Source: Cetorhinus maximus (taxonomy: Eukaryota). From it: a stretch of 64,000 nt of DNA. The position numbers and the translations under genes were made by a program. The notes beneath the pieces are model-generated. The model searched no databases, was not told the DNA's origin, and worked only from the letters and a program-made list of their open reading frames with translations. The number at the start of each line of letters is the position of its first letter. Within the stretch, counting starts at the first letter, position 1. Where the stretch lies: assembly GCF_964194155.1 (NCBI RefSeq), contig NC_135881.1, positions 197,222,001 to 197,286,000 on the forward strand. The letters run 5' to 3'. Below are positions 1 through 64,000 of this stretch, one piece after another.

Positions 1-138
1 TTAGATAATTTTCTGAAGCGAAAGATTTGCAGGGCTACAGTGGGAAAAGGCAGTTTATTGGACTAGGTGCGTTGCTCTTCAAGAGAGCCGGTATGGACAC
101 AAAAAGTCGAATGGTCTCCTTCCGTGCTGTTATCACTC
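1..138 (+). mobile_element. CR1-type LINE/SINE 3' end fragment
   Basis: Resembles the 3' UTRs of other CR1 copies in the window (…GAATGGTCTCCTTCCGTGCTGT). Confidence 0.5.
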
Positions 139-142
139 CCTA

Positions 143-813
143 GGCTGGATCTTACAGTTTTCGGTAAGATCCAGGGAAGCAGAATGGAAAGTGAATGGTC
201 AGCTCACTTCCGTCCCTGTCATCTCAGCATGGTGAATCGTGCCAGATGGCCAATTAGTGGTGCGAAGGAGTGCTCCGCTCCAAATAGGGCATCTAGGCTG
301 GGACTTTCTGTGGGAGAGGGGTGATGCCGTGACCAGGAAGACCCTCAAGGCTACAAATTTAAAGGCCCCCAACCTCTCAGCCTCTCTTTAACTTCTTATG
401 TCAGCCTTTTAACAGTGAGTAAATTAAGTTAAAAAACAAACTGATGCTACCTCATTCACCAGCAGATTCTGCTACTACATGCAGCCATGATTCCTGTGGC
501 AGGACTTTTCTTCCGCCTTGTGCCACCTTCTCATAACCGTTATAAAGCACTCCTAAACTTTTTCCCATCCGACATTCGAAAAATATGCCGGGCAACAAAA
601 GATTCCATACAATTGGCTCTTTAACAAGCTCAATAGCTTGTTAATTGCTATTTCAAAATGGCGGACAGGCTTCCAATTTCCATGCCCACTCACCTTCCAT
701 AATATCCTAGACCGGAGCGATGACGTCATATTGCCAATGTCATCAAGCCATGTGTTAAGCATGCACATGGTTGAGTGGGGGGAGAGTTGGTGGAGGCGTG
801 TAAAATCCATCCC
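143..813. mobile_element. MITE-like element with ~14-bp imperfect TIRs and TA flanks
   Basis: TA-GGCTGGATCTTACA … TGTAAAATCCATCCC-TA. Confidence 0.5.
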
Positions 814-1049
814 TATGATTCAGTGCATTCTTGTTATTGGAACAATTAAATTTGTTCAGACCAAATGTCGAGTTAATATTCATCAATTAGCTTAGCAACA
901 AGATCTTCTATGAACATTTTGTCATTTCAAATTTGTTGATCAATATAATCGTATATTGATGTTGAACATCGGTGATACTGATACTGCAAATTTTGGGCCA
1001 TTTTGGGCCATTTTATATATGGAACACCAATACTTACAAATCAAGATTA

Positions 1050-1315
1050 TTGAGCATCAGGTACATAGGAACATCAGCTCCAGAGTCCCCTCCTAGTCAT
1101 ACATCATTCCAACTTCAGAGCATATCACCATTTCTTCACCATAACTGGATCAAAATCCTGGAGCACTCTACTTAACAGTATTGTGGGAGTAACTTCACCA
1201 CCAGGCTACAATGGTTCAAGAAAAAGGGCTACCATCTTCTCAAGGGCAGCTAGGGATGGGCAATAAATGCTGACTTTATCAGTAATGCACCTAATCCAAG
1301 ACTGAATAAAACAAA
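1050..1315 (+). mobile_element. CR1/L2-superclade LINE 3' end (same family as 14690-15570 and 55665-56680)
   Basis: Shared tail CACCATCTTCTCAAGGGCAGCTAGGGATGGGCAATAAATGCTG…GAATAAAA. Confidence 0.6.
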
Positions 1316-2539
1316 ATGATAATGGAGCCTCCATTATTCCAGACTCCATCTTCTCAATTATTTACAGAAATATTTGGAAGTCTTGCTCCCATTGTTCCTC
1401 ACTAACCACTTGATTAATGTGTCCTCTGTTAGGTGATTCCATTTCCTCTTTTCTGCGCATAAGACTACATTCTTTTTAATGGTATATTACAATGGTCTTG
1501 ATTTGCATGCCTAGGGTTGGGATATTGCTGTAACATATTGGCAGATTGGACTGCAGTGGTTCAAGAAGGCTGCTCACCATCACCTTCTCAAGGACATTTC
1601 TCTTGTTGATCATTGCTCTTGTGGTATCCGACAGTTTAAGTGATTACAAAGGATTTTGCCTCCACTATTCCATCCAGTTCATTAAAAGTGGTAACCATTC
1701 TGGGTGAATCAGAGCCTCAAGATTTCAGTTTTTAAATTTGCATTTGCAGAGAGGCCACTCTGCTTTGTACCTGCTTCATGAAGAAGCCTTAAATCAGCAT
1801 CCCAAGGTATGAGGAACTAAAATCAACTGATGTCAAACTAGAGACACCCATGAAGAAAACTTGAAGAATAAGTTGAATAAGCTTCAATGCTGGCTTGGAA
1901 GTTGAGGAATCCAGAGTGAGTGGAAGTCCATTGCAAGGTCTCTGAAGAAATTGCTGCAGTTTTAAAGGTTTTTTTAAAAAAAGGAAACGTAAGGACCAGT
2001 GGACAATAAAAAGCTGTAACAGTGAAATGAAACACAGGCTGCGAGTACAACACTTTTAAACATTTTGGAAATGCTGAGTTTTTCTAAGCACGCTAAACTC
2101 AAAGGGAAATAGCTTCAAACACATTTTAAATAAGGAGAGCAGATTTTCTCCCAAACTAAAACAAAGGCATAACCAAGTTTCCAAGCCCACTGCAGTGCAG
2201 CTCAGCACAAAAAACACTGCACCTGCATTGATACATTTGTTGCAAAATACAGCACCTGCAAAGCTTTTTCAAAGATCTGCCCAGCAACAAGAGCTCAGGA
2301 AACACAGGGAAGCCAACTGTACCCTAGCAACTGCAGCCTGAGTAAAAAAAGGTTACTGCCTTAAAGCGGCAATCACATTTAAAGTGGTAAATACAAGGAG
2401 AAAGAAAACAGCTTTGAATAGCAAATTAGATTTTGCTGTTGGGGGATTTGAAAAATAACCGTTGCGAGGACATAATGAGAGTTAATTAACATTTTATTGT
2501 GTTTACTTAAATTCCAATTTTGGTGCAATAGATAAATAA

Positions 2540-5500
2540 TTTGAGGCTTGACAGGGTTGCATCAAGTGCACATCTGGTACCATATGGGGACTCCAGGACG
2601 CTACCCATGTCCTGGACAACTACATGACCAGAAAGTGCCGCCAAATGGAAAAACTCAAGCACCGTATTTTGGAACTTGAGGAGCAGCTGGTGTCACTGAG
2701 GAGCATTCATGGGGATGAGAGCCAAGTGGGTAACACATTTCAGAAGGTAGTCATCCATCAGCTTAAGAAAAAGCAGGCAGAGGGGGATTGGGCGGCCGTC
2801 AGATGGACAAGAAAGGCAAGGCAGGTAGTGCAACAGACCCCTGAGGGCATCCCACTTTTTAACAGGTACTTAGTTTTGAATACCAATGGGGGAGGGGGTT
2901 CCTCTGGAGAGAGCAGCGAGAGTCATGACCAGAGCACCACGGGTGGTTCGGTTGTGCAGGGAGGGATGAGAAAAGAAAGAGAACAATAGTGGTAGGGGAT
3001 TCTTTAGTTAGGAAAAAGACAGGCACTTCTGCAGTCGCAGGCGTGATTCCAGGATGGTATGTTGCCTTCCTGGTGTAAGGGTCATGGATATCACCAAGTT
3101 GCTTCAGAGCATTCTGGAGGGTGAGGGTGCACAGCCAGAGCTTGTGGTACACGATGGTACCAACAATATAGGTAGAAAAAGGATGAGGTCCTGCAGGCTG
3201 AGTTCAGAGCATTAGGAAAGAGATTAGCAAGCGGGACTGCAAAGGTAGTTAGCGCCGGATTACTTCCAAGGCCACGTGCTAGTGAATATGGAAATAGGAG
3301 AATACATCAGATGAATGCATGACTGGAGGGATGGTGCAGGAGAGAGGGCTTCAGATTTCTGGGGCATTGGGACCGGTTCTGGGGAAAGTGGGATCTGTAC
3401 ACACCGGACGGACGACACCTGAATAGGACCGGGACGAATGTCCATGTCGGGAGATTTGCTTGTTTTGTTGGCGAGGGTTTCAACTAGATTGGCAGGGGTA
3501 TGGAAACCTGAGGGCAGATTCAGATAGAACAAATTCAGAGCAGGGAGTAGAAGACGGAAAATTAACGGGAGATTCTGAAAGACAGAAGAAGCAACGGTTA
3601 AAAGGTTAACAGCACAGGAATTTGGCAATGTTAAAAGGTATTTATTCAAATACAAGGAGTATAGCAGACAAAGCCGATGAGCGGAGAGCACAGATAGATG
3701 GCAGACTGATATCTTTGCTATAACAGAAACTTGGCTTAAAGAGGGGCAAAAATGGCAGCTTGACATCCCTGGATGTAGGATTTTCAGGCAGGATGGAAAG
3801 GGGTTAAAAAAGGTGGGGATGTTTCATTATTGGTTCAAGGATCAATTATAGCTCTGAGGAAGGATGATATACTAAATGAATCATCAAATGACGCCATATG
3901 GGCTGAGCTCAGGAGTAAAAAGGAGGCAGGCACACTACTAGGAGTGTACTATAGACCCCCAAATAGTGAGAAGGAGAAGAGCAAATATGTAGGCAAATTT
4001 CTGAGTGCAAAAACAATAGGGCAGTAATAGTTGGGGACTTCAACTATCCTACCATCAACTGGGATACAAACAGCGTAATAGGCACAGAGGGCACAAAATT
4101 CTTGAACTGCATTCAAGAAAATGTTTTTTAGCTAGCACGTAACAAGCCCAATGAGAGGGAGTGCAATTCTAGATTTAGTATAAGGAAGTGAAGCTGGGCA
4201 AGTGAATGAAGTAGCAGTGGGTGACTATTTTGGAAATAGTGACGGATAGATTTATATAATAATACGGATAGATTTAATATAATTATGGAAAAGGATAAAG
4301 GTAGAACAGGAGTAAAAGTTCTAAATTGGGGAAAGACAAAATTTACAAAGCTGATAGCTGAATGTGGACTGGTTATAGCTACTTGAAGGGAAATCAGTGA
4401 CAGACCAGTGGGAGGCATTCAAAAGCGAGATTCAATGGGCACAATATATACACGTCCCCACAAAGAGAAAGGGCGGTACTGCCAAATCTAGAGTCCCCTG
4501 GTTAGCTAGAAGTATACAAGCTAATATAAAGCAAGAAAAGAAAGTCACAAAAAACTCAATACAGTAGAAAGCCTAGAGAAATATAGAAAGTAAGGGGTGA
4601 AGTAATAAAGATAATTAGGAAAGCAAAGAGAGGATATGAAAAATAATGGCCGGTAAAATCAAAGAAAAACCCAAAGAAATTTTACCAGTACATAAAGAGC
4701 AAGAGAATAACTAAGGAAAGGGCAGGGCCGATCAGAGATGTATATGGTAACTTGTGCTCTGATGCTGAAGATGTAGGCAGGGTTCTCAATGAGTATCTTG
4801 TCTCTGTCTTCATTAAGGAGAGGGATGAAGCAGATATTCTAGTTAAAGAGGAGGAGTGTGAAATATTAAATACAATAAGCATAATGAGAGGGGAAATACT
4901 GGAGGGACTGACATCCTTGAAGGTGGATAAGTCACCAGGGCCGGATGGATTGTATTCCAGGCTGTTAAAGGAAGCCAGGGAGGAAATAGCAGATGCTCCG
5001 AGGGTCATTTTCTAATCCTCACTAGGTACAGGTGAGGTACCAGAGGGTTGGAGGTCTGCAAACGTTGTACTATTATTTAAAAAGGGTGTGAGGGATAGAC
5101 CAAATAATTAAAGGCCAGTCAGTCTGACTTCGGTGGTGGGCAAATTATTAGAGTGAATTCTGAGAGACAGGATAAACTGTCACTTAGAAAGGAACAGATT
5201 AATCAAGGATAGTCAGCACGGTTTTGTTAGTGGAAGGTCGTCTCTTACTAACTTGATCAAATTTTTTGAGGAAGTAACAAGGAGGATATGATGAGGGTAG
5301 TGCAGTGGATGTTATCTACTTGGATTTTAGCAAGGCATTTGACAAGGTCCCACACTGCAGATTGGTCAGAAAAGTAAAAGCCCATGGGAGACAGTGGAAT
5401 GTGGCGAGTTGGATTCCAAATTGGCTCAGCGACAGGAAACAAAGGGTAATGGTTGATGGATGTTTTTGCGAATGGAAAACGGTTTCTAGTGGTGTTCCAC

Positions 5501-6492
5501 AGGGCTCAGTGTTGGGTCCCTTGCTGTTTGCTGTATATATTAATAATTTGGACTTAAATGTGGGTGGCATGATTGGGAAATTTGCAGATGACACAAGAAT
5601 TGACTATGTAGTTGATAGTGAATAGGATAGCTGTTGTATCCAGGATGATATTGATGGTTTGGTTGAGCAGGCAGAGAAGTGGCAGATGAAATTCAATCCA
5701 GAGAAGTGTGAGGTAATGCGTTTGGGGAAGGCAAACAAAGCTAGGGAATACACAATAAATGGGAGGATATTGAGAGGGGTAGAGGAAGTGAGAGGACTTG
5801 GTGTGCATGTCCACAGGTCCCTGAAGGTAGCAGGGCAGGTGGTAAAGAAAGCATATGTAATGCTTTCCTTTATTGGATGAGGTACACAATTTAAAAGCAA
5901 GGATGTAATGGTGGAACTGTAAAAAATGCTGGTTAGGCCACAGCTAGAATTTTGTGTATTTTGTCCTGGTCACCACATTACAGAAAGGACATAATTGCTT
6001 TGGTTAGAGTACAGAGGAGATTTACAAGAATGTTGCCAGGGTTTGAAAATTGCAGCTATGTGGAAAGATTGGATAGGCTGAGGTTGTTTTCCTTGGCATT
6101 GAGCAGTGACCTGATTGAGGTGTCCTAGATTATAAGGGGCCTAGATAGAGTAGACAGGGATGCCCCGTTTTCCCTAGCAGAGGTGTCAATTACCAGGGGG
6201 CACAGATTTAAGGTGATTGGTGGGAGGATTAGAAGGGACATGAGAAAAACTTCTTCACCCAGAGTGCAGTGGGTGCTTGGAATTCACTGCCTGGTTTGGT
6301 AATGGAGGCAGAAACCCTCAACTCATTTAAAAGGCACGTGGATCTGCACATAAAGTGCTGTAACCTGCAAGGCTATGGACCAGGTGCTAGAAAGTGGGAC
6401 TAAAATGGGCAGCTAGTTTTTTTATTTTTCGGCCGGTGCAGACATGATGGCCTCTTTCTGTGCTGCAACTTTTTATGATGCTATGGTTCTAT
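2540..6492 (+). mobile_element. Near-full-length degenerate CR1 LINE (ORF1 with SGNH esterase domain; ORF2 APE endonuclease-RT)
   Basis: ORF1 motifs VVGDSLVR, CCLPG, VVHDGTNN and DGRHLN. ORF2 motifs AITETWL, GVYYRPPNS, VGDFN, KSPGPDG, DVIYLDFSKAFDKVPH, SGVPQGSVLGP, KFADDT and WQMKFNPEKC. Many stops and frameshifts; short-repeat tail at ~6470-6490. Confidence 0.92.
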
Positions 6493-7377
6493 ATCAGCAG
6501 GTTCAAAATATGCGGACTCTCATTATTAATTTGGAATGAGCGCCCCCTGCATGATAATTATGTATTCAGTTATTGCATATCATGTACATTTGATAGTTTT
6601 GGCTATGCAATCACTAAACACATCACAGCAATCCATGTGGTTGATCAAATAAATTGCACAATATACCCAGGAAAGTCGTTTTCAGCAAATGGGCACAGGA
6701 ATCTTTCCAGGATAAAAAAGGTCGTTCATGGAGTACTGATGTTCCCTGCGCTGCTGCTGAAACGCTTCTGGCAAAGTTTATCGCCAATGCTTCGATATCT
6801 GGGCATTCACTCAGCTTAACTTAGGATCACTTATCAAAATTATTAGAGTGTCTAGGATTCAAGGGAGTATTTAACCTTGTGCGACAAATTACTCATCCTT
6901 GACTGTTGTACAAGAGTAGTCACAAAGATCACTATTGTTTGTCATTTTACCCAATTCTAATGTAATTCAAAAACTGACAAAGCTTTCTGGCTTGAAAGTA
7001 TAATTACACAACACTGAATATTATCAGTAATTCTAGTACAGCCTATTTCTAACGCCATTATCTATAGCAATTTCCTACATTACTAACACCAGCAATAGGT
7101 TAGGTTCTACATCATTATTGCAAAGGTCTAAGTGTAGCCTCAAAACCTCCAAAGTCATTACGCAAATAAAACCACACCGAGAAATAATTATATTATCTAG
7201 GAATATTGAATGAAACACAAAATGCTTCAGGGACCCCTGTCATTGTGCACCGCAACTGCCCTTCCTGCCCGATTGAGCCCAGAGACAATTTGAAGTCCAG
7301 AAGCCAGATCAGACACACTGGAAATTTTAACTTCTGTCTGTGCATCAGTAAATGTGAAGTAATAACTAATAAATAGA

Positions 7378-7577
7378 TCTGAAAGCATCTGTGGAGAGAA
7401 AGACAGAGTTAACATTTCGAGTCCAGATGACTTTTCTTCAGACTCCAGTCATCTGTACTCGAAACTTTAACTCTGTCTTTCTCTCCGCAGATGCTGTCAG
7501 ACCTGCTGAGTTTTTCCAGCAATTTTTGTTTTTGTTTCAGATTTCCAGCATCCACAGTATTTTGCTTTTTACTTTAG
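7378..7577 (+). mobile_element. Penelope-derived short fold-back element with hammerhead motif
   Basis: Inverted arms around ~7445; 13-bp TSD ACTAATAAATAGA (7365-7377 / 7578-7590); homologous to the 3' end of the PLE at 31328-32927. Confidence 0.85.
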
Positions 7578-9633
7578 ACTAATAAATAGAATTGGATTCA
7601 TCAAAACAATGCTAGGTTCAGGAAGACACTGGCCATATGGGAACCATATCAGTTAATCACTTGTCACAGTCTGAATAAAAGGGCCTCCACATGCAGGCTT
7701 CATGTACTCCCCAGTAGCCATTCTTTGCAGCAAAGGTGTGGGGTAGGGGGTGATTTCTAATTTAAAAAGAACACTGATTTCAGTTTACATTTTAGAAGTT
7801 TCTGCAAAGCTCATTTAAAAATTGGACAGTTATCAACCCTATCGTGCTGCATGATCTGTATTAAGCAATTCAATTAGGGATATTTATTTTATGATAGCTG
7901 GTTCTCAATGGGGAAGTTTAATTGTAATTGTGTTTCCCTCGTTGTGAGATCTTGCCTAGCCTGCAAATATAAAACTATACAGATCATTCAGCAGCTATTA
8001 CATCACTCCTAATGCTGAATCTTTCAGGGGAGCAGTGGGTAATGGTGAGAACAATGGCTGAGTAAAGGAGCAGGAAATACTGGAGATCTTTCTTTCAAAT
8101 TGTTAGCAATCCCCTGTAAACTATCTATCGGGTTTAAAAGTGCCATTAAAAGATATGAGTCATGATAGAAGTAAGCCAATGTGCAGCAATGTTTTTTTGC
8201 TAAATTATGTGAGAATAATGCTATTGTAGGCCCTTATTCTGCACCATTTCATTAATTTAGCATTACCATATAGCTATTCCCTTTGCCCTCCTAATGTGTT
8301 CCCAAAAAATGGCATTCTAAATGAAAATCAATTTCCCCTAAGAAAACGTGTAAGAAGGGCTCTTGACCTGTAGTTTTACATTTAAAACCTATTGTCTATC
8401 TGGCCCAAAAATCCTATTTCTAACTTTTCCTCACTTGTTAACTCAACTACTTAAGAAGTCTTAATAACTTGCCTACTCTTTCTACTGCTTCCAGCTTGCC
8501 GCTTTCAGCTCGCTGCTTCTCTCCTGGAGCCTCCTGCTCATCGCTTCCCTACCCCGACCACCCAGCTCGATACTTCCCTCTCTACCCGTTACCTCTCCTT
8601 CTCTCCGGCCCTCCTGCTTGCCGACTTTTCCACTCGCCACTTCCCTCTCCCAACCCTCCTGTTTGCAACATACCTTTTGCTCATCATATCCCACCCCCCT
8701 CCCCCCGACTCTCCTGCTCCTTCTTGTTTGCCATTTCCCTTTCCCGAACTCAGTTTGAACGAGGGCTTGGGAGAGAGATGGTGAGTGGGAAAGCGAGCAA
8801 GGGAGGGAGGGCGATGGGCTCTGAGTTGGAGGTAGGGAGCAGGTCAGGGAGGGAAACAGCGAGTGGGAAGGTTGGCGAGTAGGAGGTGACAAGTGGGAGG
8901 AGTCAGCAAGCAGGATAAGCAGGAGGGTTGGGGAGAGGAGCTGCCAGTGGGAGAGGGAAGTGGGAAGGTCAGGAGAGGGAATTGGCAAAGTGGCCATTTG
9001 TTTTTTAAAAAGACTGCGCATGCTTAGTAACCGTGCTAACACAAAAATGGAGGCAGCGTCTGGATTTCTGCATTTAACTGCGTATGTGCATACTCCAGAA
9101 GTTGTCAGATTTCCTCCATTATAATAGTGAATGCTGATGGCCTCGCCAATATTTTCATTGTAAATTCGGGTCTACACCCTATGCATGTGAATGTTGGGGA
9201 CACTTTGTGAAAAGCCTGCAGAAGCAGAATCTTAAACGCACATTGTATAGAGCATGGATTGACATTTGGTCAGATATACCAGTGTACATTAAGATTACGA
9301 TAGTCACTGGTGTATAACTAATGGTGTTTGTCCAGTAGACCATTGTTAATTTTAAGTTCCATTAAAATGGGTGGAAATGCACGCACAATTCTTTTTAAAC
9401 CAAAAGAAAAATTGATCTTTCCAAAGCTGGTCTTAACCAGTTCTGATCAAGCAGTAGAGTTCACATATTCAGTAGTTGTCCCTAAACATTCCATTTACTG
9501 TCTTTTGACAGACATGGATTCCATCTTAATTTATGCAATTCGAGCAAATGATAATTGACAATTCTGTGGTATGTTAACCTATTCACTCCACCTGAGGTGT
9601 ATAATTAAGCTAAGAGAAATGGGCCTACATAAT

Positions 9634-10228
9634 CAAAAACAAAAATACCTGGAAAAACTCAGCAGGTCTGACAGCATCTGCGGAGAGGAACAAAGTTAAC
9701 GTTTCGAGTCCGTATGACTCTTCAACAGAACTAAGGAAAAATAGAAAAGAGGTGAAATATAAGCTGGTTTAAGGGGGGTGGGACGGGTAGAGCTGGATAG
9801 AGGGCCAGTGATAGGTGGAGATAACCAAAAGATGTCATAGACAAAAGGACAAAGAGGTGTGAAAGCTGGTGATATTATCTAAGGAATGTGATAATAAAGG
9901 TACAGATAGCCCTAGTGGGGGTGGGGTTGGTTATCACATTCCTTAGATAATATCACCAACTTCAACACCTCTTTGTTCTTTTGTCTCTGACATCTTTTGG
10001 TTATCTCCACCTATCACTGGCCCTCTATCCAGCTCTACCTGTCCCACCCCCCTTTAAACCAGCTTATATTTCACCTCTTTTCTATTTTTCCTTAGTTCTT
10101 TTGAAGAGTCATACGGACTCGAAACGTTAACTGTGTTCCTCTCCGCAGATGCTGTCAGGCCTGCTGAGTTTTTCCAGGTATTTTTGTTTTTGTTTTGGAT
10201 TTCCAGCATCCGCAGTTTTTTGTTTTTT
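9634..10228 (+). mobile_element. Penelope-derived fold-back element with ~260-bp inverted arms
   Basis: Left arm 9634-9892 is the reverse complement of ~9931-10196, with a ~38-nt spacer. The sequence matches the PLE 3' region at ~44880-45163. No clear TSD. Confidence 0.88.
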
Positions 10229-10867
10229 GCTTCTGTCTTACTGAATAATGACTCTTTGGAGAAGCCCGGTTTGTAGCTGACTGTTTTAAACATTTTTTGC
10301 TGAGGCTCACAAGGGGTCATTATCAGCGAGTCCTAGATCAGTTAAAAAATGGAATAGATAGAAATGCAGGAGAGTACTGTCAATAACTACCTTGACTTGT
10401 GCCTTTGGCACCTCCAGACTTGACTACTCCAGTGCTCTCAGGCTGGCCACGTACCAGTGTTACTGAAGAAAAGGGCAATTGTCCCCCATATTTGAAACAC
10501 TAATTCACCTTCTCCCCTTGACTATATTCTGACTGAGGCTATGTCGACCTCTATCAGTGCTACTCTGTAACTGGCTGTTGAATGTACAAGAGAACAGAAT
10601 GACTAATTTTCCAATTTTCCTCTTGTGCTGAATGCTTGGCTACACGCTCACTTTAAAATCATAATAAAAAATATTCATGCATCTTGATATCAGCAGATTA
10701 TAACACTTCAGATTTCAACAAATGCAAGCTACTGATGATTTGATTAAAATAAAGCAGTTTCAAAGCTCTTAAAAGCAGAACAGATCATGGTAGACATCAA
10801 TAAGGAAGGCTATTTGGCCCATCTGGTCTCATTCACACAGAAAAACATTATAGCTCCAGTCATGGAA

Positions 10868-11872
10868 TGTAACCTTCTGACTTTTGTCCCGGCCAGAAGA
10901 CAGGAAGGAAAATATATATCCACATCAACCTAGCTATTATTTTTAGTTTAAAAATGGACACACGGCTTTATCCTCACTAGCAGTGACTCATACCACAGGA
11001 ATTTCTAATCGTCAGAAACCAGCAGGGACTTCATTGTCTTTAAAGAGGTACTAATGCCCTCTGTGACTGCCGACAATCAAATTCCAAAGAAGTGCATCAA
11101 CATCCTTGCACATTTCTAAGGCAGAGCTCCAGCCAATGGAGACGGTGTGTCTGCAAAAGACAAAAGGGACCCTGACTCCCCTATTAAACACCTTGAGATT
11201 CCACACCTGGGAAAATACATCTTTTGTCCAGCATCCAGGGGAAGAAGTGGGAGGTATGGCGCATGACCTCTCCCCAGGCTGTTAGAACCTATAATATTGC
11301 CGTGACGAACTGAAATACCATTTTATCATCTAACAGGTAGCAGCAGAAAGAGCTCTGTCCAGGTAAAGTGCCTAGCCCTACATGGCAACTTCTGTATCTG
11401 TATCTTCAAGACTAATTCATCTCTACGTGCCTTCTCCCATCATGGAAGTCCTCGCTTCTGGAAAGACGGATCACCCTGCAATAGTTTCAGCCTGCTAACC
11501 TCTGATGGAATATGTCCCTGGGTGTTTTGATTCTGGACTTGCAAGAAATCATAACTCTTACTTTTATCATGGTCTTGCCCTGTATCCCTTTCTTTCTCTT
11601 ATCCCTCTTTTATTGTACGAGTGCAAACAGGGAGAGATGTTGCAAAACCCCTTCCTACGTTTTGTGTGTGTGTAAAAATAATTTACCTTATCTCAAGTTT
11701 GTTGTGGGAGGTTATTAATAGAGGATTTAGATCACTTCAAACTGAAGGGTTGGGGAAAACACACCACCACTTATAAAGGGGGAAATCAGAAGTCAAAACA
11801 CCTTTCTGTTTACAAACGGATAGTGAGAGGAGAAATCAGGGCTGTTCAAATCAATCCCTCTCCGGTCCGCTA
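10868..11872 (+). mobile_element. Probable degenerate solo LTR
   Basis: Begins TGTAAC, ~1 kb, with an LTR-like layout (TGTGTG tract, 3' CCCTCTCCGGTCCG) similar to the LTR at 35628. The right end and TSD are unclear. Confidence 0.4.
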
Positions 11873-12653
11873 TTCTACCTTGATGTCTATTTCTTGAATA
11901 AACATGCCTTGCATTAAGAACTTGCTGACATTATTCCAAAATTTGCCTTTTACTAGTTTAAACTTTCCTCGTCCAACTGACAATTTAACTTGAATTAGTG
12001 TCGCCAATTCTACATTTGTTATATCATTTGCTACTAATATACTGCTATAAGATCGTCTTTCTCCGCAACTGGTAGTAAGTCAAAACTAAGTATCAGTACA
12101 ATTCAAACCGCAGAATTCACTCCATGAACCTATATGTGATGATACCCATCAGCAACAAAACAAAAATACAATAAAATCATTCAAATTCCACTTGTGCATC
12201 TTGAGGTTGCACATGAATCACTTGCGTTTTCTCTCAGTTTTTTCCCAGTAAGCACTTGCTCAGGTTATTGCATTACAACACTACAACTGTACTGATTTAG
12301 TTTAATATTGAGAACTAGATTTTAATTAAAAAATGCTGGCAACTTATAAACATTTTCCCACCTCCTCACAACACCTAAATAGACTTGTAAATACAAAAGT
12401 GAACTTTGTCAGGATAGGACAATAGACTTAAATTATTCTACAATTTAAGCCCCTGAGAAAACAAAAGATCACACAATGTCGATTAGAAACATTAACAAAA
12501 AACAGTCTCTTTGGTTAAATCTTTCAACTGTTTGCCATTTAATTTAGAAATTCTGCAGCTTCCATAGTGAAATTTCTGCTTTATACTCAAACAGAACTTG
12601 AACAGCTTTATTTAACTCAGCTGTTGTGTGAAAACTTGGCACAAGTGCCTTAC

Positions 12654-12774
12654 CTGTCGTCGAATAACTTCTATGTTGGCTTTAGCCTTTTCTATTAGCT
12701 CTTGGATAACTTCAGGATTTGTCACATTTTTGTTCTCTCGAAAAGTATCCTTAATTCTCCGGAGTGCAAAGGTC
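12654..12774 (-). CDS. LYRM4: LYRM4 coding exon 2
   Basis: Acceptor ...TTTTTATCTTGAAG| and donor CAG|GTAAGG. The 121 nt complete the phase-2 codon (AG+G = R) and translate TFALRRIKDTFRENKNVTNPEVIQELIEKAKANIEVIRRQ, matching human [40 protein letters not shown]. 86+121 = 207 nt, in frame. Not in the ORF track. Confidence 0.95.
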
Positions 12775-13409
12775 CTTCAAGATAAAAAGCAGATTTAAGA
12801 GTTATTTTTAACACTTCCATTGATTTTGCATTTAAGGCCTTGTAGGGCAGCGCATTCCACATTCTCACAGCCTTTGTGTAAAAATATTTTGGGGGGCTTA
12901 CTTTTAACCTATTAACATGCTGTATAAAGTTTTAAATAATGTGTGAAACGCAATTAGACAAAATAGAAATTCAAAATAAGACTAAAGAGGACTGCATGAC
13001 GATCTATTAGACTTAGACCAGGTCATTTAGCATGTGCCATGTACCAACTGTTGCAACACGACTCCGTTGTAAATCAGTAAAGCCTTGAAACACTAAGATA
13101 CATATACAACAATGTACTCTTGCGTTCTTCTGAAACCTCCCTCCCCACACACACATGCAAGCTTTTGTCCAGACTGCAAACCATCTCCAACCCATTCGTG
13201 TGGAAAGTAAGAATCAACTCAACAGTGATTTGTTAAGATTTCAATGCCCTTCCACTCCCATCTTGTTCTATTCCTCACCTTCCTACTACCATAATACCTG
13301 TCAGGAAGGGGGATAGTACGACACACTGATAGATGATGAATATTTAATATCCTTTTATTTTGTACACAAGACATGAGGACAACAAAATTAAGTACCACCT
13401 GTAATATTA

Positions 13410-14095
13410 TGAGGGACCTAGATAAAGCGGATAGAAGGACCTTTTTCCCTTAGCAGGGAGGTCAATAACAAGGGGCAGAGATTTAAAGTAATTGGCAGGA
13501 GGGTTAGAAGGAGGTTGAGGAGAAATTTTTTCACCCAGCAGGTAGAATTGCCGACTGCTATTAAATGTATTCCTGGAGGTTTCACTGCATGACTTGCCTC
13601 ATGCTCCAGCCATTACTTGGCCAACACATCTATCCTTCCCACCCAATTGGAAAAATTGGAAAGCAAAAAGATTAATTACCCAATTGGACGATGCTTGACT
13701 GCCAGCCAAACAGACTTTTCTCCCATTTTCAGTACTGGCAAAGAGAAAATGTTCAATGAAAACAAAAATCTTTTTTTACATCCCCATGATATTTCTGCAG
13801 CGTTGCACACAACAGTGTCCGGGTGATTGATCTTCAATTCCTGAAGACTCCAGGCTAATCCTGGAGCATTGGCAGCCCTACCAATGGGTGGTGAGGGTCT
13901 GGGACTCACTGCCTGAAAAGGGTGGTAGATGCAGAAACTCTCATCGCATTTAAAAAATACCTGGATATACACTTCAAATACCATAATCTTCATTGCTATG
14001 GACCAAGAATCGGAAAGTGTGACCAGGCCAGAAAGCTCTTTTTCAGCCGGCATGGACATGATAGGCTCCTTCTGTGGTATACATTTCTATGATTC
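13410..14095 (+). mobile_element. CR1 3' fragment interrupted by a hAT-like MITE
   Basis: Homologous to 6130-6490; split at TTTTTCACCCAG…GGTGGTG. Confidence 0.7.
13543..13880. mobile_element. hAT-like MITE (338 bp)
   Basis: Degenerate TIRs TAGAATTGCCGAC … ATTGGCAGCCCTA, the same type as 58410-59350; degenerate 8-bp TSD CCAGCAGG/CCAATGGG. Confidence 0.6.
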
Positions 14096-14449
14096 GATAT
14101 TGGCCCAGATTTTGTTACCAGTGGTGAAGCAATGGGTCACCATTCACCTCAAAGAAAGCTGTCAACAAAGATCTAGAGATCTCTGTGACATGACTTCCCC
14201 TTTCCTGACAGCAGTTTAAAACTGGCGCTAAGTCAAGCGGATCTCAAAATGTTCAGCAGCACTATGAGACACATATAAATGAACTTGTAATAGCATTAGG
14301 TGAAAACTCATGTAAACTTCCTTTATCCCTCTAAGTTCTTCGAATATTTCATCTCCATGTCCATTTCTCTTGTAACTTCCTGCACAAATCTCTCCAGTGA
14401 ATGTCCACTGCTCCAATACTAAAATGGCCCTAATCCATCCACTGTACCT

Positions 14450-16480
14450 GTGATCAATGTGTATTATTTCTTTTTATAACCTTCAACCTCTCTGTAATGC
14501 TCGACTCTGCCATATTCCTCTAATTGGCTTCCTTATCTAGCTCTGTGGGACTGCTCTTGCATCGTTCGACACCTACCTAACCAAGGATAGCCAAAACATA
14601 TTCAGCAATGTCTTCTTTCCTCACCACAGCATCACCACCTCTGGAGTCCACCAAGGAATTCTTCATGGTCCCTTTCCTTCTCATGTTTTGTTTTACTCAT
14701 TCATGGGATGTGGGCATGGCTGGCTCAGCCAGCATTTATTGTCCACCCCTAATTGCCCTTGAGAAGGTGGTGGTGAGCTGCCTTCTTGAACTGCTGCAGT
14801 TCATGTGGTGTAGGTACACCCACAGTGCTGTTAGGGAGGGAGTTCCAGGATTTTGACCCAGTGACAGTGAAGGAACTGCGATATATTTCCAAGTCAGGAT
14901 GGTGAGTGATTTGGAGAAGAACTTCCAGGTGATGGTGTTCCCATGTGCCTGCTGCCCTTGTCCTTCTAGATAGTAATGGTCATGGATTTGGAAGGTGCTG
15001 TCGAATGAGGCTTGGTGAATTGCTGCAGTGCATCTTGTAGATGGTACACACTGCTGCCACTGTGCGTTGGTGGAGGGAGTGAATGCTTGTGGATCGGGTG
15101 CCAATCGAGCAAGCTGCGTTGTCCTGCATGGTGCCAAGCCTCGAGTGTTGTTGGAGCTGCACTGATCCAGGCAATTGGAGAGTATTCCATCACACTCCTG
15201 ACTTGTGCCTTGTAGATGGTGGACAGGCTTTGGGGAGTCAGGAGGTGAGTTACTCAATGGTAATGTCATTGAATGTCAAGGGGTGATGGTTAGATTCTCT
15301 TGCTGGAGATCGTCATTGCTTGTGTGACGTGAATGTTACTTGCCACTTGTCAGCCTATATTGTCCGGATCATCCACTTGGCACTTCTGGCTGAAGACTGT
15401 TGCGAATGCTTCAGCCTTATCTTTTGCACAGATATGCTGGGCTCCCCCATTATTGAGGATGGGAATATTTGTGCAGCCTCCTCCTCCAGTGAGTTGTTTA
15501 ATTGTTCACCACCATTTATGATTGGATGTGGCAGGACTGCAGAGCTCAGATCTGATCCGTTGGTTGTGGAATGTACATGCTGCACCTCAGTGATGAACCC
15601 ACGAATGGCATCAGCTTCCACATGTACACCATTGAACCCACTCTTACCTTCCAGCAACTCTCTTCACTGCTTGACTATCAATGGTCTCTACGCTATCAGA
15701 TGTTTGACATTCAATCTACTAAGAATAGTAACTTCTTCCAGCTCAACATACTGAAGATCAATCGGTAGTCTTTCCGTGCACACCACAAACGCTGCTTCCT
15801 TGTCATCAATTTCAATTCCTCACTGTCTCGGGCTGAACCAAACTGTCTACAATCTTAGTGCCCCTTTTGATTCAAAGTGAAGCTTCAGACCTTATAATCT
15901 CTCCATTAATAAGACCACTTACTTTCACTTCTGCAACAATGCCCATCACTATGGCATGAAAGCTATTATGCGCCTTTGTCACTTCTAGATTCTGCTACAC
16001 TTAACCCTTGCTGGCCTCCCAACATCCAGAAACTGTAACTTGTCCAAAATTCTGCTGTACGAGTCCTATTGCATCCTGATTGCCCATCACCCTGTTCTTA
16101 TTGGCCTACAATACCACTCCCACCATCCCCTGTCCACCTGGTCAAATAAAAAAATCTGTCTTTAACTTCATCTATGGCCCTACCCCATCCTATCCATGCA
16201 TCCTTCCTTTGTCATACTTCTCCCAAACTCTCTGTTCCTTTGATTCCAGCTTCTAATTCATTCCCTTTGCCTCATCATTGACAACAGCATCTTCACCTCT
16301 TGGGTTCTCATTTCTAGAATTCCATCCCTAAACCCCCTACCTGTCCACTTTTAAAATCTTCCTCAAAGCTCACCCCTTTGATTAGCTTTTAATCAACACC
16401 CCATCTCTCATTTAATGGTTGATCATGTGATGCATTTAGGATGATTGTTTTTATGTTAAAGTGCTAAATAAATTGCAGTA
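14450..16480 (+). mobile_element. Old L2-type LINE fragment interrupted by 14690-15570
   Basis: Remnants of the GVPQGS and YADDT regions (GGAGTCCACCAAGGA; CACATGTACACCATTG) and an L2-like tail (TATGTTAAAGTGCTAAATAAATTGCAG). Confidence 0.55.
14690..15570 (-). mobile_element. CR1/L2-superclade LINE 3' portion
   Basis: RT C-terminal-like peptide IHSLHQRTVAAVCTIYKMHCSNSP; a homologous copy lies at 55665-56680. Confidence 0.7.
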
Positions 16481-16624
16481 AATGCTGTAAATTATCACAT
16501 GCACCCAACTGAATTGGGTTAATATAAGGTGAGGCAAAATAATAAAAACTGTTACCGCCACAATTTAAAAAGTGGAAACAAATACACAATGGGGCAGTGA
16601 TGGTTTATAAAATATAGGGACACA

Positions 16625-17358
16625 TGGCCCAAATTCTGCAGTAGTAGTGATGGCAAAACCCAATTGAGCACGTGCAGAGTTAAACACGGAAATCCAGAAG
16701 TTGTTATCAGCAATTCTATCCTTCGTCATAGGTGCGCTGCTGCAAGTGCCCCCAGTATGCAATCAATTAGAAATCACTGAGCTGATGAAAACTTGCCCTT
16801 TTACACCATTATTTTTGCTGTAAAAACCCTTGAAAAAGTTACGTTCTTGAATGTGGTGCAACTAGGTTTTTAAAACAGCATACCAAGTTCATAATTACTG
16901 TGAACAGCCTCACTGGACTTGAAGTGCAAATTTTATATTTCTGGAATGTCAAATTTCTCCATTATGACAAAAATATTCACATTATTTTTAACTTAAATTT
17001 TAAACGTTCGTTTACAATACATTTTAGTTTCTATCTTAATCCCATATGTTTGGTGTTTGTCCTAATCATTTATTTCACTCTCAGTAAAATTTATTTAAAA
17101 TTGGAAGATAATTGGTGCATTAAACTTCCTGGTTTGCTGTCTGTGATCGTACTTCAATGTGATTGCCCTGCTTGATGACATCACTGTTGCTGAACACCTG
17201 GAAATCCCGTGGACTCCCATAGACTTGCAGCAGATTCAAACTAACATCTGAATGGTGGAAATCTGTGCCATAGAGATCGCTAAATCTTTTGTGGGCAACT
17301 TTCCTCCATGTCAGCAGAGAGCGCCATTACGTCGATGCGGACCACAAAATCTGAGCCA
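16625..17358. mobile_element. TIR-bounded non-autonomous DNA element (related segments at ~9000-9172, 43973-45383, 54590-54838)
   Basis: TGGCCCAAATTCTGCAGT … ACCACAAAATCTGAGCCA (13/18 inverted match); internal ACTTCCTGGTTTGCTGTCTGTG is shared with ~54620. Confidence 0.5.
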
Positions 17359-18044
17359 ATATGCTGAATGCCAAATTTTAATCTCAACAAATCTGTAAAA
17401 GTGTTGTTGACATTTTTTTCCCTGCCCTGCATTATATTTCATTTTATTTAGTATTCCAGAGACAAGTAAACTATGGTAGACATATTCCAATGGTGTGAAG
17501 TCTGAACCACTTAAATTAAATTTCGCTCAACATTTGTGAAAATCTATAACTAATGCCATTATACAGAAATAAAACCACATGGATTCCTTCTTAGAGAAAG
17601 ATGCTCATTAGTCAATACCAGCACCACGAGCAGAGTCATTTTGACCCTGCTAACCAGTATCTCTACATTTCACATGTTCCCATAATGGAAACTGCGTTTG
17701 TTCCTGGAGAGCTCATTTGCTTTTAAACAAGGAGGCAGCCATGACATACTCTATTCTTTCACTTTGTGGTTTTCAAATAATAATGATATCTTTGTAAGCT
17801 AAATTGCCCCTATTCCTCATTTGATACCAAGGGTATGAAATGCCTAAACTGTCCTCTTCTATCTTGGTACTGGTCCCATTAGATCATTCATTTTCTTCAG
17901 CAAGAATGACAAGAAGGCTACCCACAGCTAGGTCTCGATCAACATTCTCTACCTACCGTAAACTTTAAAGCCTTTTTCTCTTAAACTGCTTCAATTGTAG
18001 GAACGTGCCCTGTCATGATTGATAACATGTAAATACATAACTGA

Positions 18045-18249
18045 AAAAACTCAGCAGGTCTAACAGCATCTGTGGAGAAAAAAGCAGAGTTGACGTTTCG
18101 AGTCCGTATGACTCTTCTTCAGAATGAAAAAGTCATACGGACTTGAAACATAAACTCTTGTTTTTTTTCTCACAGATGCTGTTAGACCTGCTGAGTTTTT
18201 CCAGTATTTTGTTTTTGTTTCAGGTTTCCAGCATCCGCGGTATTTTTCT
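18045..18249 (+). mobile_element. Penelope-derived fold-back element
   Basis: Inverted arms around ~18124; 15-bp TSD TAAATACATAACTGA / TAAATATATAACTGA (18030-18044 / 18250-18264). Confidence 0.85.
18087..18124 (-). ncRNA. Minimal type I hammerhead ribozyme motif (canonical core, GUC triplet)
   Basis: Minus strand reads UU-CUGAAGA-A-GAGUC-AUACG-GACUC-GAAAC-GUC-AACUC. The 5' strand of stem I is truncated by the inversion. Confidence 0.7.
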
Positions 18250-18699
18250 TAAATATATAACTGATTTTGTCGGTTATCAGCACTAAGGCTAAATAAAATG
18301 TTTTTCTTTCAAATTTCAATAGATTGAGACTCCAATAATGCCTCTAAGTACAAACCCAATTTGTAATTATTAGATAAGTGAGATAATAATGAGTTGAATT
18401 TAACCAAATAAAAGGACAGATCAGGTGCAAGTTAGTTTCTCAGTATAAATGCATAGCACATCCATTTCAACAACAGGCTTCCACATCTCACAATATTGGC
18501 TAAAGAGTCATCAAATAGGTTAATTAGATTTAGTTAAATTAATTAAAATTTCAACTCATGATTTCTGAGCTGCTATATAAATGACTTGACTCATTTAAAA
18601 CACAAATGATAAAAAATTATGGAAACACGAAGTAGGTCATCAACATCTGCAAATAGCAACTTGGTGTTTTGCACTTCTAAGGATTTATCAATGCACTTG

Positions 18700-18972
18700 A
18701 TCTCCCATTTAAGATGAAGATGAGGAGGAATTCTACTCTCAGGGGCTACTTAGTCTTTGGAATTCTTTTCCACAAAGAACAGTGGAAGCTCAGCCATCAA
18801 ATATATTCAAGGCTGAGCAAGATTTTTGATTGACCAGGAAATCAAGGGTTATGGGGGACAGGCAGGAAAGTGAAGTAAGGTCACAATCAGATCAGCCATG
18901 ATCTTATTCAATAGCAGAGCAGGCTTGATGGGCTGAATGGCCTACTCATGCTTTTATTTCTTATGACCTTAT
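18700..18972 (+). mobile_element. CR1 3' fragment
   Basis: Homologous to 49640-49900 (AGATCAGCCATGATCTTATT…CCTACTC, TTATG tail). Confidence 0.75.
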
Positions 18973-18974
18973 GA

Positions 18975-19770
18975 TCAGGTGATGGTTGATTCCATCATCC
19001 AACATTGTGTTACTGGAGAGGATACTCCCAAGATAACAAAACTTCTGCACTGAACGGAGGGGTGTGTGTTGATAGTGACCATGGGATCTTGGAGTACATG
19101 GCTAGGGGGAGATTGATACAAGATCTTTGTCTTCTTCAGACTTAATGTCAGGCCAAAGTGTTCTGAGGCTAGGGCAAAGCGATCAACAAGCAGCTGAATG
19201 TGCTCCATAGTATGTGCCAAGAGAGTGCAATTGTCAACGAACAAGGGTTCACTCAATAGCTGTTCAGTAACCTTTGTGCAAGCTTTGAGCCTTTGCAAGT
19301 TGAAGAGGTTGCCGTCTGCCCTGAATTAATTGTACTCCTGTGTCAAGATCTTTGAGTGAGTACTGGAGCATGGCCGAGAAGTATATGCCAAACAGCTGAA
19401 GTCAACACGCAGAGTCTTGTTTGGTGCTGTTGGTGACAGAAAAGGCATCCGGTGATGTATCACTTTGGATCACGCTGGCCATCATGCTATTGTAAAATGA
19501 GTGAATTACACTGATCATCTTATCAGGGAGCCATATTTGTACAGAACCTTCCACAGGCTTTCCCAGTTTACCGTGTCAAAAGCCTTGGTCAGGTCAACGA
19601 ACATCATTATTCTGTTCATGGGACTTTTCTTGAATCTGACATGCTGCAAACATCATGTCTACTGTTCCTCATCCTGCACAGAAGCCACACTGTGATTCTG
19701 GGTACACAGAGTCAATGAGGTGACTGCCAATCTGATTAAGAATAACCCTTGCAAGAATTTTTCCTGCTGA
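18975..19770 (-). mobile_element. RTE-clade (BovB-like) LINE RT fragment, degenerate
   Basis: GNLFNLQRLKACTKVTEQLLSEPLFVDNCTLLAH…FGLTLSLKKTKIL resembles the RTE RT region (LLFADDCAL); an upstream FVDLTKAFDTV motif lies at ~19570-19602. Confidence 0.8.
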
Positions 19771-22039
19771 AAGGAGCTAATACAGGTCAGCAAGAACTGG
19801 GGTTGATGGGCAAACAGGACTTTGTGTGAAACAGGATCTGTAGCAAAGCCTTGGACTAGGTGGAATATAGTAGTAAAGTAATTGCATTTGCAAGTGATGA
19901 AGGCATATTAAAAGATTTTTTAGCACAGATGGGCTATTGCTAGGGTGGAGGTGAGTAATGTTACAGAAATGGAATTAGTGCAGGCTTTTGTGATGGAAGA
20001 TATATGGGCTTGAAAGCTTAGCTCAGAGTGGATCAGATTGTTGAGTTTGTGAACAGTCTGGTTAGTCTGAGAAATTAGTTAGCGAGAAATACAAACAATG
20101 AAGGGAAACCAGCAAGAATTTCATAAGCCTGATCCACAAAGGTCCGGTGGTTGCATTTGGCCTCTGGGTCACCCTGAACATGACTATCTTAAAGTAGATT
20201 ACCTTTCCCTCGTCTTATTTCCAACAAAAGTTTCTTCATATGTTATACATTTGCTGCCTATCTAATTGCCCTGCTGTCCTAACGTTGTCCTCCTGTAATC
20301 TTATCACGATTTCCCTACCTCTCAATTTGGTATCAGAGATTTTCAACATTGTTCCCTCAATTCCTTACCCTAGATCACCTATGTACACAGTAAATAAAAT
20401 CTGTCCCAATCTGCACTCCCATGGAACTCAACCCAACTTTTTAGTCTCAGAAACTTCCATTAGCCATTGCTTTCTTTCCTCTTATCTATCGTTCTCTCTT
20501 TGTGGGCATATTTTACTTCCATTTGTATTTTCAATTCTTGTGCTAACTTATTATGTGTCCTTTGAACCCCTATCCACTGTATTTCCTTTATGCATCTTGT
20601 TATTTACAAGTTCAACATGACCATACTTTTGCTTTGGTGCTTTCTGTCTGCTATTTTGCTATAGCCACTTACAGGCTGCTGCACAAAATTGTTAAGTCAC
20701 CAAAACTACCTAGTAACGTTATTGCAAATGTAGAAAAGTAATTATTCTCACATTCCTTTTCATGATAAAAAACAAATCATTGCCATTCTCATCATTCAGT
20801 TGCAACACTCTTCTATCTTCCACACCTTCACAGTGGATGATGCTGAATTACTATTTGTTTCATGCCCATCAGTTTTTGTCATTTACTTTCCACTGCTAAC
20901 AGAATGCTGAAATCTCATAAATAATACATTTCAATCATAAGGCTTCGGTGGGCTACTGAATGCCAGCCCACTGCTGCACACTGGCAGATGGTGTTTTTAA
21001 TTAGGGCCTGTTCACCTATAAAGAGACATGGAAGTGTATTGTTAATAGGATTTGCTTAATATGAAATCTAATTCTCATTTGCAGCTGGTCCGCATCACAC
21101 AGCTCATTCTCTGGTAGCTTCATGGCGTTCTGCGACGGAGACATTAAAACAAATGACATGTCAAAAATTCTTATGATGTCTCAGAACTGACATTCTCTAA
21201 ATCACTTAATTGGAAAACATATTTCAATCACAACAGACTATGTGGATTTCAGTGATCCTATGAAGATGAAGAGGAGGGTAAATAACCTTTAAACATGACT
21301 CTAAACAAATATGGATAGCTACTAAACTTGCAGCATTTTGGTACTGCTACAGAGCAACTTAATAGCAATGTAATTCAATCACTCCCATTTATTGATTTAC
21401 ACTACCAAGAAAGTTAATAGTAATGAGGAAACAATTCTAACAATGGGGGAGAAAAATCTTTTCGACCTTAAGAGCTGGCACACAATTTCTCAAATTAACC
21501 ACGGATACTGCATTTTCACATAGCACATGTATTTTCCATACATTTTCAAACACAAAAATGTAAAATATGCTGGATGAAATATCAGATGTCAACAATCACT
21601 GATTCATGCTTCTGTGAGGTATGAGACATCATCTATGATGGCATGTCAGTCCAATCAAAAGGTTTTAAATCTATCATAGGTCAAGTGGAGGAAGAAAACA
21701 ATTTAAATTTCTTTAATTCAGGTGGGATTGTTTCAATCTGCAACTGAGTAAAAAAAAATGCCTGCATCCATCAAGCTATCCATGGAATATTGAAGCATTT
21801 TTTTTCTTTCAAAAGTGTATTTTGCTTTCAATAAGATGTGAAATATTGAGGTTCTGTAAAATTGCTACTGCTAATTCTAACGTGAGAGATTTCAAACAAA
21901 AGCTTAAAAATAAACAAACCAAAAGCATTTTTGGTACAATTTTAGTCCTCATTTTTTCTCCCCTCCTCAAGCCATTGAAATGCCTAGGTACAATTAAAAT
22001 GACACACAGAGCAAATCAAATAATGACAAGGTAATCTGT

Positions 22040-22440
22040 TTTAGGTGTTAATTGAGGTATAAATATTGGTCAGGACGCTGAAGAAAAAATCCCTGCTCTT
22101 CTTCCAGTAGTGTTATGGGATTTTTTACATCCACCTGATAGGGTAGATCTAAAGGATCCGTTTCAAGTCTCATCAGAAAGACAACACTTCGGACAGTGTA
22201 GCTGTCTCTCAGTGCTGAACTGAAGTCTCAGCCTAGCTTATAATAGAATCATAACATTGACCCTTTGTGCCTGTGCCAGATCTATTGGTTGAGAGAATGC
22301 TGTACCGTTGGAGGTGGTGTTTTTTGGATAAAACATTAAACTGAGGCTCCACCTGCCCTCTCAGGTGGATGTATAAGATTCTGTGGCACTATTCAAAGAA
22401 GAGTAGGGAAATCTCTCTAGTGTTCTGGCTAATAAATAGA
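22040..22440. mobile_element. Two DeuSINE (SacSINE1-like) fragments in opposite orientation
   Basis: 22040-22240 (-) and 22290-22440 (+) share the GGAGGTG…GATG…TTAAAC…CAGGTGGATGT…GGCACTATTC…GAAGAG core with 37890 and 57740. Confidence 0.6.
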
Positions 22441-22719
22441 ATACAGATCCTCAATTTATCATACATAAAGCTGGAAATGAGAGTTAAAAAGTGCCTATTG
22501 GTCCATTTTCCTTGGGTCATCTCTTGAAATAGCAATGTCATATGTAAAACTATTTGCTTACTGAGCTTATTGCATGCATACATGCTGCAGACTCTGAAAT
22601 ACTAACCATTGAAAGACTCTTGCCTTTTCACGGCATTTTCCTCTTTCAGGTTAAAAACAAATAGAATGCCACAAACAGCACAACTGCTGTTGTAGAGCAG
22701 GACCTCTGCATTGCTGAGG

Positions 22720-23760
22720 CCAATTGCCAACTCTCCCAAGACTCTTCCTCACTCCCTCTGGGCCATGTCCCCATTACCAAACATTAAGGTATTTTTAACA
22801 AACTCTGACCAATCTCATCATTCTTCAAGAGGTCTTCCTCCAGACTTTTTTCAATCTCATCGTTCTCCAATGCCATTGCTTTGACTTCTACCATCACTCT
22901 TTCTAGTCACCTATCCCTCAGTGCCTTCCCTTCTTGTGCAAAGGCAGGAGGTTTAACACTTGCCCATCTACCTTTTCCTATTCTGATGTTCACAACACCA
23001 AACACTCCTATATGAGAAGAAACGTGCATTTTCTCTATACTGATATATTGAGTTTGTTACTTTGTGCTCTGCCTTCTACATTAGGAAAACCAAACACAGA
23101 TTAGGCAGCTGCATTGCTGAATACCTATGTTTTGATTTAAAGTGTGACTCTGAACTACCTGCACTTTGCCGCTTTAATTCCTCCCATCCGCACTCTGACT
23201 TGCCTGTCATTGGACTCATACATTGTTCCAGCAAAGCTCAATACAAGCTTCAAGAACAATATCTTGCCGAGGCCAAATGCTAACTCTGCCATGAGTCTTC
23301 CTAGCACCCTCTGGACCATCTCCCTCCTAGGTACCCTGCAACACTCTGATCTGAACGTAATAACTTTGGACGTTTAACTTCATCCTCCTTTTCAAACCTG
23401 TTTTAATTTCATATTTGATGCCCAGGTTTTCAACCTCTTACATTTTCTCCAAGAATCCAACTCCATTGGCTGCTCACAGACTCTTTGTTTCTTTCAATGT
23501 CTAAATACTTCTGGTCTACTATTAATACTCCATGAATTGACTGAAATGATTGGTTGCATAGCTTGAATCATGACTCCACTGTGGGTTAGCTCATGTTAAT
23601 ACATAGTCCTCTCCCGCCCATTTTTAATCAAATCAACATGTTTGATGGTCTCTTATTTTTCAACTCCGAAGAATGATCTGCACCCAAAATGTCAGTTCTA
23701 TGGATGTTGTGTATTAATAATATTTTCCATTTTTGTTTTAAATTTGCAATGTTTTATTTT
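22720..23760 (+). mobile_element. Old degenerate Penelope-like element (GIY-YIG remnant)
   Basis: ORF 23062 (FYIRKTKHRLGSCIAEYL…GLIHCSSKAQYKLQEQ) aligns with the GIY-YIG region of ORF 31846. Confidence 0.75.
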
Positions 23761-26700
23761 CAACTCACAGTTGAACATCATATTGGGTAATGGTTCAGAA
23801 TAGTCACATCTGGCATCTGCCATTTAAAAAAAAAACTGCTCTGATATATTACCAGCGTGTAGATTCCCAAAGTTTCTCTGAGATTAAAATACAACATGAC
23901 ATGAATGGACAGCATGGTGCTGGAAAAAGCCGAAGACCTCTATGCAATATATTAGCACAACTTGCAGTGGAGCTTTCAAAAATGTTGGAACTTTTGACAC
24001 TTCTATATGCTCAGTTTAGCATTTTAAACACATCAACCCATCAAAAAGAATCTTGACGAATTTTAGATCAAAAGATTTCTATCTATAAGAGAAATTTAGC
24101 TCCCAAGAAGCTGCTGCAGTTTTCTATAAAGTTTGTAGAATCTTAAAATTAAGTTGGCAGAACTTTAAAATGACATATATGCAAACCAAATGGGACAAAA
24201 TATATTACTTCTTCACAATGATGTCAGAATTTAAGCTCCAGTCAGTTCAGTTTATCCATTTTTAAAAAAGTATCAGCTCCCTGTCACACTCATCTTAAAA
24301 CGTTAGTTACCAAGTGGCATTCACAGCAATATGGGGTCAGGACAGCTGGTAGCTCCAGACGTTGACTGGTGTGCATCACTGGATGATAGTTTCATAAATT
24401 TTGATTATAAGCAAATACTATTGGCTGTAAAGTTTAGTATGTAAGGTATAATGTTCCACATTTGATAACCTTATCTTCCACATAATTTGAAATATATCAT
24501 ACAGTTACAGTGGTCAATATGGGGAGTAGAGTTAGAGTTACTTTCTGACGTTGAATCATCTAGATCTCACAAGCCAAAATGTATTGCTCTGGGCAGGGAA
24601 AATATACTTACATTTCAGGAAAAGAAATAGGCCTTCATTTCAATTTCCACCAAGCTGCCATGAAAAATATTGTGGGAGTTGGGGGAGAAATCTTGAACTG
24701 TCACACTTTATAACAGATGGTAACAGAGCAGCACTGGCAAAGTCTATCTACTCAATGGGAAAGAATATGAACTTCAAGTCTATTTCTAAAGAAAATTACA
24801 GTATCAAGAGAGAAAAGATAATTTACTGTAATTAGGACAGAATCTGCAATATTTCAATGATCTATATAGATTTGGTGAAATGAAAATTCTTGCTAAGTCT
24901 TTGTTTTGTGATTTACAAATGTAAAATTTATCAACTGACTGACCTTTCTTACAGCTCAGTTTAACGATGCAGAAACTGTCAATAAAACACCTAAATTCTA
25001 GCTACTGAAACATTCTCAATCAGATTAATTTGTTTAAAATTTTCCTAAAATACTTCTTGAATTGCATCAATGTATATTGTGTTTCATTTACAGCATGCTG
25101 CATGGATGGTAAATGTTCCAGAGATGAGCAAAAAACTCACAGCAGAACAGGAATCTAGGTCAATACTAAGTTGTGATCACTTTCATTCATGCCTAAATAT
25201 AGATTTTTTGCAACAAAGAGTTCAATTTTTTCATAAATCGGTTACTCACAATTCTACCAAAATATGCTTGATGTCGTAAAATGATTCCATTTATACAATG
25301 ATTTGCTCTGAATACAACACATTGCTTTGCTGTATGAGAATGAATTGTTTTGCTTATCTTCCACTATCTTAATGCATCTTGCTGTAAATTATTGTTTTAT
25401 CTATTCATTTGTTATTAAAATCCACCAATATACAGGCATTTTAAAATTACATACTCCTGTAACAATGCCTTGAACAAGTGTCAGGTCAATTCATAGTTCT
25501 ATATCCAAAGTTGTGCAGAGTCCAAAAATCAAATATATTTATTCCGTATATGAAATGTCTCAAAACAGGATCAAGACAAATGAACAGCTGCACAAAAATA
25601 CATTCCACAATTAAATCTTTAACTTACATTTGACATCAACAGAATTGCTGTGGAATATACAATACTGTTCAATACACATAAGTGTTCTGAGATCCATGGT
25701 TTAAATAAAAAAATCTAGAAATACCAAATGCTCCTTTGCATGATCCAATATTCTTTCAGGTCCTAGCTCATAAGTCTGTAAGGTTTTCCCCTATGCCATG
25801 TAGCACTTTTTCCATCTTTAAACTACGCAAGGGAAAACACTTTACCACCAACAAACAGCTTGATGATAAGAAAGCCAAATTAGAAAAAACATTCAGCATA
25901 AACTAACATATTATCTGAATCCAACCTTGGGGTTCCAATTACTGGTTAGGCACCGAATGAGCTTTGCTCTCATCAGTTCTGATGAGAACCTTTTTAATGT
26001 ATTTACTGTCTTACAAATCATTTGGAGGTATGCAATATTATCTATATTAATAAACAAATACAAGTGTTGTCAGGAAGGAGTGCCACTTTAATACAATACA
26101 GATCTTATAGGGACACTTCTTACAAGATTATATTTAAATGACTAATCATGACACAATATATTTTGACAAACTGGATGCTGTGGTATCAAGCAAGTGATAT
26201 TATTTTCCTCACCTATTCTATCTATAGCTACATGCTTCATGCAAATGATTCAAAGTTCAACATTAGCTAAATACATCTTCAATAACCAGCATTCTGTGTC
26301 TTAAACAATAACAGATTTCACAAAGATTCTAAATACTCAGGACAGAGACATCTAAAGCTCTAATGAATGCTTTGTGATTTAGCAGTCTTACGATCAAATG
26401 ATCTACTTGAAATATTACTCTGTATAATACAGGAAAAAGGTCATTATGGACTTATGATGCAAGATCTGGCAGAATATTGCATCATGTTGCAAGCCCTGTA
26501 GTATTTCCAGGTTGTTTCAAGGTCTATGCATTACTTATGCATGTTTTAAAACTCAATTGGTTAAGTTAACAATGGGCTATACCCTTTGATATATGTCATA
26601 CCATTCATTAATTATCCACTCATCCAATGGCTACGCATAGGATCTCAATATATGAAAATTGGCTATGTTTGCTTCTAAAGTAACAGTCATTCCAATTAAT

Positions 26701-28939
26701 TGTATGGGAAGTACTTTAGTATAAATGAAACACCTAATAACAGAAATGGTTTGAAAATTTGAAAGCCCTATTCAAGCCTGAGCTCAGCTTGCAAAACGAT
26801 TTCCTTTCCGTCGAAAGGACTATCTATTTCCAATTCCTTAACATTGTCCCAGCCTCAACACACCCATCACTGGAACTCTCATCCATTCCTCTGTCACCTC
26901 CACACTCAAGTATTCTAATACTTCCTGGATGGCCTCAAACTTCAGCACATCCAAAACTCCATTGCCTATATCTTGTCCTGCTTGCCCATCACCTTCTTCC
27001 TTGCTGACTTACACTGCATCCTTGTCTACCTCAAATTTAAACGTCGCCATATATACGGAAGTTTTAAATGCAAGGATGACAACAATCATCTCTATCTCTC
27101 TATGAAATCCATTAATCTCATAACCACTGCGCCTCTCGCCTGCCTGCCGTGATAGTAAGTCATGGATGAGAGAAAATGTTCAATTGAATACATGCATATC
27201 CTCCATCCTTTCGATCCACCAGTGGCAGCAGAGCTTTCAGCCACTTGGGCCCTCACTTCAAGAACTTCTTTTCACCGTTAAAAACTTTCTTAACACTAAT
27301 TTTCTCCATCAGGTAGTCATGTAGTTTAACTCTTACCACCATTGCTTGATGTCTGTTGCTTTTTGTGGTTTTTTTCCTTCTGTAAAGCATTGCAAGTCAT
27401 TTTTCTATGCAAATTGACTTTATAAATGCAAGTTGTTATTGAAAGAGGGTACTCTCACAGAATATATCCTTATTTCATGAACATTTATAGTTCAACAGTA
27501 CAAAAGCAGAAATCCTGTGAAGTTGTTTTGTGTTTTAGCTCGTACTGTAGAATCTGCCCTGCAGTGTAAATGGGTTAAATTCACAGCATTTTATAGCACA
27601 GCTTCTGCCAAAAGCATTTAGGTAATATTAAGCAGGTTTCCAGCTTGTACACTTTCAGATAGTACCAAGGACAGAAAACAACGCTGATCTATGTTATCTC
27701 CTATGGAAGCACTCAATGAGAGGCCTGGAATTCATAGGTAAGTAACTGCTCAGTTTACAGACAGACATTGGGAGAGGGCAATTACATTAGAATTGGAAAG
27801 ACTTAGAAGGATTTTGATTTTATATAGTAACCTAAATGGAGGTACATTCTTCTATCACAACAAAATTTGAATCTTTAAAGTAATATATCTCTCAAGATAC
27901 TTCAGAAAAGGTAAATAGTCGTAGAATTAAGGAAAATGACTGAAGGCATGGTTGAAGTTATGAGATGAGATTATTGAAGGTGGGAAAAGGCAGAGGAATT
28001 TAGGAAAAGAGTGTGAGGCAAGATGGCTGTAGGTTCTGTCAGCAAGGTGGAGTGGAGCAAAAATGCAAAGGAGGAAGTGCCAGAACAGTAGTAAGGAAAC
28101 ACCAGTGGCATATAGGGATGAGTCAGGCCATGAAGTTATTTTTAATTTGAAGATGAGCATTTTTAACTTCAGCCTGTTTGGGGGTATGGGGGGCTGGAGT
28201 GGGAGACCTAATGGAGACTAGTAAGAACAATGACGGGAGCAGGATTTAGTGTGGAGTAGAATGAGGGTAGGGGAGTTACAGACAAGTTGGGCTTATGTAA
28301 AGTGGAGCTGAGAAAGCTAAGGAGGGCATTAGACAAGCTGATGAAGGGGTGGGGGGGGAGCATTTCATTGGTGTTGGGGGTGAAGATGTGGAAACAGAAA
28401 TAAATGGTTTTTGGTGAAGTAGAGGAGATGTGTTTTGAGGCTCAAACAGAATACTGAACTTGCACATTGTCAAGTTCAGTCCGAATAAGTAGCCAGGAAA
28501 GGGATCGAGTCAGGCCTAGGGTGCAGAAATTATTACAGCACCAAGTGAGCTGGCATCTGTTTTGTCAATATTGGGAGAAAATCCTAGCTTAGCCAGGTAA
28601 CAAGAGATGTTGCCAAGGGGCAGTATGTTCATGGGGAACAGGTCTCTGTCTCCTCCCTGCAGCCTTCCACAACCCCAAACAGGCTGGATAAAAAGAACTT
28701 GTCTTCAATTTCAAATCACACCAGGCATGACTCCTCCCTTATATTCTACTAGTGTTTGCTCGCTGCTGTTGACACTTCCTCCTTTGCATTTCTGCACATG
28801 ATGCTAAATTGGGCAGTCCTAAGATTATTTTGCAGGAATGAGGAGAGAAACAATTACAGAAGAACAAGTAGGATTAATAGGATGGTGCCATGGAGGTAAA
28901 GCAAGAGGAGTAGTGCTGGAGTAAAGTGGTAAATTTTGT

Positions 28940-29066
28940 TTCAGATGCAAGGTCATCGAGGTTAACTCTGTTTCTTTCTCCACAGTTGCCACCAGACCTG
29001 CTGCATATTTACAGCATTTTTTGTTTTTATTTCAGATTTCCAACATCCAGAGTATTTTGCTTTTGC
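28940..29066 (+). mobile_element. Old short Penelope 3' end copy
   Basis: GTTAACTCTGTTTCTTTCTCCACAG…AGACCTGCTG…TTTCAGATTTCCAACATCC. Confidence 0.65.
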
Positions 29067-31435
29067 AATTGTGTTGAATGCTGTGCAAATATTGAAGAGG
29101 ACATGGGGGCACAGGTAGTCACAAAGGATGTTGTTGATGACTTAACACCTGGGTAATCAGTCATCAGTGACATCCTTGGAAAATATTATGGATTTGTGCA
29201 ACATTGGCAATACCAAAGGTAGTTTAGAAATTTGTATTTTTCCTGATTAAGCATGCAGGAAAATATAAATGGTACCATATAATGCCTTTTGAGATTATAC
29301 TTAGTTTAAGCAATTTATTGAAAAGCTGCCCCAGTTATTCTTTTGATGGAAAGCTGGGGAGGGAGGTGGGTGGGCAAGGTAAAAGGTAGTGCAGCAGTAT
29401 TTAAAATACAAAATAATTATGAGAATTTACAAATTTTTGTATTATCTTCAAGTTAAAGGTTGGACAGATTATTCACTTTGCTGAAAAGGCCACTGCAGAG
29501 TGCAATAGGATGTACTGGAAATCAAGCTGCACACATCTTAAATAATAATAGGGGTAAGGCAATAAACAACCACATTTATCTGTTGGATTTCACTGCTTAC
29601 AACCTGGGGCCTTTTAATTCTACATCTAATGGTCACACATCACACATTGCAGCTGTCTAGCTAGTAATTAAGATGGAACCTATTACAGCAAATGTTGCTT
29701 GTAAATGACTGATTAATTTAATGCTTGCTTCCTATAATTTCGATCTCTTTTTGTAAGTGACTTGTTTAAAAAGCTAAAAAAAAGCCTATTGCTGTATCGT
29801 TCAAAGTCAACATTGTAGCTTTCTTGTTTTAAAACTTAGACGCATCCAAGAGAGTAAATTGATTTTATCAGCAATACATGCAGTAAATAAGACACACATT
29901 TTATCTCGTTCTTCAATTAAAAATTAGCAGCAATTTGTCCCCTGAATGGCCGAGCAATAATGTTAATAACCCAATGAACATCAGGGGTGAAGGGAAAAGA
30001 AGACCATAATTCAGGAAGTTACGCCCAAAATTGTCAATTTTCCTATTATCAATTTACACCTAAATTTCCTTCTAATCTTATTAGCATGTAAAATTCAGCA
30101 AAAACAAGTGAAAACCAGGTGTAAACAATTATGGTTAAGAGCATGCAAAGTGGAAGCTTTTAAATTTGTTATGTGACTCCGATTGAAGCTATAAAAAAGC
30201 ATTGAAAGGAACATGAAATGTAGTGCAGGTTTAATTAAATCACAATAAAACACCAGAAAAATGACTATTTTCTGCTGTGTCTAAAGTTCTGGCCTTAATT
30301 TTATATCTAATGTGAACAATGTAATTGCAGGGAAGTTGCATGTACAGCTCTTTAGCATGTGGGGTCAGTATAATGAATCTATATGCATTCAGGCACAAGG
30401 ATAAAAATCTAAATGCACCCCGTAAAATAAAGTTTAAAATATACAACCGTGTCTTGTCTTTTGAGTCAGTTCTTCACTGTCTGGATAAAAGGATGCTGCC
30501 ATGCATTAAAATCCTCACAAGGGCCTGGATTAAACATTTAGAGATGAGCAAGCTTGGGATGTGGCATTGGAATTGGATGCCTAATATCAAAAGTGGCTCT
30601 ATGAGACAAGCCACACCATGTATTCCACCATGTTGAATGCAGGCATTATATAGCTGATGAGGAAAGTGTTGGAATTATAGCTTTTGAAGGTGGGTTATGA
30701 GTTCACATGTTTAGTCCAGTAAAACAAAAGATAAAATACTGCTGTTACCGCTCTCAAACAACAGAAAATCATGGAAACTCTCAGCAAGTTTTGAGAAGGA
30801 TTATATCTTTCCAAAGTCATGAATAACATGCCATATGGCTGTGACAAAGGTAAACTATCGCTCCTTATCGTCTCGAACCATCTGCAGTCTTTGGCATGGT
30901 GGACCACATTATCCTCCTTCAATGCCTCTTCACCATCTGGGAAGGATTGCTCTCATTTGGTTCCATCCTAATCTAATTATAGCCAGAGTATCACTTGCGA
31001 TGGCCTCTCTTCCCACATCTGCACTGTTACCTCTGGTGTCCCTCAAGAGTCTATCCTTGGACACCTCTTTCTCATATACATGCAGTCCCTCAATGACACC
31101 ATCCTAAAACATAGTGTGAGTTGTCACACATACACTGATGGCACCCAGTTCTACCTAACCACCCCCTCTCTCGATTCCTCCACTGTTGCTAAATTATCAG
31201 GCTGCTTAGCCAACATCCAGTACTCAAATGAAAAGAAATTTCCTCCAATTAAATATTGGAAAGACTGAAGCCATTGATTTTGGTTCCCGCTCCAAACTTT
31301 TTCCCTAGCTACTGACTCCATTCTCATAGATAAAAACAAAAAGCTAAAAAGCTACTGCGGATGCTGGAAATCCAAAACAAAAACAGAATTACCTGGAAAA
31401 ACTCAGCAGGTCTGGCAGCATCGGCGGAGAAGAAA

Positions 31436-31478
31436 TCAGTTAACATTTCGAGCCTTCATGGCCCTTCGGCAGAACTGA
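31436..31478 (-). ncRNA. Minimal hammerhead-like motif in the PLE 3' region (A6C core variant)
   Basis: UCAGUU-CUGCCGA-A-GGGCC-AUGAA-GGCUC-GAAAU-GUU-AACUGA; perfect 6-bp stem I and 5-bp stem II. Confidence 0.6.
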
Positions 31479-31845
31479 AGCATAGTTAGGAGAAGGGAGA
31501 ATTATAAACTGGTTTAAGGGGGGGGGGGGGGCGAAGAGGGAAGTTGAGGGTGTGGTGATTGTGGAGATAAGCAGTGATAGGAGCAGATAATCAAAAGATG
31601 TCACAGACAAAAGGATCAAAGAGGTGTTGAAGGTGGTGATATTTGTCTAAGAAAAGTGCTAATTAAGAATGGAAGACAGGATACTCAAAGTACAGCTCTA
31701 GTGGGGGTGGGGTGGACAGACTAACAAGGTTTTAGTTTTAGATTTAAAAATAATGGAAATAGGTGGAGAAAGAAGAATCTATATAAATTATTGAAAAAAA
31801 AAAGAGGGGGGGGAGAAACGGGGTGGGGATGGGGGGAGGGGGAGT

Positions 31846-32927
31846 TTAAGATCTAAAGTTGTTGAATTCAATATTCAGCCCAGAAGGCTGTAAAGTGCCT
31901 AGTCGGAAGATGACGTGCTGTTCCTCCAGTTTGCGTTGGGCTTCACTGGAACAATGCAGCAAGCCAAGGACAGACATGTGGGCAAGAGAACAGGGTGGAG
32001 TGTTAAAATGGCAAGCGACAGGGAGGTTTGGGTCTTTCTTGCGGACAGACCGCAGGTGTTCCGCAAAACGGTCGCCCAGTTTGCGTTTGGTCTCTCCAAT
32101 GTAGAGGAGACCGCATTGGGAGCAACGAATGCAGTAGACTAAGTTAGGGGAAATGCAAGTGAAATGCTGCTTCACTTGAAAGGAGTGTTTGGGCCCTTGG
32201 ATGGTGAGGAGAGAGGAAGTGAAGGGGCAGGTGTTGCATCTTCTGTGTGGGCATGGGGAGGTGCCATAAGTGGGGGTTGAGGAGTAGGGGGTGATGGAGG
32301 AGTGGACCAGGGTGTCCCGGAGGGAACGATCCCTACGGAATGCCGTCAGGGGGGGTGAAGGGAAGATGTGTTTGGTGGTGGCATCATGCTGGAGTTGGCG
32401 GAAATGGCGGAGGATGATCCTTTGAATGCGGAGGCTGGTGGGGTGATAAGTGAGGACAAGGGGGACCCTATCATGTTTCTGGGAAGGAGGAGAAGGCGTG
32501 AGGGAGGATGCGCGGGATATGGGCCGGACACGGTTGAGGGCCCTGTCAACGACCGTGGATGGAAAACCTCGGTTAAGGAAGAAGGAGGACATGTCAGAGG
32601 AGCTGTTTTTGAAGGTAGCGTCATCAGAACAGATGCGACGGAGGCGAAGGAACTGAGAGAATGGGATGGAGTCTTTACAAGAAGCGGGGTGTGAGGAGCT
32701 GTAGTCGAGGTAGCTGTGGGAGTCGGTAGGCTTGTAATGGATATTGGTGGACAGTCTATCATCAGAAATTGAGACAGAGAGGTCAAGGAAGGGAAGAGAA
32801 GTGTCAGAGATGGACCATGTGAAAATGATGGAGGGGTGGAGATTGGAAGCAAAATTAATAAATTTTTCCAGGTCCTGACGAGAGCATGAAGCAGCACCGA
32901 AGTAATCATCGATGTACCGGAGAAAGA
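31846..32927 (-). CDS. Partial Penelope polyprotein: RT motif C (RYIDD), thumb, Zn-linker and GIY-YIG endonuclease
   Basis: FLRYIDDYFG, LPFLD, YKPTDSHSYL, CPHRRCNTC and NLVYCIRCSQCGLLYIGETKRKLGDRFAEH, ending PSGLNIEF. About 360 codons with no stop; the first ~22 aa of the called ORF come from the flanking L2. Confidence 0.9.
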
Positions 32928-33309
32928 CATTCTCATCCCTGGCAACAGAGAGACTAAACCAGCATGTTTGCAAGCTTGGTGTCATATTTGACACCGAGAG
33001 GAGCTTCCGATCACATATTCAGACATCACTAAGATTGCCTATTTCCACCTCCATAACATGATCTGACTTCACTCATCTGCTGATGAAACCCTCATTCATG
33101 TCTTCATTACCTCTGGATGACTATTTCAACACACTCCTGGCTAGTATCCCACATTCTACCCTTCCTAAACTGATAATCCAAAACTCTGCTGCCAGCATCT
33201 AAAATCACACCAAGTGGCATTCCTCTATCACCCTGTGCTCGCTTAACTACATTGGCTCCTAATTAATGAGCATCTTAATTTTAAAAATCTCATCCTTGTT
33301 TTCATCCTT

Positions 33310-35627
33310 CACGTGTGATGACCCCAACAATGGCTAAGCAAGGTTCATCATCAGAGGTCAAAATGATACCAGACAGGTATTTGATTAGCTGAAACTTTCT
33401 TTAAAGACTTAAGATACTCCAAAAGAGATGTTTAGTAAATCTTCTCTAACTAAGGCTCAACAGGCTGATCCGGAGTTAAGTACGGTAGCACAATCAGCCC
33501 AAACTAAAGTTGAAGCTGAGGAAGTTCCAGAATGTTATTATATTAAAAATGGGATACTAATGAGGAAGTGGAGACCTCCTCACAGACCTGCAGACGAAGG
33601 GTTGACAGTTGTTCATCAAGTAGGGGTACTGCCCAAATATCATAAATAGATATTACAGTTGGCACATGAAATTCCTATGGCAGGACAAATAGGGATATGG
33701 AAAACTCAAGTGCGGATAAACCAACATTTTTACTGGCCAGGTCTTCACCAGGAAGTGGTGCAGTTTTGTAAAACGTGCCAGATGATAGGAAAACCACAAC
33801 CTACAATCAAACTGGCACCTTTAATTCCCATACCAGTTTTCAGGAAACCATTTAGTCGGGTGTTAATACACTGTGTGGAACTGTTACAAAACACGAAAGC
33901 AGGACACCAGTATATCCTTACTATTATGGATATGACAACTCGATTTCCAGAGGCCAATTACAGCTACAGGACAATTACAGCTAAAGTAGTAGTTGGGAAG
34001 TTAACCCAATTTTTTGCTCGATATGGATTGCCGACAGAGATCCAGTTGGATCAAGGTTCCAACTTTATGTCTAAAGTTTTTCAAAACATAATGAGTAGTT
34101 TGGGTATTAAACAGTTAAAGTCCACAGCATATCATCCACAAACACAGGGAGCTTGAGTGAGGTACCGTCAAGCTCTCAAAACAATGATTAAAGCATTTTG
34201 TCATGAATATCTCCATGATTGCGACAAAGGACTGGACTTTCTTTTATTTGCTACCCAAGATTCATCTACTGGTTTTAGTCCTTTTGAATTAAGTTATGGA
34301 CATGAGATAAGAGGTCCTCTGAAACTAACCAAAGAAAAGTTTTTAGGACAGAAAGATGAATACTTTATGTTAGACTATGTGTCTGCGTTCCAGGAATGGT
34401 TCAGAGGAGCCTGCAAAGTGGCTCACAGACATCTTAAAGTTTCTCAAACAAAGATGAAGGAATGGGCAAATAAGCAAGCTGTGACCCAAATGTTACAACC
34501 AGGGGATGAAGACTTTTGATATTACGAGCTAAGGAGATATTGGCTTTTGTCAAGCCGAATGGGCTATACCAATGTCAAGAATTTGCCATTTGGGCTAAAA
34601 CAATGCCCCAGCCACTTTCCAAAGACTAATGAATCAAGTTATAACTAGTGTTCCTAACTGCGTAGTTTACTTGGATGATGTATTGATTGACAGCAATACA
34701 TGGAAAGATCATGTAAAACAATTACGAGCCTTATTTAAACATTTACAGCTGGCAGATCTAGTAATAAACCTTGCCAAAAGTGAGTTCGCAAAAGTGCGAG
34801 TAACTTATCTAGGGCATTGTAGGGCAGGGGTAAGTGTTGCCAAGAATAGCAAAAGTACAGGCTTTGAAGGAATTCCCTGTCCCTGAAAATAAACGGGAAA
34901 TCATGAGGTTTTTAGGGATGTGCAGCTTCTATCGTAAGTTTGTGCCAAACCTCAGCACAATGTCTGCTGCACTAATAGATTTATTGCAAAGAAGGCAAAG
35001 GTGGTATGGTCAAGAAAGTGCCAGACAGCTTTTGAAAAGCTGAAGGCAATCCGAACTAATGAACCAGTGTTAACTGCCCCGAATTTCGCTAAACCCTTCA
35101 AGGTGGCAATCAATGCTAGTGACTTGGTGGTCTTATTATAAGATGACAAATTGGGCAAAGAGAGGCCCGTGGGGTACTTGTCTAAAAAATTAAGTTGCCA
35201 TCAAAAGAGATACTCTACAGTAAAAGAGGAAACCCTGGGATTGTTACTGGCTCTTTAACATTTTGAGGTTTATATTCATCATGGCTGTAAAGAAATACTA
35301 GTATACACTTACTATAATCCCTTAGCCTCTGTGGAAAGATTTAAGACTCAGAATGACAGACTGTTCCGATGGAGCTTCCTAATACAGCTTTACAGCTTAA
35401 AGATTGTTCATATTGCTGGAAAGGATAACATAATTGCAGATGCATTATCAAGAATGTAATTTCTGTAGAATTATCTGGAAAGCAAGAAAGTCAGAGAAAA
35501 GTGTACAGAATCTGAATAAGGAATGAATGGCTGAGTGAGGGCATGTTTGAATTTTGTTTTAGATGTTGTGTACACTTTGTAATGAAACACGTTTAAAATG
35601 GCATTTCATTTCTTAAAGGCAGAGGCA
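33310..35627 (+). mobile_element. Ty3/Gypsy-type LTR retrotransposon internal remnant with INT-RT-RH order (Gmr1-like)
   Basis: Integrase (AHEIPMAGQIG…FYWPG…FCKTC; DQGSNF; STAYHPQTQG) at 33659-34500 precedes RT (PFGL, YLDDVLI; 34560-34850) and RNase H (…PVGYLSKK…GKDNIIADALSRM*, stop ~35459). Frameshifted. Confidence 0.88.
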
Positions 35628-36770
35628 TGTCAGAACCATATCTTCAAGAACTATATTTTTCTTTTAAAATATGGGAAAGACATTGGACATTTTTGGACAT
35701 TGGACATATGGGAAAGACATTTGGACATTTTTTTTACAAAAAGGTCATGGGTTCACCTTTGAACTGGGAGCAAGCATGCCTTTTCCAAGAAATCACCTGA
35801 TCAGCATGGTACCTGATGGGGAAGAGCTGCAATTATTTTAATTGATGGGGAAAAAACTGGTTTAAAGGCAAAGACTAGTGATTTACTGGAAATCACATGA
35901 CAGAGATGAGCTTTAAGTTTTGAACTCAGTTGGGACTGAACTGAGAAAGGGAAAAACTGCCCAGCTTGCACTCTCTTTGACAAAAACAGAAATACCTGGA
36001 AAAACTCAGCAGGTCTGGCAGCATCGGCGGAGAAGAACAAAGTTGACGTTTGTTCTTCTCCGCCGATGCTGCCAGACCTGCTGAGTTTTTCCAGGTATTT
36101 CTGTTTTTGTTTTGGATTTCCAGGATCCGCAGTTTTTTTGTTTTTATTTTTGCACTCTCTTTGCCTTGCCCGATATCGTGTGATGGTCAGTGCCCAGCAT
36201 CTAAGTGGAACTGGTCTGTCCTTGAAAATCCAAGAGGGTGACATGGGAAGGATTGATCCAACTCTATTTTCCTCCACGCTGAAGCTCCGTTAGTGAGAAC
36301 CTCTAGGCACCTACTGGGACTAACGATCTGTCTTTACAAAAGGGAGCATTAGGTCAACAGCGTCGAAACCCTGTGAACTTCATCCTTTTCTTATGATTTT
36401 TTTTTCAACTGCCTGTCTCTGCAGAGACTCTACTTGCTTGTCGTTCGTTTGTGTGTGTGTGTGTGTGTGGGTGTGGGTGTGGGGGGGAAGCATGTGCGCA
36501 GTGGGGAATTTTAAAAGGGATAGTTATACTTCCAGATTACAATTGTCTATTAACCAGTTCTTGTAACTTGTTTTAAAAAAGAAGTTTGATTTTATAATAA
36601 ATCAATCATTTTAAGTATATTGAAAGAAGCCTGGTTAAAGTATCTTTTATTCTGGGTCTAACAGTAGCAAAGGCAAATAGTTGCCATTTTCCTGAGTGAA
36701 TTAAACTTTTAAACAAATGGTGTGACCTGCAGAGTAGTGGGGCTAGATAAACTGAGCATTCCTCCTATAT
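35628..36770 (+). mobile_element. 3' LTR of the Gmr1-like element (right end approximate)
   Basis: Purine tract AAAGGCAGAGGCA (35615-35627) is immediately followed by TGT; internal (GT)n and AATAAA at ~36596. Confidence 0.6.
35980..36149 (+). mobile_element. Penelope-derived perfect hairpin element inserted in the LTR
   Basis: Identical ~63-bp inverted arms; perfect 14-bp TSD TTGCACTCTCTTTG (35966-35979 / 36150-36163). Confidence 0.9.
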
Positions 36771-37889
36771 TAATCAGATATGTATAAAAAGGCAGTACAT
36801 GGATCAAGAAGAGGAGAAGGCCATAAATAGTAGAGTGGGAAAAGAAAGCATCACTGGAGATGCTCTCACTACAATCATGTGAAACTAATAAGTTCAGCCA
36901 CTGAGCTGGAAATTAGAGAGGCATTGGAGAAGGATGGTTTAGTTGATTAGGGCTGCAGAGGACAAGGAGGGACAGTGCACCATAGTCAGAGTGGATGTCA
37001 TATGATTTTAGTTAGGGCAGTTTCAGTTCTGTGGGAGGGCCATTATTATACAGCTATTTTAATAAATCAGTTGATAAATTCATCAGCAAAAATGCACCGT
37101 ATGAAGACACCCCAACTGAAATAGATTGTTGCTGCACATCCATCATCTTTTGGCAATGGAAAGATGCCGATCATTAATAAATCTGTCATGGTGTTGTCTT
37201 GTAGTATGGTGACATCTTGCTTTATAAGAATGTGTATTCCATATATTACCTTCCCAACGTATTATTCTGTTAAGTAGTGCCGCCAATATCCAAATGTTAA
37301 ATAAATGGAAACTGATATAATGCAGAATTTATGAAGCTCCACTTTCTCAAAACCTCACCTTTAATTTATAAACAAGTCTAAATATTGAGTACCAGAATGT
37401 GCTTTCTCACCAGAAATCCAGAAACGTACACCAAAGTTTTCCCACTCCAAACAAGCGGCAACTAAGTAATTTGTAGCACCTGAACTCCCACTAACCTGAA
37501 GACCAACTACCTACATACAGATTGTAGATCAAAATATCTTGGCCTCTATGCGTCAAGCGAATAACACCTTGATAGGACATCCCATTTCTCTAGCATAAAA
37601 ATTGTATTCTTGGCCTGCGAAATGCCTAAAGGGTGTTATTGGGAAGACAGGTTTAAATCAAGGCCAAACCTAGAACATTAAATGCATGACTTAAAACAAT
37701 TCTGCAATAGCGCTCAAGATGCTTAGTGCCATATAATCCACTCCATTCAAGGGTAGGTTTCACAGTACCAGAATAGCAGAAAATCTGTACAGTTGTTTTA
37801 AAGTTATGTCTTGTGGCTCTTTTCTTTTACCACTAAATTACTGTGGAAAGTCTTTCAAAGTTTTTGAGGTAGAGTTGAGGGAGAGGATA

Positions 37890-38090
37890 ACCCCTCAGTC
37901 AGAAGATTATGCATTCAAGTCCCACCACTTAAACACATAAGTTTAAAAAATAATGAGGGAGTGCTGCACTTTTGGAGGTGCCATATTTTGGATTTGATGT
38001 AAAACAGACTCCCCTTTTGCTTTCTCAAGGTGGATGTAAAGTATCCTATGGCACCATTCAAAGCAAAGCAGTATTTAATTCTCCAGTATG
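37890..38090 (+). mobile_element. DeuSINE (SacSINE1-like) fragment
   Basis: tRNA B-box-like GCATTCAAGTCC and core GAGGGAGTGCTGCACT…GGAGGTGCC…GGTGGATGTAAA. Confidence 0.55.
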
Positions 38091-38639
38091 GGATGGGAAA
38101 GCAACAGTAGCATCAAGACATTACTGAATAAAATCCTGCTTTCAGGACCTATCACATAGTTACAATTGTAGTAAAACAGCCAAACACCAAGCAGTGCTTA
38201 TAAATTATAACTGTTTCTGCAACAGAGGTCAACTTCCATAATTAAACATTTACAAGTCCAAAACAGTCTTATGAATGTTGTATTCTAGGATCAGCATAAA
38301 GTCAAGGGGAATGAATTTCCCTCTTGCACCTTGAAATGGTAGAGCACTGCAATGATGCAGAACGGTGATTACACCACAACCAGCATAATAGATTTTCTGA
38401 GAGATAAAAAGTGCATTAACAAAAATGGCAAAATACACTGCAGCACAAAGGCTAGGATAGCATTGGGAGGAACACTGAATAATCCAGGCCACCTCCAATG
38501 ACATTGTAGCTACATTGAGAACTTTCATTCATCATCAAAAATTAAAGTATGCAAAGCACTTCGGAAAATTATAATCAAATGAATCATTAAGCAAATGCAG
38601 AAACTGAGGGAGATTCATCCCACTGGGCTGGATAACAGA

Positions 38640-38916
38640 TGTGTTGGAGCAAAATCTGGAATATAAAGCTAGTCTCGGTAATGGTGACCATGACAACTAT
38701 CATTGATTTTTGTAAAACCCCATCTGGTTCAGTAGTGTCTTTTAGTGAAGGAAATCTGCCATCTCTACCTGGTCTGGCCTACATGTGACTCCAGATGCAT
38801 AGCAATGTGGCTGACTCTTAACGACCCTCTGCAATGACTGACCAAACCACTCAGTTCAAGGGCAATTAGAGATAGATAACAAATGCATGATGCCGACATC
38901 CATTAAAGAATAAAAA
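38640..38916 (+). mobile_element. SINE sharing its 3' tail with the LINE family at 14690
   Basis: Ends CAAGGGCAATTAGAGATAGATAACAAATGC…CATCCATTAAAGAATAAAAAA. Confidence 0.55.
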
Positions 38917-39555
38917 AGAACCATAACTAAAGTTGCAGAGAGATAAAGCAGGCCAATATTCAATTATCCCTTTTGATTAGTTTTTGTACTTGCGCTCTAT
39001 ATTTTAGTGATTTATGTGCCTGGACACCTAAACACCTTTCTTCTTCCACAGCTCCTTTGCCCTCACCGTTAGAAAAATATTTTCATTTGTCTTTCTCAGG
39101 TCCAAAATGGATAACCTCAGGCTTCCCCATATTTAACTCCATCTGCCAGAGTTATATCTAATCAGTCTGTCTAAATCCCTTTGTAACTTCCTGCTCCTAA
39201 CTATGTGATTAGTGAGGGCATTCTCAATCACTTGCTTGTCTCCCTCTTCATCTGGAGTTCCTTGTCCACTGCCAACCTCAATATCTTCACCCATAGCGCT
39301 CTGAAAAAAACCCAGTTCCATCATAAACATATTCTCAAATGACTTTCGTCCTCTATGACACCAGTATCGCCGTTGCCAGGATTCAATAGCCCCTTGGTTC
39401 TGTCTATGATGTTGTCATTCCCATCAGGCCCCTGATGATATCCAACCTCAGCTGTTCCCCCAGTACAATTTCAATCTTCACACCTGCAGGGTCAGGATAA
39501 TCTTAGATCTGGGGTTTGCAATCTGCAGTTCTGTGCGGCTACTGACCTGATCATA

Positions 39556-42460
39556 CTAACATACGAAATAGGAGCAGTAGTAGGCCATTCGGCCCCACGA
39601 GCCTGCTCTGCCATTCAATAAGATCATGGCTGATCTGTTTGTGCTGAGTTCTACATTCCCATCTACCTCTGATAACCTTTGATTCCCTTGGCCAGCAAGA
39701 ATCTATCTACCTCTGCGTTAAAAATATTCAGTGACCCTGCTTCCACTGCCTTCTGAGGCACAGTGTTCCAAAGTCGCACAACCCTCAGAAAAAATTTCTC
39801 CTCATTTCTGCCCTATAAGGGCGACCCCTAATTTTAAAACAGTGCTCCCTAGTTCTGGACTCACCCACAACAGGAAACATCCTTTCCATGTCCATCTTGT
39901 CAGGACCATTCAGGATCTTATATAATTCAATCAAGTCACCCCTCACTCTTCTAAACTCCAGTGGAAACAAGCCCAATCTTTCCAATCTATGCTCATAAGA
40001 CAATGCACTCATTCTAGGCATCAATCTAATAAACCTCCTCTGAACCGCCTCCAACGCATTTATATCCTTCCTTAAAAAAGGAGACCAAAACTGCACACAG
40101 TATTCGAGATGCGGTAACACCAATGCCCCGTATAACTAAAGCATAACGTCCTTACTTTTTTGTTCAATTCCTTTCATAATAAAGGATAATATTCCATTAG
40201 CCTTCTTGATTACATGCTGCACCTGCATGCTAACTTTTTGTGACTCATGCATGAGAACACCTAGATCCCTCTGCGCCTTTGAATTCTGCAGCCATCCTTT
40301 GTTTAAGTAATACTGGTTTTTTTATATTTCCTGCCAAAGTGAACAACTTCACATTTTGCCACATTATATTCCATCTGCCAGATTTTTGCCCGCTCACTCA
40401 ACTTATCTATATCCTGCAAACTTCTTCACAACATACTTTCTGTTGAAGGGTCATGTGGACTCGAAACGTCGACTCTTTTCTTCTCCACCGATGCTGCCAG
40501 ACCTGCTGAGTTTTTCCAGGTAATTCTGTTTTTGTTTTGGATTTCCAGCATCCGCAGTAGTTTTTTGTTTTTACTTTCCTACCTAGCTTTGTGTCGTCTG
40601 CAAATTTAGTTAACATGCCTTCACTCCCCTCATCTAAGTCATTGATGTAAATTGTAAAAAGTTGAGGCCCCAGGACAGACTCCTGCGGGACCCCACTAGT
40701 CACACCCTGCCAATCAGACGAAGGCCCATTTATGCATACTCTCTGTTTTTGGCCAACCAACCAATCCTCTATCAAGGCTAATATGTTACCACCTACACCA
40801 TGAGCTTTTATTTTCCACAATAACCTTTGATGTGGCACCTTATCAAATGCCTATGGAAATCCAAGTACAGTGTGTCTACAGCTCTCCTGTATCCATGGCA
40901 CATGTTACTCCTTCAAAAGAACTCTAATAAAATTGGTTAAACATGATTTCCCTTTCACAAAACCATGTTGATGCTTCCCGATTACCTTGTTTTTCAAGTG
41001 TCCAGCTATAACTTCCTTCATGATCGATTCTGACACCTTCCCTACAAAAGACATCAAACTAACGAGCCTATAGTTTCCTGTTTTCTGCCTCCCTCCCTTC
41101 TTGAATAGATGGGTTATATTTACTACTTTCCAGTCTGATGGAACCTTTCCAGAATCTAGGGAATTTTGGAAAATTAAGATCAATGCATCTACTAGCTCAT
41201 TAGCCACCTCTTTTAAGACCCTAGGATGAAGTCTATCCGGACCCAGAGATTTGTCAGCTCACAAATCCGTCAGTTTGCTCAGTACTGCTTTCCTAGTGAT
41301 TGTAATTTTACCAAGTTCCTCTCTCTCCTCCACCTCCTGATTTATTGCTATTACTGGAATGTTTTGAATAAAATTTCCTCTATAGTGAAGACAGAAACAA
41401 AATATTTGTTCATTTCATCCACCATTTCCTTATTATTTAATTTACCTCCCCATTCTCACTCTCCAGAGGACTGACACTCACTTTACCTACGCTTTTCCTG
41501 TTTAAATACCTGTAGAAACTCTTTATCCGTTTTTACATTTCTAGCTAGCTTCCTCTCATACTCCAATTTCTTTCTCCCGATTAACCTTTTAGACATTCTC
41601 TGCTATTCTTTATATTCTGACCAATCATCTGACTTGTCACTCTGCTATTCTTTATATTCTGGCCAATCATTTGACTTGTCACTCATCTTTGCACAGTTAT
41701 ACGTTTTTTCCTCAAGTTTGATTTAGTTAACCATGGGTGGTGGGTCCTCCCTTAAGAATTTTTCTTCTTAGTAGGAATACACTTATTCTGAAAAGTCCCC
41801 TTAAATGTCTGCTGCTGCTTCTCTACTGATCTATCTCCTAGCCTAGTATCCCAGTTCACTTCAGATAGCTCAGCTTTCACGCCCACATGGCTGCCCTTAT
41901 TTAAGTTTAAAATACTAGTCTTACATCACTCTTCCCCCTTTCATACTGGATGTAAAATTCAATCATATTGTGGTCACTGATACCTAGGGGTGCCTTTACC
42001 CTGAAGTTATTAATTAATTCCGTCATGTTACAGAATATCAAATCTAATATAGCCTGCTCTCTGGCTTGTTCCAAAAAGTGCTGCTCTGAGAAACTCTCTT
42101 GAAAGCATTCTATGAACTCCTCATCTAGGGTCCTACTGACAATCTGATTTACCCAGTTTATGTGTAGATTAAAGTCACCCAAGATTATTGCTGTCCTTTT
42201 ATTACAAGCACCCAATATTTCTTCTTGTATACTTTGTCCTACATTGTGGTTACTGTTAGGGGGCCTGTAGACCAGTCCCACTAGTGACTTCTTTCCCCTA
42301 CTATTCCTCATCTCCACCCAAACCAATTCTACATCCCGATCTCCTGAACCAAGGTCATCTTTAACTATTGCACCAATGCCATCCTTGATCAACAGTGCTA
42401 TCTCTTCACCTTTACCTATCTTCCTATTCTTCTTGAATGTCAAATACCCTCAATATTCAG
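39556..42460 (-). mobile_element. CR1 LINE, 5'-truncated ORF2, degenerate
   Basis: [48 protein letters not shown] and PHLEYCVQFWSP; TATGT tail at ~39560. Confidence 0.92.
40441..40571 (+). mobile_element. Short Penelope 3' copy nested in CR1, starting at the hammerhead core
   Basis: TSD TACTTTC (40434-40440 / 40572-40578); (C)TGTTGA-A-GGGTC-ATGTG-GACTC-GAAAC-GTC. Confidence 0.85.
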
Positions 42461-42689
42461 GATCAATTGAACCTATTTTGATTGTAATTAAATGGCTTGT
42501 TTGTTTTTTAAAACTTTTATTAACATTATACTTGTGAAAAAGTATCATTCAATTAACAACCTTTTTTGTAAATACTTTTAAAATGTTTTATGAAATGTCT
42601 GTGTCTTGTTTCTCATTATTATAGGCTTTTGAGCAACAGCATTGCAGCTCTTAAGACTTTGTATTTTCATTAATTCGAAAAAAATGATC

Positions 42690-43950
42690 CTTCTTGTTAC
42701 TAAGGTCACCGAACCTTGCCCTAGACTCTTCATTTCAGAACTAAGCATCTTCTCCAATCCTTTTCTTTCACATTCTCCACATCACCTCCAATGCCCACTG
42801 TGAAGAGATTATCTGTTGTAAAGATTGAGACTATCCACAGTGTTATCCCTTCGCCCCCTATCCCTGACCCAACCTATCCCATATAGCTCTGCGGTTTCTA
42901 GCCCATGTCTCCCCTTCAGAAAAAAAAATCACTCTTGACCCATCTCTTCACTCTATTACAACTATAGCCCTATTTCAAACCTCTGCTGAATCTTCAATAC
43001 TTGTAAACACTAACCTACTTGTTCCTGCTACCCTCTCTCACAACTCTGTTTGAATCCCTTCAGTCTAGATTCTGCCCTGCTCACAATGCCAAGATTGCCC
43101 TGGTTCAAGTCATGAATTGTATTGTGTTTGACTGATTTGTTCTCCTCCTTGACCTCTGCAGCATTTAACAGTGAATCAAGTCTTCCTCCTCAATCGCCTT
43201 TGCAGAGGATTGCCTTTCTGTTGTCGCATTCCTAACTGTCTCAATACAGTCTATGTTCCTACAGTAATGGTTTCTCCTCCTTTCCCCATTTTATGACCAT
43301 CGGTGTACTCCAAAAGTCCATCCTTAGTTTCTTCCTTTTTCTCATTTACAAGTTGTCCCTCAATGATATCATTCATAGGCATGGAGTCAGTTTTCTTTAG
43401 TATGTGAATGACACCCAGCTTCACCTCTTCACGACTGCCTCTATCTGTCTAATTGAACACTAGAAAGAGAAAAGATTAAAGCCAATTTATTTGGTTACCA
43501 TCATGACTTGTCATTAAGTTCATCTCTCTTACAGCTGTTCACTCAGGCTGAACGGGTGTGAAAACTTCTGTTTGACCCAGAGCTAAGTTTCAAATTCCAA
43601 ATATTAATAATCAACAATGCCACTTATTTCTACCTCCGCAACACTGACCACCTCAATCTCATGATTTTGCTACTTCTAGACTGGACTTCTTCAATACCCT
43701 TGTTGTGAAGCCCAGAGCTAAAAACTTTAGTGCTCATATCTTGCCCTGCACTGGATCCATCTCCCTCATCTGGAAATTCTTTTAAAGCCTTGCCTGACCC
43801 AACAAGACTAAACTCTGGCATTCCCTCCTTAAATCCTTCTGGCTTACTACTTTGCTCTTTACCTCAAACTTCCTTACACACTATTTGTTCAACTGTGATG
43901 TTAGGCACCTCTCCTGGATCTTCCACAATTGCTTTTCCCTGCTTATATTA
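42690..43950 (+). mobile_element. Old L2-type LINE fragment
   Basis: Remnants of NYRPISNL (AACTATAGCCCTATTTCAAACCTC), GVPQ (GGTGTACTCCAA) and YADDTQL (TATGTGAATGACACCCAGCTT). Confidence 0.65.
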
Positions 43951-43972
43951 ATATTAAAAGATATTGAGATAT

Positions 43973-45383
43973 GGGATCAGGTTTTGCTGGAGTGAGACAT
44001 CTCATGGCATGCCTCATTATTTAGACTTGTTCGAGCATATTTAGATTTTTACATTTTTACACTGCTGGAAGTTAGAGCTGATGATGCACTGAGGTTTAAA
44101 TTACATTTGGAATCTTGGTGAACTATAATTAAAGAGATTTGTCCCAATGAGATTTAAAGATTTTTTAAAAATAGGAAACACTGAGAGCAAGGGTGATTGA
44201 GAGCAGGCGAATTCAATACCAAAACAGTTGAAGAACTGAAGAAAAGGAAAGAAAAATTGGATTGAGGGAGGTTAAAAACCAAAAGGAAAAATCAGAATGT
44301 TTTTGGCACTTTAAAAACATTCTAAAACAATTCACTATCTTAAGGAATGAGACTCCTCACTTATAATTGTTAACTTTCTAGGCATGAGAGGTTGGTCATT
44401 ACCAATCATTACAAACATCATTAAAAAGATGTTTAGTAAATACCAAACTTAACTTTCTGTTAACTTCGGTCTGGTCGCAAGCATTACCCAGACCTCCCTG
44501 TCGCTTGCCATTTCAACACTTCACCCTGCTCTCATGCCCGTCCTTGGCTTGCTGCATTGTTCCAGTGAAGCTCAACGCAAACTGGAGGAACAGCACCTCA
44601 TCTTCCGACTAGACACTTTACAGCCTTCTGGACTGAATATTGAGTTCAACAATTTTAGATCATGAACTCTCTCCTCCATCCCCACCCCCTTTCCGATCCC
44701 CCCCTTTTTTTCCCAATAATTTATATAGATTTTTCTTTTCCCACCTATTTCCATTATTTTTAAATGTATTTCCATCCAGTTTTATCTCTACCTTTTAGCC
44801 TTTTTTGATTCCTTCACCCCACCCCACCCCCACTAGGGCTATCTGCACCTTGCTTGTCCTGCTTTCTACCCTTAATTAGCACATTCCTTAGATAATATCA
44901 CCACCTTCAACACCTCTTTGTCCTTTTGTCTGTGACATCTTTTGGTTATCTCCACCTATCACTGGCCCTCTATCCAGCTCTACTTGTCCCACCCCCCCTT
45001 AAACCAGCTTATATTTCACCTCTCTTCTATTTTTATTTAGTTCTGTTGAAGGGTCATTCGGACTCGAAACGTTAACTGTGTTCCTCTCCGCAGATGCTGC
45101 CAGACTGCTGAGTTTTTCCAGGTATTTTTGTTTTGGATTTCCAGCACCCGCAGTTTTTTGTTTTTAACTTTCTGTGACAAGTTTAATGGCCAATTAATGT
45201 GCAAATGCAGGAACTTCACACTGCTTTCACAAAGCTAATGGAGGAGCGACGTAAATCAGCCAACAATTTGTGGCATTTCGCAATTCACAGATTATCGCTT
45301 CCTCACTACAGGTTGCTGGATGATTTGTGCATTAACAGTGTATGTCATTGAAATGCTGTTAAATGGTCAGCAAGATCTGAGCC
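43973..45383. mobile_element. TIR-bounded non-autonomous DNA element hosting a PLE fragment
   Basis: GGATCAGGTTTTGCTG … CAGCAAGATCTGAGCC (13/16 inverted match). Confidence 0.45.
44461..45163 (+). mobile_element. Penelope 3' fragment (GIY-YIG C-terminus + 3' region; hammerhead motif at 45038-45078)
   Basis: 12-bp TSD TTAACTTTCTGT (44449-44460 / 45164-45175); highly similar to the reverse complement of 31340-32050. Confidence 0.9.
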
Positions 45384-45559
45384 ACTAACCTCGTTTTCTC
45401 AATGACTGGATTATTCCAAAATCTTGGGATCTTCAGTCTTTCTCCCTCTGTTACACTGCCCACTTCAATTTCATTGCCTTCATTACTTCTGGTTGGACTT
45501 GGTAATTCACATAACTGGGCTTTTGAATCTAAATATTTGCCCTCTACTAATTAAACCAG

Positions 45560-46735
45560 ACATAGCTGTGACATGAGTGAGCACAGCATCCTCCTCCAAC
45601 GCCTTTTCTCTTTTGTCAAGCTGGGTAGGACTTCCCTCGCCTCATTCTAATTTTATCTATCCAGTCATAGCCAGAAAATTATTTGCAATGGTTCCTCTTC
45701 CTGCTCCTGCAGCACCATCTCTGGATCTACCCTTGGTTCTCTTCTATTTCTTATCCATGTGTTGTCCCTTAGCGACATTATCTGAAAACACAACTTTTGA
45801 GTTCCACATGAGCATCACTGATGATGTTCAATTTGAGTTCCACATGTACATTGATGACACTCAACTCTATCTCCTCTCTCGACCAGTCCACTGTTTCTGA
45901 TTTGTCACATTGCTTGTCTGATGAGCAGGAATTTCCTCCAATACCAGAAAGACTGAAGTCATTGTCTTTGAATCACGCCACAAACTCCATTCCCTAGCAC
46001 TGCTTCCATTTCTCTCTCCAGCTACTGTCCGAGGGTGAACCAGATCATTCGCAAACTGTGTCTTACTTTACCCCGAGATGAGCTTCCAACAACATATCTG
46101 CTCCATCACCAAGACCACCTACTTACATTTCTGGAACATGGTCCATCTCTACCCTTGCCTCAATTTATCTGCTGCTGGAACTCTCATCCACCTCTTTGTT
46201 GCTCCTAGATCTGACTATTTTAACATTCCCCTGGCTAGTCTTCTACCTTCTATCCTCCATAAACTTGAGCTCATCCAAAGCTCAAACATCCCTTATCCTA
46301 ACTTGCAACAAGCTCCGATCACCCTCACTGAGCTTACCGACATACCTGGCTTCCTGTCCAGCAACATTTCAATTTTTAAAATCTCATAATTGTATTGAAA
46401 TCCCTCCATGGCCTCTCCTGTTCTATCTCTGTAATCTTCTCCAGCTCTACAATTAAGATCTTTGTGCTCTGCCAGTGCTGGCCTCGTGTACCTCCAATTT
46501 TCATTGCTCTACCATTGATGGTCATACCTTCAGCTACCTCGGCTTCAAGCTTTGGAATACCCTCATTAAATCTCTTTCTGCCTCTCTACCTCCCTCTCCT
46601 TCTTCAAGATGTTTCTTAAAACCTAACAGTTTGATTAAGCATTTGGTGACCTGTCCTAGTCTCTCATTATGTGGCATAGCATCATTTTTTTATTTGATAA
46701 CACTCCTGTGCAGATCCCTGGGACATTTTCGATGT
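45560..46735 (+). mobile_element. L2-type LINE 3' fragment
   Basis: FHMYIDDTQLYL and SFQQHICSITKTTYLH; homologous to 30830-33310. Confidence 0.75.
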
Positions 46736-47020
46736 TAAGAACATAAAATCATAAGAAATAAGATTAGGAGCAGGCCATTCTGCCCTGCTTCGCCATTTAA
46801 TAAGATGGTGACTAATCTTCTACCTCCACTGCATCTTTCTGCATTATTCCCATATCTCTCGAATCCCTTAATATCCAAAAATCTCAATGTCTGCCCTGAA
46901 CACAGTAAATGACTGAGCATGTACAGCTGTATGGGCAGAGTATTACAAAAATTCACAACCATTTGAGTAAAGAAATTTCTCATCTCAGTCCTAAATGTGT
47001 GACACCTTAATCTGAGGCTC
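46736..47020 (-). mobile_element. CR1 3' fragment
   Basis: RNFFTQMVVNFCNTLP, with tail at ~46740. Confidence 0.7.
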
Positions 47021-47049
47021 CTTGTTAAATCAGCAGATAAGGATAGCTG

Positions 47050-49912
47050 CTACAAAATTAATAAAAGGACAAAACTAAAAGCTCTGTATCTAAACGTACA
47101 TAGCATTCGAAACAAAACAGATGAACTGATAGCGCAAGTAAAAATAAGTACAATCTGATAGCCATTACAGAGACATGGCTACAGGATGACATAGATTGGG
47201 ACCTGAATATTGAAGGGTTTGTGACATTTAGGAAGGACAGGAAGTTAGGAAAAGGTGGTGGGGTGGTTCAGTCAATTAATGACAGTATTAGCACATTAGA
47301 GGGGGGTAACCTAAGTTCAGGAAACCAGGATGTATAAGCAGTTTGGGTTGAGATGAGAAAGTATAAAGGCAAAAAGTCACTTGTGGGAGTGGTGTACAGG
47401 CTCCCTAATTATAACTACATGGTAGGACAGGGTATAAAAGAAGAGATAATGCGAGCTTGTCAGAAAGATACAGCGAGAAATCAGATGGGCAAAGGCAGCA
47501 TAGCTGAGGAGTTCACAGAATGTTTTCAGGATAGTTTCTTAGAACAGCACTTTCTGCAGCCAACCAGAGAGCAGGTTATACTAGACCTGGTATTGAGCAA
47601 TGAGGTCGGATTAATTGATAACATCGTAGTGAAGGTAACCCTAGATATCAGCGATCATAATATGATTGAATTTTATATTCATTTGAGGGAGAAATGACTG
47701 CATCCAAGACTAGTATTTTAAACTTAAAAAGGACAATTATGAGGGCATGAAAGCAGAGCTAGTTAAAGTGAACTGGCAAATGAGGTTAAGGGATAGCTCA
47801 ATAGAGGTTTAGTGGCAGACATTTAAAGGGATATTTCAGAATACACAGCATATATACATTCCAATGATAAAGAAAAACTCCAAGGGGAGGGCCCACAATC
47901 CGTGGTTAACAAAAAAAGTTAAAGACAGTGTCAAACTTAAAGAAAAAGCATATAATTACGCAAAGACGGGTGGCAGGTCAGAAGGTTGGAAAGAATTTAA
48001 AGAACAGCATAGAATGATAAGAAGGTTAATAAGGAGAGAAAATTAGAGTACGAAAGAAAGCTAACTAGTAATATAAAGATGGATAGTATGAGTTTCTATA
48101 GATAATTAAACAAGAAAAGAGTTAACAAAGTGAGCGTTGGTCCTATAGAAAGTGCATCTAGGGAATTGATAATGGAAAGTAAGGAGATAGCAGGTGAATT
48201 AAACAGGTATTTTGCTTCAGTCTTCACTATAGAGGACACAAGTAACATCCCGGAAATAGCTAAGTCAGGAAATGGAAGGGAGGGAAGAACTCAGGAAAAT
48301 TACAGTCACCAATGAATTGGTATTGAACAAATTGTTGGGGCTGCGGGCTGACAAATCCCCAGATCTGGATGGACTTCACCCCAGAAGAAGAGGCTAGTGA
48401 GATAGTTGATGCAATGGTTTTAATTTTCCAAAGCTCCCTAGATTTGGGGAAGGCTCCATTACATTGGAAAATAGTAAATGTAACTCCTTTATTCAAAAAG
48501 AGAGGGAGACAGAAAACAGGAAACTACAGGCCAGTTAGCCTAACATCTGTCATAGGGAAAATGTTAGAAGCTATTATTAAAAATGTTATAGCAGGGCACT
48601 TAGAAAAATTTAAAGCAATCAGACAGAGTCAACATGGTTTTGTGAAAGGGAAATCATGCTTAACCAATTTATTGGAGTTCTTTGAAGGAGTCACATGTTC
48701 TGTGGATAAAGGGGAAGTGGTGGATTTCGACTTCCAGAAGGCATTTGATAAAGTGCCACATCAAAGGTTATTGTGGAAAATAAAAGCTCATAGTGAAGGG
48801 GGTAACATATTTGCATTGATAGAAGATTGGCTAGCTAAAAGGAAGCAGAGAGTTGGCATAAATGGGTCTTTTTCTGGTTGGTAGGGTGTGATGAGTGGTG
48901 TGCCACAAGGATCAGTGCTGTGGCCTCAACTTTTTACAATTTATATAAATGATTTGGATGAAGGGATTGAAGGAATAGTTGCTACATTTGCTGAAGATAC
49001 AAAGATAGGTAGGAAAATAAATTGTGAAGAGGACATAAGGAGGCTACAAAGTTGACATAGATAGGTTAATTGAGTGGGCAAAAGTTTGGCAAATGGAGTA
49101 TGATGTGGACAAATGTGAAATTGTACATTTTGGCAGGAAGAATAAAAAAGAAGCTTATTAGCTAAATGGTGAGAGATTGCAGAGCTCAGATTCAGAGGGA
49201 ACTGGGTGTCCTAGTACATGAATCACAAAAGGCTAGTATGTAGGTACAAGTAATCAGGAAAGCTAATAGAATATTATCATTTGAGAGGGGAATTGATTAC
49301 AAAAGTAGGGAGATTATGCGTCAGTTGTACAGGACACCGATGAGACCACATGTGAAGTACTGTGTACAGTGTTGGTCTCCTTATTTAAGGAAAGATGTAA
49401 ATGTATTAGCAGTGTAGAGAAGGTTTACTAGACTAATACCAGGAATGGGCAGGTTGTCTTATGAGGAAAGGTTGGACAGGTTAGGCTTCTTTCCACTGGA
49501 ATTTAGAAGAGTAAGAGGTGGCTTGATTGAAACCTTCTAAGACCCTGAGAGGTCTTGACAGGGTGGATGTGGAGAGGATGTTCCCTCTTGTGGGAGAATC
49601 TAGAACTAGGGGTCACTGTTTAAAAATAAGGGGTCGTTCATTTAAGACAGAGATGGGGAGAAATTCTTTCTCTCCGAGGGTAGAGTGTCTTTGGAATTCT
49701 CTTCCTCAAAAGACAGTGGAGCAGTCTCTTTGAATATCTTTAAGATAGAGCTAGACAGATTCTTAATTAACAAGGGGATGAAAGATTATCGGGGTTGGCA
49801 GGAATGTGGGGTTGAGGTTACAATCAGATCAGCCATGATCTTATTGAATGGCAGAGCAGGCTTGAGGGGCTGAGTGGCCTACTCCTGCTCCTAATTCGTA
49901 TGTACGTATGTT
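47050..49912 (+). mobile_element. CR1 LINE, near-complete ORF2, degenerate
   Basis: AITETWL, GVVYRLPN, ISDHNMI, GNYRPVSLTS, DFQKAFDKVPH and GVPQGSVL; TATGTACGTATGT tail. Same subfamily as 39556-42460. Confidence 0.92.
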
Positions 49913-50591
49913 TGTAAGTTGTTGTTGTCTGATTTGCCTTTTCACCTAGGCAGGTGAGGCATCTATATATTAAATGGTTTCAAGTAACTAGTGGGTACTA
50001 TTCAGCAATGCGTGAGAAACTTAGGGCCCTTTCTTGCGACCTTAACAGGAAACTGAATTTTTTATTTTGCTTGTGGAACCTGCAGCAATGCAGACAAATG
50101 TCAATTTCCAAATGCCAACAGCAAGCGGGAAAATCATGTTTTGGAAGTCAGTGGCACAAGCAAGATTTTTTTAAAAAACCACTATCCACGAGTGAGCTTC
50201 ATGCGTTTACATTATTAAATCCAGTACCCTTATCCTGTTAGCATCCTAACCTTTCATTTGGTTATTCATTTGGCACATTATTCCTGTTGCTGTCTATCTG
50301 CTCAAAAGCTCCCTCACCTTGCCTTTGACCTCAGTAAACCTTTAATCTCTCCTGTCATGGTCATCCATCTTGGCTCCCTCAAGATCAAGGTATGCAGTTG
50401 TCAGTAAATCTGGTGCACAGCTGGTTTAGCCATTCATAGCCAGATCTGACTGGACACATCCTCTGGAAGCGGTGAGTAGTTTTGGCATACACAATTCCAG
50501 ATAACAAAGATAACCATTACCCTCAACAATGTGGCTTCATGTTTCCACTACCAAATAATTCAAAGTGATATGAGGAACCCACCAACTATTC

Positions 50592-50753
50592 TGAAGTTCT
50601 GAAGAAGTGGAGTGGAGTTCTGAAGAAGACTCATACGGACTCGAAACATTAACTCTGTCTTTCTCTCCACAGATGCTGTCAGACCTGATGAGTTTTTCCA
50701 GCAATTTTTGTTTTTGTTTCAGATTTCTAGCATCTGCAGTATTTTGCTTTTAT
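50592..50753 (+). mobile_element. Short Penelope 3' copy with hammerhead motif (50615-50655)
   Basis: 13-bp TSD CCACCAACTATTC (50579-50591 / 50754-50766); GAGTT-CTGAAGA-A-GACTC-ATACG-GACTC-GAAAC-ATT-AACTC. Confidence 0.85.
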
Positions 50754-50769
50754 CCACCAACTATTCAGC

Positions 50770-52300
50770 TGCTCTGCTGTTTATCCCCTTCTCCACTTGT
50801 CTATTAAGTAAATTACCCTCCAGGCTCCTTCCTGCCATAGTCCTAATCTTGAGTCATTCTCTAATTTCTCTCCCATCTCATCTTGTGCCCTCTCCAAGAT
50901 CAACTTCTCTGTAAGATCCACCTTATCTCCCTTGACCCCAATAACCACTAAACTGATCATTCAACTGCACTTCCTGGCCAATACATTGTAAATGGTTTCC
51001 TTCCCAGAAACTATACCCTTCCCTTAAAAAGCTGTTGTTATCACCCTCTCTTAGAAAAGTTTCCTCAAACCCTGTCCTTACAAATTATCACCCAATTTCA
51101 AACCTCCTTTTCCTCTCCGAAGTCCTTGAACATATTATTACCTACTTAAGTCACATCCATCTTTCCAACATTGTATTGCTGCATCCTTCCGATCAGGCCT
51201 GTCACACTATTAAAATTGCCCTAATCAAAGTCATAAATGCTATATTCTTTGCCTGTGGTTCATTTTCTCTCCTAATTCTCTTCACAGCCTTTCACACAAA
51301 TAACCACACCATCTTCCTCCAACATCTGTTTTCTGTTGTCCAGGTATTGTCCCCCGTTCGTTTCACTCTTAGCATTACATTGGTAGCTGAAGCCCCTCGA
51401 GTAATTGCCTCTGTTCCTAACCCCACAGGTTTCCTTCAGCGTCCCTCAAGGATCTCCCTTAAGCCCCTGCATGTTGCTCCTTGGGTGATGTCACCCAAAG
51501 ACATGGAGACAGACCCACATACAGGCAAACAACACTCATTTAATGCCTCTCCACTAACTCATTGCTATCAGACTGCTTGCGCGACATCCCATCTTGGGTG
51601 AGTCACAATTGCCTCCAGTTAAACATTAAGGATGGAAGTAATCATTTTAGCCCCCGGCCGAAACACCACCCTTGTCGCTGAGCTTCTCGCTCTCTCTACC
51701 AGCCATTATTAGGCTAAACGAGGTTTGACCCCAAGCTGAACTACTGATGCCATATCTTTCTATGAAGACTGCTACCTTCCATCTTGCTATTTATTACCTG
51801 TTGCAATCCACATGCTGCCGAATAACTCATTCATGTAATGAAAGATGGCATGACTGGGTGACTCAACTCTTTTGATGTTCGCTTGCCTGGTCTCCTGTTT
51901 TCCATGCTCTATAAGTATTAATGCATGTAAACTGTAACGCCTGTATCCTATTCCAGAGCAAGTCCCAGTCAACCATCACTCCTGTCCGTGCTGATCTACA
52001 TTCCCACATTAAAACAGTGACTGCAGTTCATTGGCTGTCTTTCTTTTTTTGACGCCCTGTCCTCAAACACGTTCATTCGCATTCTTGGGTTGAAATTCCT
52101 ACATGGCCTCACCCCTCCTTATTTCTGTAACCGCATCCAGCCCGAAAACCACCCTCTCTCCCCGGCATTTGGTGTATCGTCCACCCACCCCTTTTAAAGC
52201 CCACCTCGCCGTTCCTAACATCTTTGGGTCAGAAGTATTATTTTGCGCTTGATCAGAAGCTTTCTTAGGTCAAAATGGGTTAATCAAATAAATGCAAGTT
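50770..52300 (+). mobile_element. Old L2-type LINE fragment
   Basis: TNYHPISNLLFLSEVLE…IALIKVIN; L2-like tail AAATAAATGCAAGTTGTT at ~52290. Confidence 0.65.
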
Positions 52301-52441
52301 GTTTGCGCAAGACCGGGGGGGGGGGGGGGGGGGGAGGAGAGAGAGAAAGAGAAAAGGGAGTCACTTCAACTTGATGAAAAGTTTACGGTAGCTGACAACA
52401 ACATTCCTTGACGGGGAAAAGGAGAAAAAACGCGTTTTTAC

Positions 52442-52527
52442 CTATAATTGTAACTGGAAAACTTCTTGCTCTCTTTCAACATCACCCTGTATAAGGACAA
52501 CACCTGACGGCTTGTGGGTCCCGCCAT
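52442..52527 (-). CDS. LYRM4: LYR motif-containing protein 4 (ISD11, mitochondrial Fe-S cluster assembly), coding exon 1
   Basis: ATG at 52527 (context AAGATGGCGG) translates MAGPTSRQVLSLYRVMLKESKKFSSYNY(R). It contains the LYR motif and closely resembles human [29 protein letters not shown]. The exon is 86 nt and ends in phase 2 at donor AG|GTAAAA (52441). Confidence 0.95.
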
Positions 52528-52599
52528 CTTCCTTCGTCCGGTCTTTGCCGTGCAGGACCCCGGCTGTCGGGCGCGCGTGCCTGAAATGGAACGTTGTGC

Positions 52600-52824
52600 G
52601 GGCAACGGCCGTTCCGTGGAACCCTCGACCGTTAGGGATTCAAAAAAAGAGACCCGTTCTGATTCCACTTTGCAGAGCCTAAAGTCCGACCCGCTGATCA
52701 CGTTCCCGAGCACCCTTTTTTTTTCCCTCCCTCTCTCTACTGGCAAGTTAGCGTCGTACTATTGACAGTTTTGGGGGCGTCGATTAAGGAAGGGACGCTG
52801 TCAGGTTTTTTTATTTGCAAAGAG
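52600..52824 (+). other. Candidate non-coding first exon of the divergent gene (FARS2 by synteny); start approximate
   Basis: Strong donor GAG|GTGAGT at 52825, about 300 nt from the LYRM4 ATG on the opposite strand. LYRM4 and FARS2 are head-to-head in human. No FARS2 coding sequence was recognised in the window. Confidence 0.45.
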
Positions 52825-53364
52825 GTGAGTGAGCTCGTTGAGAAGCTGCAGTTGCAGATGTTAAGAGGACATAGGGATAATTATGCCCCTGGTGGGGTTT
52901 TAAAAAAAAAAGGAATCATTCCAAAAGGGTGCTCTGTCTAAATGTTGTGCTGCAAAGCAAAAGAGACGCGCGTGTAGAGGAGCCATGTCTGCTTTGCTGT
53001 CTTGAGGGTTGCAACCCATTGCAAAGTTCCTCTTCATTTGGGCAGCGCCAGTAATGAGGATCAGATTTTGCTCTTACTTTGTATGCCAATAGTTTTGACA
53101 TCTTTCATTGTCTTTGAAGTTCTTTCAGTTAACTATTGTTTTCTCGCAGTTAGGTAATGCACTAGTTTCTATATCCTCAGGGTAACCTGCATTTGAAATG
53201 ATTCCTAGCAAATGCAGATAGGATTCCCTTGAACAGGGCAGTGAACGGCTGTCTACAAATTGCCGACAATGGGCATGATCTCCCCCAAACTGTAAAGGAA
53301 GTTTAATCTACCTTCATGCCAAGCCACCTTGCCTGCACAATATCCACCATTATGCCACATATCA

Positions 53365-53473
53365 GGCCATAAGACATAGGAGCAGAAATTAGGCCATTCG
53401 GCCCATCGAGTCTGCTCCCCCATTCCATCATGGCTGATAAGTTTCTCAACCCCATTCTCCTGCCTTCTCCCCA
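53365..53473 (-). mobile_element. CR1-derived 3' tail
   Basis: CCATAAGACATAGGAGCAGAAATTAGGCCATTCGGCCC…. Confidence 0.7.
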
Positions 53474-53699
53474 CGTTTCACTTTTAACTTTTCAAACTGG
53501 GACGACCCAAGATATATAGGGAGAAATGTGAAACATGCAGAAATCTATCCGCTCCAAGCATCACAACAACCCAAGGGGATGATGTTTGAAATTAGTCATT
53601 AATGAGAGACAAGTTGCTAACACCTTTCACGTAATGAGTTCCACATTCCCTTACAGTAGTATCCAGAGATCAGAGTAGCAAGGGTAACAGCAGTTTGAC

Positions 53700-54578
53700 A
53701 AGTTGTGTGTGTCGGCAAACACATGGCAGATGCAGCATTACGTGGATAAATGTGAAGTCATACGTTTTGGTGTGAAAAACAGAAAGGCAGAGTATTATTT
53801 AAACGGTGATATATTGGGAAATGTGGATGTACAAAGGGATCTGGGTGTCCTTGTATATCAGTCAATGAAAGTAAATAGGCAGGTGCAGCAAGCAATTAGG
53901 AAGGCATATATGGTATGTTGGCCTTCATTGCAAGAGGATTTGACTTAAGAAGTAGGGATGCCTTACTGCAGTTATACAGGGCCTTGGTGAGACCACACCT
54001 GGAGTATTGCGTGCAGTTTTGGTCTCCCTACCTAAGAAAGGATATAAGACCATAAGACATAGGAGCAGAAATTAAACATGGAGGGAGTGTAGTGAAGGTT
54101 CACTAGGCTGATACCGGGGATGGCAGGACTGTTGTATGAGGAGAGATTGGTTTGACTGGGCCTGTATTCACTAGAGTTTAGAAGAATGAGAGGGGATCTG
54201 ATTGAAACATATACAATTCTAACAGGGCTAGACAGACCAAATGCAGGGAGAATGTTTCCCCTGGCTGGGGAGTCAAGAACCAGGGGCCACTGTCTCAGAA
54301 TACGGGGCAGGCCATTTAGGACTGAGATGAGGAAAACTTTCTTCACTTGGAGGGTGGTCAACCTGTGGAATTCTCTACCACAGAAGGCTGTGGAGGCTGG
54401 GTCGCTGAGTAGACTCAAGAAAGAAATTGATGAATTTTTGGATATTAGGGGCATCAAGGGGTATGGAGAAAAAGCGGGAATATGGCGTTGAGATAGAGGA
54501 TCAGCCATGATCATATTGAATGGCGGAGTAGAGTCGAAGGGCCGAATAGCCTACTCCTGCTCCTAGTTTCTATGTTCC
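53700..54578 (+). mobile_element. CR1 3' fragment
   Basis: WQMQHYVDKCEV, RPHLEYCVQFWSP and RGDLIETY; TTTCTATGTTCCT tail. Confidence 0.9.
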
Positions 54579-55261
54579 TGTTAATTTATATTAAAAAAAC
54601 TAATAAAACCTGCTTGTTACTTCCTGGTTTGCTGTCTGTGGGAATTCTTCAATCTGATTGGCTGGTTAGTTTGCTTGATAATATCACTGTTGCTAGATGC
54701 TAGGGATCCCCTATAGCTGGCTCCAGAATTAAATTAATGTCATGAAAGGTGAAATCGTCACCACAGATCTTTGTGGGAAGCTTTCTTTGAGGTTAGTGGC
54801 AATTGCTGCCTCTTTGCTGCTAATCACAAAATCCAGGCTTACAAACTTGAATCAGAGGTTCTCGGATGTTTTTTGAAGATCAGTGTCCCTAATGTTCTTC
54901 CCTAATTCTTTGTGCCTTACTCACAGCCCAGCAATTTGGGGGTATGTCTCTTTACACTTTAATTTGAATTACCAGTACAAGTGGGGATCTATTTGATATA
55001 ATATTGTCAAAAGATACTGCTTACCTGGTGGATGCTGACAACAGCCATACTAACAATTGCTAAAGCCACTGATTCAGCCTTGCATAACTAGTGGTGCTAC
55101 TCTATGACACAAACTCAGCACAGGTTTGAGTCTCTGCCATTTTGTATTTGTGGATGTTGGATCTGTCAAAGCTGCTTCTGGTGAAGTACTGTAACAAAGT
55201 AACTCTGATAGGGCTAACATTCACTTCTTACAAACAAGAATCCTGTAGCCTGAATTAAAAA

Positions 55262-55664
55262 AAAACCTCTATCAAATCTCCACTCAACCTTCCCTTCTCG
55301 AAGGAAAACAGCCTCAGTTTCTCCAATTTATCTTCATAACTGAAGTCCCTCATCCTTGGAACCATTCGCAATACCCCAGTTGAGAATGAACCAGCATTTT
55401 GTACAGGTGTATCATAACTTCCTTATGCCCTTATTTATTAAGTCTAGGATCCCATATGCTTTATTACCTGCTCTCTCAACCTGCCCTGCCATCTTCAATG
55501 ATTTGTGCACATATATCCCCAGGTCCCTCTGCTCCTGCACCTTCTTCAGAATTGTACCCTTTGTTTTATATTGTTTCTCCCTGTTCATCCTACCACTTCA
55601 CCAATTAATCACACTTCTCTGCATTAAATTTCCTCTGCCACTTGTCTGCCCATTCCACCAACCA
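55262..55664 (-). mobile_element. CR1 internal fragment
   Basis: Reverse-complement similarity to 5640-6120. Confidence 0.65.
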
Positions 55665-56680
55665 TTTTTTTATTCATTCATGGGATGTGGGCCTCGTTGG
55701 CTGGGCCAGCATTTATTGCCCATCCCTAGTTGCCCTTGAGAAGATGGTGGTGAGCTGCCTTCTTGAACCACTGGAGTTCATATGGTGTAGGTACGCCCAC
55801 AGTGCTGTTAGGAAGGGGGTTCCAGGATTTTGACCCAGCAACAGAGAAGGAACAGTGATATATCTAATCATTTATCCAAATCAGGATGGTGAGTGACTTG
55901 GAGAGGAAGTTCCAGGTGGTGGTGTTCCCATCTCTCTTCTGCCCTTGTTCTTCTAGATGGTAGTGATCATGGGTTTGGAAGGTGCTGTCTAGGGAGCCTT
56001 GGTGAATTCCTGGAGTGCACCTTGCAGATGCTGCACTCCGTTGCTATTGTGTGCCGGTGGTGGGGGGAGTGAATGTTTGTGGATGTGCCAATCAAGCGGG
56101 CTACTTTGTCCTGGACGGTGTCAAGCTTCTTGAGTTTTGTGGGCTGCGCTCATCCAGGCAAGTGGGGAATATTCCATCATTCTCCTGACTTGTGCCTTGT
56201 AGATAGTGGACAGGCTTTGGGAAGTGAGGAGGTGAATTACTCATCATAGGATACCTAGCTCCTGACCTGCACATGTAGCCACAGTATTTCTATGGCTAGT
56301 CCAGTTTAGTTTCTGGTCAATGGTAATCCCCAGGATGTTGATAGTGGGGGATTCATAGAGTCATAGAGGTCTACAGCACAGAAAAAGGCTCTTCGGCCCA
56401 TCGAGTCTGTGCCGGTCAAACAAGTACCTAACTATTCTAATCCCATTTTCCAGCACTAGGCCCATAGCCTTATAAGCCATGGCATCGCAAATACTTCTTA
56501 AATGTTATGAAGGTTCAGTGATGGTAATGTCATTGAATGTTAGGGGGCGATAGTTAGATTCTCTCTTGTTGGAGATTGTCATTGCCTGATATTTGTTTGG
56601 TGCAAATGTTACTTGCCACATGTCAGCCCAAGCCTGGATATTGTCCAGGTCTTGCTACATTTGGACATAGACTGCTTCAG
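55665..56680 (-). mobile_element. CR1/L2-superclade LINE 3' portion with nested CR1 tail (~56356-56512)
   Basis: Collinear with 14690-15360; the nested segment begins CATAGAGTCATAGAGGTCTACAGCACAG. Confidence 0.75.
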
Positions 56681-57739
56681 GACTTGTCAATGTCCTTTTA
56701 CGTTTCACACTATCCTATATATATATATAAACTGGTTATTTTCATCCTCAGGAAAGGATTTCTGCAATCAAAACAGGCACAAAAAAGGTATGTTTTTCAC
56801 ATAACTTTATCCTCTTTATAATGATAAGGAGCACACATGGTAACTTGCCAAGAGGGTAAATATTCACTGCATTTTTTTTGAAAATGGCACTACCAGTTGA
56901 AATTAAATAGTAGAATAAAACAATGGTCCAGCATTTCATTGAAATTATAGATTATATTACGGTATTATAGTACTTAGTTCTTGCTACTAGATGTTGCTCA
57001 TCCATTTACAAAGCCTATTTATGGAATCTTGTGCCAAGAATCAAGCGCTACCAAGGTACAGAATTGAATAAATCTATTTATACTGCCTAATGATCTGAGG
57101 AATTGTGGAAATTATTGTATTTGGACAGCACAATACGTAAACTTTTCAGTCCATCTGTAAGTTCTATCAGGTTATTGAGATTCGTAATGAATAATAATTT
57201 TGGTAAAATTTTATGCAAATGTGCTGTAATATAGAAGTTGCAGATTTTTATAGAAATTACTTTGTGGTTTTTTTTTAGTCTTGATTGCAGGCTCCCCCTA
57301 GTGACTCAGTGGGTAAATGTGATGTAATTCTGGATAAAACAGATGTAGTTAACAGGTTTATGGCCTTCTCTTTCTGAATTAAATGATTTCAGCCATGGAA
57401 GTGATATGATCAGAGTCCTGCAATTGGGTTCAGTGGTCTTGGGATGGGCAAAAATCAGTCAGGGTTTCCACTCATTATTATGTGACCCTAACTGCAATGT
57501 AGATATATGTGTGAAAATGGGATGAGAACAGAACCAGGCTTGACTGTGAAACATCTCTGGACATCAAATAGTCAGGTGACCCTCACAATTTGGGCTAATA
57601 CATATATAGCTCTATTACTAGATGGATAGCATGTGCAATGTTGTCAAATTGAAGCTCCTTGAGATTTTCTACTATATAAGGTGCGATACAAATGCAAATC
57701 ATTGTTGTTAAATCTGTAAAGTGGTACATGAAGTGTAAA

Positions 57740-58180
57740 CCTACCTCAGTGGTAGCACTCACGCTACTGATTCAGAACATCATGGGTTCAAGCCTCACTT
57801 AGGAGCTTAAGCACTGATGCTAGGTTGATATTTGAGGAGTACTGCATCGTCAGAAGTGCTATTTTTCAGATGGGATATTAAACCAAGGCCTCTTCTGGCT
57901 TTTAAAATAGATGTAAAAAAATCCCATGGCAAAATTTGAAGAAGAAAAAAGGGAGTTTCCTGAATTCTGGTTAACATTTATCCTTCAACCAACCCTATCA
58001 GAAACAGGTTATATGGTTAATCATCCATTGCTGGGATCCTGCTGTTTGCAAATTGAATGTTGCATTTGCCTACAAAACAGTGGTGATCACATTTGAAAGG
58101 ATTAAATGTTTGTGCAGCATTTTGGGAACATCCTGAGGATGTGAAAGGCGGTGCAAAAATACAAGGTTGTACTTTCTTTG
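57740..58180 (+). mobile_element. Near-full-length tRNA-derived DeuSINE (SacSINE1-like)
   Basis: A box CTCAGTGGTAG, B box GGTTCAAGCC, Deu-like core (TTTCAGATGGGATATTAAACCAAGGCC…ATCCCATGGCA) and L2-like tail GTGAAAGGCGGTGCAAAAATACAAG. Confidence 0.7.
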
Positions 58181-58409
58181 GCAGTAAAAGATGAATTGCC
58201 ACATTTTTGATCTGGTTGAATATATATTCCCATATAAATAACATCTGTTAGACAACCAACATATTAAATGTTTACAGTCTCCCTAAAATATTTAAAATTA
58301 CTATGCAGTTGTATACTACTTCTGCATTAACTCCTTTCAGAAGTTCATCTGCATGTTGGCAATGTGGCACTCACTATTCCTTAATTGCTTGCAGCTTGAG
58401 CTCTTCTGC

Positions 58410-59350
58410 TAGGGTTGCCAACCCTTCCGGGATGGCTGGGAGTTTCCTGGAATCGGTCTCAATCTCCTGGTGCCCAAACAAAGCTCCCGGCAATGGCGGC
58501 CAGGACTGTACAATAGCCAGTCCCAGCCTGTGCTTGGATACCACCTGACCCTCCAGATGCCCAGGACAAATTATTAGCCAATCACAGCTTGTGCTTGGGT
58601 ACTACTTGACCTTCCTTACGTTAGGGACCAGCTGTCAGCCAATCACAGCCTGCGTTCAGGTACCAGTTGACCTTCCCTACGCCAGGAACCTGCTCCCCCA
58701 CCCACGGAAATGCTCGACTTGGCATCGGCGGAGGCCACTTGACAGAAATATCTGAGTGGCCTGCAGGCCACATGATCAGTGCTCCAATCAATTGAGGCGA
58801 TGCCCACTTGGGCTGCAGAACTGGAGGAAAGGGCACTGATTATGAGCCAAGATTAGGCTCAGCTGAGACTGGCTGGATGCTGGTATTGTGATTAATTAGT
58901 GTTGTTATTGTTATTCATTAGTGTCGGATTGAATTGGTGGTGACCAGACGGACTGTTCTGCACTGTGGATTTCTGTCCCCCGAGAGCAACTGCCTGGGGA
59001 AGGATTTGACAGATTCAGTAACAGAATTTAGTGGAGACAGGCTCATTCCCTCTCACTTAGTGTCACACTGAACCAGTGTTCACAGTTGACAGAAACAGCT
59101 GATGTGAGTTGAGACCAGGTGACCTGCTTGACAGAAAAGCTCGATGGAGCACAGCCCTGTAGCCACTTTCCGCTGTATCTTTGTAGCTGTCAACCTCACA
59201 TGTGTTACATTGAACTATATAAAATATACAGCATAGAAAGAGGCCATTTGGCCCAACTAGTCTGTGCCGTGAAATCACTTTTGCCGCTTCCCATGAGGTC
59301 ACTTCTGCTGATGTCTCCTGGAATATGTCCAGCCAGTGTTGGCAACCCTA
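58410..59350. mobile_element. hAT-like MITE (941 bp)
   Basis: Perfect 13-bp TIRs TAGGGTTGCCAAC / GTTGGCAACCCTA; 8-bp flanks TCTTCTGC / TCTCCTGG (6/8). Confidence 0.78.
58501..58683 (+). repeat. Three diverged tandem ~61-bp units inside the MITE
   Basis: Each unit reads ~CAGGAC…AGCCAATCACAGCCTGTGCTTGGGTACCA..TGACCTTCC. Confidence 0.8.
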
Positions 59351-59372
59351 TCTCCTGGGCTTTGTTTAGTCC

Positions 59373-60296
59373 TGTTATGAGGTGGCAGATGATGTGTGCC
59401 AGGCGGACCAAATCCACAAGGGAACTTGGACACCCTATCACAATGGTTTTGTAATTTGTGTTTATTACGAGAAGTTGTGTACACTGAATTTAGAAGTAAT
59501 GAGTCCACTAAGACCTTTAGAGATTTTAAAAATTAAATTAAAGTATTTATTAACAAAATAAAAGATTTCAAGCACATACACAAGACTACAATTATTTAAT
59601 ACTATAACAGCTCCTAAAATTCCTAACTAACCTGACTCCCAGTTACACACCCTCTTTAAGGCAACAGTCCAAAATAGATTTTAGATTTAAAACAAGGCCA
59701 GCAAGTTAACACAGTCTCCACTTGACAGTGGAATTCCAAATGGTTTCCTCCAATTTTAGTTACTGGATACAGCAGACTTATGCACAAATGGCTGGACGTT
59801 TCTTCAAGGCTGTTTCACACATTCCTGTTAGATCTTACAAAGAGCCCAACATAGCCTTTCATTCTCCTTTATATATGTTTCTCTCACTTTAATATGTAAA
59901 TTCCATTGCTTGATATGTTTGGAAATGTACTTTCCCATAATATAAAAACTTTAATGTTGCCAATGTTGTCAGTAACCTTTGGGAAAAATAAACACACTGC
60001 TTAGCCTTGCTTACCTGGCTAGTTGTAGACAGACTAACATCCCTTTGAAATCCCTTCACTTATCTAAAAATGCAAATTTCCTTCACACCTTACATGCTAA
60101 GCCAGCACCCATGTTTACTCATTTGCATTTCAAGTTCATTTCTACACCTAGCATCTTTTGATAATTTCAAGCTTGCAGTCTACCTGACTCCAAATGTAAT
60201 TAAATCACACAGACAGAACCATCTACACTCACATCCATAAACCTACTTTACAACAAACCAGAAAAATATTATAAAAATTATTATACTTTCGTAACA
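59373..60296. mobile_element. Probable solo LTR (924 bp)
   Basis: Termini TGTTATGA … TCGTAACA (7/8 inverted, TG…CA); the TSD is not clean (GTCC/TGCC). Confidence 0.6.
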
Positions 60297-62719
60297 TGCC
60301 AAAGTAGGTCCCAATCATGCATCTGTGATGAACATAATTTTGAGGATCTTCTAAGTATGCCCAATTGTGTTACGCTTTATATAAAAAAGCCTTACTTTTT
60401 CTTTAATCCTTTTGTTTTTTGCTCTTTATTGCACTCTAGGCTTTCTGTTCAGCACTTAAATATTGAATCTTTGACCTACATTTGAAATTGTGCACGTTGA
60501 TTATCATTTCATTATGATCAAGCATTTTTTGGCAATCCCATAGCTGAAGTACATATACCTGCTAAGATATATTATCCTAAAAAGCCAATATAACTAAAAG
60601 TTAACTATCGGTAATTTTACATTTTTCCAGTTTTCTTCCCTTTTTGGGCATCCTCACTTGACAGTGCTAACTTTTGTTTAAATGCAGTTCCTTACTTGTT
60701 TGTCTGGATAGCACATGAAGAATGAACGGTTGTTAGGATTTGGCCCCCACAATATAGAAACCTGTTTTTCTGTGGCATCCAGAGTTACACACTTTCCTGC
60801 AGGGGTTAATTGATAGTGATCAGGAAGGAAAATTGTGACCTGCATTTTAGCACTGACACCAAGTATAGTTCCTCTTACTTCCACAGCTGAGGTCAGCTAA
60901 CTGTGCTCTGACAAAAGATTGTAACTCAAGTTTCTCAATCTGTATGTAAATAACAATGGATGATGCATTTAACCACTAAGTTATTGGGCGAGTCATCATT
61001 ATTTTGTACTACACATACTGTGACAGAGGTCATTAAAAACACCAAGCCTGCTAGCTATTACTTTGATGACATTTTTCAACTTTTCATTGCAATGCAGAGT
61101 GCCGCAGCCTTCTCATAAACCAGTATCCATAAGGGATATTTTCAAGCCTGCTTTGAAACTTAAAATTGTTTTGACGGGCTAATCTTATGGACAAACCTGA
61201 TAAGGGTAAATTATATTGTAGTCATCAATCTTTCAACATGAATGTAGTTGTGCATCAATGACTATGTGTCCTAGTCGTGAACAGTTGACATAACAGCCAA
61301 TATGGGGGAAAAATTGACACAAAATTTAATCAGATGACCCCATGAACTTCACAGTACATATAATGAAAGGGATGGATACGTTGGAGTACGTTCAAGACTG
61401 TAATTTGATTTTTGGATTAAAGTGTCAGTCATAAACTGTAAGAGCAATCTAATCACCTTGATGGAGTATGGTCACCATTCTTTTATTTATTCTATGTATA
61501 TTAGTATTATTTTCACAGTCTCTTCCACTTGCCCCACTGTACATCACAAAGATAAGGACAAAAGAGGGAGGCTTTTCAGCCCATCTATGTCATCTTTTCA
61601 TTAAAACCTAAAATCCCCCATTAAAACATCTAATTGTCTCTTGAAGAATGTAATATTTTTACAATAAACATGTTTGATAGTAGTGAAAAAACCCAGAATA
61701 ATAATCTTTGTAAATGAGAGGAACTATTTTATCATTGTATATTTTGTTTCACAAAATGAATGTCCTCCTTTGTATATAATACTCAAAATGATTGTGTGTA
61801 CTGAAATCAACAGCTGGCATTGGGAGCATATGTAACTAAATACTTCAACAGCTGCAGTCAATGCAATCTCTGCCTCATGCAACTAGGAAGCTCAAATAAA
61901 TGTTATTTTATTCCAAGATGGCTCCAATTCATGGAACTTGAGCAGGGAGATTTGTGCCAGTATTACCACACAAAGTAGGACTTTTTTTCATGAAATCTGG
62001 AAGTAGACTGTCTTGTGAAAGTGTTTAATGCACAAGAAGAGCATGGTTTTATCGGTTCTCCTGATAGTATTTTAAAACAAGGACTTGTGTATTGAAGAAG
62101 TATATAATAAAGCGAAACTGTTTCCAGTGGGAAAAGAGTCAGTAACCAGAGGAAACAGATATAAGATATTTGGCAAAAGCAGGACAATGGGTCTAACTGG
62201 AGAGCTCTACCAAAGAAACAGGACTGGCATAATGGGCCAATTGACTTCCTACTATGCTATGCTGTTCAATGGTTCTATATACACACAGCTGTGAGAGAGG
62301 AGATGGTGCAGGTAATTTCTGTGATGAATAATCAGCAGAAAGAAACCATTTATCTTGGTAATGTAAACTAAAGAAGCAGACTGAGAGATGACATACTATA
62401 ATGGGATATTGGCAGAGCTGTCAAGTTCTGAAAGCCCTCCCGTTCCTCCCAAAAATTCTCTGTTTGGAAGGGCATTAATTTTTTTAAATTTAAAGTTCAT
62501 GCCATATTTTTGAAATTCTAAAGAACATGGTGTAAACCTTGTATGAGGGATTTGTTGCATTGTGGAGTGTTCAGAGCATAAGCATAATTCCAGGATTTAA
62601 AATGGAGAAAAGAAATAACATTCGGAGAACATGGAGGGAAATTATAAACAATTTTGTAGGCATGCAAAAAATATTTTTTTAAGGAAGGGTGAGGTTGATT
62701 AGGGATGAAAAAAGTTAAA

Positions 62720-63900
62720 GATAATTGTTTCTAACAAATTTAATAGAGTAGTTTAAGGAAATAATGGAGTTTATTGATACAGGAAATGCAGTGGGTGTTG
62801 TGTATATTTGGATTTTCGAAAAGCATTCTATAAGTTGCAATGTAGAAGACCTTCCTGAAATTAAGGCGCAAGACATTAAAGTGAATGCAGCAGCATGCAT
62901 AGCAAGTTGGCTAGTGAATGGAAAACAAAGTGTTGCTTTCGGGATGTTTTTCAGTTTGGATAGATGTGTACATTGATTTCCCTCCCCAGGTCCACCCAAC
63001 CATTGTTGGGACCATTGCACTAGGCATATGGGCACAAACAACACGGAAGTGGAGAGCATAATCAATTGTGAATACCACTGAAAGCAACTTCAAGAGGACT
63101 TGCATTATTAGGTTAGTCACATAGATGTTAAATGAATTTTAACACATGGAAATGTGAGCTGATGCAAAATGGAAGCAAGAATAAATAGAGGAACGTCTGC
63201 TGAATGGTAAAATGTTTTTTTTTGAAAAGAAGCATATAATGTAAAGGTTCAGACACATATTTAAACATGGGAAGAAGATGTGTAAAGGAAAATGTTTCCT
63301 AGTCTTCATGAATAAGGTCATAAAGGGTTAAATAGGTGTGCAGAAACAAAAGAGGTAATGCTAAATAGTATAGATAATTTTAAGGGGAAGCTAGACAAGC
63401 ATTTGAGGGAGAAGGGAGTAGATGGTTATGATGGTAGATTTAGATGAAGAAAGATGTGAGGAGGCTATAGTAGAACATAAAAACTGGCATAGACTGGTTG
63501 GGCTGAATAGCTTGTTTCTGTGCCGTATAATTTATGTAATCATATGTAAAACCATATAAATTGCTGTTAAAATATTGTATCCAGTTTTGAATGCCAGGGC
63601 TTTTAGATAGTATAGATTTACTATGATTTACTAGGATGACACCAGTAATGACTGACTTTAGTAATGAGGAAGCACTTAAAAAAGGGCTCCTTCATTAGAA
63701 CAATGAAAGAAAGGAAGAGATCTGATAAAATTATGAAAGCTTTTGATCAGGTAGATTTGGCAGAGGCAGTTTTAGTGAGTTGGTAATTATCAGGCATTCC
63801 TCTCAAATCAACACCAAAAGAAGAAAGGCAGAAGTTAGGAGAAATTACTTTACACAAATGGTCATTTGGACATTGAATGCCCTATCACAGGGGTGGGAAA
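62720..63900 (+). mobile_element. Highly degenerate CR1 RT fragment with a nested CR1 tail (~63370-63545)
   Basis: GNAVGVVYIWIFEKH…IASWLVNGKQSV resembles VDVVYLDFQKAF…IENWL. Confidence 0.55.
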
Positions 63901-64000
63901 CTGTTTTCTTATTAAGGGCCAATGACACATAGACAAAATCAGTCTTGGGCCACACACAAAAAACAGCTTAATTTATTTTATTAAGAGAGAATACAGAAAT

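Follow-up and report, generated by a model that had tools for sequence, protein, structure and literature searches.

A truncated Penelope-like element and its hammerhead

The window, the whole stretch of 64,000 nucleotides of Cetorhinus maximus contig NC_135881.1 analysed here, carries a young Penelope-like insertion that is truncated at its 5′ end. Its DNA is ∼95% identical to the full-length copies L142 and L133, and it comprises the C-terminus of the reverse transcriptase (RT), the zinc linker, the GIY-YIG domain, a 3′ pseudo-LTR with a hammerhead motif and a tail.

31328..32927, reverse strand: young Penelope-like insertion, 5′-truncated
31846..32925, reverse strand: element-coded part of the ORF, 359 amino acids, with the YxDD region, the CX4CxxC linker and GIY-YIG
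32928..32936, reverse strand: candidate 9 bp target-site duplication (TSD), 5′ copy; short, identical to 31319–31327 and abutting the element end
31319..31327, reverse strand: candidate 9 bp TSD, 3′ copy, abutting the element end
31436..31478, reverse strand: minimal type I hammerhead, C6C7 variant
Core of 31436..31478, reverse strand: C3 at 31472, C6 at 31469, A9 at 31466, extra A at 31465, G12 at 31449, U17 at 31442
Stem II of 31436..31478, reverse strand: 31464–31460 with 31454–31450
Predicted cut of 31436..31478, reverse strand: between 31442 and 31441
31472..31478, reverse strand: initiator-like heptamer over the 5′ strand of stem I; its A at 31476 is the main 5′-end position of the family

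The heptamer is called initiator-like by comparison with the initiator consensus, and the A at 31476 is the likely transcription start. A strong splice-donor-like 5′ site lies ∼50 nt downstream of the cut in all subfamilies (31380–31410 in the window, reverse strand), and a pyrimidine tract with YAG directly precedes the core, again in all subfamilies; contigs gave no sign of an intron in this 5′ region.

The product of 31846–32925 is 98% identical to residues 567–925 of L142, and its GIY-YIG domain matches PF01541 with E = 1.6e-4, slightly under the curated cut-off. The 390-residue frame at this locus is 5′-truncated, and what it contains outside 31846–32925 is read-through into the flank. 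At least 150 genomic relatives of the protein piece are 98–100% identical to it (150 scored of 113,574 candidates). The 20 loci that were fetched have open frames of 924 or 925 residues, in tandem and inverted arrangements, and in eight of them (L127, L128, L131, L132, L133, L137, L142 and L146) a C6 motif is present on either side of the frame. The hammerhead thus sits in the pseudo-LTRs of the element, on both sides of its ORF. The mean difference among 15 intact frames is 0.39%, and the amplification is therefore very recent.

The full-length protein is encoded by a single ORF and combines an RT (PF00078) with a GIY-YIG endonuclease (PF01541) at its C-terminus, both at or just under the curated Pfam cut-offs. 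A DKG motif is visible in the translation, as is a CX4CxxC zinc-finger linker between RT and endonuclease; a CX2-5CxxC linker is part of the definition of EN+ Penelope-like elements (PLEs) of the Neptune/Nematis type (10.1101/2021.04.23.441226). Pseudo-LTRs, tandem and inverted insertions and a tail are all present. Judged by these features, the element fits a Neptune/Nematis-type, Neptune-like Penelope. A non-LTR retrozyme, which consists of non-coding head-to-tail repeats with a hammerhead in each (10.64898/2026.07.22.740005), was rejected, as the motif is part of an element that codes for protein and of truncated pieces derived from it.

Two further observations concern the full-length copies. 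In most young copies the strand of the main ORF holds a second, overlapping frame of 275 codons that is free of stops (for example L127:5652–6479) and is probably a by-product of composition. In L131, L132 and L136 the 5′ pseudo-LTR starts a few bases apart at about −260, at a second initiator-like site.

Further copies in the window

The original prediction described eight copies of one hammerhead layout in the window. All eight (8/8) are where it placed them and have the cores it claimed, and 31436–31478 indeed accompanies an ORF, lying 3′ of the GIY-YIG-bearing frame. The layout is far above chance, with 67,024 matches genome-wide versus 0 for a reversed-pattern control. Besides the copy described above, the window holds the following pieces of the family.

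9631..10236, unstranded: inverted pair of pseudo-LTR fragments with hammerheads at 9693–9733 (reverse strand, U6) and 10093–10133 (forward strand, U6, decayed by G5U)
7375..7575, unstranded: older inverted pair with an A6 hammerhead at 7406–7443 (reverse strand); the inversion junction breaks stem I
18037..18250, unstranded: older inverted pair with an A6 hammerhead at 18087–18124 (reverse strand)
35980..36151, unstranded: inverted pair of 3′ pieces; junction ∼7 nt upstream of the cut site, core absent
40438..40578, forward strand: short solo copy that begins at −33, with a U6 hammerhead at 40440–40475
44818..45172, forward strand: pseudo-LTR fragment, U6 hammerhead at 45038–45078
50615..50752, forward strand: short solo copy starting at −35, A6 hammerhead at 50615–50655
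28961..29064, forward strand: old decayed 3′ piece of 76–84% identity, starting a few bases from the cut site and not precisely mappable

The loopless stem III with its palindrome, also part of the original prediction, holds for the family, with CG at 15.2–16.2 in 181 of 224 copies, but the palindrome is lost in three copies of the window. In 31436–31478 the ACGU palindrome has gone through C15.2U at 31445, which we count as decay; the 7406 copy has likewise lost it through C15.2U, and the 50615 copy has G16.2A.

The hammerhead family was absent from the 20 Rfam matches for the 64 kb window at E ≤ 10, and the microRNA matches there were rejected as artefacts of inverted repeats. A PDB search found no relative. 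The window also contains a stop-broken integrase fragment of an LTR retrotransposon (33650–34519, forward strand; PF17921 and PF00665) and frame fragments of LINE-type endonuclease/RT at 4647–5015, 40407–40850, 41907–42449 and 48327–48884, two of them with matches to PF14529 and PF00078. One of these fragments encloses the solo copy at 40438–40578.

Position 6 is a subfamily trait

Genome-wide counts were made in the 4.0 Gb genome with a pattern that fixes the core except for positions 6 and 7, and cover the copies that fit this pattern. A6 is found in 10,825 of the 67,024 matches (16%) and C6 in 22,379. The other 33,820 are U6 or G6, with U in nearly every one of the matches listed. In the youngest stem II lineage C6 accounts for 9,232 of 9,268 matches, and the other 36 include four with A6.

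We further classed 209 copies by the letters 3′ of the cut site, with 21 left unclassed, in a sample that is biased by the search patterns; divergence is given for non-CpG positions. C6 is found in all copies of the youngest class (58/58, 0.6% divergence) and of the second (42/42, 2.0%). The third class is mixed (U6 in 11 and C6 in 9 of 20 copies, 2.5%), as is the fourth (U6 in 21, A6 in 12 and G6 in one of 34, 3.6%), while the oldest classes have mostly A6 at 11–12% divergence. A tree calculated with positions 6 and 7 masked reproduces this age ladder. Its bootstrap is unsettled, its flank bases bring in noise and its root is arbitrary, and the direction A to U to C therefore rests on the divergence.

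The age ladder and the lineage counts bear out the proposal that young subfamilies have replaced A6: changes at this position are fixed in subfamilies that amplify. The age classes and the near-uniform C6 of the youngest lineage led us to reject decay after insertion as the source of C6 and U6. A shifted register for the CUGCUGA subfamily was likewise rejected, as the A9 position holds G. The canonical core C3 U4 G5 A6 N7 G8 A9 is present only in the older subfamilies; the copy at 31436–31478 and the youngest lineage depart from it. Because A6 is missing, we file the motif as a variant rather than as a canonical member, although it appears to work like a minimal Penelope hammerhead. The youngest subfamilies additionally have U17, a residue at which cleavage is slower. 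The old A6 subfamilies (L196, L199, L206 and L217; L209 and L210) have a C·A mismatch within stem I, while the young C6 and U6 subfamilies combine a perfect stem I with a variant core, and activity may be held low by different means.

Pairing of the stems

We scored pairing in the 224 copies whose frame is intact. In stem II each of the five pairs is 96–98% paired. At pair 4, U-A (122 copies), C-G (90) and U-G (5) are found, and at pair 1 G-C (202) and A-U (8). These double-sided changes substantiate the claim that stem II keeps its pairing while it changes. For stem I the same claim was overstated. Pairs 1–4 form a helix that is 91–96% paired, but the covariation that had been quoted for it is weak, since the paired share drops to 71% of the copies at pair 5 and 49% at pair 6, and it mostly reflects coincidence with a junction or flank. 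In the copies at 7406, 18087, 40440 and 50615, what stands 5′ of the core is not element sequence but flank or an inversion junction. Covariation of stem I past four pairs was rejected on these pairing rates.

The remaining signature of the fold is in place. G12 A13 A14, A15.1-U16.1 and the NUH triplet are in the majority in the anchor-only listings, and an extra nucleotide between 9 and 10.1, G10.1-C11.1 and a covarying stem II are all found. None of the ten other core positions varies in the 19 hand-picked rows, where G12 A13 A14, A15.1-U16.1 and the NUH triplet are likewise constant in 19 of 19, a count that is partly circular because some rows come from patterns that require the core. In the same rows the structure is 84% paired, against 16–44% in slid controls. 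The number of double-change pairs in the 19 rows was no better than in shuffles (285/500); the double changes there represent a few evolutionary events and not independent samples. Folding of monomers in their context predicts stem I pairing with a probability of 0.0–0.25 in eight of nine copies, and neither monomer nor self-dimer folding discriminated between the subfamilies.

Where copies start and end

We number the first base after H17 as +1, which places C3 at −31 and the A that opens stem I at −35. The 5′ ends of 325 copies, mapped against natural references, fall most often at −35 (19), −34 (15), −33 (11) and −32 (9), and none of the 325 starts between −1 and +1. One of the patterns behind this map enriched broken copies; in the subset from anchor-only searches or unselected DNA, 38 of 130 copies start between −40 and −32. 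Ten copies starting between −35 and −32 have exact TSDs of 10–17 bp that abut the start. The typical short copy thus begins at the hammerhead's 5′ edge, as would run-off cDNA from a transcript whose first base is that of the hammerhead, and most templates were therefore probably uncut.

Tail ends cluster at +63..75 and +109..121, and RT would start internally at these distances downstream of the hammerhead. Given where these ends map, retention of the motif for RT recognition, which the original prediction had offered as the alternative to an active ribozyme, finds no direct support.

The change G12A is common to both arms of three single insertions (L268–L270), which suggests that cleavage is not required at each insertion; its 187 occurrences do not differ significantly from the 154 of C11.1U (p = 0.08). 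RNA with a core killed by G12A seems to have been copied. In a separate case, L266–L267, a young inverted insertion was duplicated locally over 5.6 kb with identical flank, and all three motifs have G12A.

A 3′ splice site at the edge of stem I was considered as the source of the −35 peak, an idea prompted by the pyrimidine tract and by the D. virilis intron (PMC4209133). It is disfavoured, as TSDs run straight into the element-derived A and G (L034 and L063) and a shared upstream exon is lacking; other transcripts may still use such a site. In L295, L333, L347, L349, L359, L365 and L373, inverted copies are joined via the 6 bp inverted repeat of stem I, as if cDNA that had reached the RNA 5′ end had folded on stem I and primed itself. 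Such fold-backs could explain some of the inverted pseudo-LTR structures of Penelope elements.

A footprint at the predicted cut site

A second set of 5′ ends came from a genome-wide filter restricted to young copies of the C6 class with a break in the interval −5 to +5. It gave 125 matches, of which 100 were fetched and 93 were distinct. Among the matches listed, starts were found at −5 (6), −4 (6), −3 (3), −2 (11), −1 (7), +1 (33), +2 (3), +3 (6), +4 (9) and +5 (9). Seven of the +1 rows were set aside as fold-backs through the stem I inverted repeat, and L299 was moved from −1 to +1 after its flank had been identified. The corrected count is 27 of 86 rows at +1 versus 3–11 at each neighbouring position, among the matches listed. 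After duplicated events had been merged and six joins with at least 2 nt of microhomology dropped, 18 events remained at +1, compared with 6.7 on average (Poisson p from 7e-5 to 1.5e-3, again among the matches listed). At three loci two arms both end at +1 around a single base.

Starts at +1 make up ∼1% of young copies (1/100 rows, a rough scaling). The counts cover the C6 and the U6/A6 classes, and it took the genome-wide filter to bring out the peak. Among the first 30 of 146 matches of the U6/A6 class the excess is weak, with 6 starts at +1 versus 1–4 elsewhere. The dinucleotide step at the site is U-A or C-A in most classes and U-G in the youngest, of which L374, L291 and L372 nonetheless start at +1. 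Neighbouring pyrimidine steps have no peak of starts.

Ribosomal RNA joined at the cut site

Five independent insertions have rRNA fused exactly at +1, three with 18S and two with 28S.

L415: 18S, fragment end at ∼nt 1380
L374/L418: 18S, fragment end at ∼nt 1380
L379–L381: 18S, fragment end at ∼nt 1380; one event, copied three times, 16 bp TSD
L299: 28S, 274 nt, 97.4% identity, end at ∼nt 725; 16 bp TSD
L449: 28S, 82 nt, 96.3% identity, end at ∼nt 2939

The −5..+5 filter yielded three of these, while L449 is one of 20 rows chosen by eye out of 70 listed and L415 came from a search started from the 18S side alone; two (L415 and L449) belong to the U6 or mixed U6/A6 classes. Microhomology to the continuation of the rRNA is 0 nt in four of the five joins and 1 nt in L374. 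TSDs of 16 bp around L299 and L420 place the precise join inside a single insertion, as in RtcB chimeras. Within the C6 filter, rRNA is present in 3 of 24 events at +1 versus 0 of 59 elsewhere (Fisher p = 0.022), and adding the 0 of 58 flanks at −36..−32 gives a combined p of 0.004. In the 18S-side search (100 of 281 matches listed, large contigs) all three element-joined fragments meet the element at +1, and two others sit on LINE-like ends. Rfam searches of 20 further flanks found no more known RNA, and blastn with the 20 flanks picked by eye found one 28S piece.

Hammerhead cleavage leaves a 5′-OH end. Since RtcB needs such an end, our reading is that the RNAs were ligated before they were copied. 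RtcB joins cyclic-phosphate ends to 5′-OH ends and accounts for U6/L1 chimeras, as described in PMC6789731. Template switching is possible as well, because the same 18S end is also joined to LINE-like ends. Two such 3′ ends with tandem tails carry it (L413:1520 and L417:1520), and a third 18S piece (L416:1520) ends 3 nt beyond that point, so that 18S ∼nt 1380 looks like a recurrent rRNA break point that supplies retrocopies. L413 has a further 28S piece of 209 nt ∼900 nt away.

Interpretation

The reading that we prefer, with a probability of roughly 0.55, is that the pseudo-LTRs carry a weakened ribozyme, C6 in its youngest and U6 in its intermediate form, that is occasionally cut in vivo at the canonical site. 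Taken together, the copies that start at +1 and the five rRNA fusions make it likely that the motif is still cut in living cells. The bolder version, in which the C6 core itself still self-cleaves in the germ line and powers the dominant active retrotransposon, and in which the +1 copies and retrotransposed rRNA ligations would be fossil proof of it, we put slightly below an even chance. As the cut product has lost its core, subfamily linkage alone points to the core that did the cutting. For another hammerhead, a comprehensive mutagenesis gave low activity when the CUGA turn was changed (PMC9901934), and a natural A6C hammerhead is slow yet active and Mn-selective (PMC3088659, PMC7151607).

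In this mechanism, transcription would start at the A that opens stem I, making the motif the first 35 nt of the RNA, and RT would start internally downstream, usually on uncut RNA. Cleavage would be rare, probably in a dimer formed via the ACGU palindrome and perhaps aided by the protein of the element. The cut product with its 5′-OH end could be joined by an RtcB-type ligase to cyclic-phosphate rRNA fragments and then copied. A cut at every insertion is likely not needed. The choice originally posed between an active ribozyme and a structure for RT recognition thus turns into some of both: most copied RNAs are uncut, and a sharp minority, together with the five fusions, begins at +1.

The C6 core may instead be dead and the same bond cut by an A6 copy in trans, as a heterodimer, or by a host pyrimidine-specific nuclease, which we consider unlikely. 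Pyrimidine-A steps in RNA are labile and most classes have one at the site, yet L374, L291 and L372 start at +1 with the U-G step of the youngest class, and adjacent pyrimidine steps are without a peak. A trans-acting partner could come from the more than 10,000 A6 matches, which have the 5′ strand of stem I and the palindrome in common with the other copies, and in the dimer one molecule provides the core and another the strand that is cut (PMC4209133); the Mg-dependent rate of A6C falls as low as 3.55e-6 per min in one construct (PMC7151607). The A6 copies are, however, old fragments, while a single transcript of tandem or inverted C6 copies carries two C6 motifs, and the rest of the core stays fixed throughout the C6 lineage.

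If nothing is cleaved, the motif would persist as core-promoter DNA or as an RNA fold that binds protein, and the excess at +1 would be produced by an RT that stalls or switches template where stem I ends. The main 5′-end peak at an initiator-like heptamer overlapping stem I, the apparent copying of G12A templates, the seven +1 rows that are fold-backs through stem I and the proliferation of PLE clades that lack hammerheads (10.1101/2021.04.23.441226) are all compatible with this. It is nevertheless quite improbable, as the rRNA fusions are found at +1 in five of five cases and in none of the 58 flanks at the far commoner −35 end, stem II has double-sided changes, and a stalling RT would be expected to stop on entering the helix (+6) and not on leaving it. 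At least as improbable, in our estimate, is a fully efficient ribozyme that is conditional on Mn2+, a protein or dimerization and whose cut RNA is degraded or rarely copied. A6C cleaves well in Mn2+ (0.18–0.31 per min; PMC7151607), protein-assisted cleavage is reported for PAc (PMC11167929) and genomic copies sample only those RNAs that survive to be copied; against it, free Mn2+ in cells is far below Mg2+ (PMC7151607) and only ∼1% of the young copies start at +1. The weakened, occasionally cut ribozyme remains our preferred reading.

Comparison with known systems

The motif closely resembles the minimal type I hammerheads of metazoan PLEs (PMC4209133), which likewise sit in pseudo-LTRs, have the extra 9/10.1 nucleotide and G10.1-C11.1, lack loop 3, are palindromic at 15.2–16.2 and occur as scattered solo and inverted copies. 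The representative rows compared from Fig. S3 of that paper have A6 throughout, with a descriptor that demands it, and include no cartilaginous fish, whereas C6 and U6 form the majority here; U3-A8 is the sole core covariant reported in the parts compared, whereas here C6 is fixed in the youngest lineage. The substitution is shared with the A6C hammerhead of phage Bcep176 (PMC3088659, PMC7151607), whose tested core CUGCUGA is that of the youngest subfamily. That ribozyme is a single intergenic one with a full stem III, in contrast to the over 22,000 matches found here in a vertebrate retrotransposon, whose fold is minimal and presumably dimeric, and U6 is not reported in the parts of the two papers compared.

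The Poseidon element PAc of the green anole (PMC11167929) likewise has two internal RT starts bounding the tail and uncut RNA as the dominant template. Its core is canonical and its ORF begins inside the hammerhead, whereas here the ORF begins ∼150 nt downstream; its authors saw no reads at the cut site, whereas here genomic copies mark it. According to that work, protein assists a Poseidon hammerhead, and insertion in vitro can do without the motif (PMC11167929). With the U6/LINE-1 RtcB chimeras (PMC6789731) the fusions share a non-coding RNA 5′ of a retrotransposon, the lack of microhomology and one TSD (L299 and L420). The acceptor end varies in those chimeras; here the donor is rRNA, the acceptor is fixed at the hammerhead cut site and the chemistry is inferred.

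The freely accessible papers and preprint texts covered mention neither position-6 variants in PLE hammerheads nor rRNA at PLE cut sites, and the phage is the one A6C case among them; Lunse et al. 2016 (RNA Biol 14:1499) may bear on novelty. By its title, that study concerns small Penelope-associated hammerhead variants that cleave as dimers, an architecture like the one here.

A footprint at the cut bond, combined with rRNA fusions, amounts to a cleavage test from sequence only, applicable wherever a genome holds many copies. A motif search with A6 as a requirement would overlook 84% of the matches here. The natural A6, U6 and C6 series within one lineage, with its intact young elements, provides ready constructs for asking what level of catalysis the element depends on and if a weak core can be rescued by its protein or by Mn2+. 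If true, the bolder version, with a C6 core that itself self-cleaves, would provide in vivo evidence for cleavage by a Penelope hammerhead and for a non-canonical core that is gated by protein or metal.

Follow-up and report, generated by a model that had tools for sequence, protein, structure and literature searches.

Hairpin-forming insertions of a Penelope-like element (PLE) in Cetorhinus maximus break preferentially at one place, the 5' edge of helix I of a predicted hammerhead ribozyme. The head-to-head layout of these insertions is ordinary for PLEs; for the mapped junction peak at the helix I edge, no published report was found in a search that covered mainly openly available papers. 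We favour, as rather probable, a route in which two cDNAs primed from both target nicks run off a putative RNA 5' end near position -34 and are then end-joined. In the young subfamilies, the breakpoint counts speak against truncations arising through ribozyme cleavage.

The parent element and its copies in the window

The window, by which we mean the whole 64-kb stretch of DNA analysed (in a genome of 4.0 Gb), contains 9 insertions of one Penelope-like repeat family. Positions within the element are counted from the predicted hammerhead, with +1 as the first base 3' of the predicted cleavage triplet GUH and 0 as H17. The longest copy, at 31337-33018, holds a 390-aa open frame (P0001); downstream of it lie the 3' UTR, a hammerhead of the minimal type I form and some 105 more bases. 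The frame encodes the C-terminal part of a reverse transcriptase (RT), which is the only RT part in the window and has a YIDD motif, then a CX4CxxC linker and a GIY-YIG domain with CCHH. A PF01541 match over residues 293-328 of P0001 (E 1.6e-4, 22.3 bits) lies slightly below the cut-off of 22.6. P0001 has the CxxC between the motifs and the two His that mark the GIY-YIG/CCHH endonuclease of EN+ PLEs, and its protein-atlas neighbours at 0.96 are of the HTH_animal/GIY-YIG/RVT_1 kind. A passage of PMC8557442 defines Neptune by a CX2-5CxxC linker ahead of the endonuclease, and the linker of P0001 conforms to this, although Nematis has a linker too. Judged by motif, the parent is an endonuclease-bearing PLE of Neptune type. 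Its 3' end continues past the tail into the common body in 764 exact matches, and is therefore a pseudo-LTR (pLTR); several of these copies have the 3' UTR directly ahead. The features in the window are as follows.

31337-33018, minus strand: parent element 3' part, with 390-aa open frame, 3' UTR, hammerhead and tail
7365-7590, no strand: head-to-head insertion, older subfamily, 13-bp TSDs (7365-7377, 7578-7590), arm ends -31 and -21
9631-10228, no strand: head-to-head insertion of greater length, whose arms end at about -250 and -197
18030-18264, no strand: head-to-head insertion, older subfamily, 15-bp TSD with 1 mismatch (18030-18044 / 18250-18264)
28961-29064, plus strand: old diverged 3'-end copy, starting near -2
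35966-35979, no strand: left TSD of the 36045 hairpin, 14 bp, same sequence as 36150-36163
35980-36051, minus strand: inverted arm, +65 to -6, without tail, spanning the predicted cleavage site
36042-36048, minus strand: 7-nt hairpin loop with the predicted scissile bond 36044/36045, placed by the minimal hammerhead model in a passage of PMC4209133
36049-36149, plus strand: sense arm, +4 to about +105, with the tail at 36111-36149
36150-36163, no strand: right TSD, same sequence as 35966-35979
40438-40573, plus strand: non-inverted mini copy, starting at -32
44464-45163, plus strand: non-inverted 700-bp truncated copy, 12-bp TSD
50592-50753, plus strand: non-inverted mini copy, short insert then a start at -34, 13-bp TSD (50579-50591, 50754-50766)

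As an earlier, sequence-only reading had noticed, four insertions in the window consist of an antisense followed by a sense copy of the PLE 3' end, three of them with TSDs of 13-15 bp; it also described correctly that the inversion junction lies inside the hammerhead in three and that all four junctions differ. The arms are identical at 52/58 positions in 7378-7577, at 254/264 in 9631-10228, where a TSD of at least 7 bp was looked for and none was found, and at 83/94 in 18045-18249, whose arms end at about -32 and at -24 to -29 (blast carries the first to -40). In the 36045 hairpin (35966-36163), arms 35980-36041 and 36049-36110 are identical throughout (62/62), flank a 7-nt loop, overlap by 3 nt (36049-36051) and sit within a perfect 14-bp TSD; its fold z is -23. 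The earlier reading took the identity of its arms as a sign that this insertion is very young, but youth is relative only: identical arms were found in 6 of 75 sampled inverted copies.

Other repeats were seen in the same stretch. At 50592-50616, the short insert between TSD and element start partly repeats the first bases of the element. Two long diverged repeats in opposite orientation (40570-42150 and 47478-49021), 71-82% alike, are probably old LINE copies, and 58500-58682 consists of three diverged 61-bp tandem units.

Each hairpin arises at its own insertion

Copies were drawn by exact tail patterns lying 3' of the ribozyme (2642, 14428 and 1654 matches), so that their selection is independent of the junction. 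The first 90, 90 and 30 listed places of the three patterns formed the sample, and breakpoints were mapped against natural long copies. The statistics leave out 23 copies found by a best-hit search, since no tail pattern had selected them, as well as 3 second views of pairs with two tails; a few long arms were censored at -560 (at -260 in the older-subfamily set). As the patterns demand exact matches and the places are mostly on one chromosome, the sample favours young copies. It holds 214 copies, of which 91 (about 40%) were inverted, 72 simply truncated and 51 longer than 560 nt; the 91 show the one-sided 30-40-bp tail with an inverted 5'-truncated copy that characterizes EN+ PLEs. Exact tail matches in the genome number at least 20,000. 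Even-step sampling of 200 kb showed some 15 insertions of the family, which by rough scaling would give a few hundred thousand genome-wide.

A TSD of at least 10 bp (mode 14 bp) surrounds 67 of the 91 inverted copies, compared with 0-1 in five shuffled pairings. A repeated junction was looked for among these 91 copies and none was found, and the exact 36045 junction has 1 match in the 4 Gb genome. The two arms of a copy were on average 96% identical, compared with 92% for arms of different copies carrying the same variant (n=75); the two arms share the tail variant in 50/56 copies and the loop variant in 25/32. Same-variant arms, TSDs and unrepeated junctions together indicate that each hairpin arose at its own insertion from one source variant. 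This upholds the earlier proposal that hairpins form at integration and are not copied from a MITE master, since the inverted copies lack the many near-identical members with fixed ends and junction that define a MITE. One junction form does recur (ends -33/-34, 1-nt centre; 4 of 30 inspected, and L304), as copies of a master hairpin might, but it is spread over different subfamilies and has its own variants on both arms each time. With arms that differ by about 4% and carry TSDs, and with inverted joints present also in contigs of a second organism, the chance that the hairpins are master copies or assembly artefacts is practically negligible.

A peak of arm stops at the helix I edge

Counted per 100 nt, stops reached a rate of 3.0 at -30..-37 (36 events in 214 copies), compared with 0.65 inside the hammerhead and 0.33 just upstream of the edge; at the cleavage site, with 4 events, the rate was 0.19, and over +37..+6 it was 0.26. 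The rate ratio of the -30..-37 peak is 5.7 (p 3e-12) for a bin picked after looking at the data; in a scan test, the best 8-nt window had 55/184 ends, whereas the maximum in 5000 exponential nulls was 45. Non-inverted copies (16/123), tailed arms (20/91) and inverted arms (19/88) all contribute to the peak, which was significant in two of three tail variants but not in the third and smallest (2/29, p 0.11). The older subfamily has 13/70 ends at the edge (ratio 5.1, p 5e-5), and there the edge is sharp: 5 sense ends fall on -34, and -35..-42 has none. Genome-wide, arms matching edge-breaking patterns number 1873 (pattern covering -35..-32) and 216. The expectation that breakpoints would be non-uniform and concentrated in the hammerhead region was thus borne out, 47 of the 91 inverted copies having an arm end within +5..-37.

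A second peak, at -58..-66, was seen in inverted arms (12/88; e.g. L013, L146, L202, L243) on an AT-rich, TATA-like motif. Microhomology, a second RNA end or an endonuclease cut are possible sources.

No breakpoint peak at the predicted cleavage site

The sequence-only reading placed the 36045 junction next to the cleavage site and supposed a strand switch or twin priming at the structured or cleaved RNA end. The predicted scissile bond is indeed in the loop between the identical arms of this hairpin, and the junction of another copy (L024) is nearly identical. However, the antisense arm crosses the predicted site and reads 7 nt through it, so that the template was uncut there. Sense ends within 5 nt of the site were found in 4/214 copies, a rate lower than that of the flanks, and 5/91 inverted copies have an end within that distance. 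Genome-wide, 42 arms were broken at +1 versus 45 at the control position +4; the two patterns had detection chances of about 0.38 and 0.53, giving a corrected ratio near 1.3, and the 1873 edge-pattern arms were normalised differently from these counts. For the young subfamilies, the breakpoint counts refute a cleaved RNA end as the cause of the hairpins. The older subfamily with a canonical core, in which 4/70 ends lie at the cleavage site, gives a weak test, and we hold the cleaved-end explanation as a whole to be very improbable.

Inspection of 30 of the +1 hits found 19 inverted copies and 5 internal deletions, the latter again speaking against cleaved ends. These deletions (L426, L430, L432, L441, L449) run between short AAC repeats, with loss of the cleavage triplet. 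Seven of the 19 inverted +1 junctions join -34 via a 4-nt helix I complement (L429, L438, L439, L444, L446, L448, L427). No other junction class is linked to pairing within the ribozyme, and this joint occurs in 0/91 copies of the unselected sample. Since the joints are rare and the same 4-5 letters also join +38 (2/19), plain microhomology explains them and suffices. In 6 of the 7, the tailed arm is the shorter one; a cleaved together with an uncleaved template, or flap trimming, could produce this. A template switch at the ACGT dimer palindrome was also considered, and no breakpoint excess was found near -4..-1.

The state of the ribozyme bears on the same point. Of 111 long copies, 90 fit a descriptor of the minimal type I hammerhead, which has the core boxes, helices I and II, a palindromic 15.2-16.2 and one extra base after 9, and the predicted fold of 10090-10135 shows helices I and II, with A(-34) as the first paired base of helix I; one copy (L279) folds differently. 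An Rfam scan of the window returned no hammerhead family, and its miRNA and psbJ matches, under the gathering score, reflect hairpins and were discarded. In the young subfamilies, core position 6 is U or C (31430-31480, 40438-40480, 45040-45080 and sampled copies; 85 listed of the 90 matched copies), which counts against cleaved ends, and the older subfamily keeps A. Going by this base, the ribozyme of the most abundant subfamily may be weakened.

Junction geometry favours two primed cDNAs

Each arm has its own preferred limit on the tail side. Among 68 inverted copies that have a TSD of at least 10 bp, 55 show an inverted arm starting within +60..+76 (mode +68/+69), and the tailed arm mostly ends at about +99..+107. 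Three copies have the tail on both arms, and in four (L299, L306, L309, L314) the TSD borders an end at about +67 and there is no partner arm. On the upstream side, it is the inverted arm that extends further, by more than 3 nt, in 36/91 copies and the tailed arm in 32/91; the two are equal in 23/91. The junctions are variable, with overlaps of 0-5 nt or short inserts.

In those 36 copies, the longer upstream reach of the inverted arm means that neither arm can have been copied from its partner, so a strand switch, which the sequence-only reading had offered, is not supported as a general route when it occurs singly. The same geometry weighs on the idea that one cDNA folds back to copy itself, or self-primes on an antisense template, as a passage of PMC3846280 proposes for the palindromes of Adineta PLEs. 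In its favour are the correlation of arm ends (Spearman 0.70), their agreement within 3 nt in 23/91 copies and short junction overlaps like that at 36049-36051. Yet the 36/91 junctions are impossible for self-copying unless the spacer was flipped later, and it leaves unexplained both the fixed +68 start of the short arm and the same peak in non-inverted copies; we therefore consider it highly unlikely.

By contrast, two primed cDNAs joined at their 3' ends would explain both arm-length classes, the 14-bp TSD and the overlaps or inserts, and we regard this much as quite probable. A close parallel is Poseidon PAc of Anolis in vitro, for which passages of PMC11167929 report that two RT start sites bound the tail, that both target strands are cut and extended, that the protein is predicted to dimerize and that ribozyme cleavage is dispensable. 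The tail-side limits of the two arms agree with those start sites. As here, the hammerhead of PAc stands at the ORF head; unlike PAc, the present element belongs by motif (Neptune-type linker) to a different clade, and those passages do not treat inverted junctions and cDNA stop points. The mechanism of inverted and tandem PLE insertions is called undefined in a passage of PMC8557442. The target would be cut with a stagger of about 14 bp, and each nicked strand would prime its own cDNA, as happens with the Anolis protein in vitro. The cDNAs would run off a putative RNA 5' end near -34, or stop earlier, whereupon host repair would end-join the two cDNA 3' ends into the head-to-head unit. The ribozyme would then mark the hot spot by its position at the transcript head and not by cutting. 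A more specific version would have a protein dimer begin two cDNAs behind the hammerhead near the 5' end of its transcript, each running off a start site that coincides with the outermost helix I base pair, much like a retroviral 'strong-stop' product; we rate this version as less likely than not.

What the -34/-33 edge may be

The stop at -34/-33 is read most economically as a putative transcription start, to judge from its sequence context. A TATA-like motif lies 29 nt ahead of A(-34) in 79/89 and 19/20 matched long copies, a spacing that partly reflects shared descent. A(-34) falls within YYAGTTC, an initiator-like sequence. TATA and initiator-like motifs have been described in pLTRs in a passage of PMC3846280. 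Against a transcript start, copies running into the ORF have scattered 5' ends with no pile-up at -34, as judged by eye at 30 loci. A copied cap could leave an untemplated G at -35, but G showed no excess in a count by eye of 100 rows, the first of 216, which gave 53 C, 28 A and 19 G; many of the -35 bases in this count derive from the partner arm. A cap-G signature hinted at by 4/5 sense ends of the older subfamily was not upheld in these 100 rows.

Two other accounts retain the two cDNAs and change the nature of the stop. The RNA might have been trimmed by an exonuclease or protected by protein on helix I, or RT might have been blocked there, so that the edge would belong to the ribozyme itself. 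The stop exactly at the first paired base of helix I, the missing cap-G excess, the raised stop rate inside the hammerhead (0.65 vs 0.24-0.33 upstream), the Anolis protein, which binds this region and assists the ribozyme according to a part of PMC11167929, and the 7/19 inverted +1 junctions that reach -34 through helix I complement all fit such an edge. On the other hand, helix I has 4 bp only, the fold of the motif does not stand out from that of shuffled sequences (z -0.5, -1.2), RT would first meet the structure at its 3' side, where there is no peak, and the helix I junctions are rare; we judge this account unlikely. The same edge bases read just as well as a 3' splice site with its branch point, polypyrimidine tract and AG; the template would then be a spliced RNA whose first exon is tiny, or RT would be blocked by splicing factors bound to the AG. 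A branch-point-like motif, a pyrimidine tract (purines 0.13-0.16) and YAG at -35..-33 are conserved in both subfamilies, G is kept at -33 in 82/100 rows (by eye), and the intron of Drosophila virilis Penelope ends at helix I in a passage of PMC4209133. However, an upstream exon of the element abutting -32 was looked for in 78 copies and found in none, a TSD or partner arm is flush with the edge in many copies, and the whole sense 3' UTR is rich in pyrimidine (C+T 0.72). A splice site is, in our view, distinctly unlikely, and a putative transcription start remains our preferred reading of the edge.

Comparison with known systems

In L1 twin priming, two target nicks each prime a cDNA, and an inversion inside TSDs results. 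The L1 product joins adjacent, barely overlapping segments of the RNA, whereas the two arms here copy the same region; the two fixed start sites of the arms are a further difference from L1.

The insertions are head-to-head copies of a Neptune-type PLE in an already published layout. Like the Pen2/Pen2a insertions of Adineta and the inverted-pLTR insertions of D. virilis Penelope in passages of PMC3846280 and PMC8557442, they have a head-to-head 5'-truncated copy, a TSD around the unit, a junction overlap and a tail of 30-40 bp on one side. This is the typical PLE structure and no new route to palindromes; the earlier reading had thought of a ribozyme-linked one. Differences from Adineta and D. 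virilis are that many units here are cut down to 150-300 bp, that the TSD mode is 14 bp compared with 8-10 bp in the Adineta examples, and that the helix I edge peak is absent from the passages of these two papers on Adineta and D. virilis. The junction geometry here argues against the self-priming proposed for Adineta. Short 5'-truncated PLE insertions are also reported in PMC9977147, in passages that say nothing on junctions.

The ribozyme resembles the minimal type I hammerheads of metazoan PLEs in passages of PMC4209133, with a 4-bp helix I, an extra base after position 9, a G-C closing pair and a palindromic ACGT replacing helix III; the U or C at core position 6 of the young subfamilies sets it apart from them. 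Opposite-strand hammerhead pairs 100-700 bp apart were already noted there in 2014. Non-LTR retrozymes, as described in part of bioRxiv 10.64898/2026.07.22.740005, are likewise short non-coding PLE-derived units with a type I hammerhead. They form head-to-tail arrays, whereas the four insertions in the window are head-to-head single events. One retrozyme-like head-to-tail array of the same family was seen elsewhere (L274, G000:C1:45238394-45241422), with 267-bp units that each contain hammerhead, tail and ORF head.

Implications for the PLE family

The preference of junction geometry for two primed cDNAs ties the in vitro result in the cited part of PMC11167929 to scars in a genome. It also gives -34/-33 as an exact, testable position for an RNA 5' end. 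If the 'strong-stop' version is true, tens of thousands of head-to-head mini-insertions would record, like fossil primer extensions, where the PLE transcript starts, and a short cDNA could jump to the 3' copy and so rebuild the pLTR. Partial tandems were observed at four places (L396, L265, L263, L286): there the ORF head runs into a second copy that begins close to the 3' UTR or the helix I edge, the form that template jumps would give. The family is a large source of genomic palindromes and possibly of double-stranded RNA.
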